The position numbers and the translations under genes were made by a program. The notes beneath the pieces were generated by a model. It was not told the DNA's origin. It saw only the letters and a list, made by a program, of their open reading frames with translations, and did no database searches. Below, in pieces: positions 1-56,589 of a stretch of DNA of 56,589 bases. Source of the stretch: a virus. Taxonomy: Duplodnaviria; Caudoviricetes. The DNA is taken from positions 1 through 56,589 of IMG/VR virus record IMGVR_UViG_3300049893_000970; one strand, given 5' to 3'. Numbering within the stretch: the stretch's first letter is position 1; every line of letters begins with the position of its first letter.

Positions 1-127
1 TGGGCCCATCGGGCAGGTTGGGTTGGAACCGACACCAGCCGAATACGTGGAGCGGCTCGTCGCGATCTTCGCGGAGGTCCGTCGCGTGCTCACCGCCGGC
101 GGAACGCTCTGGCTCAACCTCGGGGAT
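1..127. repeat. Terminal direct repeat, identical to 56463-56589 (circularity; probable assembly overlap)
   Basis: Exact 127-nt match at both ends; falls in the middle of a gene. Confidence 0.95.
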
Positions 128-967
128 TCCTACGCTCAGGGAAGCAAGGGCAACTCTGGCGCGATCCGACCAGGGGACAAGCAGGGCACGAATATTGGAT
201 CACTCGCTACCCGTCGCGGCAGCGGGCTGGGACCGAATCGCACCGGAGGCACCAAGGGCTTCTGCAAGCCGAAGGACCTCGTCGGCATCCCGTGGCGAGT
301 CGCGTTCGCTCTACAAGACGACGGGTGGTGGCTTCGCTCGGATGTCATCTGGGCCAAGCCGAATCCCATGCCCGAGTCTGTCACTGATCGTCCTACGAAG
401 GCGCACGAGTACGTATTCCTATTCGCCAAGAACGAGCGGTACTACTTCGGGCAGGACGATCTACGTGAGCCCGCAGCATGGGAACGTTGGGGCGATCAGA
501 CGACGCCGAAATACAACGGCACGGATACGGGCGCTGGTTGGATCAAGCCTCGCACGAAGGCTGAACTCACGCCCGCGCGTCGCAAGCCCCTGATCCCCGA
601 GCAGACGAAGGCAGGGGTCGGGACGCAAGGCTTCGGGTCGGAGACGTTCGGCCACTGGGCAGACGAACGCGGGCGAAACGTGCGGACGGTGTGGACGATC
701 GCCACGGAGTCGTACCCCGAGGCGCACTTCGCCGTTTTTCCGCAAGAACTCGCTCGTCGCATGATCCTTGGAGGCTGTCCATCAGGCGGCACGGTTCTCG
801 ACCCCTTCGGCGGGTCAGGGACAACGGCGCTGATGGCAAGGAAACTCCACCGTCGAGCGGTCCTAATCGAACTGAACGAGGACTACTGCAAGCTCGCCGC
901 TGACCGCCTGAGTCAGCAGAGCTTGTTTGCAGATGTGGCCTCTAACCAAGAGCGTGAACCGTCGTGA
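1..967 (+). CDS. Beta-class DNA methyltransferase, 3' part
   Basis: LWLNLGD, WAKPNPMPES, HFAVFP and the SAM-binding VLDPFGGSGTT motif. Confidence 0.92.
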   Translation, partial: GPIGQVGLEPTPAEYVERLVAIFAEVRRVLTAGGTLWLNLGDSYAQGSKGNSGAIRPGDKQGTNIGSLATRRGSGLGPNRTGGTKGFCKPKDLVGIPWRVAFALQDDGWWLRSDVIWAKPNPMPESVTDRPTKAHEYVFLFAKNERYYFGQDDLREPAAWERWGDQTTPKYNGTDTGAGWIKPRTKAELTPARRKPLIPEQTKAGVGTQGFGSETFGHWADERGRNVRTVWTIATESYPEAHFAVFPQELARRMILGGCPSGGTVLDPFGGSGTTALMARKLHRRAVLIELNEDYCKLAADRLSQQSLFADVASNQEREPS

Positions 968-1195
968 TGCGCCGTCTGATTGGAGGAGCTAAGCAACTAG
1001 CCGCGCGGCTCGGGGCGGGTGGGTCCCGCAGAGCGAGGGAGGCTGCGGCCGTTACTACCTCGCTCACCACCGGCTCCTCCAATGAGACGATCAGCGTGTC
1101 TATCCAAGATAGGAGCTCTCCGAGGCCATCCCACCCGCCTATACCAAGTTCATCGGAGAAGCCCTCATGGCTCACCTGAAGGCGACGGTGGTGGC

Positions 1196-1822
1196 GTGAC
1201 GCGCGAGGAGCTTGCAGCGCTGAAGGAGGACTCGGAGACATGGTGGCGCGTCGAAGCCGTACTCCACGACTACTGGTTCGCCCAGGAGAACATGCGGCCT
1301 GAGGAGGCCGTGCGGCGTCTCTTAGAGCAGTTCGATACTGAGCGCAGGTGGATCGAGGCAGCCCGCGACTGGTACCGCGATCACCGAAGCTCGAAGGGTG
1401 GCATCTATGACGAGGGGACGTGGGGCGATCCCTTCGCAGTACCGGGGGAGGCCGAGATGCCAGTCTCGTCGGCTGATCTGTCGGAGTCGAGCGGAGCGAC
1501 CGCTACATCGCCCGTGTCCTCCCCCGTCACGCTACCGCTGTTCGCGTGTCGGCATTGCGGCGTGTTCGTCTACTCGCCGCCGATCCCGCACCGTGGAGGC
1601 GAGCCGGGGCCATCGTGCGCCGAGGAGAGCTGCGACTCGCAGCAGTTCGTGGATGCGTTCGTCGCTGCTCGGCTTGCCGCTGCGGAAGAGGCGCTGCTGA
1701 CCTGCCGTCACTACCTGCTTGAAGACGCCAACGGCGAGACGAGCGAGGGCGATTACTACGAGGCGCTGAACGCCACGGAGATCGCTACCTCGAATCCAGC
1801 GATCAGTCAGGACACGCCATGA
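1196..1822 (+). CDS. Hypothetical mosaic protein with a CxxC motif
   Basis: Probable GTG start at 1196 (MTREEL); Ser-rich linker then ACRHCG. Confidence 0.55.
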   Translation: MTREELAALKEDSETWWRVEAVLHDYWFAQENMRPEEAVRRLLEQFDTERRWIEAARDWYRDHRSSKGGIYDEGTWGDPFAVPGEAEMPVSSADLSESSGATATSPVSSPVTLPLFACRHCGVFVYSPPIPHRGGEPGPSCAEESCDSQQFVDAFVAARLAAAEEALLTCRHYLLEDANGETSEGDYYEALNATEIATSNPAISQDTP

Positions 1823-1880
1823 GACTCGTGGAGACACCGCTCGTCGCGCTACGCTAACTCACGCGCGCGCGCGACCCACC

Positions 1881-2408
1881 ATGCCGAGAGCATCCCTCCA
1901 GAACCCCGCCCGCTCACCCGTCCCGCTGTTCGGCGAGGAGCACTCCGAGGAGCAGTGGCAGGAGTACCTGGACGAACGGCGCAGGGGCATCACGCCAGAC
2001 CTGGCTGCCCGCGCCATCGGCCTGACGGGATCGCGGATGCGGGCGTTCCTGCACCGCGAGCCTGAGCGCGCACGGCAGGCGGAGGAGGCTTCCGCCGAGG
2101 GTGCGACGCACTACCAGGAGCGGCTGAAGGCGACGGCACGCGTGCTCGCGCTCGACACGCAGAACCCGAACCCGCGCGTGCTGGAGGTCGAACTCGCCAC
2201 GCACGTCCCGGGCTACGAGCACCTGCGCCGCGACCGGGTGAAGCACGAGGGCCACGTCACGCACGGCATCGTCATCGACCTGGACCCGGAGAAGCTAGAC
2301 GCGCTCCCCGTCGAGCGGCTGCAGATGCTGCGCGACGTGCTGGCGGAACTCGACGGCGACGTGATCGACGCCGAGGCCGCCGAGATCCGCGAGCTACCTG
2401 CGGCGTGA
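1881..2408 (+). CDS. Putative terminase small subunit
   Basis: 175-aa helical protein with an HTH-like N-terminal half, lying upstream of terL. Confidence 0.65.
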   Translation: MPRASLQNPARSPVPLFGEEHSEEQWQEYLDERRRGITPDLAARAIGLTGSRMRAFLHREPERARQAEEASAEGATHYQERLKATARVLALDTQNPNPRVLEVELATHVPGYEHLRRDRVKHEGHVTHGIVIDLDPEKLDALPVERLQMLRDVLAELDGDVIDAEAAEIRELPAA

Positions 2409-2410
2409 CG

Positions 2411-2685
2411 ACGTTCACCTCTCGGAACCTCTCGAATCCGAGAGGTATGACGGTTCACCTCTCGCTACCTCTCGCATTCGCAGAGGTACGCCGAGGTACC
2501 TCGCGCACGACGGAGGTACCTCTTCGAACCTCGGCGAATCGGAGAGGTTCGCGTAGGTACCTCGCACCACCTCTCGACTTCCGCGAGGTACGCCGAGGTA
2601 CCTCCCGAACGTCGGTGGGTACCTCTCGCTACCTCTCGAAAGTCGGGAGGTTCGCCGAGGTATGACGAGCCTGGCCGAGGTACGC
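2411..2685. repeat. Helically phased ACCTC/GAGGT repeat array (candidate pac/TerS-binding site)
   Basis: 12 ACCTC and 10 perfect plus 2 near GAGGT copies on a ~10.2-bp lattice. Confidence 0.85.
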
Positions 2686-4341
2686 GCGGAGATCGACGCC
2701 GCCCTGCTGCGCCGCGAGACGGGCGAGCAGCTAGCGGAGGAGGCTGCTCGGCTGGCCGGGAACTTCCGTGAGTTCATCTACGCCGCGTGGCCGTCGCTCG
2801 GGTACCGCCCGCTCGTCCCGTCCTGGCACATCGACGCGCTCGCCGATCACTACCAGGCTGCCATCGACCGCTGGCTGACGCGGCTCATCATCACGATCCC
2901 TCCTGGCTACCTGAAGTCCACGATCTTCAGCGTGCTCGGCCCGGCGTGGGCGTGGACGCACCGGCCGTCGGAGCAGATCGTGAGCGCATCCCACTCCGAC
3001 GACCTCGCCACGCGCGACACGCGCCGCTCGCGCGCGGTGATGCAGACCGCGTGGTATCAGGCGCGGTGGGGGTCGCTGTGGACGTTCTCCGGCGACGAGA
3101 ACCTCAAGACGCGCTACTCGAACGACCAGGGCGGGCATCGCGTCAGGACGCACGTGGGCGGCGGCACGGGCGACCGCGGCTCGATCCTGCAACTCGACGA
3201 CCCGCACAACGCGCAGGAGGCGCACTCGGAGGTGCAGATGCAGGCCGCGCTCGACTGGTGGGGCGAGACGTGGGCGTCGCGCCTCGACGACTCGGTCGGC
3301 GATCTCGGCGTGAAGATGGTCATCGGGCAGCGCATCTCCGAGAAGGATCTGATCGGCCACCTGCTCTCGAACGACGAGGACGCCGGGCGCTGGACGCACC
3401 TGTGCCTGCCTGTGCGCTACGAGCGGAAGCACCCGTTCGTCTACCCGGCGAAGCGCGTCGTCGGTGGACGCACGCTGAAGGGCGATCCGCGCAAGCGCGA
3501 CGGCGAACTGCTCGCGCCCGAGTACATGGACGAGGAGCGGCTCGCCGACCGCACGGCGGAGATAAGCGAGCACACCATCGCCGCGCAGTACCAGCAGCGG
3601 CCCGCCCCGCGCGAGGGGCTGATGCTGCGACGTGCGAACTGGCGCTACTACGACCCGGACCTGAGCTACTACGCGCCGCGCGGGTCGTTCGGACCGGCGC
3701 AGGTGCTGGAGCTTGCCTCGCGCATCGGAGCGTTCCACCTGATCGTCCACTCCTGGGACACGTCGGTGAAGGACCGCGCGCACTCCGACTTCGTGAGCGG
3801 GCAGACGTGGGGCTGCGTCCGTGCGCATCGCTACCTGCTGCGGCTGGTGCATGAGCGCATGGCGCTGAACGCGACCATCGAGGCGATGGTGAACCTCGCG
3901 CAGTGGGCGGCTCCGCTGTGGCCCGGCTGCCCGCACTACACGGTGATCGAGAACTCGGCGAACGGCCCGGACGCAGCAGCGGAGATCCGCTCGCGCGTGC
4001 AGGGCGTGACCCTCAGCGACGCGAAGGGGTCGAAGGAGGTTCGCGCCGACACCGCCTCGCCCGCGCTCGACGGCTTCAACTGCTTCCTGCCGGGGTACGC
4101 GAGGGCGGACGGCTCCAGCTACGACGAGCGCACGCCAGCGGCAGTGCAGCGCTTCGTGGAGGAACTCAGCGTGTTCAACGGCGGGCAGCACGATGACCAG
4201 GTGGACGCCTGGTCGAGCATGGTGATCTGGACGCGCGACCGGACCGGCAGCGTGACGATGAGCGTGCCGAGCGGGCGCGCGGAGTCACCGCGCTTCCGTA
4301 CGTCGGAGCAGTCCACGGCGCTCAGGCCGTCGCTGCGATGA
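2662..4341 (+). CDS. terL: Terminase large subunit
   Basis: IPPGYLKST (Walker A-like), LQLDDPH (Walker B), YQQRP, SWDT and HDDQVDA nuclease motifs. Confidence 0.95.
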   Translation: MTSLAEVRAEIDAALLRRETGEQLAEEAARLAGNFREFIYAAWPSLGYRPLVPSWHIDALADHYQAAIDRWLTRLIITIPPGYLKSTIFSVLGPAWAWTHRPSEQIVSASHSDDLATRDTRRSRAVMQTAWYQARWGSLWTFSGDENLKTRYSNDQGGHRVRTHVGGGTGDRGSILQLDDPHNAQEAHSEVQMQAALDWWGETWASRLDDSVGDLGVKMVIGQRISEKDLIGHLLSNDEDAGRWTHLCLPVRYERKHPFVYPAKRVVGGRTLKGDPRKRDGELLAPEYMDEERLADRTAEISEHTIAAQYQQRPAPREGLMLRRANWRYYDPDLSYYAPRGSFGPAQVLELASRIGAFHLIVHSWDTSVKDRAHSDFVSGQTWGCVRAHRYLLRLVHERMALNATIEAMVNLAQWAAPLWPGCPHYTVIENSANGPDAAAEIRSRVQGVTLSDAKGSKEVRADTASPALDGFNCFLPGYARADGSSYDERTPAAVQRFVEELSVFNGGQHDDQVDAWSSMVIWTRDRTGSVTMSVPSGRAESPRFRTSEQSTALRPSLR

Positions 4342-4378
4342 CCGCCGCGTCCGTCGCTAGCCTCGGTGGTCGTGCCTG

Positions 4379-4782
4379 ATGAAGCGGAAGCGGTGGCTGG
4401 TGGAGCCTCGCCGGACGTTCAAGCAGTCGTCCGACCCGCTGTACGACGAGCACGTCCGAGAGATGTGCGCGGCGTGGGATATCCGTCGACGGGCAATGCG
4501 GAGTTCGGAGGGCGCACCCTCAACGCCCTCAGCCGCAAGGTCGAGGTCCCGTTCCCCGGCACCCACGACGGCGTCCACCCGCCGATCACGCAAGCCGAGC
4601 GGCGGCGAGTCGAGCAGTTCATCGGCTGCACCATCGAGCAGTCCTACTCCGAGTTCACCGTCGAGTTGAAGAATGCCCTGCACCGGATGCTCGCCGACAT
4701 CGCCAACGTCGATCACTCCCGGCCTGCTCGCCACCGTGGGCATCGCAGCCGCGAGCGGTACAGCAAGTGGAAGGTGAGTTGA
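4379..4782 (+). pseudogene. Hypothetical gene with an apparent frameshift near 4500
   Basis: High-GC3 codon usage switches from the 4379 frame (MKRKRW...) to the 4366 frame (EFGGRTL...) near 4497-4502. Confidence 0.5.
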
Positions 4783-4783
4783 C

Positions 4784-5467
4784 GTGATCGCGGTCATCGT
4801 CCCGGCGCTCGGACGCCCGGAGCGCGTGGCACCCCTGCGGGCTTCGCTGGACGCGGCTGCGACGGTCCCGACGACACTGCTCTACGTCATCAGCCCAGAC
4901 GACGACGCGACGAGGGACGCGTGTGACGCCGCTGGCGTGGCGCACGCCACGACTCCGTTCCCGCTCGCAGGCGGCGACTACGCGAGGAAGATCAACCTGG
5001 GCATCGACCTCACCCGCGACGCGTGGATATTCCAGGCGGGCGACGACATCAAGTTCCACCGCGGGTGGGACACGACCGCACTGGCCGTGGCCGAGCGCTC
5101 CGACGCGGCTGGCGTGATCGGGACGAACGACCTCGGAAACCCGCTGGTGAAGTCCGGCCGCCACTCGACGCACTCGCTCATCTCGCGGGAGTACGTGGAG
5201 GTCTGGGGCACCATCGACGAGCCGGGCAAGGCGCTGCACGAGGGCTACTGGCACTGCTGGGTGGACAACGAACTGATCGAGACCGCGAAGTCGCGCGGCG
5301 CGTACTTCGCCGCCCGCCGATCCATCGTCGAGCACATGCACTGGGTCTGGCACAAGGGCGCGAAGGACGCCACGTACCAGCGCGGGCAGGAGCGCTACCA
5401 CGAGGACCACCTGCTGTTCATGCAGCGCAGAGCCTTGTGGCGTGGTGGCAGAGTGGTATCGTCTTGA
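4784..5467 (+). CDS. GT2-like glycosyltransferase
   Basis: IAVIVPALGRP start, AGDD (DxD-like), DNE and VEHMH motifs. Confidence 0.85.
   Translation: MIAVIVPALGRPERVAPLRASLDAAATVPTTLLYVISPDDDATRDACDAAGVAHATTPFPLAGGDYARKINLGIDLTRDAWIFQAGDDIKFHRGWDTTALAVAERSDAAGVIGTNDLGNPLVKSGRHSTHSLISREYVEVWGTIDEPGKALHEGYWHCWVDNELIETAKSRGAYFAARRSIVEHMHWVWHKGAKDATYQRGQERYHEDHLLFMQRRALWRGGRVVSS
5435..5462 (+). promoter_or_regulatory. Putative promoter TTGTGG-N16-TATCGT for a near-leaderless Arc-like gene
   Basis: AGTGG precedes the -10 as in the other copies; ATG is 8 nt downstream. Confidence 0.45.
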
Positions 5468-5470
5468 CAC

Positions 5471-5707
5471 ATGCCTGGCTTCACGCTCCGGCTTACCGAC
5501 GAGCAGCACGCCGCGCTCACCGCTGACGCGAAGCGGAACAGTCGCTCGCTCCAGGGCGAGGTCATCCATCGGCTGTTCCCTCCAGCAGACACCCCGGAGA
5601 GCGTGGCTGAGAAGCTGCAGGCAGCCCGGTCTGTGCTCGACGCCGCAGAGCGGCACTTCCGCCCGGACCCGAAGCCGCAGAAGGTCGAGAAACCGAGGCG
5701 TCGGTGA
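5471..5707 (+). CDS. Arc-like ribbon-helix-helix DNA-binding protein
   Basis: FTLRLTDEQHAALTADAKRNSRSLQGEVIHRL matches the Arc family pattern. Confidence 0.85.
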   Translation: MPGFTLRLTDEQHAALTADAKRNSRSLQGEVIHRLFPPADTPESVAEKLQAARSVLDAAERHFRPDPKPQKVEKPRRR

Positions 5708-5988
5708 GCGCGTCCGAGAAGCCGAAGGTAACGCCCTGGGTCGAGCCGGAGCTTCTGAATGGATGGACGACTCCGGAGGGCTTCCAGCCGCCTCGCTATC
5801 GGCTCGCCTACGACGGAGAGGCACTCGACCTCTCCGGGATCGCCGAGCCAGGAGATGCGGGCCTTCCGATCTTTCGACTTCCTCCGGACCTCTCCAGGTT
5901 CTTCGGGGTCGAGGCCCCGGGGTGGTTCGGCGGAAGCTTCGCCATCGACGAGGAGGGCTATGTCTACGTGAAGGCGCTGCCGTCGTGA
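5704..5988 (+). CDS. Hypothetical protein
   Basis: Overlaps its neighbours at both ends (GTGA coupling at the 3' end). Confidence 0.6.
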   Translation: MSASEKPKVTPWVEPELLNGWTTPEGFQPPRYRLAYDGEALDLSGIAEPGDAGLPIFRLPPDLSRFFGVEAPGWFGGSFAIDEEGYVYVKALPS

Positions 5989-6506
5989 GGACGCTGCTCA
6001 TCGCTCCACACGCCGACGACGAGACGCTGTTCGCCAGCTTCCTCGCGCAGCGCCATGCCGCCCACATCCACGTCGTCTACGACGAGGGGCGCGAGGACGA
6101 ACTGCGGGCGGCGACCGCGTGGCTCGGCTGCACCTGCTCGCAGGGCAACGTCCCGAAGGGGGCGAGCGAGGACGTGGTCGAGGCGGCGCTGATCGGGCTG
6201 CGCGACCCGAGCGGCGCGGACGACTGGGACCTGGTGATCGCTCCGTCTGAGGACGTCGCCGGACACGAGGAGCACAACATCGTGGCGCGGCGTGCCTGGG
6301 AGACGTTCGGCGACCTGGAGATCATTCAGTACCGGACCTATGCCCCGCGAGGCTCGCGCTCGGTCGGCGTGCCCCTGGAGCCGGACCGCCCCTCGTTCAT
6401 CGCGCGCAAGCTCGCCGCGCTCTCCTGCTACCGCTCGCAGATCGAGGACCCGGCGACCCGGCCCTGGTTCTACGATCTGCTCGACCTCAGGGAGTGGATC
6501 GCATGA
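5985..6506 (+). CDS. PIG-L/LmbE-family N-deacetylase
   Basis: APHADDE, GHEEH and KLAALSCYRSQ motifs; GTG start at 5985. Confidence 0.9.
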   Translation: MRTLLIAPHADDETLFASFLAQRHAAHIHVVYDEGREDELRAATAWLGCTCSQGNVPKGASEDVVEAALIGLRDPSGADDWDLVIAPSEDVAGHEEHNIVARRAWETFGDLEIIQYRTYAPRGSRSVGVPLEPDRPSFIARKLAALSCYRSQIEDPATRPWFYDLLDLREWIA

Positions 6507-6955
6507 AGGTTCTCGCAGCAGCATTCGGCACCGCCGCGCTCGCCGTGAGCGGCTTCCTCGTGGCCGACCGGGCAGGCGTGGTCTCGCTCACCGGGAGCAC
6601 CGCGACGACCGTGTCCGTCCCGGCTCCGCAGAACCTGCGCGTGGTCGAGGCCGGGGAGACGACCGTGAAGGTGAGCTACGGCCCGAGCGTGGTCGGCCCG
6701 CTCCGCATCGCCCCGTTCGACAACGGCAAGGGCGCGAAGATCACGTGGGCGGGATCGACGGACGCGCTCTACCCGCTCGGCATCACCTACATGGCGAGCA
6801 AGAACGGGAAGGACCTGTGGGCGGCGAACAAGGCGCAGACGTACGCGAACGTCGGCTTCACGCTGGCGGTGCGGAAGTTCACGACATGCGTGGTGCCGCA
6901 CTCAACCTCAGGCTTCGGACCCAAGCGGTGCGTGACCTGGACGGCACCGCCGTGA
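6503..6955 (+). CDS. Secreted beta-rich (fibronectin type III-like) protein
   Basis: Signal-like N-terminus; PAPQNLRVV...TTVKVSY. Confidence 0.55.
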   Translation: MKVLAAAFGTAALAVSGFLVADRAGVVSLTGSTATTVSVPAPQNLRVVEAGETTVKVSYGPSVVGPLRIAPFDNGKGAKITWAGSTDALYPLGITYMASKNGKDLWAANKAQTYANVGFTLAVRKFTTCVVPHSTSGFGPKRCVTWTAPP

Positions 6956-7061
6956 GCCTCGGAGGCGGTCGCTGGTTCCTCTGGATCGGCCGCACGGGCT
7001 TCGGCTTCCGCGTGCGCTGGATCGAGTTCCAGTTCTACTGGTACGGCGTGAAGGGTCGGCG

Positions 7062-7616
7062 ATGACGCTCCACGAGTTGGAGCGCGAGTCGATCCGCGCC
7101 TTCGTCCGCTCGGCAGCAGACGAGGGCTACCTCTCCGGGCGCGTGCTCGACTACGGCTGCGGGAAGCAGCCCTACCGACCCATCGTCGAGGCGGCGGCTG
7201 GCGAGTACATCGGCTTCGACAGTGCCAGCTTCCCCGGCTCCGTCGTGTCCGAGGAGATCGGCCCGGAGGAGGACCGCGTGCTGTACCCGTTCGAGGAGTA
7301 CGACGCGATTCTCTGCACGCAGGTCGTCCAGTACCTCCCGCTCGCCCGCAACTCGGGCTACACGCACCACTGGCCGCTGATCCTGTGGGAGTGGAAGGCC
7401 TCGCTCGCTATCGACGGGCTGCTCGTGATGACATACCCGACGAACTGGCCCGAGGTCGAACCCGAGGACCTCCACCGCTTCACGAAGGCGGGCATGGCGC
7501 GGCTGCTGACCGAAGCAGGCTTCACCATCGTGCGCCATGAGGTGCGCGGATATCACGACACCAAGTTGAGTTACGCCAGCCTGGCGCTGGGCTACGGGGT
7601 GGTGGCCCGGGCATGA
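7062..7616 (+). CDS. Class I SAM-dependent methyltransferase
   Basis: VLDYGCGKQPY, YDAILCTQV, DLHRFT. Confidence 0.9.
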   Translation: MTLHELERESIRAFVRSAADEGYLSGRVLDYGCGKQPYRPIVEAAAGEYIGFDSASFPGSVVSEEIGPEEDRVLYPFEEYDAILCTQVVQYLPLARNSGYTHHWPLILWEWKASLAIDGLLVMTYPTNWPEVEPEDLHRFTKAGMARLLTEAGFTIVRHEVRGYHDTKLSYASLALGYGVVARA

Positions 7617-8101
7617 CCGTCGTCATCGACGTGGGCTGCGCGCGGCACGGCGGCGACTACTCCATCGAGCGGCTCATCGAGGAATACGACCCGCATGAGT
7701 TGTACGGCTTCGACCCGACCCTCGATGTCTCGACGTGGCCGACACCGATGCCTGACCGCCCAGTGATGTGCCTGCGAACAGTCGCCGCCTGGACCTACGA
7801 CGGCGAGGTCGGCTTCCGCGCGGATGGCCTCAACTCTTGGGTCACAGAACTGCGAGGCGCTCCGAAGGTGCCGTGCGTGGACCTCGCCCGCGTGGTGCGC
7901 GAGGTGGCGATACCCGACCACCTCGACGTGATCCTCAAGCTCGACGCCGAGGGCAGCGAGTACGACCTGCTCCGGCACCTGATGGCGACCGAGACGGACA
8001 GGCTTCTGACGCTCGCCGTGGTCGAGTGGCACGAGCCGGACCGAGGCCGCGCGCTGATCGAGGAGCAGTTCGCCGCGCCGATCAAGGAGTGGCCGTACTG
8101 A
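7613..8101 (+). CDS. FkbM-like methyltransferase
   Basis: IDVGCA, LKLDAEGSEYDLL, VEWH. Confidence 0.85.
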   Translation: MTVVIDVGCARHGGDYSIERLIEEYDPHELYGFDPTLDVSTWPTPMPDRPVMCLRTVAAWTYDGEVGFRADGLNSWVTELRGAPKVPCVDLARVVREVAIPDHLDVILKLDAEGSEYDLLRHLMATETDRLLTLAVVEWHEPDRGRALIEEQFAAPIKEWPY

Positions 8102-8694
8102 ACGTCGCGGCGATCATCGTCACGCGCGGAGACCAGGACCTCGCCATCCGCGAGCGCATCCTGCCGTCGCTGCCCGAGGAGTGGGAGTGGCACGTGTGGG
8201 ACAACGAGGTCGAGGAGGACCTCGCCGTGTACGGGCGCTACGCCGCCATCCAGTGGACGGACGCCGAGTTGATCTACGTCCAGGACGACGACTGCGTGGT
8301 GAGCGATCCGAGGGCCATCGTGGACGCGTGGCGCGAGTGGCATGGGCGCGGCATCCCGAACGGCCACGTCGTCTGCAACATGCCGCAGGAGTTCCGGCAC
8401 GACTTCTACGAGGACCACGCGCTCGTCGGCTTCGGAGCAGCGTTCCACCGGGACGCGCCGCAGCGGGCGTTCGCTCGCTTCTTCGGCTCCGACACGGGCA
8501 ACCTGATCACGCGCGACCTCCAGCACTACTACCGCTGCTGCGACGTGGTGTTCACCGGCCTCACGCCGCGCGTGCTCGTCGACGTGCCATACGAGAACCT
8601 CCCGCACGCGTTCTATGAGACGCGGATGTGGAAGCAGCCCGAGCACCAGGCCGAGCGCGCGCGGATGCTGGACCTGGTCAGGCAACTCGCGTGA
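8098..8694 (+). CDS. GT-A fold glycosyltransferase-like protein (CTG 8098 or GTG 8089 start)
   Basis: IYVQDDDC DxD motif; NVAAIIVTRG N-terminal strand. Confidence 0.7.
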   Translation: MNVAAIIVTRGDQDLAIRERILPSLPEEWEWHVWDNEVEEDLAVYGRYAAIQWTDAELIYVQDDDCVVSDPRAIVDAWREWHGRGIPNGHVVCNMPQEFRHDFYEDHALVGFGAAFHRDAPQRAFARFFGSDTGNLITRDLQHYYRCCDVVFTGLTPRVLVDVPYENLPHAFYETRMWKQPEHQAERARMLDLVRQLA

Positions 8695-8912
8695 CCGCAG
8701 AGATCGACTACGTGGGCGTACGCGAGTTCGTGGCGCTGATCCTCGCGCAGCGGTGGGAGCCGCGCGGCGCGAACGAGTACATCCGCCTGTCGATGATGCC
8801 GGGACTGTTGCCGCCCCTTCCCGCCGGGATCCTGCTCGACAGGACGTACGGGTTCGACCCCGACGGGATGATGGATGTGCGGCTCAAGCGGCTGCGTGGC
8901 TGGCGGCTGTGA
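8691..8912 (+). CDS. Hypothetical protein
   Basis: GTGA-coupled at both ends. Confidence 0.55.
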   Translation: MTAEIDYVGVREFVALILAQRWEPRGANEYIRLSMMPGLLPPLPAGILLDRTYGFDPDGMMDVRLKRLRGWRL

Positions 8913-9664
8913 ACGTCGAGATCATCTTCACCGCCTGGAACCGGCTCGCCTTCACCGAGGCGAGCTTCCGGCTGCTCGGCGAGAACACCGATTGGGAGCG
9001 GGTGGACAGGCTGGTCGTCTACGACGATGGCTCCGAGGACGGCACGCGCGAGTTCCTGGAGGTCGCTGGCGCTGACGTGGGCGTGCCGGGATACGAGATC
9101 CGGGACGGCGGCTGGCGCTCGCTCGGCGCGACGATGAACGACGCCATCGCGCTCACCGAGGCGGACGCGATCATCAAGATCGACAACGACATCGCGCTGC
9201 CTCCGGGCTGGCTGGAACGCCTGCTCGCCGTGGCCGAGCGCCACCCGAAGTACGCCCTGATCGGCATGGAGGCGGGCTGGACCGGGAGCTACGTGGGTCT
9301 GCGCCGACCGCGCGAGTACGCGATCACGAAGGCTCGGCACATCGGCGGCATCGGCCTCATGCGCGTACGCGCCTTCGAGACGCGCCGTCCGCTGCCGCTC
9401 TCGCTCGGCAAGAACGGCCGGGCCGGATTTACGATCTGGCAGCACCGCTACCACGTCCCGGCGGGATGGGTGACACCCGATCTGCCGGTGGTGCAGTTCG
9501 ACCGCATCCCGGTCGAGCCGTGGGCCAGCCTCTCGCATCACTACGTCGAGGCGGGGTGGGCGCGCCCGTGGCCGCCGTACGAGCACGACATGGCTCCGTG
9601 GTGGGACTGGATCCCGAGCGAGGTGCAGCAGCAGGCAGAGCACGCGGTGAAGGCGCTGGCATGA
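8909..9664 (+). CDS. GT2 glycosyltransferase
   Basis: TAWNRL, VYDDGSEDGT, KIDND. Confidence 0.9.
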   Translation: MNVEIIFTAWNRLAFTEASFRLLGENTDWERVDRLVVYDDGSEDGTREFLEVAGADVGVPGYEIRDGGWRSLGATMNDAIALTEADAIIKIDNDIALPPGWLERLLAVAERHPKYALIGMEAGWTGSYVGLRRPREYAITKARHIGGIGLMRVRAFETRRPLPLSLGKNGRAGFTIWQHRYHVPAGWVTPDLPVVQFDRIPVEPWASLSHHYVEAGWARPWPPYEHDMAPWWDWIPSEVQQQAEHAVKALA

Positions 9665-10398
9665 AGGTCGTGGCCTCGGCCATCGTGCGCAACGAGGCTG
9701 GCCGCTACCTCGACCTCTGGCTCGACCACCTGCTCGCGTTCTGCGACGAGGTCCGGTTGCTCGATGACGGCTCGACCGACGACACCTGGGAGATCGCATC
9801 GCGCGAGGGCGTGGCGATCACGGCGAACGAGGGTCCGGCGTTCTTCGAGTACGAGTCCGAGGCGCGGAACGCACTCCTGCGCTGGACGATGGAGGGCCAG
9901 CCCGACTACGTCCTCGCCATCGACGCCGACGAGTTCATCGGCGACACCGAGGAGCTTCGCAAGGCGGTGCTCGACGGCCACCCGGTCTACTCGCTCACCA
10001 TGCGCGAGGCGTGGAAGGTGGACGGCACCCGACTCGGCCTGCGCATCGACGGACTGTGGGGCGACCGCCGCTGCCCGATCCTCTGGCAGGCACCACGCGC
10101 GTTGCGCGGTAGCCGCTGGCAGATCCCACGCCGGAAGCTTGCGTGCGGGCGCGAGCCGATAGCAGTGCGCGGGCAGCGCGGCGTGCAGACGGGCATCGGC
10201 ATCTACCACTTCGGCTGGACGCGGGAGCGCGAGCGCGTCGCCCGAGCCGAGCGCTATTTCGAGCACGACCGTGGGCGCTTCCACGCCGATAAGCACCTCC
10301 AGTCCATCCTCTGGACGGACGAGCAGGTGAAGCTCCGGTGGGTGCGCTGGCCGACTTCGATCCCGGCGGCGGTCGGTGGACGAGCGACGGATTCCTGA
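9661..10398 (+). CDS. GT2 glycosyltransferase
   Basis: IVRNEA, LDDGSTDDT, IDADE, HFG. Confidence 0.9.
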   Translation: MKVVASAIVRNEAGRYLDLWLDHLLAFCDEVRLLDDGSTDDTWEIASREGVAITANEGPAFFEYESEARNALLRWTMEGQPDYVLAIDADEFIGDTEELRKAVLDGHPVYSLTMREAWKVDGTRLGLRIDGLWGDRRCPILWQAPRALRGSRWQIPRRKLACGREPIAVRGQRGVQTGIGIYHFGWTRERERVARAERYFEHDRGRFHADKHLQSILWTDEQVKLRWVRWPTSIPAAVGGRATDS

Positions 10399-10489
10399 AG
10401 GCAGTGGCTGCGCGCTGGCGGTGCTGGTCTCGCTCGCGCTGTACGCGATCCTCGCGGCCGTCATACTGCTGGTCGTGAAGTGGGCATGA
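10376..10489 (+). CDS. Small single-TM peptide
   Basis: 37-aa ORF with LAVLVSLALYAILAAVILLVV; stop overlaps the next ATG. Confidence 0.4.
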   Translation: MDERRIPEGSGCALAVLVSLALYAILAAVILLVVKWA

Positions 10490-10869
10490 GCATGGACGCG
10501 GTGAAGGCGTCGGCTGCCGACAAGCGAGCGCAGCACGAGGCGAAGCTCCAACGGCAGATGCTCGACTGGATCGAGGTCGTGAAGCCGCAGCGCGGGAACA
10601 TCCTGGTGCTGCGCCTGCCCGAGGACCGGTTCCTGACGCCTGGCACGCCGCCCGAGGAGGCGACCCCGGAGAAGGTCGGCTCGATGAACGCGGGGATGCG
10701 GATGCTCCAGACGCTCGCGGACAACCTCGACACGCTCGGCGTGCGCGTGGCCGGGGCGGTCATCCTCGGCGAGGGCATGACGCTGGAGGCGATGATGCCG
10801 CCGCCAGCGCCCGGTCAGGAGACGCGCCGCCAGTCGGGGCTGGTGCTACCGCCCGGGACGAGGGTGTGA
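10486..10869 (+). CDS. Hypothetical protein
   Basis: High-GC3 ORF, translationally coupled. Confidence 0.6.
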   Translation: MSMDAVKASAADKRAQHEAKLQRQMLDWIEVVKPQRGNILVLRLPEDRFLTPGTPPEEATPEKVGSMNAGMRMLQTLADNLDTLGVRVAGAVILGEGMTLEAMMPPPAPGQETRRQSGLVLPPGTRV

Positions 10870-11051
10870 TGACGCGACCCTGGAACGACCGACTGCTGAA
10901 CGACGACCACACGGAGATTCCGGTCGTCCGTCCATCAAGCTACGGGTACGCACAGCCGCTCGCAGGCCCGCCGTCGCGCAAGCGCAAGCGGCCGCTCGGC
11001 TTCGTTGCCCATCAGACGAAGAAGCCGCGGCGAATCCGCAAGCCGAAGTGA
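10866..11051 (+). CDS. Small basic hypothetical protein
   Basis: Coupled ORF with a K/R-rich tail. Confidence 0.5.
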   Translation: MMTRPWNDRLLNDDHTEIPVVRPSSYGYAQPLAGPPSRKRKRPLGFVAHQTKKPRRIRKPK

Positions 11052-11350
11052 TCCCGGACGTCTGGGAGTTCGCGCTGCTCGCGCTCGCCGCCTTCCGCGT
11101 GTGGAAGCTCGTCGGCGACGACGCGGTGCTCGACCGCCCGCGCGACTGGGCGCTCGCCAGGTTGGAGGAGCGCGCGGGCTGGCTCGACTACTTCATCACC
11201 TGCCCGTGGTGCGCAGGATTCTGGATCGCGCTCGCGTGGTGGCTGGCGTGGCTGGCGCTCCCATACGCCGCGGTCGTCGCGGCGGTGCCGTTCGCGCTGT
11301 CCGCCGCCGTTGGCTACCTCGGCGTGGGCATCGACCGCCTGGAGGAGTAG
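11048..11350 (+). CDS. DUF1360-like membrane protein
   Basis: LAAFRVWKLV..D and ITCPWCAGFW; located ahead of the portal. Confidence 0.75.
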   Translation: MIPDVWEFALLALAAFRVWKLVGDDAVLDRPRDWALARLEERAGWLDYFITCPWCAGFWIALAWWLAWLALPYAAVVAAVPFALSAAVGYLGVGIDRLEE

Positions 11351-11584
11351 CGGCAGGGACTTGACTTCCCCGTGGCAAGTGGCGGGATCGCTGGCACGCC
11401 CCGCGTCACCACCGGCTACCACGGCAATCCCAACGGCATCCGCTTCCGCGTCCTGAGCCTCGACGGCGAGCGCGACTGGTACGAGGGCACCGAGTTCGTG
11501 GTGCTCGCCTCCGCAGTGGATTGGGAGCACTGGAGCACGCGAGAGGAGGTCAATGCATGACGCGCAGACGCCATAGCCAAGCAC

Positions 11585-11611
11585 CAGCGACCGCCCGCGT
11601 GGCGGTCGCTG
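11585..11611. terminator. 11-bp stem hairpin
   Basis: CAGCGACCGCC-cgcgt-GGCGGTCGCTG; no U-tract. Confidence 0.5.
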
Positions 11612-11690
11612 CACTGTCGGGGGCTAGGCAACCGACCGCCGCGCGCTCTACGATGCCTGCGCTGACACCGGGCGTCGGAGGAGGTTCATC

Positions 11691-11840
11691 GTGGGTTGTG
11701 GCTGTGGGAAGACGAGGGAGGAACGGAACGCAGAGCGCGAGGCGCGTGCTCAACGCATCCGCGTAGCACGCGAGGAGGCATCGGCTCGTCGAGCAGAGCG
11801 GATAGCCGCGGCGAAGGCCGCTCAGACGAAGGCGGCGTAG
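11691..11840 (+). CDS. 49-aa protein MGCGCGK... (below the ORF-track cutoff)
   Basis: Strong SD GGAGGAGG before the GTG; stop 3 nt before the portal ATG. Confidence 0.7.
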   Translation: MGCGCGKTREERNAEREARAQRIRVAREEASARRAERIAAAKAAQTKAA

Positions 11841-11843
11841 CTG

Positions 11844-13745
11844 ATGGCCACTCGCGCCGCCCGCAAACCACGCGAGCGCGGCATCACCATGATGGTGCCG
11901 AAGGCGATCACCGCGTCCGCTGCTCGCGCGACGTCGCTGCCGAAGGCGAACTCATCGTCCCGCACGCCGCAGTGGCAGATGGACGCGCTCGCCTACTACG
12001 ACCAGATCGGCGCGGTCCGCTACGCCGCTCAGTTCGCCGCCCGCACGCTTGCCAAGCTCCGCTGGTACCCCGCCGTCCGCGACGAGAACGGCGAGGTCAC
12101 CGAGTCCGACGACGACACGCTCACCAGCCTGTTCGAGCGCGTGCAGGATCCGGGTGGTGGGCGGTCGATGATGTTCGCCACCTTCGGACAACTCGACTTC
12201 CTCTGCGGCGAGTGCTACCTGCTCTGGTCGCAGGCGGATCCCGAGGAGCCGGACTCCGAGGAGACGTGGGAGATCGTCTCCACGCTGGAGATGCGCAAGC
12301 AGGGCAAGAAGGGCGGGCAGCCGCTCTGGCACCGCATCACCGCCCCCGGGCTGACGCCCCAGGAACTCGTGGAGGCGGACGACGAGGACTTCGAACCGGT
12401 GGGCGACAACGTGCTCGTCTACCGCTGGTGGCGTCGGCATCCGGCGTACTCGCAGATGGCCGACTCGCCCATGCGCTCCGTGCTCGCCGAGTGCGAGGAG
12501 ATCGTTCGCTCGACGCACTCGATCAACGCCCGTCTGATCTCGCGCCTCGCCGGGCCGGGCATCCTGGCCATCCCCGCCTCCTGGTCGCTGAAGCCGCTGC
12601 AGCAGGTCGTCGGCGAGGAGAACCCGGAGGAGGATCCGTTCCAGGCGCGGCTGACCACGGCGATGATCACGGCCATCTCGAAGCCGGGCAGCGCGGAGTC
12701 CGTCGCTCCCATCGTGATCCGCGTCCCCGACGAGCAGACAGACCGCGCGCACCTCTACAAGATTTGGGAGCCGAGCGAGGTCATCCGCGAGCTAGAGCTT
12801 CGGGAGAAGGCGCTCCAGCGCTTCGCAGTCGGCGTGGACATGCCGCCCGAGAAGGTGATGGGCCTCTCCACGTCCGGCACGCAGCACTGGAACGCGTGGA
12901 TGGTCGATGAGGACGCGTGGGCGCACATCGACCCGGTGGCGCAGGCGCTCGCCGACAACCTGGCGTCGAGCTACCTACGCCCGGCGGCGAAGGACGAGGG
13001 CTTCGCCGACTGGCAGTCCGTCACGGTCGGCTACGACCCGGCAGCGGTACTCGCCAACCCGGACGGGTTCGCCGACGCACTCAAGATGTACGAGGCGCGG
13101 GCAGTCGGGAAGGCGTACCTGCGGGCAGCCGGGAACGCGCAGGACAAGGACGCCATGACCGACGAGGAACTGGAGGAGTCGCTGTTCGTCGCCACGCACA
13201 TCCAGGTCGACGTCTCGAACGGCGCGATGGGGGAGCCGCAGGCCCGTCCGACGATCACGCCCGTGCCCGCGACCGAGCAGCAGCCGCCGACTCCGAACGG
13301 TCGCCCGCCGACCGGCGAGGACACGCCTCGCGCGGCCCCGGCTCCACCCGATGGGATGAACGCCTCCGCGTACCTCATCCTCGGTGCAGCCACGGCCACC
13401 CTGGAGGAGATCCGCTCGCGCGTCGGCACGCGGTTGCGGAACCACCTGCAAGGCCGTTGCCAGGAGTGCCTCGCCGCCGTGGACGGCGTCCGCTCAGGGC
13501 TGGTGGCAGCCACGCTTGGTCCCGAGCGGGTACTGGAACACGGCCCCGACCTCGTCGGCCTCGTCATCGACGGCGGGCGCAACTTCGTGGAGGCGGCGAC
13601 TCGCATGGGCGTCAGCTACACGCAGGCGCAGGCGCTAGCCGAGGTGCTGGAGATGCACGCGATCTCGACCATCTACGAGCGCACGCCGGACCTCCCGGCT
13701 GGCTTCCTGGGTCGGGTGAAGGCACTCAGCGGAGTGGCTGCATGA
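11844..13745 (+). CDS. Portal protein
   Basis: 633 aa; position; RLISRLAGPGIL, MPPEKVMG and HWNAW segments resemble actinophage portals. Confidence 0.85.
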   Translation: MATRAARKPRERGITMMVPKAITASAARATSLPKANSSSRTPQWQMDALAYYDQIGAVRYAAQFAARTLAKLRWYPAVRDENGEVTESDDDTLTSLFERVQDPGGGRSMMFATFGQLDFLCGECYLLWSQADPEEPDSEETWEIVSTLEMRKQGKKGGQPLWHRITAPGLTPQELVEADDEDFEPVGDNVLVYRWWRRHPAYSQMADSPMRSVLAECEEIVRSTHSINARLISRLAGPGILAIPASWSLKPLQQVVGEENPEEDPFQARLTTAMITAISKPGSAESVAPIVIRVPDEQTDRAHLYKIWEPSEVIRELELREKALQRFAVGVDMPPEKVMGLSTSGTQHWNAWMVDEDAWAHIDPVAQALADNLASSYLRPAAKDEGFADWQSVTVGYDPAAVLANPDGFADALKMYEARAVGKAYLRAAGNAQDKDAMTDEELEESLFVATHIQVDVSNGAMGEPQARPTITPVPATEQQPPTPNGRPPTGEDTPRAAPAPPDGMNASAYLILGAATATLEEIRSRVGTRLRNHLQGRCQECLAAVDGVRSGLVAATLGPERVLEHGPDLVGLVIDGGRNFVEAATRMGVSYTQAQALAEVLEMHAISTIYERTPDLPAGFLGRVKALSGVAA

Positions 13746-16159
13746 CGCCAGCGCAACTGAACGCGATCACGGCGCAGGTCGCAGAGGACCTCGCCGACGC
13801 CCACGAGCCGCTGGCGGCCGCGTACGAGCGCATCCTGCGCGGCGCAGGGCGGAGGATGGCCAGACGACTGCGCGCGCGCGCGGTGGCGCTCACGGCGGCT
13901 CTGGTGCCGCCTGACGAGGACGAGGTCGTCCCTGACCTGCAGACACAGATCGACAGGCAGACGCGGCGCGAGCGCGACGCGCTGATCCGGATGCTGGCGG
14001 CGGCGTACGAGGCGCACGAGATCGCCTGGGACATCCACGGCAACTTCACGGCGGAGCTTCTGGAGAAGGTAGGAGCGCACGCGAGCTTCGCCGTCGACGC
14101 CGAACTGCGTGCCGTCTACCGCGACGTGATCCAGGCGGCAGCAGAGGAGGGACTCAGCATCCCGCACACCGCCCGTGAGATCGTCAGCGCCGTGGACGGG
14201 CTGGCCGGATACCGGGCGACCGCCCTGGCGCGCACGGACATGATCGGGCTGGCGAACGGCGCGAGCCAGACGGCGGCGACCGAGGCCTTCGCCGGACGCG
14301 AGGACGTGACGAAGGTGTGGCTGGCGACCGACGACGAGCGGACACGCGAGACGCACGTCGAGGCGAACGGCCAGGAGGTCTCGCTCAACGAGTTCTTCGA
14401 CGTGGGCGGCTACGAGATGCTCTACCCGGGCGACCCGGACGGGCCGGACGAGGAGGTCATCAACTGCCGCTGCACGGTCATCTACTCGGGCGGCGGCGGT
14501 GCGCAGGAGGAGGAGGCAGCGACTGCAACGGCCTCTGCCGTCCGTCCTGATGCCTACGCTGCCGAGACGGTGCCCTGGCACATCGAGGAGAACCACACCG
14601 GCTGTCCAGACGGGCGGCCGTTCGCTGTCGTCAAGGATGACGACGGCGAGGTCGAAGGCTGCCACGCAACCCGAGCGGAGGCCGCCATCTGGTCGTTCGA
14701 GGCGCTGTACGCACAGGAGGCTGACATGAGCACAACTGCGGCAGAACCCCTGGCGGTCACGATCACCGTCGAGGACGACTCACACCCGAACCTGACGGAG
14801 GCGCGACGGCGCACCCCGTGGGAGGGCATCCTTGCCATCGCCGGATCGCCTACCAGCGATGGCCGCTACCTGATCCCTGGGGAGATCGGCCAGCGCGACC
14901 TGCCGCTGCCGCTCGCTGCCAGCCACGAGGACCAGCACGCCACCGAGACGGTCGGTCGCATCGAGGTCATCGAGCACATCTCGCTGGCGGACTTCGAGAA
15001 GGAGGGCTGGACGCTTCCGGACGACCTGCCCGCTCAGGCGGTCGTGATCTGGGGCGAGGGCACCTTCGACGGGTCGCCCGCAGCAGACGACGCGCTGCGC
15101 GCGCTGGAGAACGGTGTCGGCGTCAGCCTCGACCTGCCGATGGACAGGCAGGCGCTCATCGACGCGACCACCTTCGAGGAGGTGGATCCGCGCACGCTGG
15201 ACGACGAGGTCATGCTCGGGCTGATGTTCGGGATGGTGCCCGAGGGCTACCTGCGCGGGATCGCGGGGAAGATTGGCGGGCTGTCGCTGGCGAGCATCTC
15301 AGCGTTCGAGGAGACGACGATCCGCATCACGGACTCGACGGCGGTCGTCGCGTCCGGTTTCGCTCTGAGAACGCGCGACCTCGGCACGAGCATCGGCGGT
15401 CTGGAGTACGCGGAGGATTCGATCCAGCTACCGCTCGTCGCCAGCGCCGCTCCCCTGGAGCCGCCGCGCGAGTGGTTCTTCATGGACGAGCCGGACGAGC
15501 CGACGCCCATCACGATCACTGCGGACGGCAGGGTCTACGGGCACCTCGCGCTCTGGAACACGTGCCACGCCGGGCGCGCGAACGGGGCGTACTCGTCCTG
15601 CATGTTCGCGCCGCACTCGCCCTCGGGCTACAAGCAGTTTCACCTCGGCGCGATCCTCTGCGACGACGGATCCGAGGTCGCCATCGGCCGCATGACCATC
15701 GGCACCGGGCACGCCCCGCTGCACCTGAACGCGGCGGCTGCTCGTCGCCACTACGACCACTCCGGCACCTGCGTCGCGTTCGTGCGGGCGAAGGACGGGG
15801 TGTTCGGGATCTGGATCTGCGGCACGCTGAAGTCCGACGCCACCGCCGAGGCGATTCGGGACCTGCGGGCCTGCCCGCCCTCGGGCGACTGGCGCGCGGT
15901 GGACGGCACGCTGGAGCTACAGGCGGCGCTCGCCGTCAACGTGCCCGGCTACGCAGTCCCGCGCTCGCAACTCGCGCTCGCTGCGAGCGGCGACGTGCTG
16001 GACATCGCCACGCTGATCCTGAGCGCTCCGGACGAGAAGGACATGCACGAGGCGATGCGCGCAGAACACGCACTGCTCGACGTGGACATGCTCGTCGAGA
16101 TGGGCGCTGCAGGCGGCCCGTTCGTGACGAAGATCGCTCGCTCGCTCGCCGCCAAGTAG
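13742..16159 (+). CDS. Mu gpF-like minor head protein fused to putative capsid maturation protease (internal SD-led ATG at 14726)
   Basis: KVWLATDDERTRETH...PGDP...INCRC; downstream GRVYGHLALW..CH and SGDWR motifs. Confidence 0.8.
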   Translation: MTPAQLNAITAQVAEDLADAHEPLAAAYERILRGAGRRMARRLRARAVALTAALVPPDEDEVVPDLQTQIDRQTRRERDALIRMLAAAYEAHEIAWDIHGNFTAELLEKVGAHASFAVDAELRAVYRDVIQAAAEEGLSIPHTAREIVSAVDGLAGYRATALARTDMIGLANGASQTAATEAFAGREDVTKVWLATDDERTRETHVEANGQEVSLNEFFDVGGYEMLYPGDPDGPDEEVINCRCTVIYSGGGGAQEEEAATATASAVRPDAYAAETVPWHIEENHTGCPDGRPFAVVKDDDGEVEGCHATRAEAAIWSFEALYAQEADMSTTAAEPLAVTITVEDDSHPNLTEARRRTPWEGILAIAGSPTSDGRYLIPGEIGQRDLPLPLAASHEDQHATETVGRIEVIEHISLADFEKEGWTLPDDLPAQAVVIWGEGTFDGSPAADDALRALENGVGVSLDLPMDRQALIDATTFEEVDPRTLDDEVMLGLMFGMVPEGYLRGIAGKIGGLSLASISAFEETTIRITDSTAVVASGFALRTRDLGTSIGGLEYAEDSIQLPLVASAAPLEPPREWFFMDEPDEPTPITITADGRVYGHLALWNTCHAGRANGAYSSCMFAPHSPSGYKQFHLGAILCDDGSEVAIGRMTIGTGHAPLHLNAAAARRHYDHSGTCVAFVRAKDGVFGIWICGTLKSDATAEAIRDLRACPPSGDWRAVDGTLELQAALAVNVPGYAVPRSQLALAASGDVLDIATLILSAPDEKDMHEAMRAEHALLDVDMLVEMGAAGGPFVTKIARSLAAK

Positions 16160-16217
16160 CCGGGCGACCGTTCCCCTGGTGCGGCTCCCCCGCCGCCCCT
16201 CCCCAGCGGTCGCCCGG
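16160..16217. terminator. Inverted repeat after the protease gene
   Basis: CCGGGCGACCG ... CGGTCGCCCGG. Confidence 0.5.
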
Positions 16218-16223
16218 TCCCAC

Positions 16224-16265
16224 TTGACTTCCTCCGCACGAGTGGTAGATTACGGAGTGCCATGA
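16224..16265 (+). promoter_or_regulatory. Sigma70-type promoter, repeated family copy 1
   Basis: TTGACT-N16-TAGATT with extended -10 TG, followed by GAGTGCCATGA. Confidence 0.75.
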
Positions 16266-16557
16266 CGGACACGACCACAGAGGAGACGACGATGAAGGTG
16301 AGCTCCACCGGACGAACGCGAAGCCCGAGCGCACCAGCGTGATCGGCAAGCCCATCGACCTCCCGCGCTACGACGTGATGATCGACGGCGAGAAGGTCGG
16401 CGAGGTCTACGCCGCCCTCAGCCGCGAGAGCAGGCACTACAGCAGCGGAAGCGTGAAGCTCTGGTACGGACGGATCGGGGGCAGGAGCCTCGGAGCCGGG
16501 TACAACTCGAAGAACGACGCACGCGACGCCTTGGTCGAGAGGGTGGTGGCCGCCTGA
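16262..16557 (+). pseudogene. Small hypothetical gene, apparent 1-nt frameshift near 16300
   Basis: SD-led ATG 16292 (MKV) is out of frame with ELHRTNAKPERTSVIGKP...; one extra base would restore it. Confidence 0.5.
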
Positions 16558-17174
16558 GAATCAGCACAGCCATCCAGCACCATCCGACGCGCCTCCTCCC
16601 GGAGGCGCTTCGACGGTACGAGGTCGTGGACGATCCCGATCCCGATGGGCAGCCGAGTGCGATCCGCACGTACGTCGAGTGCCTGCGGCGCACGCCAGCG
16701 GACGCGACGCACCGGATCGTGCTGCAGGACGACGTGGAGCTTGTCGCAGGGTTCGACGAGCGCGCGCAGGCGGCGCTGGCGGAGCACCCGTCCTCGCTGG
16801 TCGCGTTCTTCGTTCCCGGCATGGGCCTCGTTGGCAGGTGGGTTCGGGAGGCGGCGAAGGCGGGTAAGCGGTGGTGCCAACTTCCGAGCAGCATGAACTG
16901 GACGCCCGTGGTGGCTCTTTCGTGGCCTCGGGAGTTGGCCCAGGAGTTCGTCCCGTTCGCCGAGGCGCACGTCGCGGCGCGAGCACGTCGGCGCGTCGGG
17001 ACGGTCGGTGACGATCCGGTGGTGGGCGCGTTCGTGCGCGCGCACAAGCTGCCCGTGTGGGCGACCGTGCCCTGCCTCGTCCAGCACCCGGACTTGGTGC
17101 CGAGCCTGGTCAAGCGGCGCTCATACGGCGGCACGAACCCGGCCCGACGCGCAGCCGTGTTCGTGGACGACTAG
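16554..17174 (+). CDS. Glycosyltransferase-like protein (probable CTG start)
   Basis: ISTAIQHHPTR, THRIVLQDD, GDD, PCLVQH; GT-A-like. Confidence 0.7.
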   Translation: MRISTAIQHHPTRLLPEALRRYEVVDDPDPDGQPSAIRTYVECLRRTPADATHRIVLQDDVELVAGFDERAQAALAEHPSSLVAFFVPGMGLVGRWVREAAKAGKRWCQLPSSMNWTPVVALSWPRELAQEFVPFAEAHVAARARRRVGTVGDDPVVGAFVRAHKLPVWATVPCLVQHPDLVPSLVKRRSYGGTNPARRAAVFVDD

Positions 17175-17184
17175 CCTTCGTGCT

Positions 17185-17256
17185 CGCGGGGTAGTGCAGC
17201 GGCCAGCACGCCGGTCTCATGCGCCGGAAGCGCGGGTTCGAGTCCCGCCCCCGCTA
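17185..17256 (+). tRNA. tRNA with CAT anticodon (Met/fMet-like or Ile2); CCA not encoded
   Basis: Full cloverleaf: CGCGGGG/CCCCGCT, GTGC/GCAC, CCGGT-CTCATGC-GCCGG, GCGGG-TTCGAGT-CCCGC. Confidence 0.88.
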
Positions 17257-17263
17257 CTTCGGA

Positions 17264-17292
17264 TTGCATCCGTCTGCCGCGTGGCCTACGAT
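17264..17292 (+). promoter_or_regulatory. Putative capsid-gene promoter TTGCAT-N17-TACGAT
   Basis: Consensus-like spacing; TACGATGC also occurs at 11649 upstream of the portal operon. Confidence 0.5.
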
Positions 17293-17395
17293 GCTGGCAA
17301 CACGGGCAGATCCGAGCGGGTCTCCTGAGCCAGCGGTACGTCCAAGCGGGCACCGCGAAGTCGTGTAAGCCAACTGCTTCGTGGGAGGACCAAGC

Positions 17396-19138
17396 ATGGA
17401 TCCGCTGTTCCCCGTGGTCGATCTGGAGCAGATCACCTCGATGTCCGACGAGGACATCCAGGCGCTCATCGACCAATACAACGCTGCCTTCGGTGCCATC
17501 GCCAGCGGCGCGGCATTCGAGGGCATGGAGGACCCGCCCGATCTGAACGAGCGCAAGGCGCTGGCGCAGGCCGGAGCCGAGACGCTGAAGGCGCTCAAGA
17601 CCGCGCTCGCCGAGCGCATCGAGGAGCGCGAGCGGTTCGCCGCCGAGATGGCGGAGATCGCCGCGGACGCAGGAGTGGTCGTCACGGCCGAGGCCGAGGG
17701 CGACGACGAGGGCGACGAGGAGGAGGGCGAAGGCGACGCAGAAGAGGCGGCCGCCGAGTCCGTCGAGGACGAGTCCGCAGAAGCCTCGCCCGAGGCTGCG
17801 GCGGAACTGACCGTAGAGGAGCCGGAGGCAGTCGTGGTGTCGAGCGCGCCCGCTCTCTTCCGGCACAAGCCCCCGGCCGTGCCTCGGAGGCACCAGCCGA
17901 TCGTGATCGAGGACGGCGACCGCAAGGCCGCGCTCGTCGCGTCGGCTGGCATTGAGGGACTCACGCCCGGCGAGCACCTCGACAGGGACGCCCTCTCGCA
18001 CGCGCTCATGACCTCGCTGCGCGGATTCGTCTCGACGCCTCCTGGCTTCGTCCAGAAGGTCGTCGTGGCCTCCGCACGGTGGGAGTACCCCGAGGAGCGC
18101 ACGCTCTACGGCGACTCCATCCAGGCCGACGACGCGAAGATCCGCGCGGTGCGCGGTCCCGACGCGCTCGTCGCGGCGGGCGGCTGGTGCGCACCGAGCA
18201 CCATTCGCTACGACATCGAGGCGATGGGTTCGACGGCCCGTCCCGTCAGGGACGCGTTCGTCGGCTTCAACGCCACGCGCGGTGGCCTCCGCTACTACCC
18301 GGACATCTCCATCGCCACGACCGACGTGACGGACGGCATCACGCACCTCACCGAGGCCGAGGATGAGGGCGGCACCATGACGAAGGACTGCGTCGTCGTG
18401 GACTGCCCGGTGGACTCCGAGGTCCGGGCCGACATCATCGCGGCGTGCCTCCAGGCAGGGAACCTGGCGGGCATCGCGTTCCCGGAACTGATCTCCGCGT
18501 ACCAGGACCTCCTGGGCGTGCAGGCAGCCCGGACGCGTGACTCGCTCCTGCTGGACGCGGTCGCCGCCGACACGCAGACCACGACCGTCACCGAGACGGC
18601 GCAGGAGTACGGGGCATACGACGCCCTCGTCTACAACCTGCTCCGGCTCGCGGCGGGCTACCGCTCGCGGCACCGGCTCGACGCCTCCGCCGTCCTGCGG
18701 TCGCTCGCACCCGCCTGGCTCGCAGACCTGATCGTGGCCGACCTGGTCGCGCGTCAGTTCCCGCTGCCGGGCGGAGTCACGCGAGCAGGCGTGGCGGCAC
18801 TCATCCAGTCGCAGACGCAGGTCGCTGTGGACTGGTACCTCGACAGCCGCACGGGTGGCGGCCAGATCATCGGCGCGCAGGGAGCCGGGGACATCGTGGA
18901 CTTCCCCGACATCGCCGAGGTCCTGCTCTGGCCGGAGGGCGGCATCCTGTTCATCGACCAGGGCGAACTGAACATCGGTCTCGTCCGCGACTCGCTGCTC
19001 AACGAGACGAACGACGTGAAGTTCTTCTCCGAGACGTTCGAGAACGCGGCCGTGATCGCAGCCGAGGCCTTCCTCGGCCAGTTCACGCTCTGCCCGACGG
19101 GTGAGGTCGCTCCCACGGCGACGGCCCGGACCTGCTGA
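17396..19138 (+). CDS. Major capsid protein with N-terminal acidic/coiled-coil scaffold domain
   Basis: SD GGAGG; E/A-rich N-terminus; ALVAAGGWCAPS, RGG and LNIGLVRDS..N..ND motifs. Confidence 0.88.
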   Translation: MDPLFPVVDLEQITSMSDEDIQALIDQYNAAFGAIASGAAFEGMEDPPDLNERKALAQAGAETLKALKTALAERIEERERFAAEMAEIAADAGVVVTAEAEGDDEGDEEEGEGDAEEAAAESVEDESAEASPEAAAELTVEEPEAVVVSSAPALFRHKPPAVPRRHQPIVIEDGDRKAALVASAGIEGLTPGEHLDRDALSHALMTSLRGFVSTPPGFVQKVVVASARWEYPEERTLYGDSIQADDAKIRAVRGPDALVAAGGWCAPSTIRYDIEAMGSTARPVRDAFVGFNATRGGLRYYPDISIATTDVTDGITHLTEAEDEGGTMTKDCVVVDCPVDSEVRADIIAACLQAGNLAGIAFPELISAYQDLLGVQAARTRDSLLLDAVAADTQTTTVTETAQEYGAYDALVYNLLRLAAGYRSRHRLDASAVLRSLAPAWLADLIVADLVARQFPLPGGVTRAGVAALIQSQTQVAVDWYLDSRTGGGQIIGAQGAGDIVDFPDIAEVLLWPEGGILFIDQGELNIGLVRDSLLNETNDVKFFSETFENAAVIAAEAFLGQFTLCPTGEVAPTATARTC

Positions 19139-19184
19139 TCGGAAGCTGAGTGAGGAGTCGGAGACGAGTCGGAGGAGGTAGCGA

Positions 19185-20033
19185 ATGGCCGCTCTAGCAC
19201 CACTGCGGATCGATGGTCCTCCTCCGGCTCCCCGGCCCTACGGGATCGTGACCACGCCGGGCACGATCATCGCCGAAGGCGACCCGCACTGGAGGTCGGG
19301 AGTCGTAGTGGACTCCTACCCGGAAGACCTCCCCGAGTCGCACAACCCCTGTGCGGCCGGAACCATGCGGGTGAAGGCAACGGGGACCGATCCGCCACAG
19401 CCGGAGTTCAGTTCCTTCACCGTGGTCTACCCCTTTACGTGCTCGGGCATCGGCCTGGGCAACGAGGCGGGAGCCGACCTCGCGCGCTCGCGCGTGCGAC
19501 AGGTGTTCGCCGCGACGGAGGGGTGGGAGGTGGAGAGGGAACTGGCCATCGGCGTCAGCGACGCGACTCGACCGCACTTCACGCTGCCGGGGCTTGCCAC
19601 ATACCCGGCAGGAGGCGTGAACACTGCGGTCGGGCCACGAGAGTCCATCGGACTGCTGGAGAACGCCATCGGCGCGACCGCCAGGGCGGGACTCATCCAC
19701 GCCGACCCTGCGACCTTCATGGCCTGGGCGGCGTTCGACCTTGTGGACACAGACGGCACGCGCGCGTACACGAAGCGTGGGACGACCGTCATCGTCGGGG
19801 ACGGCTACATCGGTGCGGCACCAGGGTCGGCTCTCACGGCCGACGAGGCATACGCCTGGGCCACCGGACCGGTGCGGGTGCTCCGCGACGAGATCGAAGT
19901 CCTGGGGCCGACTGCTCAGGTCCTGGACACGCAGACCAACGAAGTGACGTTCCGAGCCGAGCGCAACTACGTCGTGTACTGGGACACGGCTCTGCTCGCG
20001 GGCGTCCGAGTGGACAGGAGCGCCACACCATGA
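19185..20033 (+). CDS. Putative minor capsid/decoration protein
   Basis: Directly after the MCP; strong SD; TNEVTFRAER. Confidence 0.6.
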   Translation: MAALAPLRIDGPPPAPRPYGIVTTPGTIIAEGDPHWRSGVVVDSYPEDLPESHNPCAAGTMRVKATGTDPPQPEFSSFTVVYPFTCSGIGLGNEAGADLARSRVRQVFAATEGWEVERELAIGVSDATRPHFTLPGLATYPAGGVNTAVGPRESIGLLENAIGATARAGLIHADPATFMAWAAFDLVDTDGTRAYTKRGTTVIVGDGYIGAAPGSALTADEAYAWATGPVRVLRDEIEVLGPTAQVLDTQTNEVTFRAERNYVVYWDTALLAGVRVDRSATP

Positions 20034-20058
20034 CCCTCGCTGGAGAGGAGGTAGCAAG

Positions 20059-20709
20059 ATGAACTGTGGAGTGCCGTACGGCCTCTGCGCGATCCGCGTG
20101 ACGCGCCTCGACAGCGACGGGAACGCGGACGACGACAACGTGGTCAGCCGTCACCCTGTGACGGTCGGCTTCAACCCGAACATCGACCAGGGCACCGACG
20201 TCATCGCACGCGATGGCTGCGGCTGCTCGGTGGCCTCGATCAAGGGCCGCCCGGTCTTCAACTGGGTCGAGTTCACGTTCGGCAAGGACGTGCTCGAACC
20301 GGCGATGGAGGCCATGATGACCGGCGACACGCCGATCACCTGGGGCGGTCTGACCATCGGCGTCAACGGTGCTTCGGCGCTCGACTGCGACGAGGAGCCG
20401 GTCTACGTCGGCTTCGAGTTCTGGGCGAAGCACTACGTCGGGAACTCTCCCGACGCCACCTACCGGTTCGTCCACTGGGTCTTCCCGAGGACGCGCTGGT
20501 GGTGGGGTGACAACACCCAGGAGGAAGGCGTCGGCCGGACCGTGCTCAACGGCGTCTCCGCGTCCAACCCGCTCTGGGGCGGTGGACCCTACGGCGACGG
20601 TCCTCCGGACGGGCAGGACGTGGTCGAGTGGGCACGCTGGTTCACCGACGATCCGCTGCCGACCGCGACCGCTTGCGGCACGCTCGACACGGGAGCCATC
20701 GGGAGCTAG
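20059..20709 (+). CDS. Putative major tail protein
   Basis: AIRVTRLD..G, FEFWAK, HWVFP; position. Confidence 0.65.
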   Translation: MNCGVPYGLCAIRVTRLDSDGNADDDNVVSRHPVTVGFNPNIDQGTDVIARDGCGCSVASIKGRPVFNWVEFTFGKDVLEPAMEAMMTGDTPITWGGLTIGVNGASALDCDEEPVYVGFEFWAKHYVGNSPDATYRFVHWVFPRTRWWWGDNTQEEGVGRTVLNGVSASNPLWGGGPYGDGPPDGQDVVEWARWFTDDPLPTATACGTLDTGAIGS

Positions 20710-20728
20710 GCGACCGGAATAGGCGTGC

Positions 20729-20758
20729 GAGGGGCGGGGCCAACCGGCTCCGCCCCTC
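20729..20758 (+). terminator. GC-rich hairpin
   Basis: GAGGGGCGGGGCC-aacc-GGCTCCGCCCCTC. Confidence 0.6.
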
Positions 20759-20787
20759 AGCCTGATACGCCACTCCCGTCCACCGTC

Positions 20788-23223
20788 ATGGGTGCCGCCA
20801 AGATCATCCGCCATCTGCGTCGCCTGTTCGACGTGGACGACACGAACTACGCGCCTGGCCGCGTCGTCGCGGTCAAGGGCGACGGCTCCGAGCACGAGTA
20901 TGTCGACCAGACGGGCGGCGGTGCTCCTGGGGCCACGGGGGCCACGGGAGCCACGGGAGCGGCTGGTGCGACCGGTAGCACCGGTTCCGGCTCGACTGGC
21001 GCTACGGGCGCACAGGGCGCGACTGGAGCGCAAGGAGCGACCGGCTCCATGGGTGCCACGGGTGCCACGGGTTCCGGAGCGACCGGAGCGACTGGAGTCG
21101 GCTCCACGGGTGCGACCGGGCCTGCTGGTGCGGACGGCGGACTAGGCGCAACCGGGGCGACCGGACCTCCTGGCGGGGCGTCATCTCAGGGCGCGACCGG
21201 CAACACGGGAGCGACTGGCGCAACCGGGGCGACCGGAGCGGGCACGACCGGAGCCACGGGACCGGCTGGCGGCCAGGGAGCGACCGGCGCGACAGGAGTC
21301 GAGGGCCTCGCTGGCGACCCCGGCGCGACTGGAGCCACGGGCACCACGGGCGCAACGGGTCCGCAAGGTACGACCGGGGCGACTGGACCCGTCGGCTCGA
21401 CTGGAGCGACTGGCGTCCAGGGCACGACAGGCCCGACCGGGACGCAAGGTGCGACCGGGGCGACGGGCACGGCGGGCACGGCGGGTGCGACCGGGAACAC
21501 GGGCAGCACTGGGGCGACGGGCTCTCAGGGCAGCACCGGGGCGACTGGCGCGGTCGGAGCGACCGGCGTCGAGGGTCTCCCCGGAGATCAGGGCTACACG
21601 GGCGCGACTGGAGCGACCGGCGGGCAAGGGGCCACCGGAGCGACCGGCACCCAGGGAACCCAGGGTTCGACCGGCGCGACCGGAACGCAAGGCGTCCAGG
21701 GGGCGACCGGGGCGACCGGCACGCAGGGCGGCCAGGGAGCGACCGGCGCGACCGGAACGCAAGGCGTCCAGGGGGCGACCGGGGCGACCGGCACGCAGGG
21801 CGGCCAGGGAGCGACCGGCGCGACCGGAACGCAAGGCACGCAGGGCGCAACGGGAGCCACCGGAGCCGACGGCTCGCAGGGTGCGACAGGAGCGACCGGA
21901 GTCGGCAACACCGGGAACACGGGCGCGACCGGAACGCAGGGAGCGACTGGCTCCACCGGAACACAGGGCGCGACCGGGATCGAAGGGCTGCCGGGAGATC
22001 GCGGCTACACCGGGGCGACTGGCGCTCAGGGCACCACGGGGCCGACCGGAGCCGATGGGGCGACGGGCGCGACGGGAGCAGCCGGCGGAGATTCCACGAC
22101 CTACACATATGCCAGTGGTTCCACTGCTCACGCTGATCCCGGCAGTGGGAAGTTCCGTTTCAACAACGGGACCATCTCTTCCGTCACCGCTATCTACGCT
22201 AGTGAGTTCAACGACGGGGCCGTAGATGTGAAGCCGTGGTGGCTTGGAATGGAGGCTGGTGGCCGACTACGCATCTTCGACCCCTTCGACGCAGTGGGCA
22301 CATGGGTCGTCTTTGAGTTGAATAGTGCCCCAAGCTACGACACGGATCACATCGACGCGAGTGTCACCTTCATCGACCAAGGTTCATGGACGACTGGTGG
22401 TGACATACCGGGGTACGTCGTTACTTATGCGCCTCCAGGTGGGCAGGGAGCGACTGGGACGCAGGGGAACACAGGCAATACGGGCGTCCAGGGAGCCACC
22501 GGACCGACCGGCGTCGGCAACACGGGCGCGACGGGAGCCACCGGAGCCACGGGTGTCGAGGGCCTGCCTGGCGACCGGGGCTACACCGGGGCCACGGGAG
22601 CGACCGGGGCGCAGGGCGCGACGGGCAACACGGGCACGGGTGGCGCTCAGGGCGCGACGGGGAACACTGGCGTCGGAGCGACGGGCGCGACCGGGAGCCA
22701 GGGCAACACGGGCGCGACCGGCGCGAAGGCGAACGGAACGCTCTACCTCTCGGCGCAGGGAATGGTCCCGGCGACCACGAACGGAGCGCAACTCGTCAAG
22801 AACGTCGAGGCCACGAACGTCATCAACTACTACACGCTCGACTTCGACACGACCACGCAGGAGATCGCGTGGGCCATGTTCGCCATGCCCTCGGACTGGG
22901 ACGGCGGCACCGTCACCTTCGAAGCCGAGTGGACGGCAACCGGCACATCGACCAACAACGTGCAGTGGGAGTTCGCTGGCCGCTCGTATGGCGACTCGGA
23001 GACGCTGGATCAGGCGATGGGCACGGTCCAGGTCATCTCGGACGCGCACACCGCGACCGCGCTCCAGGCGCAGAGGTCGGGTGCGACCCCGGCGCTTACC
23101 TTCGGGGGCACGCCAGCCGCTGGCGAACTGGTGGCGGTCCGCATCCGCCGCGACGTGGCGAACGACAACCTGGCCGTTGACGCGAAGCTCATCGGCATCG
23201 TGATGAACTACACCCGGACGTAG
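20788..23223 (+). CDS. Collagen-like (Gly-Ala-Thr) fibre protein 1
   Basis: Long G-X-T triplet tracts interrupted by a globular domain; C-terminal beta-rich domain. Confidence 0.9.
21668..21837 (+). repeat. 72-bp exact tandem repeat (~2.3 copies) within collagen gene
   Basis: Unit encodes [24 protein letters not shown]. Confidence 0.85.
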
Positions 23224-23227
23224 CGCG

Positions 23228-23983
23228 ATGGCCGAGATCACGTCCGCTGGCAACACCTGGAACACGAACGCTGGCGACAAGACGGTGACCGCGACCCCGG
23301 TCGACAACGACCTCATCGTGATCGTGGCGGCGTGCTCGGGCCTCGCTGGCGGGACGACCGCCTGCTCGGACAACGACGGCGGCACGTACACGCTGGTCGA
23401 CACCGACCGGACAGGCTTCTCGACGACCGGCGTGCTCAACGTCTTCGTCCGGGACGCGCTCATCACGACGGCTGGCTCGACGATCTTCACCGCCTCGCAG
23501 TCGGGATCGAGCGGCGGCGGCCTGGTCGTGCTCCGCGTGGCTGGCATGACGCTGACCGGGGCGAGCGCCGTGCGCTCGAACGGAGGACAGAGCACGGTCG
23601 CCTCGGGCACCCCGGCTCCGGTGCTGAGCCTGGCTCCGCACGAGCGGAACCCGATCATCACGGCGGTCGCCAGCGGGACGAACGGCGGCGGGACGACCGT
23701 CCGCACGGGCTACACGGACGTGGCGGTGACGGGCTACAACACCCCGGCGACGGGCCTCGACGTGTGCTTCTTCGCACGCGGCGAACTCTCCACGACGATC
23801 ACCTGGGGCGGTGCCGCCCCGAGCCAGTTCGCCAGCGTGGCCATCGAACTTGAGACGCAGGAGCGGAACTACCACGGTCTGCACCACGCCGCGACGGCGG
23901 TCATGGCGGTCAGGGATGCCTGGGAGCGGAAGCGGGGCATCCTCGTCCCGAGGCTCTGGCTTCCGGAAGGCGCAGTACTCTAG
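23228..23983 (+). CDS. Thr/Gly-rich virion structural protein
   Basis: Beta-rich composition; within the structural module. Confidence 0.6.
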   Translation: MAEITSAGNTWNTNAGDKTVTATPVDNDLIVIVAACSGLAGGTTACSDNDGGTYTLVDTDRTGFSTTGVLNVFVRDALITTAGSTIFTASQSGSSGGGLVVLRVAGMTLTGASAVRSNGGQSTVASGTPAPVLSLAPHERNPIITAVASGTNGGGTTVRTGYTDVAVTGYNTPATGLDVCFFARGELSTTITWGGAAPSQFASVAIELETQERNYHGLHHAATAVMAVRDAWERKRGILVPRLWLPEGAVL

Positions 23984-24005
23984 TCGGCAACGAGAGGAGG
24001 GTCAG

Positions 24006-24308
24006 ATGCACCTGCACCACTACGACGGCTTCGACATCGACGGGCCGCTCGATCTCTACTTCGTCAACTACACCGTGATCAACGGCAGCGACCAGCAGCT
24101 AGCGAACATCAACGCTGGTGGGACCGATGTCGAGGCGTACTCGTACAAGGACGGCATCACGCTCACGAACGGTGAGCTTGCGACGCTGCTCGACGGCTCC
24201 AGCTTCGGGCAGAAGAACGTCGCTGTGTTCGCCGACCAGACGGGCGATGCCGCCGCGGTGCAGAAGAAGCGGAGCGCCGCGCTCGCATCCCTGTATCCGA
24301 GCGCCTAG
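24006..24308 (+). CDS. Hypothetical protein
   Basis: SD GAGGAGG before the ATG (MHLHHYDG). Confidence 0.65.
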   Translation: MHLHHYDGFDIDGPLDLYFVNYTVINGSDQQLANINAGGTDVEAYSYKDGITLTNGELATLLDGSSFGQKNVAVFADQTGDAAAVQKKRSAALASLYPSA

Positions 24309-24317
24309 GATCAGCCG

Positions 24318-25466
24318 GTGACGCAGGAGCCGAGCGCCAGCTTCGAGGCGACTTACGACGCCGGAACATCCGGACTCGCAGGGACGCTGGCGGTCGCCAT
24401 CCACGACAACCTCGGCTCCGTCGTCAGCGGACCGACGACGGTGGATATCTCCGAGATCGTCGTCTCCGGACAGGCGACCGCCATCTACTCGGCGGTGCTC
24501 ACGGCTCCGGCCACCGAGGGCCAGTACCTCATCGTCTGGTCGAACGATGGGAGCTTCGACCCGAACACCGGGGCGTCCGAGGACCTCACGGTCTCGGCGT
24601 CGATCCTCGGCCTGTCACCACTGCCGCCGCTCACGAGCGATCCGTCCGCGCTCGGGCCTCCGTGCTCGGCGTGGACAAGCAGGGCTGCGGTCGCCGCCTG
24701 CTGCGAGGGCTTCTCCGACGACACGACCGAGGCTCAGGACGCGGCCATCCGTGCCGCCACCGAGATCCTGTACGCGGTCTCGAACGGCCTCTACTCGGGT
24801 GAGTGCGGGCCTGTCACCGTCCGCCCATGCAACCAGGGCTGCGGATGCTGGGGGCCATGGGCGCTCGGCATGGACTACTCCTGGGATCCGACACGGGGTC
24901 GTTGGGCGTGCGACACGCACGTCTGTGGCTGCGCACCGACCAGCGATGTCGTGCTGGCTGGCGTACCGATCCGCGAGATCACCGAGGTCCTCATCGACGG
25001 CGTGCCACTCGACCCGGACGAGTACGCGCTCATGGAGCCGAACAGGCTGGTGCGGATGCGCGACATCGCCGAGCCGCATCGCAGGCTGGTGTGGCCGGGC
25101 TGCCAGATCATGGATCTGCCCGAGACGGAGGAGGGCACGTTCGCCATCTCGTACACGTACGGGGCAGACCCGCCGCAGGCTGGTCGAACGGCGGCGGCCT
25201 ACCTCGCGTGCGAGATCTGGCGCGGTTGCGGCGGCGGCTCAGGTGAGTGCGCGCTGCCCGACGATGTGACGCGGGTCATCCGCCAGGGAATCACCATCGA
25301 GACGACGCCCATCGTCGCTGCTGCGCTGCGTTCGGGATCGACGGGCGTGCAGGCCATCGACTCCTTCGTCGGCGGCTTCGCTACCGAGAAGGTCGTCGGG
25401 CGGTCGAGCGTGTGGTCGCCTGACCTCGACTACCCGCGGAGGTATCGACCGGACTCGGGGACCTAG
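24318..25466 (+). CDS. Head-to-tail adaptor with an extra N-terminal beta-rich domain
   Basis: AATEILYAVS, YTYG..PP..G..AA..LACE, VTRVIRQGIT. Confidence 0.75.
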   Translation: MTQEPSASFEATYDAGTSGLAGTLAVAIHDNLGSVVSGPTTVDISEIVVSGQATAIYSAVLTAPATEGQYLIVWSNDGSFDPNTGASEDLTVSASILGLSPLPPLTSDPSALGPPCSAWTSRAAVAACCEGFSDDTTEAQDAAIRAATEILYAVSNGLYSGECGPVTVRPCNQGCGCWGPWALGMDYSWDPTRGRWACDTHVCGCAPTSDVVLAGVPIREITEVLIDGVPLDPDEYALMEPNRLVRMRDIAEPHRRLVWPGCQIMDLPETEEGTFAISYTYGADPPQAGRTAAAYLACEIWRGCGGGSGECALPDDVTRVIRQGITIETTPIVAAALRSGSTGVQAIDSFVGGFATEKVVGRSSVWSPDLDYPRRYRPDSGT

Positions 25467-25468
25467 CC

Positions 25469-26002
25469 GTGGCCGGACCCGGCGACCTCTTCGAGACCGC
25501 GAACGACCTGCTGCTGGCTGCTGCGGAGGCGCTCGACACCGTGCCCGACCTCCTGGGCACCGGCTTCCTGGGAGCGCCTACCAGGCAGTTCGTTGCACCC
25601 GGCAATCCCGTCCACGACTGCTGCGAGCAACTCGCGGTCTGGGTCAACCCGGTCGGTGCAGGCGCACGCTCGCCAGGCACGCTCGCGCCCGACTTCATGC
25701 TCGCGCGTCCGACCTTCCGGGTCGAGGCGACGCGCTGTATCCCGCAGGGCAAGATCGTCGCCAAGCAGTACGTCCCGCCGCTTGCATCTGCGCTGACGGC
25801 ATCCGCAGAGCAGCATCTCGCCGACGGATGGGCGCTCTGGAACCACATCTTCAACCTGGTCAACGCCGACCTGCTGTTCCAGAAGTGCCTCGACATGGTG
25901 CAGTGGAACATGACCGTCATCACGCCCTCGGGCGGCTGCGTCGGTTGGGCGCTGACCTTCGTCGTGGGCGTGGACGGCTACCGGGAGGTCCTCACGACGT
26001 GA
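25469..26002 (+). CDS. Putative tail terminator/neck protein
   Basis: Position; DCCEQLAV and PSGGCVGW. Confidence 0.55.
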   Translation: MAGPGDLFETANDLLLAAAEALDTVPDLLGTGFLGAPTRQFVAPGNPVHDCCEQLAVWVNPVGAGARSPGTLAPDFMLARPTFRVEATRCIPQGKIVAKQYVPPLASALTASAEQHLADGWALWNHIFNLVNADLLFQKCLDMVQWNMTVITPSGGCVGWALTFVVGVDGYREVLTT

Positions 26003-26331
26003 TCCGCTTGATCTTGAACGAGCACGCTATCCACGAACTCCTGACCGACCCGGAGGGCATGGTCGCCAACGACCTCAAGCGGCGTGCGATCAACGTGGAG
26101 AGCCAGGCGAAGCTGAACGCCTCCGGCAGGCCTGGTCCGAACGTGGACACCGGTCGTCTGCGATCCTCGATCACCTGGGAGTTGGCGCACCGCAGCGACG
26201 GGCAACTTGTAGCCCGGATCGGGAGCAACGTAGAGTACGCACGCTATGTCGAGGAAGGCGGCGACCCCCCGAGGAGCCGCGGTCCCGGCTACCCATACCT
26301 CGTACCGGCGTTGTCGGCGGGGCGGAACTGA
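25999..26331 (+). CDS. HK97 gp10-like neck/tail completion protein
   Basis: PNVDTGRLRSSI, GSNVEYARYVEEG, PYLVPAL. Confidence 0.85.
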   Translation: MIRLILNEHAIHELLTDPEGMVANDLKRRAINVESQAKLNASGRPGPNVDTGRLRSSITWELAHRSDGQLVARIGSNVEYARYVEEGGDPPRSRGPGYPYLVPALSAGRN

Positions 26332-26346
26332 GAGGAGCACGGCCGC

Positions 26347-26775
26347 ATGACCACTTCAAACGGCAGCATCGACTTCACGCACACGCTCGGCAGCTTCGTG
26401 CTGGAGGGCCACACGTTCCAGCGCCGCAAGGTGCCCGCCAAGCTCTGGGCGGAGACGCTCGCGCGCGTGGGGGCGCAGGAGACCGCCGAGATGAAGAAGA
26501 AGGAAGGCAGCGTGCTGTTCGGTGTGAGCGCGGACGGGCTGGCGGAACTGATCGCGCTCGCCGTGCGCGACGAGGACCGGCCGACGTTCCAGAAGCTGTA
26601 CGAGGACGGCCTCATCGAGTTCGGCGAACTGACCGCCCTCCGCGACTGGGTATGGGAGCAGATGACCGAGCGCCCTTTCACACGGGGTCAGTCCTCTTCC
26701 GATGGGCCTGGGAGCAGCACCGAAGCCTCATCGAAGGACGAGTCACCCTCTCCGGCGGAAGTGCGGACAGCCTAG
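26347..26775 (+). CDS. Tail assembly chaperone (G)
   Basis: Upstream of the tape measure gene; contains a slippery site. Confidence 0.8.
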   Translation: MTTSNGSIDFTHTLGSFVLEGHTFQRRKVPAKLWAETLARVGAQETAEMKKKEGSVLFGVSADGLAELIALAVRDEDRPTFQKLYEDGLIEFGELTALRDWVWEQMTERPFTRGQSSSDGPGSSTEASSKDESPSPAEVRTA

Positions 26776-27017
26776 AGGTCAAGGCCTACTGCGATGCCGC
26801 CTACGCCATCCTCATCGACGAGTTCCAGAGGCGAGGCGTCACCCTGGACGACGCGCTCATCAGCCTCCGTGAATGGACGACAGGTGTCGTCGCCGAGGAG
26901 GAGGAGGTCATGCACGAGTACTACCAGCACCGTCAGGTCGCCTATGACGAGGATCTGGTGGCGCGGCAGAACACGCAGGCCATGGGTGCCATCGACGCAG
27001 CACTCGGGATCGGATAG
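26673..27017 (+). CDS. Tail chaperone -1 frameshift extension (GT)
   Basis: C CCT TTC heptamer at 26673-26679; the -1 frame stays open to 27017. Confidence 0.75.
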   Translation, partial: PFHTGSVLFRWAWEQHRSLIEGRVTLSGGSADSLEVKAYCDAAYAILIDEFQRRGVTLDDALISLREWTTGVVAEEEEVMHEYYQHRQVAYDEDLVARQNTQAMGAIDAALGIG

Positions 27018-30000
27018 ATGGCAGAGCCGCTAGGCGTAGCGTTCGTCGAGATCGAGCCGGTCGCCGTCGGCTTCCGGGCGAAGTCGGAGGCGCTCCTGCG
27101 GTCGCAGCTTGCCGGTGCGTCGGCGTCCACTGCGGCGAGCGCGCGAGCCGCGGTCGGGCACCGGACGGAGGCGGCGGCGCTGGAGCAGAAGGCGGTCGCG
27201 GCGAACGGTGCGGCCGTCGCCGAGGAGCGAGCCGCAGCCGCCACGCTCGCGCATGGGAACGCATCGCTCGTCGCTGCGCGGCACGTCGGTGTCGAGGCCG
27301 CGTCGATGGCGGGCCTCGGACGGATTGCGACCGCATCGACGGGCGCGCTGGCCGCTGCCGCTGCGACGGGGTTCGTTCTCTTCCAGTCTGCGGAGGCAGC
27401 CGACCACTTCGCTCACTCCCTGCACGAGTTGGAGAACGCGACCGGCGCGACAGAGGTGGAGTTGCGTGCGGCTGCGGATGCAGCGAAGGACCTCGGGCAT
27501 GACATGGACTTGCCGCTGACGACCGCGAACGACGCGGCAGAAGCGATCAGCCTCCTCGCCAGGTCCGGCTTCGACCTTCAGGACTCCATGACCGCCGCCC
27601 GTGGGTCGCTGCTGCTCGCTGCCGCGTCGGGCCAGACCATCGAGAACTCGGTGAGGGAAGTAGACCGAGTGCTCGATGCCTTCAACCTCACCGCTGCCGA
27701 CTCCGAGCGGGTGGCAGATGCGGTCGCCACCGGACTCAAGTACACGCAGGGCAACGCGGAGGAGTTCGCCCAGGCGCTTGCCACCATCGCGCCCGCTGCC
27801 GACTCGCTCGGCCTCAGCCTGGAGGACACGAACACCCTCGTGCTCCAGCTTGCAGAGTCCGGCCTCTCGACCACGGCTGCGGCAGGGTCGCTGCGGCAGG
27901 CGTTCCTGAAGCTCGCCGCTGGCGGCAAGGGCGTGGATGACGGACTCGCCAGGATCGGCCTGAAGATGGCAGACCTCCGCGACGAGTTGGGGCGGCTGCG
28001 CCCGGATGCGTTCGTGATCCTCGCCGACGCCCTCAGGGGTGTTAGCCGCGAGCAGCAACTCCTGATCCTCACGCAGATCTTCTCCCGCCGAGCGGCGCTC
28101 GGGGTCATCCGGATCATCGAGCAGCAGCGCGTGGGCTACGAACTCATGGCCGAGAAGGCTCGACAGAGCGGGACGGCTCAGGAAGAGGCGGGCGTGAAGG
28201 CGGCGAACCTCTCGGGGCAGTTTCAGGAGTTGAAGGAGAACCTCCAGGACATCGCCCTCGTCATCGGCGAGCGCGTGCTGCCGCCGATCCTCGCGCTGAC
28301 GGAGGCGCTCAACAAAGGCATCGGGCCACTGGCTGACTGGATCGGAAAGATCCAGGACCTCACCGGGGGCAGCCTCTTCGATCAGATCGGCAGGGCGGTA
28401 GAGGGAGCCGAGAACACCGTCAACTTCTTCGACAAGATCTTCGGCGGCGAGGGCACGGTGTTCATCACTCCGCAGGTCGAGACGGTCGCCCTCCACAACC
28501 AGGTCACGAAGGCCCGCAAGGACATCCAGGACCTCACCAACGAGTTCGCCAAGTCGAAGGGCGTGTTCGGCCAGACCAGCCTCACCGCGACCAACGAGTT
28601 CGTGGTCGGACTCCAGAAGGTGCGGGACTCGATCCGCGACACCACGCCCGAGGGAAAGAAGGCCCGCGAGGAGATCCAGAAGCTCATCCGTGCCGTGCAG
28701 GAGGGCAAGGACCTGCCGCCGATCCAACTCGGTCTGATGGTGGACTTCGACGCGGGGCAGACCGGACTCACCGGGAAGCAGGCCGCGCAACAGACCCGAC
28801 AAGCCTGGGACGAGGTGTTCGAGGCCGCGTTCCCGGCGATCACCTTGCAGGGCGAGCGGATGGTCGATGCGCTGCTCGCCGGGGTGGACAACAAGAAGGG
28901 CGACGTACACGACGCTGGCGAGAACACCGTGCGGCAGTTCTCGCTCGGTGCCCAGGTCGCCATCGCGCAGGCCGCTGGAGACGAGGCAGCAGAACTCGCC
29001 GCCCTGCAACAGCAACTCGCCAACGCCATCGCGCATCAGCGGCGGATGGAGCGGCTGTTCAAGACGCACGATGTGAACGAGCAGGCCGTCATCAACGCAG
29101 CGAACCGAGTCGCGGCCATCCGTGGTCAGATCGCGTCGATCCGGGCGAGCCAACAGGCGGACGCGGCAGCGGCGGCATCGGACGCATCGGCGCGTGCGGC
29201 CGAGATTGCGGCGGCGGCGGACAAGCGTGACCAGGACTTCATCAAGAAGCAACAGCGACGGCTCCAGCAGCGTCAGACGGCCGTCTCGACAGCGTCGCAG
29301 ACCGAGCCGCTGGCCGACGACATCCGCGCTGACATCAAACTGCGGAACGCGCTGCGCGTGATGATCGCAGCGACGCGCGCGCGCATCCGGCAGGCCCGGG
29401 CGGCTGGCAGGGACACCGAGGCACTGGCCGACCAGCTTGCGAACCTCCGGATGTCACGGAACCAGGTCCGCCGCGAGATCGCACGCCTCCAGGCTGACGC
29501 GAAGGCGCAGGCTGCGGAGACGCGGGTCGAGAACGCGCAACTCGACCTCCAGATCGCCGAGGCCCGCTTCGGCGACGACCCGACCGCGGCACAGACGAAC
29601 CGACTGATCGCTCTGCACCAGCGGATCATCCGCGCACTCAAGAAGCAGCAGTCACTCGTCAAGCGCAGGTCGGTCGAGTGGAAGCGGCTCCAGTTGGAGA
29701 TCGAGCAGGAGCGGGCTGCGATCCGCGACGCCAGGAACGCGACGAGCGCGAGTGGCAGCGAGGGCGCATCCTTCAGCCAGCAGGCGTTCTCGTTCCTGAC
29801 CACGCAGCAGGGGTTCTTCGCCAACGTGTCGAGCAACGTGTTCCCTGGCGGGACGGCAGGCGGCGCGGTCGGTGGCAGCAGCACTACCGGCGGCGGCATC
29901 GGCCGTATCCCACAGTCCGCCCTCAAGGTCTCGTCGCCGTTCCGTCCGAAGACGGCGCTGGCCGAGGCGGAACTGGATCGCAAGACGGGCATGACACAGG

Positions 30001-30131
30001 CACAGGCTTCGGTCCTGATCCACCTCCAGCGGCAGACGCTGAAGGCGCTGCAAGACCTCCATCGCGGAGCCGGACACCCGGAGCTTCGCAAGGCGACGGC
30101 GCGTGGAGGCGCGTCGATGGACACCCAGTAG
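27018..30131 (+). CDS. Tape measure protein (TP901-like core)
   Basis: 1037 aa, Ala-rich helical; AEAISLLARSG, AAGSLRQAF. Confidence 0.92.
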   Translation: MAEPLGVAFVEIEPVAVGFRAKSEALLRSQLAGASASTAASARAAVGHRTEAAALEQKAVAANGAAVAEERAAAATLAHGNASLVAARHVGVEAASMAGLGRIATASTGALAAAAATGFVLFQSAEAADHFAHSLHELENATGATEVELRAAADAAKDLGHDMDLPLTTANDAAEAISLLARSGFDLQDSMTAARGSLLLAAASGQTIENSVREVDRVLDAFNLTAADSERVADAVATGLKYTQGNAEEFAQALATIAPAADSLGLSLEDTNTLVLQLAESGLSTTAAAGSLRQAFLKLAAGGKGVDDGLARIGLKMADLRDELGRLRPDAFVILADALRGVSREQQLLILTQIFSRRAALGVIRIIEQQRVGYELMAEKARQSGTAQEEAGVKAANLSGQFQELKENLQDIALVIGERVLPPILALTEALNKGIGPLADWIGKIQDLTGGSLFDQIGRAVEGAENTVNFFDKIFGGEGTVFITPQVETVALHNQVTKARKDIQDLTNEFAKSKGVFGQTSLTATNEFVVGLQKVRDSIRDTTPEGKKAREEIQKLIRAVQEGKDLPPIQLGLMVDFDAGQTGLTGKQAAQQTRQAWDEVFEAAFPAITLQGERMVDALLAGVDNKKGDVHDAGENTVRQFSLGAQVAIAQAAGDEAAELAALQQQLANAIAHQRRMERLFKTHDVNEQAVINAANRVAAIRGQIASIRASQQADAAAAASDASARAAEIAAAADKRDQDFIKKQQRRLQQRQTAVSTASQTEPLADDIRADIKLRNALRVMIAATRARIRQARAAGRDTEALADQLANLRMSRNQVRREIARLQADAKAQAAETRVENAQLDLQIAEARFGDDPTAAQTNRLIALHQRIIRALKKQQSLVKRRSVEWKRLQLEIEQERAAIRDARNATSASGSEGASFSQQAFSFLTTQQGFFANVSSNVFPGGTAGGAVGGSSTTGGGIGRIPQSALKVSSPFRPKTALAEAELDRKTGMTQAQASVLIHLQRQTLKALQDLHRGAGHPELRKATARGGASMDTQ

Positions 30132-30605
30132 ATGCCGGACATCGCCGCCGCATACACGCTCGACGTGCCGACCGCGACCACCATCGTGTTCAACAACGGC
30201 GGTCGGCTGCGCGACGGCCAGGACTACTACTGGCTGACGAACCTGGAGGGGTTGGACGGCCCGCCGATCCGAGCGCCCATCGACGACCGCCCGCAGACTG
30301 ACGGCGGGCTGGTGCACGACTTCTACCTCGGGCCGCGCCACATCCTCGTCGAGGGCTTCTTCCTGATCCAGTCCACCGAGGTCTACTCGCAGATCGTCAC
30401 GATCCGGAACGACATGGAGGCGGCACTGCTCGCGGCGCACATGGACATCCTGCGAGCGGACGGCACCTGGTCATGGACGCCGCTCGGCGAGTCGGCGCGC
30501 TCGCTCACCGTGCGCGGCGACGTGCCGGTGAATTTCCGCCACATCGACAACTACCGGACGCTGGCCTTCTCTTTCGGCCTCGTCGCGGCAGACCCGACCT
30601 GGTGA
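30132..30605 (+). CDS. Distal tail protein-like
   Basis: After TMP; DRPQTDG, GPRHI, LVAADP. Confidence 0.7.
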   Translation: MPDIAAAYTLDVPTATTIVFNNGGRLRDGQDYYWLTNLEGLDGPPIRAPIDDRPQTDGGLVHDFYLGPRHILVEGFFLIQSTEVYSQIVTIRNDMEAALLAAHMDILRADGTWSWTPLGESARSLTVRGDVPVNFRHIDNYRTLAFSFGLVAADPTW

Positions 30606-30608
30606 GCG

Positions 30609-31844
30609 ATGGCGGCGAGCCTCGACCTCCGTTTCCGTGACGGCACGCTCATCAACGACATCGCCTCAGTCGCCAGTGACAAGAAGGTCACTCGGCGGCT
30701 GAACCGTCCGGCCAAGCTGGAGTTCGTCGTCCCGAGCGACCACGCGCTCATCAACACGGTCGAAGCGGACGGGCACCCGTCTCTCGCGGCGGGCTACCGA
30801 CAGATCAGCGTCGAGCTTGACGGACCCGGCCTCTACTTCCACGGCATCGTGTGGCTGCTGGAGGACGAGGGCGACGAGAACATCTCGCGCACGAAGGTCA
30901 CGTGCTACGACCCGATGGTCGTCTGGAACCATCGTCCCGCCCGCGACGGCGAGGCGAGCGGCGACGCGGGCGACTTCTCCGACCCGACCTTCATCCAGCG
31001 CAACCAGAGCGGGCCTCAGATCATGGAGGAGATCCTCACGCAGTCGGAGAACACGCCCGACCCGATCACGACGCCAGCCGACGCCGAGGGACCGCTGTTC
31101 ATCGACCTCGCCGCGAGCACGTTCGCTGTCGGCGGCGCAGACCTGTCAGGCGCTCCGATGAACTTCCCCATGAGCATCGGCGAGGTCGCCACGCTGCTGA
31201 CGAACACGGGCGAACTGGACATCTACATCGAGCCGATCATCCACGTCCCGGGCGGCGGCACGCTCTCGAACATGGCCGAGGTCCACTGCTACAACGGCGA
31301 CTTCGGGACCGACCTGACGGCGACCGTCAACTTCGACTACGCGACCGGCGACTTCAACGCCCGCCACTTCAAGCGGTCGGACTCGATGGAGCAGATCTGC
31401 ACGAAGCTCGTGTACTACCTCGGGCCGCGCCTCGACATCCAGCACTGGCGGTCGAGCGTGACTGGCTCGCTCCTGCTCCCGGCGAACCCGGCGCTTGAGG
31501 CTCTCGTCCACGCGGCGCGCTCGGAGCTAGGCGTGTTCATGGATCTGGAGTTCTACGACAACGCAGGCAACGAGGCGAGCGCCCGCCCGCTGTACGTCAC
31601 GCTCTGGCTGCTGGAGTCGCTCCTGCGGACGAAGCCGAGGGAGATGCTGTACGTCACGCCGGTCCGTGGGATCGCGCCGGGGTCGTTCAACATCGGCGAT
31701 GTGATCACGGTCAACATCGGGTCGAAGGCGCGGCGGGCGACGGCGGGCGAGCAGCGCATCTATGGCTTCACCGTCACCATCGACGACGACGGCGTCGAGG
31801 AGCTTGACGAGTTCATGTGTTCCCCCGACCAGGACTCGATCTGA
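30609..31844 (+). CDS. Minor tail/hub protein
   Basis: VTRRLNRP and FNIGDVITV; position after Dit. Confidence 0.7.
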
Positions 31845-33502
31845 TGAGCCGCCCCATCTACGAGGACACCGACCAGACGCAGATCTCGAAGGCACGCTGG
31901 CGCGGCACCGACCTCCAGCGCCGCCCGCTCGCTGGCCGCTGGATCCAGCCGCAGGGCACGTTCGCCGACACACCGCCCGCTGATCGCCCTGCACCGCCCG
32001 ACCTCCAGAACGGATGGGAGCAGCCCGACGACGGCGATACCGATCAGGAGGACCTGGCGAAGCACGAGTTCCGCTGGCACGCGGACGGCTCGCTGGAGTT
32101 CAAGGGCTACCTGATCCCGGGCACCTGGGACGCGCTCGCGTACACGCTGCCGAGCGCCATCGACGTCGAGCCGGACTACGTCCCGACGAAGAACGTCTCG
32201 TTCCTCATCGACGTGTTCGACCCCGGCACCAACGAGTTCCAGGTCGGGCGGCTGCTGGTGTACGGCGTGAACCACGCGAACGCCGGACAGGTCTGGATCT
32301 TCCAGGAGGCGGCTGCGGGGTCAGTCGGCGCGACAGGAGCCGCTGGCGGACAGGGAGCTACCGGAGCCACTGGATCGCAGGGAGCTACCGGCACGCCCGC
32401 AGGGGCGACGGGGAACACTGGGGCGACCGGAGCGAATGGAGCGACAGGTGCGACCGGAGCGACCGGGGCTGGCGCGACAGGCGCGACGGGTCCGCAGGGT
32501 GCTACGGGAAGCCCTGGCGGCGCGACGGGCGCGACGGGTCCGGCGGGAAGCCCTGGCGGCGCGACAGGTGCGACGGGCGCGACGGGCGCGACGGGCGACG
32601 CGGGCGAGACGGGAGCCACCGGAGCCGACGGTGTTCCCGGTCCGTTCGGCGGCGGCGTGGCGATCAGCTACGCGTTCTCGACCACCACCACCGATAGCGA
32701 TCCCGGCAACGGCGTCCTGCGCCTCAACAACGCGACCCAGTCGAGCGCGACCGTCATCCGCGCCGATCTGCTCGATGCCATCGGGAACGACTGGACGGCG
32801 GTGCTTGACTCGTTCGACGACTCATCGAGCACGGTCAAGGGCCACATCCGCCTCGCCACCAACGACCTCCTCAACTGGATCGTGTTCACGGTCTCGGCGG
32901 TGGCAAGCCCGAGCGGCTACCGGAACATCACCGTCGCCGTCGTGGACTCGTCTGCGACCAACCCGTTCACCGATGGTGAGGACATCACCCTCCTCTTCAC
33001 GCGCACGGGCGACTCTGGCGTCGGCGCGACGGGCGCGACCGGGGCGCAGGGTGCGACCGGGGCGCAGGGCAGCACCGGGGCGACTGGCGCAGGCGCGACC
33101 GGGGCGACCGGAGCGACGGGAGCCGTCGGCAACCCGCAGGTGCAGTGCAAGGTCATCGCGGACGCTACGACCGTCACGACCGGAGACGGCAAGGGGTCGT
33201 TCCTGATCGACGACAGCCTGAACGGGAAGAACCTGGTGGACGCCGACGCAGCCGTGGTCACGGCTTCATCGAGCGGGACGCCGACGGTGCAGCTTCGGCG
33301 GGTACGGAGCGGCTCTCCGGTTGACATGCTCTCGACCGCAATCACTATCGACGCGAACGAGTTGGACTCGTACTCGGCCGCGACGCAGCCGGTTATCAAC
33401 GGCTCCAACGACGACGTGCAGACGGGTGATCGCATCTTCTTCGACGTGGACGTGGCGGGCACGGGCACGAAGGGGCTGGACGTGCAGATGGAGTTCCAGT
33501 AG
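31844..33502 (+). CDS. Collagen-like (Gly-Ala-Thr) tail fibre protein 2
   Basis: LQNGW N-terminal domain, GAT tracts, DPGNG.LRLNN domain and C-terminal domain. Confidence 0.85.
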
Positions 33503-35055
33503 TGGCGATTGTCGATGAAGGGTCACTAGGCAGCGCGAACGAAAAGACCAGCGACAACGCCATCGCGATGACCACGACGCAGGATGCCAACGTGGGGGAT
33601 GCGATCATCGTCGTCACCGCCTGGGACAACAACAACGGGACCACCATTGCGGGGCCAGCCAACAGCGCCTGGACGATCAGCGATGATGGCGGCAACTCGT
33701 ACTCCATTCTCTTCGGAGGAGAGGATGCGAGTTCGAATGGCCGCTCCGCGCTCGGCGTCTACATAGCCATCGTTGCTGGATCGACACTCTCCTCCGGGGC
33801 GACGATCACGGCAACGTACAACTCCAGCCGCACGGCCAAATCGATCACGGCCCACCGCTTCTCGATGGACGGGACGGGATTGCGTATCGCCTTCCGCGAC
33901 CTATGGTTCCGGCGCGCCGCTGACCCGACTGCCTTCTGGGTTCAGTACGAGGACCTGTCAGCCGAGATGGGCACGAGCGAGATTCTCGCGATCTATGCCA
34001 TGTCCGCTGAAGGGCCGAACACGGACGCCTACACATTCACGGACACTGAGAACGGCGACACTTGGACGACGCTCGGAGCCGACGATGGTACGACCGGCTC
34101 GACCGACGACACGAACATGCACCACCGGGCACGGTTCATCATTCGCTCGGGGGGAGATGCGGTTGCGGAGGAGTTCCAGTGCGACAGCGACACCGCCGAC
34201 CGCGACTACACGCAGGGCGGCGTTCTGTTGACGGAGATCGCTTCCTCGCCTCCGACTATCCCCCCCGTACCGGACATCTATGACGGCACGGTGGCACAAC
34301 ACGACCGCCGCATCGGGGCCAACAGCATCGGCAAGGGGGTCCAGCCAACGTCGGTGAGCATCACCGCTGGCCGGACGTTCTACCTCCCGCTCGCGGGAGC
34401 GCCGGTCGGTGCGTTTCTCATCGTCACGGCGGCTTCGGACAACAACGCCACGGTCACGGAGACTGGCCCCACGGACACCGCAACCGAGATCACGGACTCA
34501 GCCGGGAACACATGGACGGAGTTATCCGGAGCACAGCACGCGCAGGCGAGCGAGAGCGGAAGTGCCGTGTGGCAATACGTCTGCATCGTGCAGAACGAGA
34601 TACCTCGGGGCGGCTACATCACCCTGCGATTGCCGAACGCGACCGGCCTTTATGCGTGGGCGGCTGAGGCGCATCTGTGGTCGCTGGAGGGCGGCACCTA
34701 CACCGTCGAGCAGCGGGCGATGGCGAAGGGCACGAACGCCGATCCCACGGACGCCGCTCTCTCCGCCATGACGAGCCGCAAGTACCTCATCATCGGGACT
34801 GTCGCGGCAGAATGGGGCACAAACCAGACCTACACCCTTGATGGCGACTACACGACCTTCACGCCTGTCGGATTCGACGGCGGGAACGAATCTTCGATGA
34901 CCGAGATCATGGTGTACCGCATCGCCACGCTTACCGCTGACACCTTCTCGTTCTCGATGGCTAACGCTACCGACTCCACCGTGATGCTCACGGCGGTCTA
35001 CAACGATGTCGTGGCTACCCCATTCACGCAGCAGACCCGACGCTGGGCGGCTTGA
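33502..35055 (+). CDS. Virion protein with two similar beta-rich domains
   Basis: IIVVTAWDN..ISDDGGNSY and LIVTAASDN..ITDSAGNTW; more A/T-ending codons than neighbours. Confidence 0.65.
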   Translation: MAIVDEGSLGSANEKTSDNAIAMTTTQDANVGDAIIVVTAWDNNNGTTIAGPANSAWTISDDGGNSYSILFGGEDASSNGRSALGVYIAIVAGSTLSSGATITATYNSSRTAKSITAHRFSMDGTGLRIAFRDLWFRRAADPTAFWVQYEDLSAEMGTSEILAIYAMSAEGPNTDAYTFTDTENGDTWTTLGADDGTTGSTDDTNMHHRARFIIRSGGDAVAEEFQCDSDTADRDYTQGGVLLTEIASSPPTIPPVPDIYDGTVAQHDRRIGANSIGKGVQPTSVSITAGRTFYLPLAGAPVGAFLIVTAASDNNATVTETGPTDTATEITDSAGNTWTELSGAQHAQASESGSAVWQYVCIVQNEIPRGGYITLRLPNATGLYAWAAEAHLWSLEGGTYTVEQRAMAKGTNADPTDAALSAMTSRKYLIIGTVAAEWGTNQTYTLDGDYTTFTPVGFDGGNESSMTEIMVYRIATLTADTFSFSMANATDSTVMLTAVYNDVVATPFTQQTRRWAA

Positions 35056-36444
35056 GTGCCGGGGTCCTTCACGTACCGCTCGCTGCCCGATCCCTCGGCC
35101 GCGCTCGTGGACAAGAGCCAGCGCCTGTGGCTCGTGATGAACTCGACCGACCAGGCGGTCGGCACGCTCACCCTGAGCGGCACTGGGACCGTCTCCGTGC
35201 CCGGCCTCGGCTTCCAGCCCGATGTGATCGTGCTGACTTCCGCGCGCAAGGCGGGCGCGTCCTCTCACTGCCAGTACGCAGTCGGCTGCGCGGACGCGAA
35301 CGCCCAGTGGTCCTACGGGATCAACGTCCGCCACGCGACCAGCCCTGAGAACTTCACCCGTTGGCGCGAGGACGCCTGCTTCACCTTCATCACCTCGGGC
35401 GGCTTCGGCGTCATCAGCGAGCGCATCCGAGCGGTGCTCGACTCTCTCGACGCTGACGGGTTCACGCTCGACGTGGAGCAGCACGATCTCGGCGTGGGCC
35501 TGACGGTCGGCTACCTGGCGCTCGCGGGCAACTTCAAGGTCGGCATGGCGTCGATCCCGACTTCGACCGGCACGCAGGAGTTGAGCGGCATCGGCTTCGC
35601 CCCGAAAGGTGTGTGGCTCGCCTCGGCTCCCGGTCACGACGATCTCAGCATCGCGGCTCCCGTCTACGACCGGAAGGGATGGGACGTATGCAACGGCTTC
35701 GCCTCGGACATGGCGGGGATCAGCCAGGAGGCGATGTGGGGCGGCGCTAGGCACTCGGGCGTCCCGAACCGGAGCGCATCGCGGTGGGAGCACGTCGCGC
35801 TTCTCCTCGGACTCGGACCCTCGGGGTCGACCACGTGGACGATCCGCTGCCGCGCCGAGGCGGACGCGTTCCTCTCGGACTCCTTCCGCCTCGACTGGAC
35901 GACCGTGGACGGAGTGGCGAACAGGCGCTTCGCATATCTCGCCTGCGATGAGGCCGAGGCGGGCAGCTTCCAGATCACCTCCGACCCGTCGGGTGGTGCC
36001 GACCTCGACGTGGTGGTGCCGACCGAGATCGAGCCGCGCTCCATGATCTCGACCTCGACCGGCTACAACGGTCTGAGTGGAGCCACGATGGATGTCGTTC
36101 CAGACGAGTTCATGCAGTGCGGGCACGGCTACCTCGGCTTCGGCGCGAGCGAGCCGTGGGCACTCTTCTCGGGCGACGAGTTGTGCAGCGGACTCGGCCA
36201 GTCGAGCGGCGGACCATCGGGCGGCGGCTACCCGACCTGCAAGTGCTTCCTGCGGACCGGCTACCAGGGCTTCTCGTACTGGCACGACAACGCTTCCGGG
36301 TCCATCGACTCCACGCTCGTCGGGCAGGCGTTCGACGTGTGGGAGGCGCGTGCACCACTACGCATCCCGAGCCTCAACGCTAGGATCGACGCGAAGCGGA
36401 TGGGCAGCGCGACCCGAGCACTTCTGAACCCGAGCGACACGTGA
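35056..36444 (+). CDS. Virion/tail protein with internal repeats
   Basis: GLGFQPD/GIGFAPK and DGFTLD/DSFRLD repeats. Confidence 0.65.
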   Translation: MPGSFTYRSLPDPSAALVDKSQRLWLVMNSTDQAVGTLTLSGTGTVSVPGLGFQPDVIVLTSARKAGASSHCQYAVGCADANAQWSYGINVRHATSPENFTRWREDACFTFITSGGFGVISERIRAVLDSLDADGFTLDVEQHDLGVGLTVGYLALAGNFKVGMASIPTSTGTQELSGIGFAPKGVWLASAPGHDDLSIAAPVYDRKGWDVCNGFASDMAGISQEAMWGGARHSGVPNRSASRWEHVALLLGLGPSGSTTWTIRCRAEADAFLSDSFRLDWTTVDGVANRRFAYLACDEAEAGSFQITSDPSGGADLDVVVPTEIEPRSMISTSTGYNGLSGATMDVVPDEFMQCGHGYLGFGASEPWALFSGDELCSGLGQSSGGPSGGGYPTCKCFLRTGYQGFSYWHDNASGSIDSTLVGQAFDVWEARAPLRIPSLNARIDAKRMGSATRALLNPSDT

Positions 36445-37571
36445 CCCGCACGCTTCACGTCGTCGCCCTCCCGCACACGACGCTGACCGAGAAGGACGCG
36501 CAGTGCGCGTACTCGATGAAGCTGCTCAAGGCGGTGCCGATGTGGCGGGCGCAGGGCTGTCGGGTCATCCTCTACGGCCCGGACGAGATCGACTGCGAGC
36601 CGGACGAGCACGTGGTCATCACGACGGAGGCGGACCGGCTGCGCTGGGGCTACGGCGGACCGAAGGGCTACGACACGACCGCGCCGTTCGAGTGGGACGC
36701 GGGGCAGCCGTACTGGTTCGAGGCGAACGTGCGAGCCATCGACGCGCTCCGCGAGCGCCTCCCGGCCGACCGACGCGAGCACTACCTCTGCTTGGCGACG
36801 AGCGTGCAGGCGAAGATCGCAGACGAGGTCGCCGGTCCGAAGTGGAACAACCCGATCACCGTCGAGTGGGGCGTCGGCTACATCGGCATCGACAAGCGCG
36901 GCTGGTCGGCGTTCGAGTCGTACGCCTGGATGCACCACGTCTACGGCATCCGCGACATCGGCGACGGGCGGGCCTTCGACCAGGTCATCCCTAACTTCTT
37001 CGACGCGAGCCAGTTCAGCGTGACGCGCAAGCCTCGCTGCGACTACGTCCTGTTCATCGGGCGGATCATCAAGCGCAAGGGTCCGGACGTGGCTGCGGAG
37101 ATCGCCAAGCGGATCGGCGTGAAGCTGCTCGTCGCCGGTCCCGGCGCGAAGGAGGTCACGAAGGGCCGGATCGTCGGAGCCGATGACGTCGTCATCGAGG
37201 GCGACGTGGAACACGTCGGGTCCGTCGGGTTCGCCGAGCGGAACGAGTTGATGTCGAACGCCGCCGCGACCATCGTGCCCACGGTCTACATCGAGCCGTT
37301 CGGAGGCGTGGCCGTCGAGGCGATGCTGGCTGGCTGTCCAGTCGTCGCGTCCGACTGGGGCAGCTTCACCGAGATCGTGACGCCGGACGTCGGCGCTCGG
37401 TTCCGGACGCCGAAGCAGGGAGCCGAGGCGTTCGCCCGGGTCCAGTCGCTCAAGCGCAAGGACATCCGCCAGGCGGCGAAGGACCGCTACTCGCAGGCGG
37501 CGGTCGGCCCGATGTTCATGCGCTGGTTCGACCAACTCGACACGCTCTGGGGCAAGGGCTGGTACGAGTGA
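36441..37571 (+). CDS. GT4 (GT-B fold) glycosyltransferase
   Basis: LFIGRIIKRKG, EPFGGVAVEAMLAGCPVVASDWG. Confidence 0.93.
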   Translation: MTRTLHVVALPHTTLTEKDAQCAYSMKLLKAVPMWRAQGCRVILYGPDEIDCEPDEHVVITTEADRLRWGYGGPKGYDTTAPFEWDAGQPYWFEANVRAIDALRERLPADRREHYLCLATSVQAKIADEVAGPKWNNPITVEWGVGYIGIDKRGWSAFESYAWMHHVYGIRDIGDGRAFDQVIPNFFDASQFSVTRKPRCDYVLFIGRIIKRKGPDVAAEIAKRIGVKLLVAGPGAKEVTKGRIVGADDVVIEGDVEHVGSVGFAERNELMSNAAATIVPTVYIEPFGGVAVEAMLAGCPVVASDWGSFTEIVTPDVGARFRTPKQGAEAFARVQSLKRKDIRQAAKDRYSQAAVGPMFMRWFDQLDTLWGKGWYE

Positions 37572-38143
37572 GCGCCTTCGACGAGGCGGCGTGGTGGGGT
37601 GACTGCGGCAACACGTTCCACGAGGAGCAGAAGCAACTCGTCGCTGCCGAGCGTATGGGCCTGGTCGCGGAGTACGGTGGCGCTCATCCGCCGACCTTCG
37701 ATCTGGCCGGACGCTCGGTGCTCGACATCGGTGGCGGGCCAGTCTCGCTCCTGCTCAAGTGCAGGAACCGAGGGCGCTGCGTCGTGGTCGACCCCGCCGA
37801 CTTCCCGCCTTGGGTGTTCGCCCGCTACGAGCACTGCGGCATCGGCTTCTGGCACGGCCCGGCGGAGGCGCTCGACGGCCAGCCGCAGTTCGACGAGGCG
37901 TGGCTCTACAACGTCCTCCAGCACGTCGAGGATCCCGGACAGGTCATCGGCCAGGCCAGGGCATACGTGGGCGTCCTGCGCGTGTTCGAGTGGCTTCACG
38001 TCGATCCCTACCCAGGCCACCCTCACCGCCTGGAGCGCGAGCAGATGGACGAGTGGCTGGAGGGCTACGGCTACGTCGCCAAGCTCGACGACCGTGGCTG
38101 CGTCGGCACCGCCTACTACGGTGTCTTCCGAGGATCCTCCTAG
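37568..38143 (+). CDS. Class I SAM-dependent methyltransferase
   Basis: VLDIGGGP, NVLQHVEDP. Confidence 0.88.
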   Translation: MSAFDEAAWWGDCGNTFHEEQKQLVAAERMGLVAEYGGAHPPTFDLAGRSVLDIGGGPVSLLLKCRNRGRCVVVDPADFPPWVFARYEHCGIGFWHGPAEALDGQPQFDEAWLYNVLQHVEDPGQVIGQARAYVGVLRVFEWLHVDPYPGHPHRLEREQMDEWLEGYGYVAKLDDRGCVGTAYYGVFRGSS

Positions 38144-38169
38144 ACTGCGAGCGCATGGAGCAGCGATGA

Positions 38170-38409
38170 GTGAACGGGCACTTCCCCGCCCTCTTCCGCC
38201 TCGCACGAGACACGGCGATGGTTCTGCTGGGTCTGTTCATGCTGCTTCACGAGACCCTGGTCCGGACGCCACGCTTGGCGGTGATGGCGGTGGGGGTCCT
38301 GCTCCTCCTGGGACCGGCGGCGATCCGCACCATCATCGAGGCGTATCTCACGCGTGGGTCGGTAGCGTCATCGAGTTCGCGGACACCCGGCGATTCTGGG
38401 TCGTCGTAG
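38170..38409 (+). CDS. Two-TM membrane protein (lysis cassette)
   Basis: Two hydrophobic segments; RD..MVLLG...HE. Confidence 0.6.
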   Translation: MNGHFPALFRLARDTAMVLLGLFMLLHETLVRTPRLAVMAVGVLLLLGPAAIRTIIEAYLTRGSVASSSSRTPGDSGSS

Positions 38410-38720
38410 GGGCGCTCGCCTTCGTCATCAGCCTCATGGTCGCCTTCGGCGTGAACCGGGCGGCGATCAACCGGAACCAGGCGACCATCCAGGTCCACCA
38501 GCGGATCGTGCGCCAGCAGCGGACCGTGCTGACCTACCTGTGCCGGACCGTTCACCTCCTCGACACCGGCTACCTCCAGCAAGCGGACATCGCTCGCCAG
38601 TCCCTGCGCGACCCGAGTCTGCCGCCGTCCGCACGTGCTCGCTGGAGGAGCAGGCTCCAGGTCTACCTGACCATCCACCAGGAACTCTCCGACACGAGGG
38701 CGTGCCGCCAGATCGAGTGA
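38361..38720 (+). CDS. Single-TM protein (lysis cassette); start uncertain
   Basis: FWVVVGALAFVISLMVAFGV followed by a helical domain with two Cys. Confidence 0.5.
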   Translation, partial: GSVIEFADTRRFWVVVGALAFVISLMVAFGVNRAAINRNQATIQVHQRIVRQQRTVLTYLCRTVHLLDTGYLQQADIARQSLRDPSLPPSARARWRSRLQVYLTIHQELSDTRACRQIE

Positions 38721-39163
38721 TGCGAGTCGCCGCCGTCGTCCTCGTCGCCATCGCAGCCCTCGTCCTCCCGACCAGGGCTGCGCCTGCGAACGCCTACGTC
38801 CGCATCTACGGGACGACGACCGGCATCTCCTACGTGGACCTCGGCAACCCCGGACCCGGAGCAGGAGACGAGTCTATCCGGGGGCTGCGTCTGAGTGACC
38901 GACGCGGGCGCACCATCGGCAACGGCAGCATCATCTGCATCTCGCTCGGTCGGGCGCTTCCCGGCACGTCGCTCTGCAGCGGGGTCTACTCGCTGCCGAA
39001 GGGGAAGCTCGTCGTGTCCGGCACCCGCCGCTCGCCCGACTACTACGTGCTCCCGGTGACGGGCGGCACCGGCATCTTCCAGCGGGCCGCCGGAGTGCTG
39101 ATCGGCGACACCGTGAGCCGCAACCCGCGCAAGGACCGGCTCGTGTTCAACCTCGACCTGTGA
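38720..39163 (+). CDS. Secreted dirigent/allene-oxide-cyclase-like beta-barrel protein
   Basis: Signal peptide; VDLGNPGPGAGD and PVTGGTGIFQRAAG. Confidence 0.6.
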   Translation: MRVAAVVLVAIAALVLPTRAAPANAYVRIYGTTTGISYVDLGNPGPGAGDESIRGLRLSDRRGRTIGNGSIICISLGRALPGTSLCSGVYSLPKGKLVVSGTRRSPDYYVLPVTGGTGIFQRAAGVLIGDTVSRNPRKDRLVFNLDL

Positions 39164-40629
39164 CCGACCTCTTCCGCACCGGCACCTACCTGCGCTGCCC
39201 AGGCGGGAACGTCGAGAACGTGCCAGAGCAGATCGCCGCTGGCATGACCTGGGCGCTCCTCAACATCGGCGACGACCCATGCGTGCGGAGAGACCCGGCC
39301 GTGTGGGACCACCAGCGGTTCCTGTATCGGGCGACGAGCCTGCCGCACGGACCGTGGCTGCACGTTCGCTCGCTGGCCGACCTCGACTTCCTGATCCGTG
39401 TCGGCGTCGAGTGGCAGGCGGATGTGATCGGCTGCAACATCGAGGACGTGGTGGAGGACGGCCTCTCGCTGCGCGAGGTCGGCCGTAGGCTCCTCGGCGG
39501 ATGGGTGCAGCCATTCGGCAAGCCAGTCCACATGGCGACGCTGCCGTGGGTTCAGAACGGGCAGGGCTGGCAGCACGTCGCCTTCGCGTATCTCGCGCTG
39601 GAGATGTTTCCGCTGGAGGGCGGGCAGCCGTACCTCGACGAGTGGGAGCGGTGCGTCGACCACGCCTTCGCCGAGGGTGCAGAGCGGGTCACGCTCCTCT
39701 ACTCCACGACCTCGCCGCGCTCCGTCTATCCGAACGTCGCGCACTGCCTCTACACCGCCGACAACGTCACCGACTGGCGGACGTGGAAGGATGCAGTACC
39801 GCAGCCGGTTCCCCGACCGCCTGCACCGCCAACACCACCGGAGGTTCCGATGCTCACCGTCAAGCAGTTCCCGTACACCGGACCGTGCTTCGGACCCGGC
39901 CCGAAGCAGACACTGAACTACTCGACGGTGAAGGGGATCAAGCGGGCGATGATCCGGCTCGGCCTGCTCGACCAGAAGCTCGGCGAGGAGACCGACGACT
40001 TCGGGAGCGGCCTGCGGCAGGCGCTGAAGGAGTATCAGCGCGCCTCGCACCTGACCGTGACCGGCGACTACCGGAAGGGCACGTGGCTCGCCCTCCGCTC
40101 CGAGCGCCTGGAGACCGGACCGCACGCGGGCGAGTACGCCATCGACCGCCTCGGGCGGCGCTACGTCCAGGAGGACGTGCTGACGATGTGCTACCCGCAT
40201 CCAGAATGGGCGCTCTCGCAGGTCTGCCAGGGGCCGCATCAGACGGACGGCCTGCCGTGGACGAACTGGGCCATCGACTTCTGCGCTCCCGGCGGCACGC
40301 CCGTGCTCGCTGTCGAGCGGGCGACGATCACCCGCCTCTCCGGGCACGACCCGAACTACCCGCCGAACAACGCCATCGGAATCTGGGGCTGGTCGATCTA
40401 CTACGAGACGGCCGACGGTGGCACCTACTTCTCGACGCACTATGGCTCGCGCTCGGTGAAGCTCGGGCAGGTCGTCGAGGTCGGAACGCCCATCGGACTC
40501 GTCGGCTCCTGGCCCGGGAACCCTTCGCGCTCGCACACGCACCTCGGCTACTCGCACCCGAAGGGCAGCGCCTACGCGAAGGCGCACATCCTCGAAGTGG
40601 CGAACGCTCCCCGCTTCCCACTGCTCTAG
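39160..40629 (+). CDS. Endolysin: unknown N-terminal domain, Pro linker, PG-binding-like domain, M23 peptidase
   Basis: AIDFCAPGGTPVLAV, THY, IGLVG, HTHLG; ALKEYQRASHLTVTG. Confidence 0.85.
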   Translation: MTDLFRTGTYLRCPGGNVENVPEQIAAGMTWALLNIGDDPCVRRDPAVWDHQRFLYRATSLPHGPWLHVRSLADLDFLIRVGVEWQADVIGCNIEDVVEDGLSLREVGRRLLGGWVQPFGKPVHMATLPWVQNGQGWQHVAFAYLALEMFPLEGGQPYLDEWERCVDHAFAEGAERVTLLYSTTSPRSVYPNVAHCLYTADNVTDWRTWKDAVPQPVPRPPAPPTPPEVPMLTVKQFPYTGPCFGPGPKQTLNYSTVKGIKRAMIRLGLLDQKLGEETDDFGSGLRQALKEYQRASHLTVTGDYRKGTWLALRSERLETGPHAGEYAIDRLGRRYVQEDVLTMCYPHPEWALSQVCQGPHQTDGLPWTNWAIDFCAPGGTPVLAVERATITRLSGHDPNYPPNNAIGIWGWSIYYETADGGTYFSTHYGSRSVKLGQVVEVGTPIGLVGSWPGNPSRSHTHLGYSHPKGSAYAKAHILEVANAPRFPLL

Positions 40630-40673
40630 CCGACGCGCGCCTCAGACTTCGACCGTCAACCCAGGAGGCATGC

Positions 40674-40973
40674 ATGAGCAACCTCGCCCAGTGGTCACTC
40701 GTCGTCGCATTCTTCGTTCCGCTCGCGGTGTCGGTCCTGAACCAGGCGCACTGGCCTGCGCAGTTGAAGGCGGCGGTGTTCTTCGTCGTCTCGCTGCTGG
40801 CCGCTGCCGGGACCGCCTACTTCCAGGGCGACCTCACCGGCAAGCGGTTCGTGGACTCGGCGCTCCTGATCGTGGCCGCCGCCGCCGCCTTCTACAGAGG
40901 CTGGTGGAAGCCGGTCGGCGTCGCCGATCCGCTGGAGAGCAAGACGACGGTCACCAAGCCGCCGCCGCCGTAA
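40674..40973 (+). CDS. Holin
   Basis: 99 aa with 2-3 TM segments, after the endolysin; SD GGAGG. Confidence 0.75.
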   Translation: MSNLAQWSLVVAFFVPLAVSVLNQAHWPAQLKAAVFFVVSLLAAAGTAYFQGDLTGKRFVDSALLIVAAAAAFYRGWWKPVGVADPLESKTTVTKPPPP

Positions 40974-41068
40974 GCGCTGCCGCCTGATGCACGACCCGGA
41001 GCCGCCCATCGAGGCGGCTCCGTCGCTCTGGCGCGCTCTAGCCCGCGCTGTTGAGCGAGAACTTCGAC

Positions 41069-41110
41069 TTGACTTCCTCCGCCCGAGTGGTAGAGTTCCG
41101 AGTGCCATGA
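41069..41110 (+). promoter_or_regulatory. Promoter family copy 2 (start of early region)
   Basis: TTGACT-N16-TAGAGT...GAGTGCCATGA. Confidence 0.8.
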
Positions 41111-41355
41111 AGCAGCCGACTACGAAGGAGACGGCGATGCAGCCCGCCAGCCTGCTCGACCAACTCGACATCACCCCGCTGCACATCGAGCGCGGACGCC
41201 AGATGCGCTCAGTGGTGCAGCACGACATCGCGCACCGCGGACTCAGCGCGGAGAGCGCAGTCGAGTCGCTCGCCAGCTACCTCGGAGTCGAGGTGGAGAC
41301 GGTGAGACTCGCCATCGCCATCGCCAACGAGGCCGACGCGGCGGAGAGGGCGTGA
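41107..41355 (+). CDS. Hypothetical protein (alternative SD-led ATG at 41137)
   Basis: First ORF after the promoter. Confidence 0.6.
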   Translation: MKQPTTKETAMQPASLLDQLDITPLHIERGRQMRSVVQHDIAHRGLSAESAVESLASYLGVEVETVRLAIAIANEADAAERA

Positions 41356-41582
41356 GGACGATGACGCAGACCGTCACAGAGAAGTGGACGGGCACGAAGG
41401 CCGAGGTCGAGAGCGCCTGGATCACGGAGCGCATCGACCTCAGCTTCGTGACCGTGATTGACCGCGAGTCCTTCTCGAAGCCAGTGCGCGAGGAGTGGCC
41501 GCTGGAGAACATCGAGGGCGCGCTCGACGCCTACTGGCAGCACGGACTGGACTGCATGAATCACATCGGGACGCGAGCATGA
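41352..41582 (+). CDS. Hypothetical protein
   Basis: Coupled ORF. Confidence 0.6.
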   Translation: MRTMTQTVTEKWTGTKAEVESAWITERIDLSFVTVIDRESFSKPVREEWPLENIEGALDAYWQHGLDCMNHIGTRA

Positions 41583-41806
41583 GCGAGCGCTGGATTCCCG
41601 AGCCGCCGCCCGCAGCGCCCCGCTACGTCGAGCGCCTGCTGACGATCTGCCCCGACTGCCACGGGCTGGTGCGCAGGGTGCGGCTCGACATCACCGCAGA
41701 GGGCCAGCAGTACGGACCCTGGCGCTGCGCCATCCACGGCGAGGTCGCCGAGCCGCTGCACGAGTGGTATGAGATCCCGACTGGAGACGAGGAGGACGAC
41801 GCATGA
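41579..41806 (+). CDS. Small Zn-finger-like protein
   Basis: CPDC and CAIH. Confidence 0.6.
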   Translation: MSERWIPEPPPAAPRYVERLLTICPDCHGLVRRVRLDITAEGQQYGPWRCAIHGEVAEPLHEWYEIPTGDEEDDA

Positions 41807-42990
41807 CCGAGATGCTGCAGAGCAGCAGCGTGCAGGCGATCCGCCGGGAGGAGCACTCGACGCTGCAGGACCTGAGCGCCGAGCTACTCCGGCTCGCGGA
41901 ATCGAAGGCCGACTTCATCGTTGACACGCGCCGCATGAGCTTCGCCAGCGAGTCGCTCGGCGTCGGGCACGTGCTCACCGAAGGCGGCTCGCAGGAGACG
42001 CGGCAGGAGAGCTACCTGACCTTCGACAGCGACCGCCACGACGACATCGGCGGCGGCCCGGTGAACGAGTACGCGCACGGACAGATCCGGACGCGCCTCG
42101 GGATCCCGGCCAAGTACTACGACCGGATGCGCAGCGACGCTCCGGCGCTGCTCGATACCAACGTGAACCACTGGTTCCACAACGCACCGGAGACGCGGAT
42201 GGTGCGGATGCAGGAAGGGCGCGTGCGCGCGTTCCTGTCTAACCGCTACCGCCGCCTCGACAACGACGAGTTGCTCGCGCACGCGGTGGTGCCCGTGTTC
42301 GCCGAGTACGGAGACCGGCTGGTGTTCCACATCTCCGCGCTCACGGACAAGCGGCTCTACATCCGGGCGATCCTGCCCGAGCTTCAAGACGACATCACGC
42401 TCGACCCGAGGAACCACGTCATCCGCCGCGACGATGGAGGCGACGTGGTGCAGGCGGGGATCGAGATCCGCAACAGCGAGGTCGGAGCCGGGGCACTCTC
42501 GGTGACGCCGTTCATCTGGCGGCTGAAGTGTCTGAACGGACTCGTCATGAGCGACCGCTCGCTGCGCCGGTACCACATCGGACGCGAGCAGGAGGAGACG
42601 GCGTACGAGATCTTCCGCGACGACACGCTCGCCGCAGACGACCGGGCCTTCTACCTCAAGGTGCGCGACGCAGTCGCCGCCGCTCTCAGCGACGTGACCT
42701 TCGGGCAGATCGTCCAGCAGCTACGGGCTGCGGCGACCGGCGCGACCATCCTCGACCTGCCGCTCGCAACCGAGCGGCTGGCCAAGCGGATCGACCTGAG
42801 CGAGGACGAGTCGTCGTCGGTGCTCCGCTACCTCGCCATGGGCGGGGACCTCACGCAGTGGGGTGCGGTCAACGCGATCACGCGTGCTGCGAAGGACGCG
42901 GAGGGGTTCGACAGGCAGGCGGAGATGGAGACGCTCGGCGCAGCCGTCGTCGCCATGCCTGCGCAGGAGTGGGCGCAGATCGCCCGCTAG
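41803..42990 (+). CDS. DUF932/DUF945-like phage protein
   Basis: RAFLSNRYRRLDN, IRNSEVG, RLKCLNG, WGAVNAIT. Confidence 0.8.
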   Translation: MTEMLQSSSVQAIRREEHSTLQDLSAELLRLAESKADFIVDTRRMSFASESLGVGHVLTEGGSQETRQESYLTFDSDRHDDIGGGPVNEYAHGQIRTRLGIPAKYYDRMRSDAPALLDTNVNHWFHNAPETRMVRMQEGRVRAFLSNRYRRLDNDELLAHAVVPVFAEYGDRLVFHISALTDKRLYIRAILPELQDDITLDPRNHVIRRDDGGDVVQAGIEIRNSEVGAGALSVTPFIWRLKCLNGLVMSDRSLRRYHIGREQEETAYEIFRDDTLAADDRAFYLKVRDAVAAALSDVTFGQIVQQLRAAATGATILDLPLATERLAKRIDLSEDESSSVLRYLAMGGDLTQWGAVNAITRAAKDAEGFDRQAEMETLGAAVVAMPAQEWAQIAR

Positions 42991-43018
42991 CTACCGGCGC
43001 TGCATCGCCGGTCAACCA

Positions 43019-43050
43019 GGGGGCGGGAGCCTGAGCGGGGTCCCGCCCCC
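43019..43050. terminator. Hairpin
   Basis: GGGGGCGGGA...TCCCGCCCCC. Confidence 0.5.
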
Positions 43051-43070
43051 GACCAACCGAGGAGGACAGC

Positions 43071-44030
43071 ATGACAGCAATCGAGGCAGCAGAGAGACCC
43101 GGATACGCGGTGGGTCCCACGGATGACCCGTGGCCGATCCTGCCCGCGCCGACGACGGAGGATCGCCGCACGGTCTACGAGCGCATGGTCGCCGTGATCG
43201 CGGAGCTACCGGCCATCGGCAAGACGCAGAAGAACACGCAGCAGAACTTCATGTTCCGTGGGCACGACGACGTGATGAACGCGCTCAACCCGCTGCTGGC
43301 GAAGCACGGTGTGTTCATCGTGCCCGACGTGCTGGAGCGGATCACGGGCGAGCGGGTGACCGGGAACCAGAAGACGATGTACGAGGTCAACCTCCACGTC
43401 CGCTTCACCTTCTACGGACTGCTCGGCGACAGCTTCCGCGCGAGCGGGTGGGGCGAGGGCACGGACATGGGTGACAAGGGGACGAACAAAGCGATGACGA
43501 TGGCGTTCAAGTACGTCGTCGCACAGGCCTTCGCGCTGGCGACGGCGGAGATCTCGGACGCTGACCAGACCTCGCCGGAGGAGACGACACGCGGCGCGGC
43601 AGCCGCGGCGGCGGCGAGCGGGCGCAGGGAGTTCGACCCGGCGATCCACCTGCTCGACGGAGCCATCGTGGTCAGGACCGAGGAGGACGCGACCGCGCTG
43701 CGGATGGCACAGCGCGACCTCGACCCGAGCCAGGACTGGGCGGCCATCGAGGACTTCGTGGTGCTCTCGACCTTCGGCAAGCAGTACGACGCGCTGGAGG
43801 GCAGCGAGAAGCGCGAGTTCTACACGCGGCTGGCGAACGCAGTGGCGAAGGTGGATCAGATCGCCGGGCCGGGCGACTTCCCGCCCCCGAGCACGGAGCA
43901 GATCAAGGAGGCTTACGCCTGGGCCTTCAAGGGCGTCGTCCTGGCGCTCAGTGGCCCCGTGTCGCCCTCGGAGACTTCGGGCGACCAGCCAGCCGCGGAG
44001 GCCTCGGATGCGCCTGAGAACGCGTCCTGA
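43071..44030 (+). CDS. ERF-family single-strand annealing recombinase
   Basis: FRGHDDVMNALNPLLAKHG, GEGTDMGDKGTNKAMTMAFKY. Confidence 0.88.
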   Translation: MTAIEAAERPGYAVGPTDDPWPILPAPTTEDRRTVYERMVAVIAELPAIGKTQKNTQQNFMFRGHDDVMNALNPLLAKHGVFIVPDVLERITGERVTGNQKTMYEVNLHVRFTFYGLLGDSFRASGWGEGTDMGDKGTNKAMTMAFKYVVAQAFALATAEISDADQTSPEETTRGAAAAAAASGRREFDPAIHLLDGAIVVRTEEDATALRMAQRDLDPSQDWAAIEDFVVLSTFGKQYDALEGSEKREFYTRLANAVAKVDQIAGPGDFPPPSTEQIKEAYAWAFKGVVLALSGPVSPSETSGDQPAAEASDAPENAS

Positions 44031-44043
44031 GCGAAGAAGCAGC

Positions 44044-44065
44044 GAGGCCCGGTTTCCCGGGCCTC
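44044..44065. terminator. Hairpin
   Basis: GAGGCCCGG-tttc-CCGGGCCTC. Confidence 0.55.
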
Positions 44066-44207
44066 AAGGCTGCGCCATGAAGGACCGCCACGTTCGGTTC
44101 CGAACCCACCGGGTCCGGCCCGCGAAAGAGGAGACCATTCGAGGATCAGTGTACACTCGGGTCTGCCATGAAGGGGGTTACGGACAGCGAAAGAAAGCAG
44201 GAGATGC

Positions 44208-44972
44208 ATGTCAGTTCACGTGATGAGTTGGGTCCTCCAGCACTCGGAGGAGACGCTCGGTCGCAGGCTTGTCCTGCTCTGCCTCGCTGACCGAGCGAAC
44301 GACGACGGGACGGACGCATGGCCGAGCGTGGAGACGCTCGCACGCGATGCACGTATGTCGCGTCGGCAGGTGCAGCGAAGCCTCCGCGACCTAGAGACAA
44401 GCGGCGCGATCACGCAGTCGGGCACGAGCCGGAAGGGGACGCACATCTACAGCGTCAATATGACGCCCCCTAGGGGCGACATCCACGACGCCGCGGGGGC
44501 GACATTTGCGCCTGAGGGGGGCGACATCCTGCCGCCCGAACCGTCCTTAGTGCAACCACCCATAGAACCATCCGAAGGTCTTGCGCCGCTGGCGCGCGAG
44601 TACGACCCGCTCAAGGGCGAGAAGATCGACGGGCGCAACCTGCCGTGGGACGAACTCGTCCGGGTCACGAACGCGGACGAGCGCCTGGAGAAGGGCAAGA
44701 TCGCCCGGGCGCTGAAGGTCATCCGCGCGGTCGTGGTCGCAGACCATCACGCTCGCACCTTCGTTGACCCCGCCCACGGCGAGGCGTTCATCGCTCGGGA
44801 GATACGCTCGCGCGGCGCTCACTACCGGCGTCGCTGGCCGACCATCGAACTCACGCCGACCGCGCTCGCTGCGAACTGGAGCCGGGTCGTGACCGACCAA
44901 CCCGGCCAGGACCTCGCCGGGACCCTGGACGCCGCGCAGCGCGGCATCGACGCAGCGAGGAGGACCGCATGA
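44208..44972 (+). CDS. HTH replication initiator-like protein
   Basis: LVLLCLADRAN..G..AWPSVETLARDARMSRRQVQRSLRDLE. Confidence 0.85.
   Translation: MSVHVMSWVLQHSEETLGRRLVLLCLADRANDDGTDAWPSVETLARDARMSRRQVQRSLRDLETSGAITQSGTSRKGTHIYSVNMTPPRGDIHDAAGATFAPEGGDILPPEPSLVQPPIEPSEGLAPLAREYDPLKGEKIDGRNLPWDELVRVTNADERLEKGKIARALKVIRAVVVADHHARTFVDPAHGEAFIAREIRSRGAHYRRRWPTIELTPTALAANWSRVVTDQPGQDLAGTLDAAQRGIDAARRTA
44453..44527. repeat. Iteron-like repeats (candidate origin)
   Basis: GGGGCGACAT at 44473, 44496 and 44518, plus an inverted near-copy at 44460. Confidence 0.65.
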
Positions 44973-45157
44973 CCGAGTTCCAGGCACTCATCACGGGTGC
45001 GGTTACCGGCGCGCTCTTGAAGGCTGACGCCGAGGGACCGTTCCTGATCGACGTGACGCCGCAGATCGACGCCGACGGCAACTACCTACCGGAGATCTCG
45101 GTGGTCGGGCGCGAGTCCGGCGAGAAGCTCCGCGTTCGAATCGAGGTGGAGGCATGA
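44969..45157 (+). CDS. Hypothetical protein
   Basis: ATGA-coupled. Confidence 0.55.
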   Translation: MTEFQALITGAVTGALLKADAEGPFLIDVTPQIDADGNYLPEISVVGRESGEKLRVRIEVEA

Positions 45158-45819
45158 CCAAGACGTGCGCGCCTGCCATCGCCGCGATCAGCGTGGCGTT
45201 CCCTGGCAAGGCGTTCCCCGACAAGACGGCCGAGTTGTACGGACGGATGCTCGGCGACCTGGATCCCGCAGCCGTCTCGCGCGCGGTCGAGCGCCTGCTC
45301 AAGGGCGACGACTTCGTTCCGACGATCCACCGCATCCGAACCGAGGTGGCAGAGGAGGCGCTGGCGTTGCCGACGCCGGAGGAGGCGTGGGACATGGCGA
45401 CGCGAGGACGACTGCGTGGCGCTCCGCGCGAGGTCGCTGACGCTGTGGTCTCGGTCGGAGGGCGATGGGCGCTCCTGCACTCCGACCAGCCGACCATCGT
45501 TCGCTCGCAGTTCATGAAGTCGTACGGCGAGCGACGGCGGAACGCCATCGCCGAGTTCACGGGCGCGAAGCTGCCGCAGTTGACCGCGCACGACGGCGAG
45601 GTCATGGGGCAGACGATGGCGGCGCCGCCGGAGACGACGAGCGGCGCATACCTGCCGGTGCATGCGCGCTGGCTGCGGCGGATGCAGGGCCAGCAGCTGG
45701 CCGAGCCGACTGAGGCCGAGAAGGCACACGCCATCGAGGTGCTGCGCATCGGGCCGCCCGAGCACGGGGAGCCGGACGGCATCTACGGCGAGGCCGAGCG
45801 GATCCTGACGGGGGCGTGA
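45154..45819 (+). CDS. Putative helicase loader/inhibitor-like protein
   Basis: LGDLD...FVPTIHRIR..., PTPEEAW; follows the initiator. Confidence 0.6.
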   Translation: MTKTCAPAIAAISVAFPGKAFPDKTAELYGRMLGDLDPAAVSRAVERLLKGDDFVPTIHRIRTEVAEEALALPTPEEAWDMATRGRLRGAPREVADAVVSVGGRWALLHSDQPTIVRSQFMKSYGERRRNAIAEFTGAKLPQLTAHDGEVMGQTMAAPPETTSGAYLPVHARWLRRMQGQQLAEPTEAEKAHAIEVLRIGPPEHGEPDGIYGEAERILTGA

Positions 45820-45820
45820 A

Positions 45821-46375
45821 ATGGACATGAGCGCTGCTCTGCGGCTCTACAACCCGGAGGACCTGGGAGTAGACGGATACCCGAGCGCATGGCACCCCGA
45901 CTCCTGGCAGGACAATCTGCGCTGCGATCCCGTGAAGGACATCGTGCGCGAGATCGCGGGTCACCGCTGCGAGCGATGCAACCACCCGTACCTCACGCGC
46001 CGCCGCGAGCCGCGCATCTCGCAGGGAGGGCAGTGGTCACCCTGCGACATGCTGTGCGCGCACGGAGGGCCGACGCGCCGACGCGCTGGAGGCGAGAACG
46101 AAGCACAGTGGCGCATCCTCACCGTCCATCACCTGAACGGCGTCAAGTGGGACTGCCGCTGGTGGAATCTTGCCGCGCTCTGCCAGCGGTGCCACCTGGC
46201 GATCCAGGCGAAGGTGCTCATGGAGCGCGTCTGCCCGCTGGAGCACTCGGAGTGGTTCAAGCCGCACGCCGCGGGCTGGTACGCGGCGGCCTACCTGGGC
46301 GAGGACCTGACCCGCCGCGAGACGCTCGCACGCTTGGACGAGTTGCTCGCACTGGAGCGAGTGGAAGGAGCGTGA
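45821..46375 (+). CDS. HNH-like nuclease
   Basis: CERC, LTVHHLNG...NLAALCQRCH. Confidence 0.8.
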   Translation: MDMSAALRLYNPEDLGVDGYPSAWHPDSWQDNLRCDPVKDIVREIAGHRCERCNHPYLTRRREPRISQGGQWSPCDMLCAHGGPTRRRAGGENEAQWRILTVHHLNGVKWDCRWWNLAALCQRCHLAIQAKVLMERVCPLEHSEWFKPHAAGWYAAAYLGEDLTRRETLARLDELLALERVEGA

Positions 46376-46410
46376 CAATGACGACTGAAGCCGGTAGAGT
46401 GAGTGGTGCC

Positions 46411-46881
46411 ATGAGTGAGAGAGTCGGACTGCTGATCGAGGACGTGCCGACCGCTGTGATGGACGCGGTGAAGCGCGATGCGGCAGAACACGACATGAGC
46501 AGGAACGACGTGGTGTGCGAGATCCTGGCGACCCGCTTCCGGGTGCCGTGGTCGCCCACCGGGTACTCGTCCAAGTGGGAGGGCACGGACGAGTGGAACC
46601 TGCGGCTCACTCCGGAACTACAGAAGGCGATCAGCCGGTACGCGAAGGAGAACTCGTCGCCCGGCCGTCGCATCACTCAGCGAGGCGTCGTGATCACGAC
46701 GCTGCAACTGCACTACGACCTGCCGGTGTCATCGCCGCGCAGACGCCCGAGCCGTCCACCGCTGGATCCCGACCTGGTGCGCGAGGCGCGCGCTCGCAAG
46801 GAGGCCGGAGAATCCATCCGCTCCCTGTCGAGGCGCTACGGCATCAAGCGCGAGACCATCGCAAAGGCGATCTCGGAGTGA
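46411..46881 (+). CDS. DNA-binding protein (RHH-like repeats plus C-terminal HTH)
   Basis: GESIRSLSRRYGIKRETI; preceded by TAGAGT-N10-ATG. Confidence 0.7.
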   Translation: MSERVGLLIEDVPTAVMDAVKRDAAEHDMSRNDVVCEILATRFRVPWSPTGYSSKWEGTDEWNLRLTPELQKAISRYAKENSSPGRRITQRGVVITTLQLHYDLPVSSPRRRPSRPPLDPDLVREARARKEAGESIRSLSRRYGIKRETIAKAISE

Positions 46882-46895
46882 AGGAGGCTCGTCGC

Positions 46896-47201
46896 ATGAC
46901 CACGTACATCGTGATGCGGAAAGACACGGCGCGCGACCTGCGCGTGCTCGGAGTCAAGGTCGCGCACGGCCCGAAGCAGGCCATCCGCGAACTCGCGCTC
47001 GGCGACGACGCGCCCGGCTCGCTGGAGGGAACCTACGTCGCCGTGCCCATGAGGAACTGGACCGAGATGGCGCTGGCGCTGGAGACGCCTGCACCCATCG
47101 TCCGTCTGACCGAGATGGGCGCCATCGGCGTCATCGACGGGCAGGAGTCCATGCTCGACGAGCCGGAGCCGGAGCCTGCGACAGCAGCGCCGGTCGCATG
47201 A
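46896..47201 (+). CDS. Hypothetical protein
   Basis: SD AAGGAGG; MTTYIVM. Confidence 0.65.
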   Translation: MTTYIVMRKDTARDLRVLGVKVAHGPKQAIRELALGDDAPGSLEGTYVAVPMRNWTEMALALETPAPIVRLTEMGAIGVIDGQESMLDEPEPEPATAAPVA

Positions 47202-47655
47202 CGGTTCCTGCGCTCGTAGACGACCTGCTCCCCGAGGCTCCGTCGCACGCGCTCGCGGAGCGGCCGGAGGTGATCGCGAGCACACGCTCATCAACCGGAC
47301 GTGGGTGTGCAGGAACATCCCACCGAGCAGACGCCGCCCGGAGTTGTCGTTCTCGTCGCACGCGCTCGTCGCCGCCATGCCAGCGCGCGAGCAGCGTCAG
47401 TGGCTGGCTCTCGCGGTCGATTCGGGATGGACGCGGGCGGAACTCGACGCGCAGATCAAGGCTGCTCGGCGGGGTGCGCGGGCGGAGGAGGGCGCGGAGT
47501 CCGAGATCCCCCTGGGGGGACCGTCCACAGTATCCACAGGGCTGTTAGTGGACGCCGTCCAGTCGCTTCTTCGGAACGCTCAAGACGCGGGCGAGAACGT
47601 CATCTGCCGACGCGAGGATGTTCAGCGGGTCCGAGCAGCACTAGGCGATGAGTGA
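47198..47655 (+). pseudogene. LmbU-like DNA-binding protein remnant, frameshift/deletion near 47275
   Basis: TLINRTWVCRNIPPSRRRPELSFSSHALVA...WL..A...GWT..EL is out of frame with the coupled ATG. Confidence 0.55.
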
Positions 47656-47983
47656 GATGCTCGCCTGGACCGCAGGATTCCTAGAGGGAGAGGGCAGCTT
47701 CTACTTGAATCGCGGCAATCCGGTCGTGAAGGCCAAGCAGGTTCAGCAGGAGCCGCTGGCCAGGCTCCAAGCAGCGCATGGTGGCAGCATGAATCGCTAC
47801 CAGCGCACAGACACGGATGGATACCTGCGACAGCCGATCCATGAGTGGGTGCTCACAGGTCGCCGGGCGCTCCTTCTCATGGAGCGGCTGCGCCCACTTA
47901 TGTCGCCGCGGAGAAGGCTGCAAATAGACGATTGCTTAGTTGCCGCGCATAGACAACTGGCACTGATCGGAGAGGAGGAGTGA
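47648..47983 (+). CDS. Free-standing single-motif LAGLIDADG endonuclease-like protein
   Basis: AWTAGFLEGEGSF, HGG, LRPLM. Confidence 0.75.
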   Translation: MSEMLAWTAGFLEGEGSFYLNRGNPVVKAKQVQQEPLARLQAAHGGSMNRYQRTDTDGYLRQPIHEWVLTGRRALLLMERLRPLMSPRRRLQIDDCLVAAHRQLALIGEEE

Positions 47984-48306
47984 TGCCGAACATCGAACCC
48001 GTCAACCTGACCGATGCCGAGCGCGAGACGCTCGCCGCGGCCGCCTCACTGGCAGGCGTCATGGACAACTCCGACCTGGCGAAGGCATGGCACGGGATCA
48101 TCGCCGACGTGGCGCGCTACGAGGCGCGCCAGGAGATCGCGAGCCTCGCCGCGCTCGTCCTGCGCCGGAGCCAGGACATGGAGTTGAGTCGCGTGCCCGA
48201 GCGGAACGAGATGCAGGAGACGGTGCGCGGGATCCTGGCAGAGATCTTCGGCGAGGCGCTCGCGGACTTCTCCGGCCACACGAAGGGCGACCAACCGGGC
48301 GCGTGA
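47980..48306 (+). CDS. Hypothetical protein
   Basis: SD GAGGAGG; high GC3. Confidence 0.6.
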   Translation: MMPNIEPVNLTDAERETLAAAASLAGVMDNSDLAKAWHGIIADVARYEARQEIASLAALVLRRSQDMELSRVPERNEMQETVRGILAEIFGEALADFSGHTKGDQPGA

Positions 48307-49040
48307 GCGAGAACCCGCACGCAAGACACCAGGAAGCAGCCGTTGCGCACGGCTCAGGCCTGGGTGAGCGCGCGATAGGCGAGGACGGGGGGCCGCGCAA
48401 CCCTGTCCTCGCTGCTCTAGAGGCTTACCGACGAACGCACCTGCATCGCTCCGACGAGATCGACGCAGCGTTCGCGGAGTACTCGGAACCGGACGGAGGT
48501 GTACGACCTGCCGAACCTCCGGCCCAACATGAGGGCACCGGCTCCGAGCACCAACTCGAAGGCTCGACCGGCTTCCCGATGAGCGTTCGGCTCTCGCAGA
48601 CGGAGATCCAGAACTGCGACGAGATCGGACGACGACGGCAGGCGGCGACCGGGCACCTGCCCGACGCGCACGGGCTGGAGCCAGCGCAGCGCCTGCTGCG
48701 ACACCAGCAGGGAGCGCGCGCGGAGAAGGCGGTGTCGGTTGCGCTCGGCCTGCCGTGGGTCCCGGAGGTCGATGACTACCGCGAGATCGGCGGCAATGAC
48801 GTGGGGCCGTACGGCGTGCGCGCGACCGAGTACACGACGGGCGGCCTCATCCTGCATCCGAAGGACGAGGACGAGCGCGTGTTCATCCTGGTCGTGGCGC
48901 GCGCGCCTGACTTCACGCTGGTCGGCTGGCTGCGCGGGGCGGATGGCAAGCGACAGGAGTTCTGGAACGACACGAAGCTGCGACGCTCACCTGCCTACCT
49001 GGTCGAGCAGCGCCTGCTGCACACCGAGCCGCTGCCGTGA
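48303..49040 (+). CDS. Hypothetical protein, possible PD-(D/E)XK-like C-terminal domain
   Basis: GARAEKAV, NDVG..GVRAT, FILV. Confidence 0.55.
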   Translation: MSENPHARHQEAAVAHGSGLGERAIGEDGGPRNPVLAALEAYRRTHLHRSDEIDAAFAEYSEPDGGVRPAEPPAQHEGTGSEHQLEGSTGFPMSVRLSQTEIQNCDEIGRRRQAATGHLPDAHGLEPAQRLLRHQQGARAEKAVSVALGLPWVPEVDDYREIGGNDVGPYGVRATEYTTGGLILHPKDEDERVFILVVARAPDFTLVGWLRGADGKRQEFWNDTKLRRSPAYLVEQRLLHTEPLP

Positions 49041-49423
49041 CACAGCCGCCGCTCACGGGGCGCGAGCTACAGGACGCGGTGATCGACCTCGCCCGCAGGC
49101 TCGGGTGGATGGTCGCGCACACGCCGCCGGTCAAGAGCGAGCACGGCTGGCGTACTCCGGTGCGCGCGGACGGCAAGGGCTTCCCCGATCTGCTGCTGGT
49201 GCGGGATCGCGTCATCGTCGCCGAGATCAAGGGCACCGACAGACTGAGCGCCGACCAGCAGCGGTGGCTGTCTGCGTTTCGGATGGCGGGCATCGCTGCG
49301 CACGTGTGGACGCCGCAGAGTTGGAGGAGCGGTGAGGTCGAGCGCATCCTGCGGGCGCGCAGCCAGGAGCCGTACAAGGTGATGGACGGGACGGGGCAGG
49401 TGATCGGCTATCTCGAATCCTGA
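49037..49423 (+). CDS. VRR-NUC domain nuclease
   Basis: GFPDLLL...AEIKG...LSADQQRWL. Confidence 0.9.
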   Translation: MTQPPLTGRELQDAVIDLARRLGWMVAHTPPVKSEHGWRTPVRADGKGFPDLLLVRDRVIVAEIKGTDRLSADQQRWLSAFRMAGIAAHVWTPQSWRSGEVERILRARSQEPYKVMDGTGQVIGYLES

Positions 49424-49442
49424 TCCCAAGCCGCGCAAGCGC

Positions 49443-49775
49443 GTGCGCGACCCGGAGCTACTTCGCACGCTGCACGTTCTCTGGCGCGGCGAGTGCGTGC
49501 TGGAGACCATCAGCGACTGCTACCGGCAGCGCTACTCGCTCCACCACATCCACCGGCATCCGCGCGATGACGTTCGCGGCAACCTGGTCATGCTCTGCGG
49601 CGACGGTGTGCAGGGGCACCACGGCCAGATCACCGCGGAGTCCTCGACTGCGAAGGCCGCGCTCGGTCAATACATCCTCGCCCACCGTCTCGACACGCTT
49701 CGGTACCTCGCTGACAAGCTCGGCGACGAGCAGGCGCGCGCGTGGCTCCGCGCGCGGCTATACGCTCCGGTCTGA
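49443..49775 (+). CDS. HNH-like protein
   Basis: SLHHI...DD..GNLVMLCG..GHHG. Confidence 0.65.
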   Translation: MRDPELLRTLHVLWRGECVLETISDCYRQRYSLHHIHRHPRDDVRGNLVMLCGDGVQGHHGQITAESSTAKAALGQYILAHRLDTLRYLADKLGDEQARAWLRARLYAPV

Positions 49776-51052
49776 TGCCGACCCGAGCGAAGGTCTGGAA
49801 CGGGAACGACTCGCTGCGACGGCTGCTCGTCCGCACCGAGGACCTGCACGCACACCCGAGCAACCCGCGGCGTGGGAACGTCGAGGTCATCCAGCGCTCG
49901 CTCGAACGCTTCGGCCAGCAGCGCCCGCTGCTCGCGCTGCCGGACGGCACCATCGTCGCCGGGAACCACACCTACCGGGCCGCCGTGGAGTCGGGCTGGA
50001 CGCACATCGCGGTCGTGCGCTCGGACCTCACCGACGCGGAGGTGGACGCCTACCTCGTCGCGGACAACCGCACCAGCGACCTCGGCGTGTACGACGACAC
50101 GCAACTCGCGGCGCTGCTCAAGAGGCAGTACGACGACGACACGCTGCTCGGGACCGGCTACGAGCGCGACGACGTGGAGGAGCTACTCACGCGGTTGGCG
50201 TGGGACGGACTCGGCCCGCGCGAAGGAGCGGACGACCCTGCGCCCGAGCCTCCGGAGGAGCCTCGCTCCGAGCGGGGCGTCGTGTACGAACTCGGATCGC
50301 ACCGGCTGATGTGCGGAGACTCCTGCGACCCCGACGACGTGGCAACGCTGCTCGACGGCGCGACGCCGATTCTCATGCTCACCGATCCTCCGTACGGGAT
50401 CGAACTCGATATGGAGTGGCGCGACCGCGCGGGCCACAACGAACTGAACCCGGCGGAGCCGTCGTACATGCAGCGGATGGACGGGCTCCACAACACGACC
50501 ATCTCCGGCGACACGCGCGCGGACTGGAGCGAGGCGTTCGCGCTCGTCCCATCGCTGAAGATCGCGTACGTGTGGCATGCCTCCCATCACGCCTGCGAGG
50601 TGAAGGCGGGACTGGAGCGGATCGGCTTCGTCGTCGCGCAGACGATCATTTGGGACAAGACCCGCTTCGCCATGTCGCGCTCGCACTACCACTGGCAGCA
50701 CGAGCCGTGCTACTACGCTCGTAAGCAGGGATCGCGGAAGTGGCGTGGCTCGATGAATCAGTCCACGATCTGGAGCGCGCCCTCGCCGAAGATGATCATG
50801 GCGGGCACGACCGAGACGAAGGTCGATCACCCGACGCAGAAGCCAGTGATGGTCTACACGCGGCCCATCGAGAACCACCTGCGCGCGGGCGAGCCGTTCT
50901 ACGAACCGTTCGGAGGCAGCGGCACCGGGTTCATCGCGGCGGAGCAGACCGGGCGCGTGTGCCTGGCGATGGAGATCGACCCGAAGTACGTGGACGTGAT
51001 CCGCCAGCGGTACGCAGCCTTCACGGGCCAGCCCGAGTACGCACCGCAGTAG
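49775..51052 (+). CDS. ParB/Srx-like domain fused to N6-adenine DNA methyltransferase
   Basis: NPRR, IVAGNH, ADNR; TDPPYG, HPTQKP, EPFGGSGT. Confidence 0.92.
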   Translation: MPTRAKVWNGNDSLRRLLVRTEDLHAHPSNPRRGNVEVIQRSLERFGQQRPLLALPDGTIVAGNHTYRAAVESGWTHIAVVRSDLTDAEVDAYLVADNRTSDLGVYDDTQLAALLKRQYDDDTLLGTGYERDDVEELLTRLAWDGLGPREGADDPAPEPPEEPRSERGVVYELGSHRLMCGDSCDPDDVATLLDGATPILMLTDPPYGIELDMEWRDRAGHNELNPAEPSYMQRMDGLHNTTISGDTRADWSEAFALVPSLKIAYVWHASHHACEVKAGLERIGFVVAQTIIWDKTRFAMSRSHYHWQHEPCYYARKQGSRKWRGSMNQSTIWSAPSPKMIMAGTTETKVDHPTQKPVMVYTRPIENHLRAGEPFYEPFGGSGTGFIAAEQTGRVCLAMEIDPKYVDVIRQRYAAFTGQPEYAPQ

Positions 51053-51097
51053 CGCGCACGCCGTTCCGGCTGGCACCATTCCGGGTAGTGATGCGCT

Positions 51098-51424
51098 ATG
51101 GACAGGCCGGATCTGCACACCCGTGAGTGGCGTGAGCTACCCCGCGACGGTGACTGCGTCGCCGAGTTCATCTTCGGCGAGGCCGCTGGCCCGTGCCACG
51201 GCGTCATGCACCGGCACCACGTCCGGCCGGGCGATCCCGCGGCGTCGCGCACGTACCTGGCCTGCGCCGGACACCACCCGCTGATCGAGTCGTTCCTGCG
51301 TCGCCTACAGCGGCGCGCCGACCGCGTGCTCGGCTACCGACGCTGCCCGCACCGTCCGGGCGTGCATCGCTATCCCGGCGCGCGAGAGGCGTGCGAGCGG
51401 CAACTGAACGCGCGCGCTGCGTAG
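51098..51424 (+). CDS. Cys/His-rich (HNH-like) protein
   Basis: HRHHV...CAGHH. Confidence 0.55.
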   Translation: MDRPDLHTREWRELPRDGDCVAEFIFGEAAGPCHGVMHRHHVRPGDPAASRTYLACAGHHPLIESFLRRLQRRADRVLGYRRCPHRPGVHRYPGAREACERQLNARAA

Positions 51425-51449
51425 CACTCGCAGGCGTCCATCTTTCGAC

Positions 51450-51491
51450 TTGACTAACCACGCGGAAGTGGTAGAGTAGCGAGTGCCATGA
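51450..51491 (+). promoter_or_regulatory. Promoter family copy 3
   Basis: TTGACT-N16-TAGAGT...GAGTGCCATGA. Confidence 0.8.
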
Positions 51492-51877
51492 AGTCCACGA
51501 CCACACAGGAGGCACAGACGATGCCCGCAACCTTCGAGTACAGCACGCGCCAGATGATGGCCGAGTACGACGAGATGGAAGCCGCGAAGGCGGAGCACGA
51601 GGGCGACCCGGTCGCGCAGCTACTGATCGAGCAGGAGGGTGGCGCGCGGATGGCACTCGGTGATGATCTGCGGAGACTGCGCGAAGAGGCAGAGAGGCTC
51701 GCCCGCCGCGCCCTGCGGATCGTCAGCATGATCGACGAGCGCGGACTCAGCTACACGCCCAACTCGCTCGGCGAGATCCAGAGCCACCAGGTCGATGTGC
51801 AGTGCGCGAAGGTCTACGCCGCCTCGACCCGCCTGGAGTCGGTGCAGCGCGAACTGCGCAAGCACCTGGAGTCCTGA
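51488..51877 (+). CDS. Hypothetical coiled-coil protein (alternative SD-led ATG at 51521)
   Basis: First ORF after the promoter. Confidence 0.65.
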   Translation: MKSTTTQEAQTMPATFEYSTRQMMAEYDEMEAAKAEHEGDPVAQLLIEQEGGARMALGDDLRRLREEAERLARRALRIVSMIDERGLSYTPNSLGEIQSHQVDVQCAKVYAASTRLESVQRELRKHLES

Positions 51878-51971
51878 TGACCACGACAGAACTCGCAGAC
51901 TCGACGGAGCGCACGATGAGCGCCGTCGATACCGCCGGGACCCTGGTCGGCTGCATGGAGGAGGGTGGGCG

Positions 51972-52235
51972 ATGACCGCCGACACCGGCAAGGTCGAGAC
52001 CGACCGCTGGCAGGTCTATTGGGACCACACCGGGCCGGGGCAGTTGACCTGGAACGTGCGCGACCGCGACGAGGGCTACGAGTACGTCGCTCGCCGCGAC
52101 GACGGCTGGCGCATCGCTCCGCGAGGGCACACGACCGTGGACAACGAAGTTCTGCTGGAGTACCTCGCCCGGACGGAGTTGGTGCCGGAGGAGGGCTGGC
52201 GCGACCTGCTCGCCCTGCTGGAGGGCGTGGCGTGA
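51972..52235 (+). CDS. Hypothetical protein
   Basis: SD-led ATG (MTADTGK). Confidence 0.6.
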   Translation: MTADTGKVETDRWQVYWDHTGPGQLTWNVRDRDEGYEYVARRDDGWRIAPRGHTTVDNEVLLEYLARTELVPEEGWRDLLALLEGVA

Positions 52236-52549
52236 GGACCGGATACGAGATACGCGAGGGCGCGGCGATGATCGCCGCCCGGATAGGAGAGACCGTGACG
52301 ACGGAGGAACTGACGAAGCTGTGCCCGCGCTGCGAGCGCAACTACTTCACGGTGCGCGATGCGTTCCGGAAGCAGCCCGCCCTCAGCCGGGAGCACCTGG
52401 TGGAGTACCCATACCCGGCGCTGTCGCGGGTCGCCAGGATCGACATCTGCTCGGCCTGCGGTCAGGATGAGGCGATGCGCGACTTCACGGGCGCGTCCCC
52501 GATCCCGCCCTACGAGTGGCCGATCAGGACGGACCCGGTGGCGGCGTGA
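52232..52549 (+). CDS. Zn-finger protein
   Basis: CPRC...PALSR...ICSACG. Confidence 0.65.
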   Translation: MRTGYEIREGAAMIAARIGETVTTEELTKLCPRCERNYFTVRDAFRKQPALSREHLVEYPYPALSRVARIDICSACGQDEAMRDFTGASPIPPYEWPIRTDPVAA

Positions 52550-52728
52550 GCAGCGTCGGCTACGTGCGCATCCGGGCCGAGAACACGCGCTACGCACTCG
52601 ACGCCCGCGACCGGCACATCGCGCTGGCCGCACGCGAGGGCGTAGCGGCGGAGGTCATCGCAGAGTACGCGGGACTCTCCGTCGAGGAGGTCAAGGACAT
52701 CATCGAGGCACAGCAGGAGGAGGCATGA
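52546..52728 (+). CDS. Small HTH protein
   Basis: GVAAEVIAEYAGLSVEEV. Confidence 0.6.
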   Translation: MSSVGYVRIRAENTRYALDARDRHIALAAREGVAAEVIAEYAGLSVEEVKDIIEAQQEEA

Positions 52729-53183
52729 GCGAAGTCGACATCCGCGAGCGCGAGGAACTGGCGCTGCCGCACTCGGGCGAACTGATCGACCTGAGCGACG
52801 AGACTGCATGCGGCGTCGCGCTCGACGAGGTGCGGAGGATGCAGGCGCATCTCGCCGAGGCCGTGCGCACCCTCAGCGCTGCCATCGCGGCGCGCGGAGC
52901 GGTGCTCGGCACCAAGACGATCAAGCTCTCAGGCGGTCGCAAGGCCGAGATCAAGGGCGGGCCGGAGAAGCACTACGACGCGCAGGAGATCGAGCGCGGG
53001 CTGCGGCTGCTCGGGATGCCGGAGGAGCGACTCCGCGAGATCGTGCGTGAGGAGATCACGTACTCCGTGGTCGCTCGCGAGGCCAAGCGCGCTGCCGGGG
53101 CGAACCCCGAGTACGCGCGTGTCATCGAGAACGCGACCAGCGAGGTCGAGCGCCCCTGGTCCGTCACCATCCGCCGTCGATGA
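52725..53183 (+). CDS. Hypothetical protein
   Basis: SD GGAGGAGG; HSGELID. Confidence 0.65.
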   Translation: MSEVDIREREELALPHSGELIDLSDETACGVALDEVRRMQAHLAEAVRTLSAAIAARGAVLGTKTIKLSGGRKAEIKGGPEKHYDAQEIERGLRLLGMPEERLREIVREEITYSVVAREAKRAAGANPEYARVIENATSEVERPWSVTIRRR

Positions 53184-53229
53184 CCGCCGAGCCTGTTACG
53201 GTCCGCCGACGCGCTGAGAGGAGGGGCAC

Positions 53230-53421
53230 GTGATCTACGACCCCATCACCACGTTCGTTATCTACATGGTCGGAATCATCTTCCTCCTGACGCTCGTTGC
53301 CGCCGTGGCCGACTGGTCGCTGGCGAGGACGGAGCGCAAGCTTCGTGACCAGGCTCGCGCCGAAGCGCGGGCGAAGCTCCGAGAGGAGATGGAGGCATCA
53401 CCCGCCGAATGGCTCTCCTAG
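53230..53421 (+). CDS. Small membrane protein
   Basis: One TM segment plus a charged tail. Confidence 0.55.
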   Translation: MIYDPITTFVIYMVGIIFLLTLVAAVADWSLARTERKLRDQARAEARAKLREEMEASPAEWLS

Positions 53422-54023
53422 TCCTGATCTCGTACCTCGTCGTCCTCACCGCCGTCACGGCGTGGGGAACGACTCGCAGTTCGGGCGCTGCGGTGGTCAC
53501 CCCCTCGACCACAGACAAGCAGCGCCCGAAGATCTGTCCCGACGCTCGCCGAGCAGTGCGCTACTACCAGCGCCACTACGCCGAGTGGCGGGCCAAGATG
53601 GGGGCAGAAGTCTCGGTTGCTGGCCGAACGCCTGGCTCCTGCCCCCGCTACCTTGCTGCCGTCTGGAAGCGCAAGGCGTATGCCGCCCGAGTCGCCTACC
53701 AGCGGTGGCACGAGTACCACTACGCCTGGTGGAAGTGGATGCCCGCGAAGCACCAGCGGGTCGCCCGCTGCGAGACGGGCTACCAGGGCGGGACCGGACC
53801 CGGCGGCTCACGATGGGACTGGGACTCGGGCCGCTACGTCAGCGCGTTCGGCATCTACCGACCCGCCTATGACGACGACGCCCATCGCGCCGGGAACCTC
53901 GGATGGGACGAGACGCTCCGGAGGCTCAGGCGCTACCCGACGCCGAGGGAGCAGATGCAGGCCGTGGACGCGCACCGGGATGCGCACGGCGGCTGGAGCG
54001 GGTGGGGGTGCCGAGGAGCATGA
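53409..54023 (+). CDS. Secreted Rpf/transglycosylase-like (lysozyme-fold) protein
   Basis: Signal/TM segment; VARCETG...W, TPREQMQAV, GWSGWGC. Confidence 0.65.
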   Translation: MALLVLISYLVVLTAVTAWGTTRSSGAAVVTPSTTDKQRPKICPDARRAVRYYQRHYAEWRAKMGAEVSVAGRTPGSCPRYLAAVWKRKAYAARVAYQRWHEYHYAWWKWMPAKHQRVARCETGYQGGTGPGGSRWDWDSGRYVSAFGIYRPAYDDDAHRAGNLGWDETLRRLRRYPTPREQMQAVDAHRDAHGGWSGWGCRGA

Positions 54024-54280
54024 GCTACATCGCTGGTGCCATCCTCGCGCTGCTCCTGCTCGCCGGAGTCGTCATCGTTGTGCTCGCGTTCCTCGACCGC
54101 CTGCCGTTCCCGAAGCAGCCGCTTGAGCCGACCCCGCTTCAACGCGAGATGGCCGAGTTCAACCGGGCGATGACGGACGTTCAGCGGACCGTCGGTGAGG
54201 CGATGCTCCCCGCCGTGCTGAAGATGAACGAGGCGATCAACCGCATGGGCGCTGCCTTCAGGAAGGAGCGCGAGCCGTGA
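54020..54280 (+). CDS. Small membrane protein
   Basis: N-terminal TM segment. Confidence 0.6.
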   Translation: MSYIAGAILALLLLAGVVIVVLAFLDRLPFPKQPLEPTPLQREMAEFNRAMTDVQRTVGEAMLPAVLKMNEAINRMGAAFRKEREP

Positions 54281-54576
54281 CCCCCGACCTACAAGCCGCG
54301 CCACAGAAGGCTAAGATGGCGTTCTGGATCGATGGCGGCTACGACTTCGACCTCGTTGCTGCCTGTCGGTATCACCCGCATCACAAGTGGTGGACATTCA
54401 GGCTCGGGGACGTGGTCGAGAACTGCGGCAACCCAGACGAGCGCATGACGATCTGTGCGGCCTGCTACGTCCCTCGCTGTAGCACGACCTCCGATCCTGA
54501 TCGCTGCACACTCTGGCGGCACCACGAGACTGAGCACGTCACGGAGAGCGGTCGCAAGATCGCGGTGGGCGCATGA
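54277..54576 (+). CDS. MTPDLQAA-leader Cys/His-rich protein
   Basis: CAAC, C...HH. Confidence 0.6.
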   Translation: MTPDLQAAPQKAKMAFWIDGGYDFDLVAACRYHPHHKWWTFRLGDVVENCGNPDERMTICAACYVPRCSTTSDPDRCTLWRHHETEHVTESGRKIAVGA

Positions 54577-54830
54577 GTGCCGACCTACAAGCCGCGCCAC
54601 GCCGCCGTGTCGTTATCGCATGGCTCGTGGCTGTCGCGCTGACCTATGGCTTCGGAACATTCGCGTTCGCGTCGAGCAAGTGGGTGCGCGGCGACATCGC
54701 ACCCTGGCTCGACGGTGTTCTGTCAGTCACGTTCCTGCTGTTCTTCTTCATGACCGCGATGGCCTGGGTCGTTGCTGGTTGGCTCACCGTTCGTTGGTGG
54801 GATGCCTCTACCGCTGGCGGTACCCCGTGA
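54573..54830 (+). CDS. MSADLQAA-leader two-TM protein
   Basis: Two hydrophobic segments. Confidence 0.6.
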   Translation: MSADLQAAPRRRVVIAWLVAVALTYGFGTFAFASSKWVRGDIAPWLDGVLSVTFLLFFFMTAMAWVVAGWLTVRWWDASTAGGTP

Positions 54831-54903
54831 CCCCCGACCTACAAGCCGCGCTGACGACGGTGCGGGATCGCTCGTCACGCCCTCGACGGGAAGGAGGAGG
54901 GAC

Positions 54904-55179
54904 GTGAGCAACATTAGCCCCGACGTGGCCGAGACTCGCGCACGCCGCAAGATCCGCGAAGCCGTCGAAGCGAAGGGCTGGACACTCCTTCGGCTGGTCT
55001 GGGAGCCGATCAGCCCCGGCGGTGAGAAGGAAGGGCTGTGTGGCGGATGGTACGGCGTGTGTCGCGCTCCTTCAGGCGGCGAGGACTGGGTGATGGGCTA
55101 CAACTGGCGGGAAACCGTGGAGTGGGCGGAGAAGTATCTGGCCGATGACAAGACGAGCCACCTGGGGAGGTACCCATGA
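54904..55179 (+). CDS. Hypothetical protein
   Basis: SD GGAGGAGG before the GTG (MSNISPD). Confidence 0.6.
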   Translation: MSNISPDVAETRARRKIREAVEAKGWTLLRLVWEPISPGGEKEGLCGGWYGVCRAPSGGEDWVMGYNWRETVEWAEKYLADDKTSHLGRYP

Positions 55180-55466
55180 CCCCCGACCTACAAGCCGCGC
55201 GGCGCTGCCCCGTCTGCGGTCAGCCGGTGGGTTCTCCTGCCTGTCGGGCCAACCATCCCTACGGCGGTGCCCCCGACCTGCACGCCGCGCTGGTCGCCAA
55301 GGCGCAGAAGTTCAAGCGCACGGTCTACAAGACACAGGACGGTATCGTACTCGATGCCACGCGCACTCTCGTCCGCTCTGACCTCGACGAGATGTGCGAC
55401 GGCGTGATCACTCTCGCGGCCAGGATCGCCGAGTTGGAGCGGGTAGTGGAGGCGGCGCGGCGGTGA
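55176..55466 (+). CDS. MTPDLQAA-leader protein with CPVC
   Basis: ATGA-coupled. Confidence 0.6.
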   Translation: MTPDLQAARRCPVCGQPVGSPACRANHPYGGAPDLHAALVAKAQKFKRTVYKTQDGIVLDATRTLVRSDLDEMCDGVITLAARIAELERVVEAARR

Positions 55467-55738
55467 CGCCAAATCCTAACTGCCCCTCCTGCGCTGGTGA
55501 TGGTTGGTACATCGACCACGAGGACTCGTGCTACGAGGAGGGTGACTGTAGTTGCTCGGGAGTGCAGGTGGCGTGCGAATGCACCTACGAGGGGGTGCGC
55601 AAGTACGTCTACGCCGCCGCTCATGGTGAGGAGCGTTCTTTCAACGACATCGCGCAGGACATCATCGACGCCGCGCCGCAGGTCGAGCCGCTCGTGGCTG
55701 ACGCCCTCACCGCCCTCGACGGGAAGGAGGAGGGGTGA
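55463..55738 (+). CDS. Cys-rich hypothetical protein
   Basis: CPSC..G.G, CSC, CEC. Confidence 0.6.
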   Translation: MTPNPNCPSCAGDGWYIDHEDSCYEEGDCSCSGVQVACECTYEGVRKYVYAAAHGEERSFNDIAQDIIDAAPQVEPLVADALTALDGKEEG

Positions 55739-56130
55739 GCGGCGAGCGAATAGAGGAGTTCGAGGAGATCGCTGAGATCGCCCGCGTGCTGGAAGCCATG
55801 TGGCCGGACGACCATCGCTCTGCGTCCTACCGCAAGGCGCTGACCGACAAGCTCTCGCGCATCGAAGAGCAGTTGGAGGCCATGCGAGAGGCTCTCCTGA
55901 TCCTCCGTGAGTCTCACGACGAGCATGACCCGAGGTGCGCGAGTCTTTTCGCGCCGCCGATGGAGTGCGACTGCGAGTACGGGATCATCGAGGACGCGCT
56001 CCGGGCCATGCGCGAGAAGCCGCTCGAGGCCGAGCAGCAGCGCATCCGGGCCGAGTCCATGAGCGCCGAGTACCACCCGACGTTCGCGGCGACCTTCGTC
56101 GCCTGCGGGGCGGCGAGTACCGGGTCGTGA
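55735..56130 (+). CDS. Hypothetical protein
   Basis: Coupled ORF; H..RC...CDC. Confidence 0.6.
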   Translation: MSGERIEEFEEIAEIARVLEAMWPDDHRSASYRKALTDKLSRIEEQLEAMREALLILRESHDEHDPRCASLFAPPMECDCEYGIIEDALRAMREKPLEAEQQRIRAESMSAEYHPTFAATFVACGAASTGS

Positions 56131-56170
56131 TGACCCCGGAGCAGTGGGCGGCGCTGTGGCGGGAGGCGAT

Positions 56171-56338
56171 GTGAGCCTCTCGAAACCACATTCGATGCGC
56201 TGGCTGGCGATGCTTGAACGATGGGCGGCAGAGCAGAACGCCGGTAATGCCTTTGCGGATCAGGTGCGCCAGTGGGCGATGGCTCACAGCGAGCGCCTGA
56301 ACGCTGCTTCGAGTCCAGCTTCGAGGCGGGACTTATGA
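56171..56338 (+). CDS. Small hypothetical protein
   Basis: Stop overlaps the methyltransferase ATG. Confidence 0.45.
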   Translation: MSLSKPHSMRWLAMLERWAAEQNAGNAFADQVRQWAMAHSERLNAASSPASRRDL

Positions 56339-56589
56339 TCTACCTCGCTGACCCCGACGTGGCGCTCTACCACGGGGACGCCTTGGTGGTCCTGCGGCAA
56401 CTACCGGATGAGTCAGTGGACTGCTGTGCGACAAGCCCGCCCTACTGGGGGCTTCGTGACTATGGGCCCATCGGGCAGGTTGGGTTGGAACCGACACCAG
56501 CCGAATACGTGGAGCGGCTCGTCGCGATCTTCGCGGAGGTCCGTCGCGTGCTCACCGCCGGCGGAACGCTCTGGCTCAACCTCGGGGAT
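56335..56589 (+). CDS. Beta-class DNA methyltransferase (N4-C/N6-A family), 5' part; continues through the junction to 967
   Basis: ATG 56335 gives MIYLADPDVALYHGDAL...DCCATSPPYWGLRDY; catalytic SPPY motif; overlaps the upstream stop (ATGA). Confidence 0.92.
   Translation, partial: MIYLADPDVALYHGDALVVLRQLPDESVDCCATSPPYWGLRDYGPIGQVGLEPTPAEYVERLVAIFAEVRRVLTAGGTLWLNLGD

Follow-up and report, generated by a model that had tools for sequence, protein, structure and literature searches.

The terminase region of this Caudoviricetes genome raises the question of why a 253-bp spacer, filled with copies of the 5-mer ACCTC and its reverse complement GAGGT, lies between a candidate small terminase gene (terS) and the large terminase gene (terL), and whether that spacer acts as a gene, an RNA or a DNA site. 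The window, meaning the whole stretch of DNA that was analyzed, is an IMG/VR viral contig of 56,589 bp (IMGVR_UViG_3300049893_000970) that is complete, has 68% GC and carries nearly all of its predicted genes on the plus strand. The first 127 bases of the contig are identical to its last 127 (an exact overlap), from which we conclude that it is a circular assembly; its start, inside a DNA methylase gene, is therefore arbitrary and its ends are uninformative on packaging. Genes for DNA methyltransferases are found at 49742-51052 and spanning the junction of the contig ends. The exact internal repeats of the spacer are about 20 bp long, much shorter than the 127-bp overlap that suggests the assembly k-mer, and by this reasoning the repeat array is unlikely to be an assembly artifact. 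The features around the spacer are as follows.

1881-2408, plus strand: terS, encoding a candidate Sf6-type small terminase of 175 aa that is also the candidate array binder
2405-2665, plus strand: open frame across the array, a possible bridge ORF (86 codons)
2409-2661, no strand: intergenic array (253 bp), slots 0-23 of a 10.22-bp dyad lattice
2417-2456, 2457-2517, 2518-2558, 2559-2620 and 2621-2661: array units U1, U2, U3, U4 and U5
2662-4341, plus strand: terL, large terminase (559 aa; phrog_38, E 2.1e-72)

A first-pass annotation of the sequence had reported two interleaved sets of motifs at this site. All 12 copies of ACCTC (starts 2417, 2427, 2457, 2467, 2498, 2518, 2528, 2559, 2569, 2600, 2621 and 2631) and all 10 copies of GAGGT (starts 2442, 2483, 2493, 2513, 2544, 2585, 2595, 2647, 2657 and 2677) are exact, and the two near-copies of GAGGT that it described, TAGGT at 2554 and TGGGT at 2616, are present. 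These 22 copies fall within 280 bp, compared with a mean of 1.07 per 280-bp window; the whole genome holds 218 copies of the two motifs together, with a maximum of 5 per 280-bp window away from the array. The spacing of about 10.2 bp read from the motif positions holds up as well, with a coherence of 0.97 for ACCTC and for GAGGT taken singly, at 10.2-10.25 bp. When sites are counted by their dyads, equating the GAGGT start plus 5 with the ACCTC start, the two sets become a single lattice of 19 distinct slots on a line with a slope of 10.22 bp and residuals of at most 0.7 bp. A slot contains the left half-site, the right half-site, both (GAGGT·ACCTC, the dot marking the dyad) or neither, each third or fourth slot being without a motif.

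The lattice also has order above the level of the single site. The composite unit ACCTC-N5-ACCTC-N10/11-GAGGT occurs in eight copies on the two strands and was never produced in 100 dinucleotide-preserving shuffles, and each of the three genomic copies of GAGGTACCTC lies within the array, as do 5 of the genome's 13 GGTACC sites. TRF reports units of 40 and 102 bp, the latter in 2.1 copies with a 77% match; the super-period of the array is 102 bp, and the array as a whole is quasi-palindromic. Its GC content is 61.7%, against about 70% in the flanking genes. Outside it, ACCTC/GAGGT pairs at lattice spacing number four in the whole genome. In a scan for phased copies of any 5-mer, the array scored 20.3 and the maximum among 44 other fetched loci was 9.9; array-like sites were found in none of these 44 loci. 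The array is thus a real and statistically extreme cis-element, and it is apparently unique.

An open frame runs through the array from the ancestral GTGA overlap with the terS stop to an ATGA overlap with the terL start, and over 2405-2662 it is the only one of the six frames that is open (chance probability 0.083). We rejected ORF 2405-2665 as a protein gene. Its GC content by codon position is 0.57/0.62/0.63, compared with a GC3 of 0.90 and 0.93 in the neighboring genes, and GC across the array is flat in every frame (0.57-0.63). The frame matches nothing in Pfam or PHROG, was passed over by the database gene caller, which called terL at 2662, and is absent from the protein collection; a search of 1.84 billion representatives returned as homologues only three unrelated repeat proteins, which are spurious. 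The first-pass annotation had named a conserved protein at 2405-2665 as something that could explain away the repeats, and this explanation fails on the flat GC, the missing gene call and the lack of real homologues. By codon-position GC and homologue searches, then, the lattice does lie in non-coding DNA between a credible TerS gene and terL, where it had been placed.

Other identities for the spacer fare no better. A structured RNA, offered by the first-pass annotation as an alternative, finds no family match in Rfam 15, the search returning only four miRNA-hairpin matches with E values of 0.26-0.74 and scores of 20.5-20.9 bits against gathering scores of 70-268, and the covariation of the array's hairpins is no better than that of shuffles. 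No terminator-like or sigma-70-like promoter site was found in the array. A replication origin is unlikely, because the gene for an O-like initiator (44208-44972) is some 14 kb distant on the circular map.

The base composition of the array points instead to constraint on the DNA itself. The filler between motifs had been described as variable, and this is borne out: aligning five 41-bp units leaves 16 invariant columns, 15 of which make up three 5-mers. All 22 oriented sites read ACCTC, T precedes 15 of them, and there is little information elsewhere. Invariant 5-mers within variable filler suggest selection on the motif and not fresh duplication. The A/T dinucleotides of the array are periodic at 10.25 bp with a power of 2.27, four times the maximum (0.56) among 395 other 282-bp windows of the genome. 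This periodicity extends to bases outside the motifs. With motif bases left out, 22 of 27 filler bases beside a dyad are A or T, compared with 33 of 121 elsewhere (permutation p 0.02), and in the intergenic slots that carry no motif the base immediately 5' of the dyad is A or T in seven of seven. The register can also be followed beyond the spacer, at two positions.

2392-2401, no strand: lattice slot -2, at the 3' end of the terS coding sequence, with the near-palindrome GAGCT·ACCTG
2677-2686, no strand: lattice slot 26, terL codons 6-8; GAGGT·ACGCG

Slot -2 arises from CTA-CCT (2394-2399), two codons that are seldom used here: across 53 predicted genes, CTA accounts for 2.8% of Leu codons and CCT for 8.6% of Pro codons. 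The relative L032 reads CTG CCC at the same position. Slot 26 uses the sole GTA codon of terL, codon 7 at 2680, GTA being 2.7% of Val codons; the relatives carry GAGGCGCTG there, with Ala-Leu in place of Val-Arg. The lattice thus extends into both flanking genes via rare codons; these observations are post hoc, but they agree with one another. Together, the features of the array suggest selection acting on the lattice as DNA.

To place the array in its family we compared 14 distinct related contigs (L003, L004, L031-L038 and L040-L043; L039 is the L004 contig). A search for phased arrays in related phages, which the first-pass annotation had proposed as a check, came out negative: none of the 14 has one, either at the junction or in the rest of the sequence compared, and ACCTC-N5-ACCTC is missing from two related viral records that are 69% and 76% complete. 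A CGGCC-rich stretch in L003 is a coding repeat. Separately, the 5' end of terS in the relatives shows a weak A/T periodicity that is not convincing, its values not being normalized for A/T content. In 12 of the 14 relatives terS ends within or directly against the start of terL, most often with a GTGA overlap; the other two (L042 and L043) carry an inserted small gene, accompanied by short direct repeats, at this junction. An alignment with six relatives leaves a clean gap of about 250 bp with both flanks aligned. The ancestral start, GTGACGACG, is kept at 2405, a second copy, ATGACGAGC, is in use at 2662, and a third, ATGACGG, lies within the array at 2447. In the near relatives L031 and L033, the first codons of terL already read ACCTC...GAGG. 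On this comparison the array is a lineage-specific expansion at the old terS/terL overlap, seeded from the first terL codons: it is absent from all 14 relatives, 12 of which have terS and terL overlapping or abutting.

We also considered whether the array is a mobile element or a host repeat. TGACGA flanks it on both sides (2406-2411 and 2663-2668) and its ends are 79% complementary over 19 nt, which could suit a MITE; the internal third copy of the flank and the repeats fit local duplication equally well. A lattice pattern with 20 specified bases had no match in IMG/VR. In 185,579 species genomes it had three single palindromic matches, all in unrelated low-GC taxa and about the number estimated for chance, and blastn of the array against phage and plasmid collections gave no match. 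Apart from those three matches there is no further copy in IMG/VR, species genomes, phages or plasmids, and a mobile element is therefore unsupported.

The candidate protein partner of the array is encoded directly upstream of it. The 1881-2408 protein has no Pfam or PHROG match of its own. It has 83 homologues, the closest of which (P0002 and P0003) are 81% identical and the group P0002-P0012 72-81% identical, and 11 of 49 aligned members of the family match the Pfam family PF20901, Sf6_terminase (best E 3.2e-5). The AF2 model of the protein (pLDDT 81.5) agrees with a TerS fold, which consists of an N-terminal HTH followed by a long oligomerization helix. The top match of the model in the VIA-wide comparison is the Sf6 TerS 3hef_A (Z 7.1, rmsd 8.3 over 106 residues), ahead of a next match at Z 4.7; other TerS structures (E217, NV1, the SF6 DBD and phBC6A51) gave Z scores of 3.2-3.5. 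Foldseek returned nothing significant for the model, and a TerS sequence profile found no match among solved structures in the PDB at E <=0.1. From the family Pfam matches, the structural match of the predicted model and the adjacency to terL, the identification of 1881-2408 as a small terminase of the Sf6 type is credible.

The identity of terL is plain from its phrog_38 match; its exact product is present in the protein collection, and its start aligns with the GTG or ATG starts of the relatives. Genome ends are known for distant TerL relatives (27-28% identity) from Microbacterium cluster EI phages. These phages are described as circularly permuted headful packagers whose genomes, of 55-56 kb at 70% GC, have every gene pointing rightward and genes for ParB-like proteins next to the terminase (PMC7302621). 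The phage studied here has the same general genome layout. Given the headful packaging of these relatives and the like layout, headful packaging with a pac site is a reasonable expectation for this phage too.

Our preferred reading, which we hold tentatively and at somewhat short of an even chance, is that the array is a DNA-level site bound by protein on one face and wrapped around the TerS ring as a platform for packaging initiation. On this account the 253-bp spacer would act as DNA and not as a gene. Over about 27 consecutive turns, a two-fold-symmetric site (GAGGT·ACCTC or half of it) or at least an A/T step is presented on the same face every 10.22 bp. With dyads and A/T steps on one face of the helix, bending should be favored in one direction, with one protein contact per turn. 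The likeliest partner would be the Sf6-type, presumably ring-shaped small terminase encoded directly upstream, and the DNA might wrap around one or more TerS rings. The 102-bp super-period, with about nine half-sites, would correspond to roughly one turn around a ring of eight or nine subunits. The wrapped array would then mark the concatemer for the first TerL cut in a headful series. Protein binding, TerS as the binder, wrapping and a packaging start at the array are all steps that we infer. The array may be classed with phased protein-binding arrays and with pac regions, with TerS as the leading candidate binder.

The claim that DNA is wrapped here, which came from the first-pass annotation, stands in part. 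The in-phase A/T steps, present also in the slots without motifs, fit anisotropic bending around a protein. The orientation of the sites and the relatives speak against it: the half-sites point both ways, an arrangement that suits dimers or a read-out of DNA shape better, because domains set in a ring would share one direction along wrapped DNA, and the relatives lack the array. Pac sites lie in or next to the terminase genes, and the array fills the 253-bp gap between terS and terL; the position of a pac site would also be shared among relatives, and here it is shared by 0 of the 14.

Known packaging systems offer partial parallels. The upstream ORF has its best structural match in Sf6 gp1, whose Pfam family is the one matched by 11 of the 49 relatives, although the 1881-2408 protein is itself without a Pfam match. 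The Sf6 small terminase gp1 is said to have been described as a 'DNA-spooling device', and we know of no phased binding array described for Sf6. A 2022 review lists the Sf6 TerS as an octamer whose channel, about 19 Å across, would not admit duplex DNA (PMC9611059). The SPP1/SF6 pac (boxA/B/C; G1P ring) has repeats next to or in terS, much as our array adjoins terS. The SPP1/SF6 TerS is described, in a study of that system, as a ring with outward-facing HTH domains and regularly spaced DNase I protection, and a conformational-selection model in the same study has the rings choose bendable segments of about 100 bp, which are likened to nucleosome positioning sequences (PMC4737164). The nucleosome-type TerS model is unproven according to the 2022 review (PMC9611059). 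The differences are also considerable. The SPP1 site, as set out in that study, spans promoters and the start of terS instead of the terS-terL gap, and its three small sets of direct repeats were unimportant for binding by the isolated domain (PMC4737164), whereas the present array spans 27 turns and its 22 half-sites are invariant and lie in both orientations, in a genome of 68% GC.

In the HK97 TerS:DNA complex, the one specific complex to have been solved, the DNA is threaded through the channel and not wrapped; at cos a specific site is recognized to start packaging, with the DNA passing through the central tunnel and a short site read as it emerges (PMC11331095). Such a threading mode needs no phased array, and wrapping is therefore not universal. 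A helically phased array between terS and terL was not found described in the literature searched. The P1 pac consists of clusters of hexamer repeats, lies inside the pacA gene and has its cutting controlled by Dam methylation. It resembles the array in having many copies of a very short motif, with 5 of 13 genomic GGTACC sites in the array and DNA methyltransferase genes elsewhere in the genome, and differs in its methylation-controlled cutting and in lying inside pacA, the array being intergenic.

A two-fold-symmetric array may instead serve a two-fold-symmetric binder other than TerS, as an operator- or centromere-like site. The chief candidate is encoded 2.8 kb downstream of the array.

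5471-5707, plus strand: RHH-like small protein (78 aa), matching the N-terminal part of phrog_795 (E 9.7e-7)

By cooperative binding such a protein would cover one side of the DNA, thereby either throttling terL and the late genes or building a partition-type complex, a reading that we consider unlikely. The palindromic GGT·ACC cores, with half-sites pointing both ways at one-turn spacing, are what RHH dimers use, and the array does consist of short repeats in both orientations about one turn apart. In parC/ParR and in the heptads of the omega protein, very short direct and inverted boxes spaced by about one turn are coated cooperatively by dimers, and the DNA is bent or wrapped. In parH/ParG, an RHH protein coats an array of short boxes (PMC3130281). 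These three kinds of array adjoin their partition or regulator genes, in contrast to the RHH-like gene here, which lies at a distance and encodes a putative RHH fold: its similarity to the Pfam FitA-like RHH, ParD, TraY and Arc families is below threshold (E 4e-4 to 0.02), and a single-sequence AF2 model lacks the ribbon. Neither the gene nor the array was found in the two related viral records, but this co-absence rests on records that are 69% and 76% complete. The small genes inserted at the terS/terL junction of L042 and L043 together with short direct repeats look RHH-like by eye, but their proteins have no Pfam match and no significant similarity to the 5471-5707 protein, whose sole viral homologue in IMG/VR (34% identity) sits behind a different repeat. 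The region upstream of the RHH-like gene has no lattice-spaced ACCTC/GAGGT pair nearby, the four pairs outside the array being the genome's total, and a family scan covering 32 of 55 predicted genes found no partition ATPase among them.

Two further explanations dispense with a DNA-binding protein. GAGGU resembles a Shine-Dalgarno (SD) sequence and ACCUC an anti-SD sequence. If these pair into hairpins, the spacer could act on RNA and translation, with the GTGA-to-ATGA frame carrying ribosomes across and the hairpins setting the TerS:TerL ratio. We regard this as very unlikely. The array RNA does fold stably (-164.6 kcal/mol, z -8.4), the coupled frame has overlap motifs at both ends and is the sole open frame of six, and the relatives couple terS and terL directly by overlap. 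Against this, a probability of 0.083 is not significant, no Rfam family or terminator-like site was found in the array, and hairpin covariation does not exceed that of shuffles (308/500), the interior pairs holding in 10 of 15 cells. Nor would a role as RNA call for a 10.22-nt register, A/T steps in phase and two-fold symmetry kept up over 27 turns. The open frame may explain how the insertion is tolerated, and leaves the helical register unexplained. Alternatively, the array could be functionless, either a tolerated local expansion that grew from the 5' end of terL through repeated direct and inverted duplication, or a MITE-like insertion, and this we judge distinctly unlikely. It would account for the presence of the array in one contig only, the TRF unit of 102 bp, TGACGA at both complementary ends with a third ATGACG copy at 2447 and the retained ancestral start at a junction where L042 and L043 also carry insertions; periodicity is, moreover, built into any tandem repeat of 10/11-bp units. 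Drift to about 77% identity should nevertheless have cost 5-mers, yet 22 sites are perfect and 2 are one base off. The slots without motifs keep A/T at the lattice point, rare codons carry the lattice into both genes, and for a MITE-like insertion there is no other lattice copy in IMG/VR or in phage or plasmid collections, the species-genome matches being about what chance gives.

The reading that the array is wrapped around TerS has a stronger form. The array may be a newly born, sequence-encoded 'terminase nucleosome': a 27-turn positioning sequence, phased at 10.22 bp with a 102-bp super-period, which arose from the amplified first codons of terL, would be spooled for about 2.5 turns around Sf6-type TerS rings and would serve as the pac site or boost it. 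In this full form we find the proposal doubtful. Nucleosome-positioning sequences carry A/T or TA steps with a period of about 10 bp. The array resembles them in its in-phase A/T steps every ~10.2 bp in GC-rich DNA, which predict one-directional bendability, and is unlike them in coming from a bacterial virus without histones and in having a defined palindrome as its motif and not a statistical preference.

Binding of TerS to the pac DNAs known so far is weak and shows no clear preference for sequence. The recognition mechanisms of pac-type TerS proteins are called 'elusive and controversial' in the 2022 review (PMC9611059). Should the array prove to be what TerS binds, it would stand out among natural substrates for its strength and regularity, would make the wrapping model directly testable, and would show that a packaging signal can form de novo, out of coding sequence, where two genes meet. 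A 'terminase nucleosome', if true, would be a natural equivalent of the artificial DNAs that position nucleosomes strongly, with a viral packaging protein in place of histones. Even with another binder, the array would be a clean natural case of sites placed on one face, once per turn, over about 27 turns in a GC-rich genome.

Whatever it binds, two observations speak against an essential pac role for the array. Its absence from the 14 relatives means that the family packages without it, and the non-coding element that the family conserves is a different one, at 1844-1874 of the window, just upstream of terS. This element aligns in 10 of 10 loci and is present in the window as a single exact copy. 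It consists of a -10-like TACGCT followed by an alternating purine-pyrimidine run, and by its sequence and position it could be the family's pac site or a late promoter.

A conserved feature in these phages lies upstream of terS, in a short non-coding element:

1844–1874, conserved across relatives, ending 6 bp before the terS start.

It consists of GCGCTA(C/A)(G/C)CT, a few bases, and an alternating purine–pyrimidine run with GCGCGCGA at its end. The element could be aligned in all 10 loci compared (the window plus L003, L004 and L031–L037 from related contigs), although their TerS proteins share just 40–75% identity. It occurs as a single exact copy within the window. We regard the element as a candidate late promoter and/or pac site common to the family.

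Downstream of terS, the array is crossed by one open frame:

2405–2665, overlapping the terS stop through GTGA and the terL start through ATGA.

This is the sole open frame among the six that span the array (chance 0.083), and it may keep terS and terL translationally coupled. The same junction is occupied in two more distant relatives by small inserted genes, which we read by eye as RHH-like:

L042 3420–3710, small gene between terS and terL
L043 940–1300, small gene between terS and terL

Short direct repeats precede the inserted gene in both L042 (GGTATATAC, two copies) and L043 (TGTGGCTACAAA, two copies). The terS/terL junction seems to be an insertion hot spot.

The RHH-like protein of the window itself, a rival candidate binder of the array, is encoded by 5471–5707 (+), and its only viral homologue found, in record L048, is 34% identical. 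Two features accompany these genes:

Window 5704–5988, 94-aa ORF sharing the last 4 bp of the RHH-like gene
L048 77–115, 16-bp direct repeat (CTRGCCAAAGGTCTAG, two copies 23 bp apart)

The overlapping arrangement resembles that of antitoxin–toxin pairs; no family match was found for the 94-aa ORF. The L048 repeat lies ~150 bp upstream of the match and is probably the operator of the homologue.

A block of glycosyltransferase-like genes and small genes without an assigned function separates terL from the remaining structural genes:

4784–10398, whole block
4784–5467, glycosyltransferase-like gene
8615–9664, glycosyltransferase-like gene
9466–10398, glycosyltransferase-like gene

Similar insertions separate terminase and portal in Microbacterium cluster EI phages, according to one report (PMC7302621).

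DNA-modifying and nuclease genes are also encoded:

45821–46375, HNH endonuclease-like gene
49443–49775, HNH endonuclease-like gene
49742–51052, DNA methyltransferase carrying a fused ParB-like domain
56xxx–967, second methyltransferase (N6/N4), spanning the contig junction

On the circular map, both methyltransferase genes precede terS by a few kb. Of the 13 GGTACC sites in the genome, 5 fall inside the array, which could therefore conceivably be methylated.

Follow-up and report, generated by a model that had tools for sequence, protein, structure and literature searches.

A repeated stop–start block borders unrelated small genes in a Caudoviricetes genome and may act as a linker for cassette exchange

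Introduction

The joints of mosaic phage genomes have been ascribed either to random illegitimate recombination followed by selection or to homologous exchange at short linkers, and the relative frequency of the two is debated. The modular theory, with its boundary (linker) sequences, is summarised by Pope et al. (2011), whose account includes a ~50-bp repeat at the 3′ ends of the Island3 genes 67/68 and describes linkers as detectable at few mosaic junctions (PMC3029335). The PeSLs of T4-type phages are portrayed in the main text of Arbiol et al. (2010; PMC2839356) as intergenic elements of ~100 bp composed of a sigma-70 promoter and a stem-loop terminator; they are proposed to be homologous-recombination sites at which ORFans are inserted, deleted or replaced, and mini-circles have been shown (PMC2839356; Comeau et al., 2014, PMC4122927). 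A further type of repeat, the SAS, is described as a 13-bp RBS motif 5′ of gene starts, with the ESAS in the intergenic gap, in Cluster K mycobacteriophages and Cluster EF Microbacterium phages (PMC3203893, PMC7302621).

The locus described here lies in a window (the whole stretch of viral DNA analysed) of 56,589 nt, and is an array of small genes at whose starts a block of 25–27 nt recurs. Like PeSLs, it consists of short conserved blocks that border ORFans in a hyperplastic region, with expression signals that travel with the cassette. Unlike PeSLs, the block has neither promoter nor hairpin and, although the ORFan context is present, it is not intergenic but sits where the ends of two coding sequences overlap, spanning stop and start, so that unrelated proteins carry a common octapeptide. 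Mini-circles have been shown for PeSLs, whereas the evidence on the present block comes from sequence. It resembles boundary sequences in being a short identical stretch where genes meet, with non-homologous DNA on its flanks, and in being compatible with general recombination, and the comparison with two related contigs (below) showed such a conserved border with non-homologous flanks across phages. Published boundary sequences, however, are mostly single junctions or 3′-end repeats, whereas here four to five copies are arrayed, with six more in relatives, and the block holds a start codon and N-terminal codons.

Integrons are arrays of promoterless cassettes with an upstream promoter and a repeated bounding site (attC, a 3′ imperfect inverted repeat). 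Their cassettes have been compared with PeSLs (main text of PMC2839356), and the present array shares with them the promoterless cassettes, the upstream promoter and the repeated bounding site, but it differs in that no integrase family was matched, no attC-type hairpin was seen in folds and the repeat is in the 5′ coding end. With SAS and ESAS, as far as the main-text descriptions used for this and the PeSL comparison go (PMC7302621, PMC2839356), the block has in common a conserved motif that recurs where many genes begin, an actinobacteriophage-like genome and a function that is unproven; in contrast to SAS, conservation is absent from the RBS regions and runs from the start codon onward, and the 4-nt gene overlaps leave no intergenic gap for an ESAS. 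Finally, a short N-terminal leader on otherwise unrelated proteins recalls the T-even capsid targeting sequence as described in PMC3012670, but that sequence acts as a peptide, whereas here it appears to be the nucleotides that are conserved, and there are leader-only mini-ORFs. Leaders of the T4 type are defined by conservation of their amino acids, cleavage by the prohead protease and the presence of their bearers in virions.

Results

The array features are listed in Table 1. The site at 51450 was the only sigma-70-like promoter found within 51000–56589, with none at the repeats, and it probably drives an operon that includes the array. No terminator-like site was found at any copy.

Table 1. 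Features of the array and associated loci in the window.
Feature	Coordinates	Strand	Remarks
Start module copy 1	54275..54301	+	TGA stop of 54020–54280, GTG start of 54277–54576
Start module copy 2	54571..54597	+	Stop of 54277–54576, start of 54573–54830
Start module copy 3	54825..54851	+	Stop of 54573–54830, start of 26-codon mini-ORF
Start module copy 4	55174..55200	+	Stop of 54904–55179, start of 55176–55466
Degenerate in-frame copy, GAPDLHAAL	55264..55290	+	Internal to gene 55176–55466
86-aa gene, hydrophobic N-terminus	54020..54280	+	Precedes array; stop in module copy 1
Cargo 1, 99 aa, Cys/His-rich, from a metagenomic protein family	54277..54576	+	24 homologues
Cargo 2, 85 aa, two hydrophobic segments	54573..54830	+	Sole database match is itself
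26-codon mini-ORF, ‘empty cassette’	54827..54907	+	TGA overlaps GTG at 54904
3′ boundary module copy 1, GCCCTCGACGGGAAGGAGGAGGG	54879..54901	+	Gives Shine–Dalgarno for gene 54904–55179
91-aa leaderless gene, MSNISPDV...	54904..55179	+	One relative, 53% identical (L046)
Cargo 3, 96 aa	55176..55466	+	Leader, CPVC/zinc-ribbon-like stretch, degenerate module, family X-related C-terminal part
91-aa Cys-rich gene, MTPNPN...	55463..55738	+	Ends ...ALDGKEEG*, family X C-terminal module
3′ boundary module copy 2	55712..55734	+	In frame LDGKEEG; gives Shine–Dalgarno for gene 55735–56130
ERF-family single-strand annealing protein	43071..44030	+	PF04404, E 6.6e-22
Sigma-70-like promoter	51450..51477	+	One of three conserved 76-nt promoter repeats (D10)

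An exact scan of the whole record placed the 17-mer CCGACCTACAAGCCGCG on the + strand at 54284, 54580, 54834 and 55183 and nowhere else, together with a fifth copy, CCGACCTGCACGCCGCG, that has 2 mismatches in 17 (55273–55289) and is translated PDLHAA. Successive copies are separated by 296, 254, 349 and 90 nt. The chance expectation was 0.47 copies, and none of 100 shuffles reached five. The original prediction, of a 17-mer identical at four gene starts with a degenerate copy beyond them, was borne out, as were its spacings. At its full extent of 27 nt the block reads CCGTGACCCCCGACCTACAAGCCGCGC (repeat family D12), and the consensus of the gene-start module, which is 25–27 nt long, is (C)C[G/A]TGACCCCCGACCTACAAGCCGCG(C). 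The module contains the stop codon of one gene, the start codon of the next and the first eight codons of the latter; as predicted for each exact copy, the starts at 54277 (GTGA), 54573 (ATGA), 54827 (GTGA) and 55176 (ATGA) all overlap the preceding stop codon, giving a gene overlap of 4 nt.

Codons 2–8 of the gene begun by copy 1 read TPDLQAA, copy 2 has the variant ATGAGTG (MSADLQAA), and the reading frame is identical in all copies. Two codons within the repeat are rare, as had been claimed: over 15 long genes (6750 codons) CTA accounts for 12 of 560 Leu codons (2.1%) and CAA for 17 of 264 Gln codons (6.4%). Nevertheless, the codons, wobble positions and both rare ones included, were the same in all ten exact copies available, four in the window and six in the relatives L002 and L003. 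This supports the predicted conservation at the DNA level, as far as it can be read from these ten. A search for phage tRNAs that read CUA or CAA turned up tRNA-Met alone.

Alignment of 11 copies gave 15 invariant columns between unrelated flanks, with block limits that were sharp on both left and right. Pairwise, the identical blocks were 17–30 nt long (median 23; 45 pairs), and identity beyond the core differed from pair to pair, extending exactly for 0–6 nt rightward and for up to ~28 nt leftward. This variable extent fits repeated crossovers at differing points.

Comparison by tblastn (E<0.01) in all forward frames revealed no similarity among the cargo proteins. A frame-shifted common origin of their genes was rejected on the lack of cross-matches in other frames. 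Unrelated cargo had been predicted behind every repeat, and this held for three genes, whose otherwise unrelated products share the leader M(T/S)(P/A)DLQAA; the copy at 54827 begins only a 26-codon mini-ORF and the gene at 54904 has its own unrelated start, so that the leader is on three cargo genes and one mini-ORF. None of the 24 homologues of cargo 1 (57–82% identity) carries the leader, which supports the view that it is not intrinsic to this Cys/His protein, at least within the homologues aligned. The predicted fold of cargo 1 had a mean pLDDT of 70.9, and its leader (residues 1–10, mean pLDDT 55) was predicted to be disordered; Foldseek returned no PDB match for it at E<=0.001. Searches of Pfam and PHROGs with nine array proteins gave nothing above curated cut-offs, and no loci related to 55735–56130 were found.

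The mini-ORF is made up of the start module, a short stretch resembling the family X N-terminus (see below) and an out-of-frame 3′ boundary module. The latter is an exact 23-mer present twice (54879 and 55712; 0/100 shuffles) and read in differing frames at its two copies, indicating that the DNA and not the peptide has been kept. Leader-only mini-ORFs of 14–26 codons begin at three of the ten exact copies, the other two being L002 copy 1 and L003 copy 2. The operon genes at 54904, 55463 and 55735 have no start module.

Family X is a coiled-coil family in which MTPDLQAALE begins 5 of the 10 database matches. In all six proteins aligned, from several sources, the first 10 residues were invariant, with 39–51% identity elsewhere. 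Judged by these alignments, the start module is native to family X, whose 5′ end it forms. Selection on the peptide is a further possible source of this invariance. Four further leader-bearing proteins (P0032–P0035) were found, P0012 is another leader-bearing or leader-like protein from a different source, and a family X profile run against IMG/VR recovered L002 and L003 again and nothing else. In L002, copies 3 and 4 belong to tandem family X paralogues.

Exact module copies were present in two related contigs, four in L002 and two in L003, beside different cargo. Homology of the window to these contigs (blastn) was confined to junction patches of 34–49 nt at 90–96% identity and one 116-nt piece shared with L003 (97% identity), which starts at 55296, 6 nt 3′ of the degenerate copy; between the patches all the cargo differed. 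The 21 nt 5′ of copy 3 (54806–54826) are also common to L002. The expectation that relatives would hold different cargo beside the same repeat was thus upheld in L002 and L003. The backbone of both contigs has ~50% GC, in which the array is an island of 61–67%, compared with 68% in the window; the ~50% GC backbone carries Sak4-like and PD-(D/E)XK genes and the 68% GC backbone ERF. A conserved Rpf-like neighbour is 33% identical between contigs and window (E 3e-23), whereas the modules are 100% identical. As assembled, then, the same block is in two very different phage backbones, although the contigs, which join ~50% GC to ~63% GC DNA, could be assembly chimeras; against this stand the conserved gene neighbourhood and CheckV completeness values of 81% and 16%. 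The relatives number only two, both from one metagenome, and run X1 (below) may be the source of the window itself, so that the samples behind these lines of evidence are not independent of one another.

In the contigs of run X1 the genotype of the window was present (record 4, at depth 62), together with variant arrangements. In one contig (depth 14.5) position 55460 was joined directly to the module at 54276, and loose ends of X1 contigs consisted of L002 cargo sequence. This evidence applies to the parts of the window that had cover. Among the X1 contigs, which cannot show rare events, there was no junction representing a deletion, duplication or circle of the window genotype.

Searches of 50,697 phage records with the region (megablast and blastn) gave no match to a cultured phage, and the large terminase had at most 31% identity to that of any cultured phage; the window TerL was also without a match in G003 and G004. 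An exact 19-mer scan gave four loci in JGI metagenome contigs and five in GTDB genomes, all of them single and none at an overlapping stop/start. Single 17-mer matches in IMG/VR (L001, L004–L007) lay in unrelated contexts, and a degenerate scan of IMG/VR preserving the peptide yielded no other multi-copy locus, only nine loci of varied context with one match each. A repeat analogous to that of the window was seen in G001/L024, where a different 17-mer occurs at two adjacent gene starts and reads M(P/T)PSDKS; copies thus match within a genome and differ from lineage to lineage. RBS-type repeats were present in L023, L046 and L027, in the first two at boundaries, and the array of L023 contains paralogous duplications.

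The ERF annealase proposed by the original prediction as the possible agent of swapping is, as regards presence, encoded in the genome. It is a candidate catalyst of exchange at short homologies. Minimal pairing lengths of 23–27 bp for the Rad52-like recombinase Red-beta and 31–34 bp for RecA are given in PMC3945230, to be compared with the median of 23 nt for the identical blocks here. No ERF match was found in either of G001, the bearer of the analogous repeat, and G002. The complete record had no match to tyrosine recombinases (PF00589; controls matched in 14/14 genomes) or to serine recombinases (PF00239, Resolvase).

Discussion

We favour, at about an even chance, a reading in which cassettes are shuffled by way of short homology and the block, placed in coding sequence, is the linker; it would be a variant on PeSLs and on the boundary sequences of phages. 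The 5′ end of family X would have spread onto unrelated small ORFs of a translationally coupled accessory-gene array. A crossover within the block would then delete, duplicate or exchange whole cassettes, whether the two copies belonged to the same genome, to sister genomes or to phages infecting one cell together. Because the block holds the stop of one gene as well as the start of the next, any internal crossover would restore both intact and leave the flanking genes whole and translationally coupled. The second module, comprising the C-terminal ...LDGKEEG* and the Shine–Dalgarno of the next gene, would work likewise 3′ of some cassettes. The mechanism may be homologous or single-strand-annealing recombination, here by ERF, and may still be active. 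Of the idea that the repeat is a portable translation start and recombination joint, the DNA identity, the different cargo and a leader foreign to the cargo speak for it; no ongoing recombination event was seen. The first fusion of the leader to each new cargo must have been illegitimate, and homologous recombination does not account for it.

Start motifs with no shown role in recombination exist, as do RBS-type boundary repeats, so selection on expression could explain the conservation. The block would then be an optimised re-initiation region or the site of a translational regulator, common to co-expressed genes whose overlaps leave no intergenic room for an SAS-type motif, and shuffling a by-product, which we regard as unlikely. 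Every exact copy does lie at a coupled stop/start overlap, the leader-only mini-ORFs would relay translation onward via their GTGA overlaps, the sole copy away from a start (55273) is the one that has decayed, and the module core is mostly unpaired in three of four minimum-free-energy folds. Start-associated motifs are, moreover, described for actinobacteriophages in the main text of PMC7302621, and the RBS-type repeats of L023, L046 and L027 are in keeping with them. However, the 11-copy alignment had no conserved Shine–Dalgarno or upstream columns. Folding found no RNA structure common to the four copies (z-scores −0.5, −2.0, +0.5 and +0.7), and Rfam (E-value mode) gave no match in 51000–56589. 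There is no antisense copy of the module in the genome, the module has 71% GC and hence no AT-rich ramp, and three genes of the same operon manage without it. Selection on initiation also leaves unexplained why homology between phages stops at the module. If instead MTPDLQAA were a tag needed by unrelated proteins, for capsid packaging or docking to a partner for example, one would expect the single reading frame seen in all copies and the invariant start of family X; diverse T-even internal proteins are likewise described as having just the capsid targeting sequence in common (PMC3012670). The T4-like targeting peptide had been offered as an alternative by the original prediction, and it is disfavoured, being in our view quite unlikely: synonymous variation is absent from all ten copies in spite of the rare codons, three of the ten head mini-ORFs that have no cargo, and all 24 homologues of cargo 1 dispense with the leader. 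In addition, one bearer has two membrane-type segments, the G001 repeat encodes another peptide (PSDKS), the leader is predicted to be disordered, and the nine other loci from the degenerate IMG/VR scan were all single matches.

The array could also be a passive relic, in which tandem family X duplicates had their bodies overwritten or deleted illegitimately and the 5′ stubs survive only because a working start is supplied by them, with no present role in recombination. The tandem paralogues in L002, the paralogous duplications within the L023 array and a mini-ORF that looks like the deletion remnant of a family X gene all suit this reading, but we consider it quite unlikely, as the 17-mer core has no substitution in ten paralogous copies while orthologous flanks differ by 3–10%, the block recurs in two backbones that share a neighbour gene of only 33% identity, and at least six different non-X sequences part from the block within 0–10 nt of one point. 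The very sharp limits and ordered cassettes might alternatively mark the site of an unrecognised dedicated nuclease or recombinase, as in an integron, and a weak HNH-like gene (45821–46375; E 1.5e-4, below the Pfam cut-off) would be a candidate; with neither recombinase family matched, no attC-type hairpin common to the folds of the four copies and an extent of identity past the core that fits homology-driven rather than fixed-point exchange, such a site is very improbable. Broader than this is the view of an undescribed mobile cassette system with a coding start module as joint, in which a dedicated, unrecognised factor, and not chance homology, directs exchange across very different lineages. 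We think it distinctly doubtful; under it the locus would amount to an integron without integrase, in which each captured gene automatically gets a working translation start.

Seen as a short-homology linker, the reading that we prefer, this locus is an unusually clean case, with several identical copies in one genome, a cassette that is empty, cargo that differs in co-occurring relatives and two very different backbones, and the geometry of stop plus start hints at what would favour such a linker. If shuffling is indeed active, genes could be inserted into such phages with the block as a natural landing pad. The array also indicates how a common N-terminal peptide can arise on unrelated proteins without having a function, which calls for caution in motif-based annotation.

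The start module and its copies

The array of small genes headed by a common repeat proved to be real, and 17-mer counts, shuffles, overlaps and codon usage bore out the description in the original prediction except for the third copy. The start module itself is a real feature: the 17-mer CCGACCTACAAGCCGCG occurs in four exact copies and one with two mismatches (see table), compared with a chance expectation of 0.47, and five matches were reached in 0/100 shuffles. The block around it reaches 27 nt (repeat family D12), and every exact copy contains the upstream gene's TGA together with the start codon, GTG or ATG, of the gene that follows. Its codons CTA and CAA are rare, making up 2.1% of Leu and 6.4% of Gln codons, respectively, in 15 long window genes. 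An alignment of 11 copies (five from the window, four from L002 and two from L003, two related IMG/VR contigs of one metagenome) gave 15 invariant columns, with unrelated flanks on both sides. Codons were identical in 10/10 exact copies, and identical blocks between pairs of copies were 17-30 nt long (median 23; 45 pairs).

The third copy (54827), which had been read as the start of a cargo gene, starts nothing longer than a 26-codon mini-ORF; the first real gene after it begins at 54904 with an unrelated sequence. A second repeat, GCCCTCGACGGGAAGGAGGAGGG, is present in two exact copies. The downstream copy reads ...LDGKEEG* and contains the Shine-Dalgarno sequence of the following gene, and the upstream one lies in another reading frame within the mini-ORF, which thus consists of the 5' module followed almost at once by the 3' module. 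The mini-ORF represents either an empty cassette or the remnant of a deletion.

Coordinates of the features discussed (window positions unless a locus is named)
Feature	Location	Strand	Remarks
CCGACCTACAAGCCGCG (5' module)	54284, 54580, 54834, 55183; 55273		Exact; 55273 with two mismatches
GCCCTCGACGGGAAGGAGGAGGG (3' module)	54879, 55712		Exact
Small-gene run	54020-56130	+	4-nt overlaps (GTGA/ATGA)
Rpf-like transglycosylase-domain protein	53409-54023
Same, L003	4686-5276	minus	PF06737 match, E 8e-8
Same, L023	3786-4505
L024 17-mer CCCCTAGCGACAAGAGC	L024 5179-5450; G001:78793 and 79041		Reads M(P/T)PSDKS; each copy overlaps upstream stop
L023 repeat CGAGACGAAGGAGG..GTGAGC	6090-7211		Four times; neighbouring proteins thereby share ...ETKEE C-terminus
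L023 12-nt tandem repeat	2246-2557		~18 copies
L046 repeat TAGGAGGATAG.TAGGGTCATG	2985, ~3982, 4227		Small-gene borders
76-nt repeat (family D10)	16222-16297, 41067-41142, 51448-51523		74-83% identical to reference copy
~60-nt repeat, four copies	2457-2680		62-80% identical to reference copy
Large terminase gene	2662-4341
Collagen-like Gly-X-Y tracts	20900-22700, 32350-33130		9-nt period
tRNA-Met (anticodon CAT)	17185-17257
Methyltransferase-like gene	49742-51052		N6_N4_Mtase, E 6e-14
Methyltransferase-like gene	56272-56589		SPPYWGLRDY motif in translation only

Different cargo between the same modules

When three collections were scanned for exact matches, more copies at stop/start overlaps turned up only in L002 (four) and L003 (two), the remaining matches being single copies in unrelated contexts. 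As had been anticipated for relatives of the window, these contigs carry different cargo between the same repeats. By blastn, the window shares with them only short patches at the junctions (34-49 nt, 90-96% identity), with the 5' or the 3' module at their centre, and a 116-nt piece (97%) that begins 6 nt past the degenerate copy at 55264-55290. Between the patches all of the DNA differs, encoding other Cys-rich proteins, a 93-aa ORF, paralogues of a coiled-coil family (family X) and two leader-only mini-ORFs. One public run contains the region, and its contigs may derive from the sample that yielded the window. Among them are record 4 (depth 62), which has the window genotype, a contig of depth 14.5 in which 55460 is joined to the module at 54276, and loose ends identical to L002 cargo; thus, three or more arrangements of these modules co-exist in one community.

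The two contigs are either assembly chimeras or a real phage with an acquired island. Outside the arrays they are about 50% GC, compared with 61-67% within them. The cassette islands span 1.1-1.3 kb in L002 (whole contig, 8971 bp) and in L003 1-7499, and in L003 the shift in composition coincides exactly with the 5' border of a module copy, where CTAA replaces GTGA. L002 runs into a replication/recombination module (PD-(D/E)XK nuclease, AAA_24, DUF669, primase), and the order of the window matches is preserved from the end of L003 (55296-55411) to the start of L002 (55700-55740). CheckV rates their two records as 81% and 16% complete. We infer that L002 and L003 probably both belong to a single real phage that is distantly related and carries a compositionally foreign cassette island. 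The Rpf-like gene just upstream of the window array has a full-length homologue in L003 (33% identical, E 3e-23), 3.4 kb upstream of the array there. If the contigs are real, the cassettes would have moved horizontally, since the modules are 100% identical and this shared neighbour gene only 33%. The Rpf-like gene also precedes the small-gene array in L023, another IMG/VR locus, and so is found before such arrays in three otherwise divergent phages; the protein hints at actinobacterial hosts.

Origin of the leader

A 119-aa coiled-coil protein of L002 used as query returned 10 proteins, five of which (P0026 and P0032-P0035; JGI, NCBI, ENA and Logan sources) start with MTPDLQAALE, and two of these five (P0034, P0035) end in ...LDGKEE(G/E). 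The two modules are therefore the native termini of a single protein family, family X. For the Cys/His-rich cargo 1 (54277-54576), 24 homologues were found (57-82% identity), of which 0/24 start with the leader, P0012 alone being partly similar (NPDLIP). The two-segment hydrophobic cargo 2 had no homologue in the protein search, and comparison of all forward frames showed the cargo proteins to be unrelated to each other. A leader native to family X, absent from the cargo 1 homologues and heading mutually unrelated cargo has therefore been transplanted onto foreign genes.

Similar borders in other phages

Of the 11 loci in IMG/VR with cargo 1 homologues, we examined 10, leaving out L034 (a 30-residue partial match). 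In L024, part of a complete 86.8-kb record (G001), two adjacent small genes start with an identical 17-mer, CCCCTAGCGACAAGAGC, that differs from the window's, and this locus is an independent case of the architecture. Repeats of ribosome-binding-site type lie at small-gene borders in L023, L046 and L027. Repeated border modules thus recur in such arrays, and their copies are alike within one genome and different between lineages. L023 also has a tandem repeat encoding (D/A)QVW-type tetrapeptides inside a 352-aa protein.

Among known systems, the PeSL of T4-type phages are closest, but the block lacks the promoter and stem-loop that define them (PMC2839356) and, although set among ORFans, it lies in overlapping coding ends and not between genes; nor does it have the motif at the ribosome-binding site that defines SAS. 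The boundary or linker sequences of modular theory are also close, and the block fits their definition as short conserved stretches at gene borders flanked by non-homologous DNA (PMC3029335). No start-codon-spanning, leader-encoding linker was found in the literature searched, which lay outside subscription journals and supplementary files.

Possible roles of the block

Because the block contains both stop and start, any crossover inside it would leave intact, coupled genes, and a crossover between copies would swap cassettes with both flanking genes whole. De Paepe et al. (PMC3945230) give the minimal efficient pairing segment as 23-27 bp (Red-beta) or 31-34 bp (RecA), and show that an Erf recombinase can use homology that is short or diverged. 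The identical blocks (median 23, maximum 30 nt) lie within this quoted range. The window encodes an ERF annealase, which may catalyse the exchange; searches of the record for the tyrosine and serine recombinase families gave no match. Recombination genes of another set lie in the L002 backbone, and no ERF match was found in G001 or G002. The original prediction of cassette shuffling, possibly by ERF, is partly supported: different cargo is found in relatives at identical blocks, and the steps from a linker-shaped block to shuffling and to ERF are our inference.

The main rival is that the block is kept for a role in expression, which could co-exist with a linker role. The one copy that is not at a start has decayed, and the mini-ORFs relay translation, as such a role would have it; however, the ribosome-binding site is not conserved among copies, the copies have no shared RNA fold or Rfam match, and the block is missing from adjoining genes of the operon. 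A peptide tag like the T4 capsid-targeting sequence (PMC3012670) is kept alive by family X, in which the first 10 residues are invariant in 6/6 proteins. It is disfavoured by the identical codons of all exact copies, by mini-ORFs without cargo, by a membrane-type protein among the bearers and by the parallel repeat in G001, which encodes a different peptide. A purely passive relic fits poorly, as the 17-mer core has zero substitutions over 10 paralogous copies, whereas orthologous flanks differ by 3-10%.

Setting of the array

The window spans a complete viral record, with the same 127 bases at its two ends (repeat family D11); in IMG/VR it is listed as 100% complete, with direct terminal repeats. 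The GC content is about 68%, and gene calling by third-position GC placed the genes on the + strand. No DNA relative was found among 50,697 cultured-phage records, to any of which the large terminase is at most 31% identical. The sole sigma-70-like promoter found within 51000-56589 is at 51450, upstream of the array. Every copy of a 76-nt repeat carries such a promoter (TTGACT, 16 nt, TAGAGT at 51450) together with a leader, also conserved, that extends to an ATG, and these repeats are probably the phage's main promoters. Just ahead of the large terminase gene, the ~60-nt repeats may form an array for packaging recognition or protein binding. Long collagen-like tracts occur in two large structural-region genes, and the single tRNA lies in the same region. 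Of two DNA methyltransferase-like genes, the second continues past the record's end repeat.
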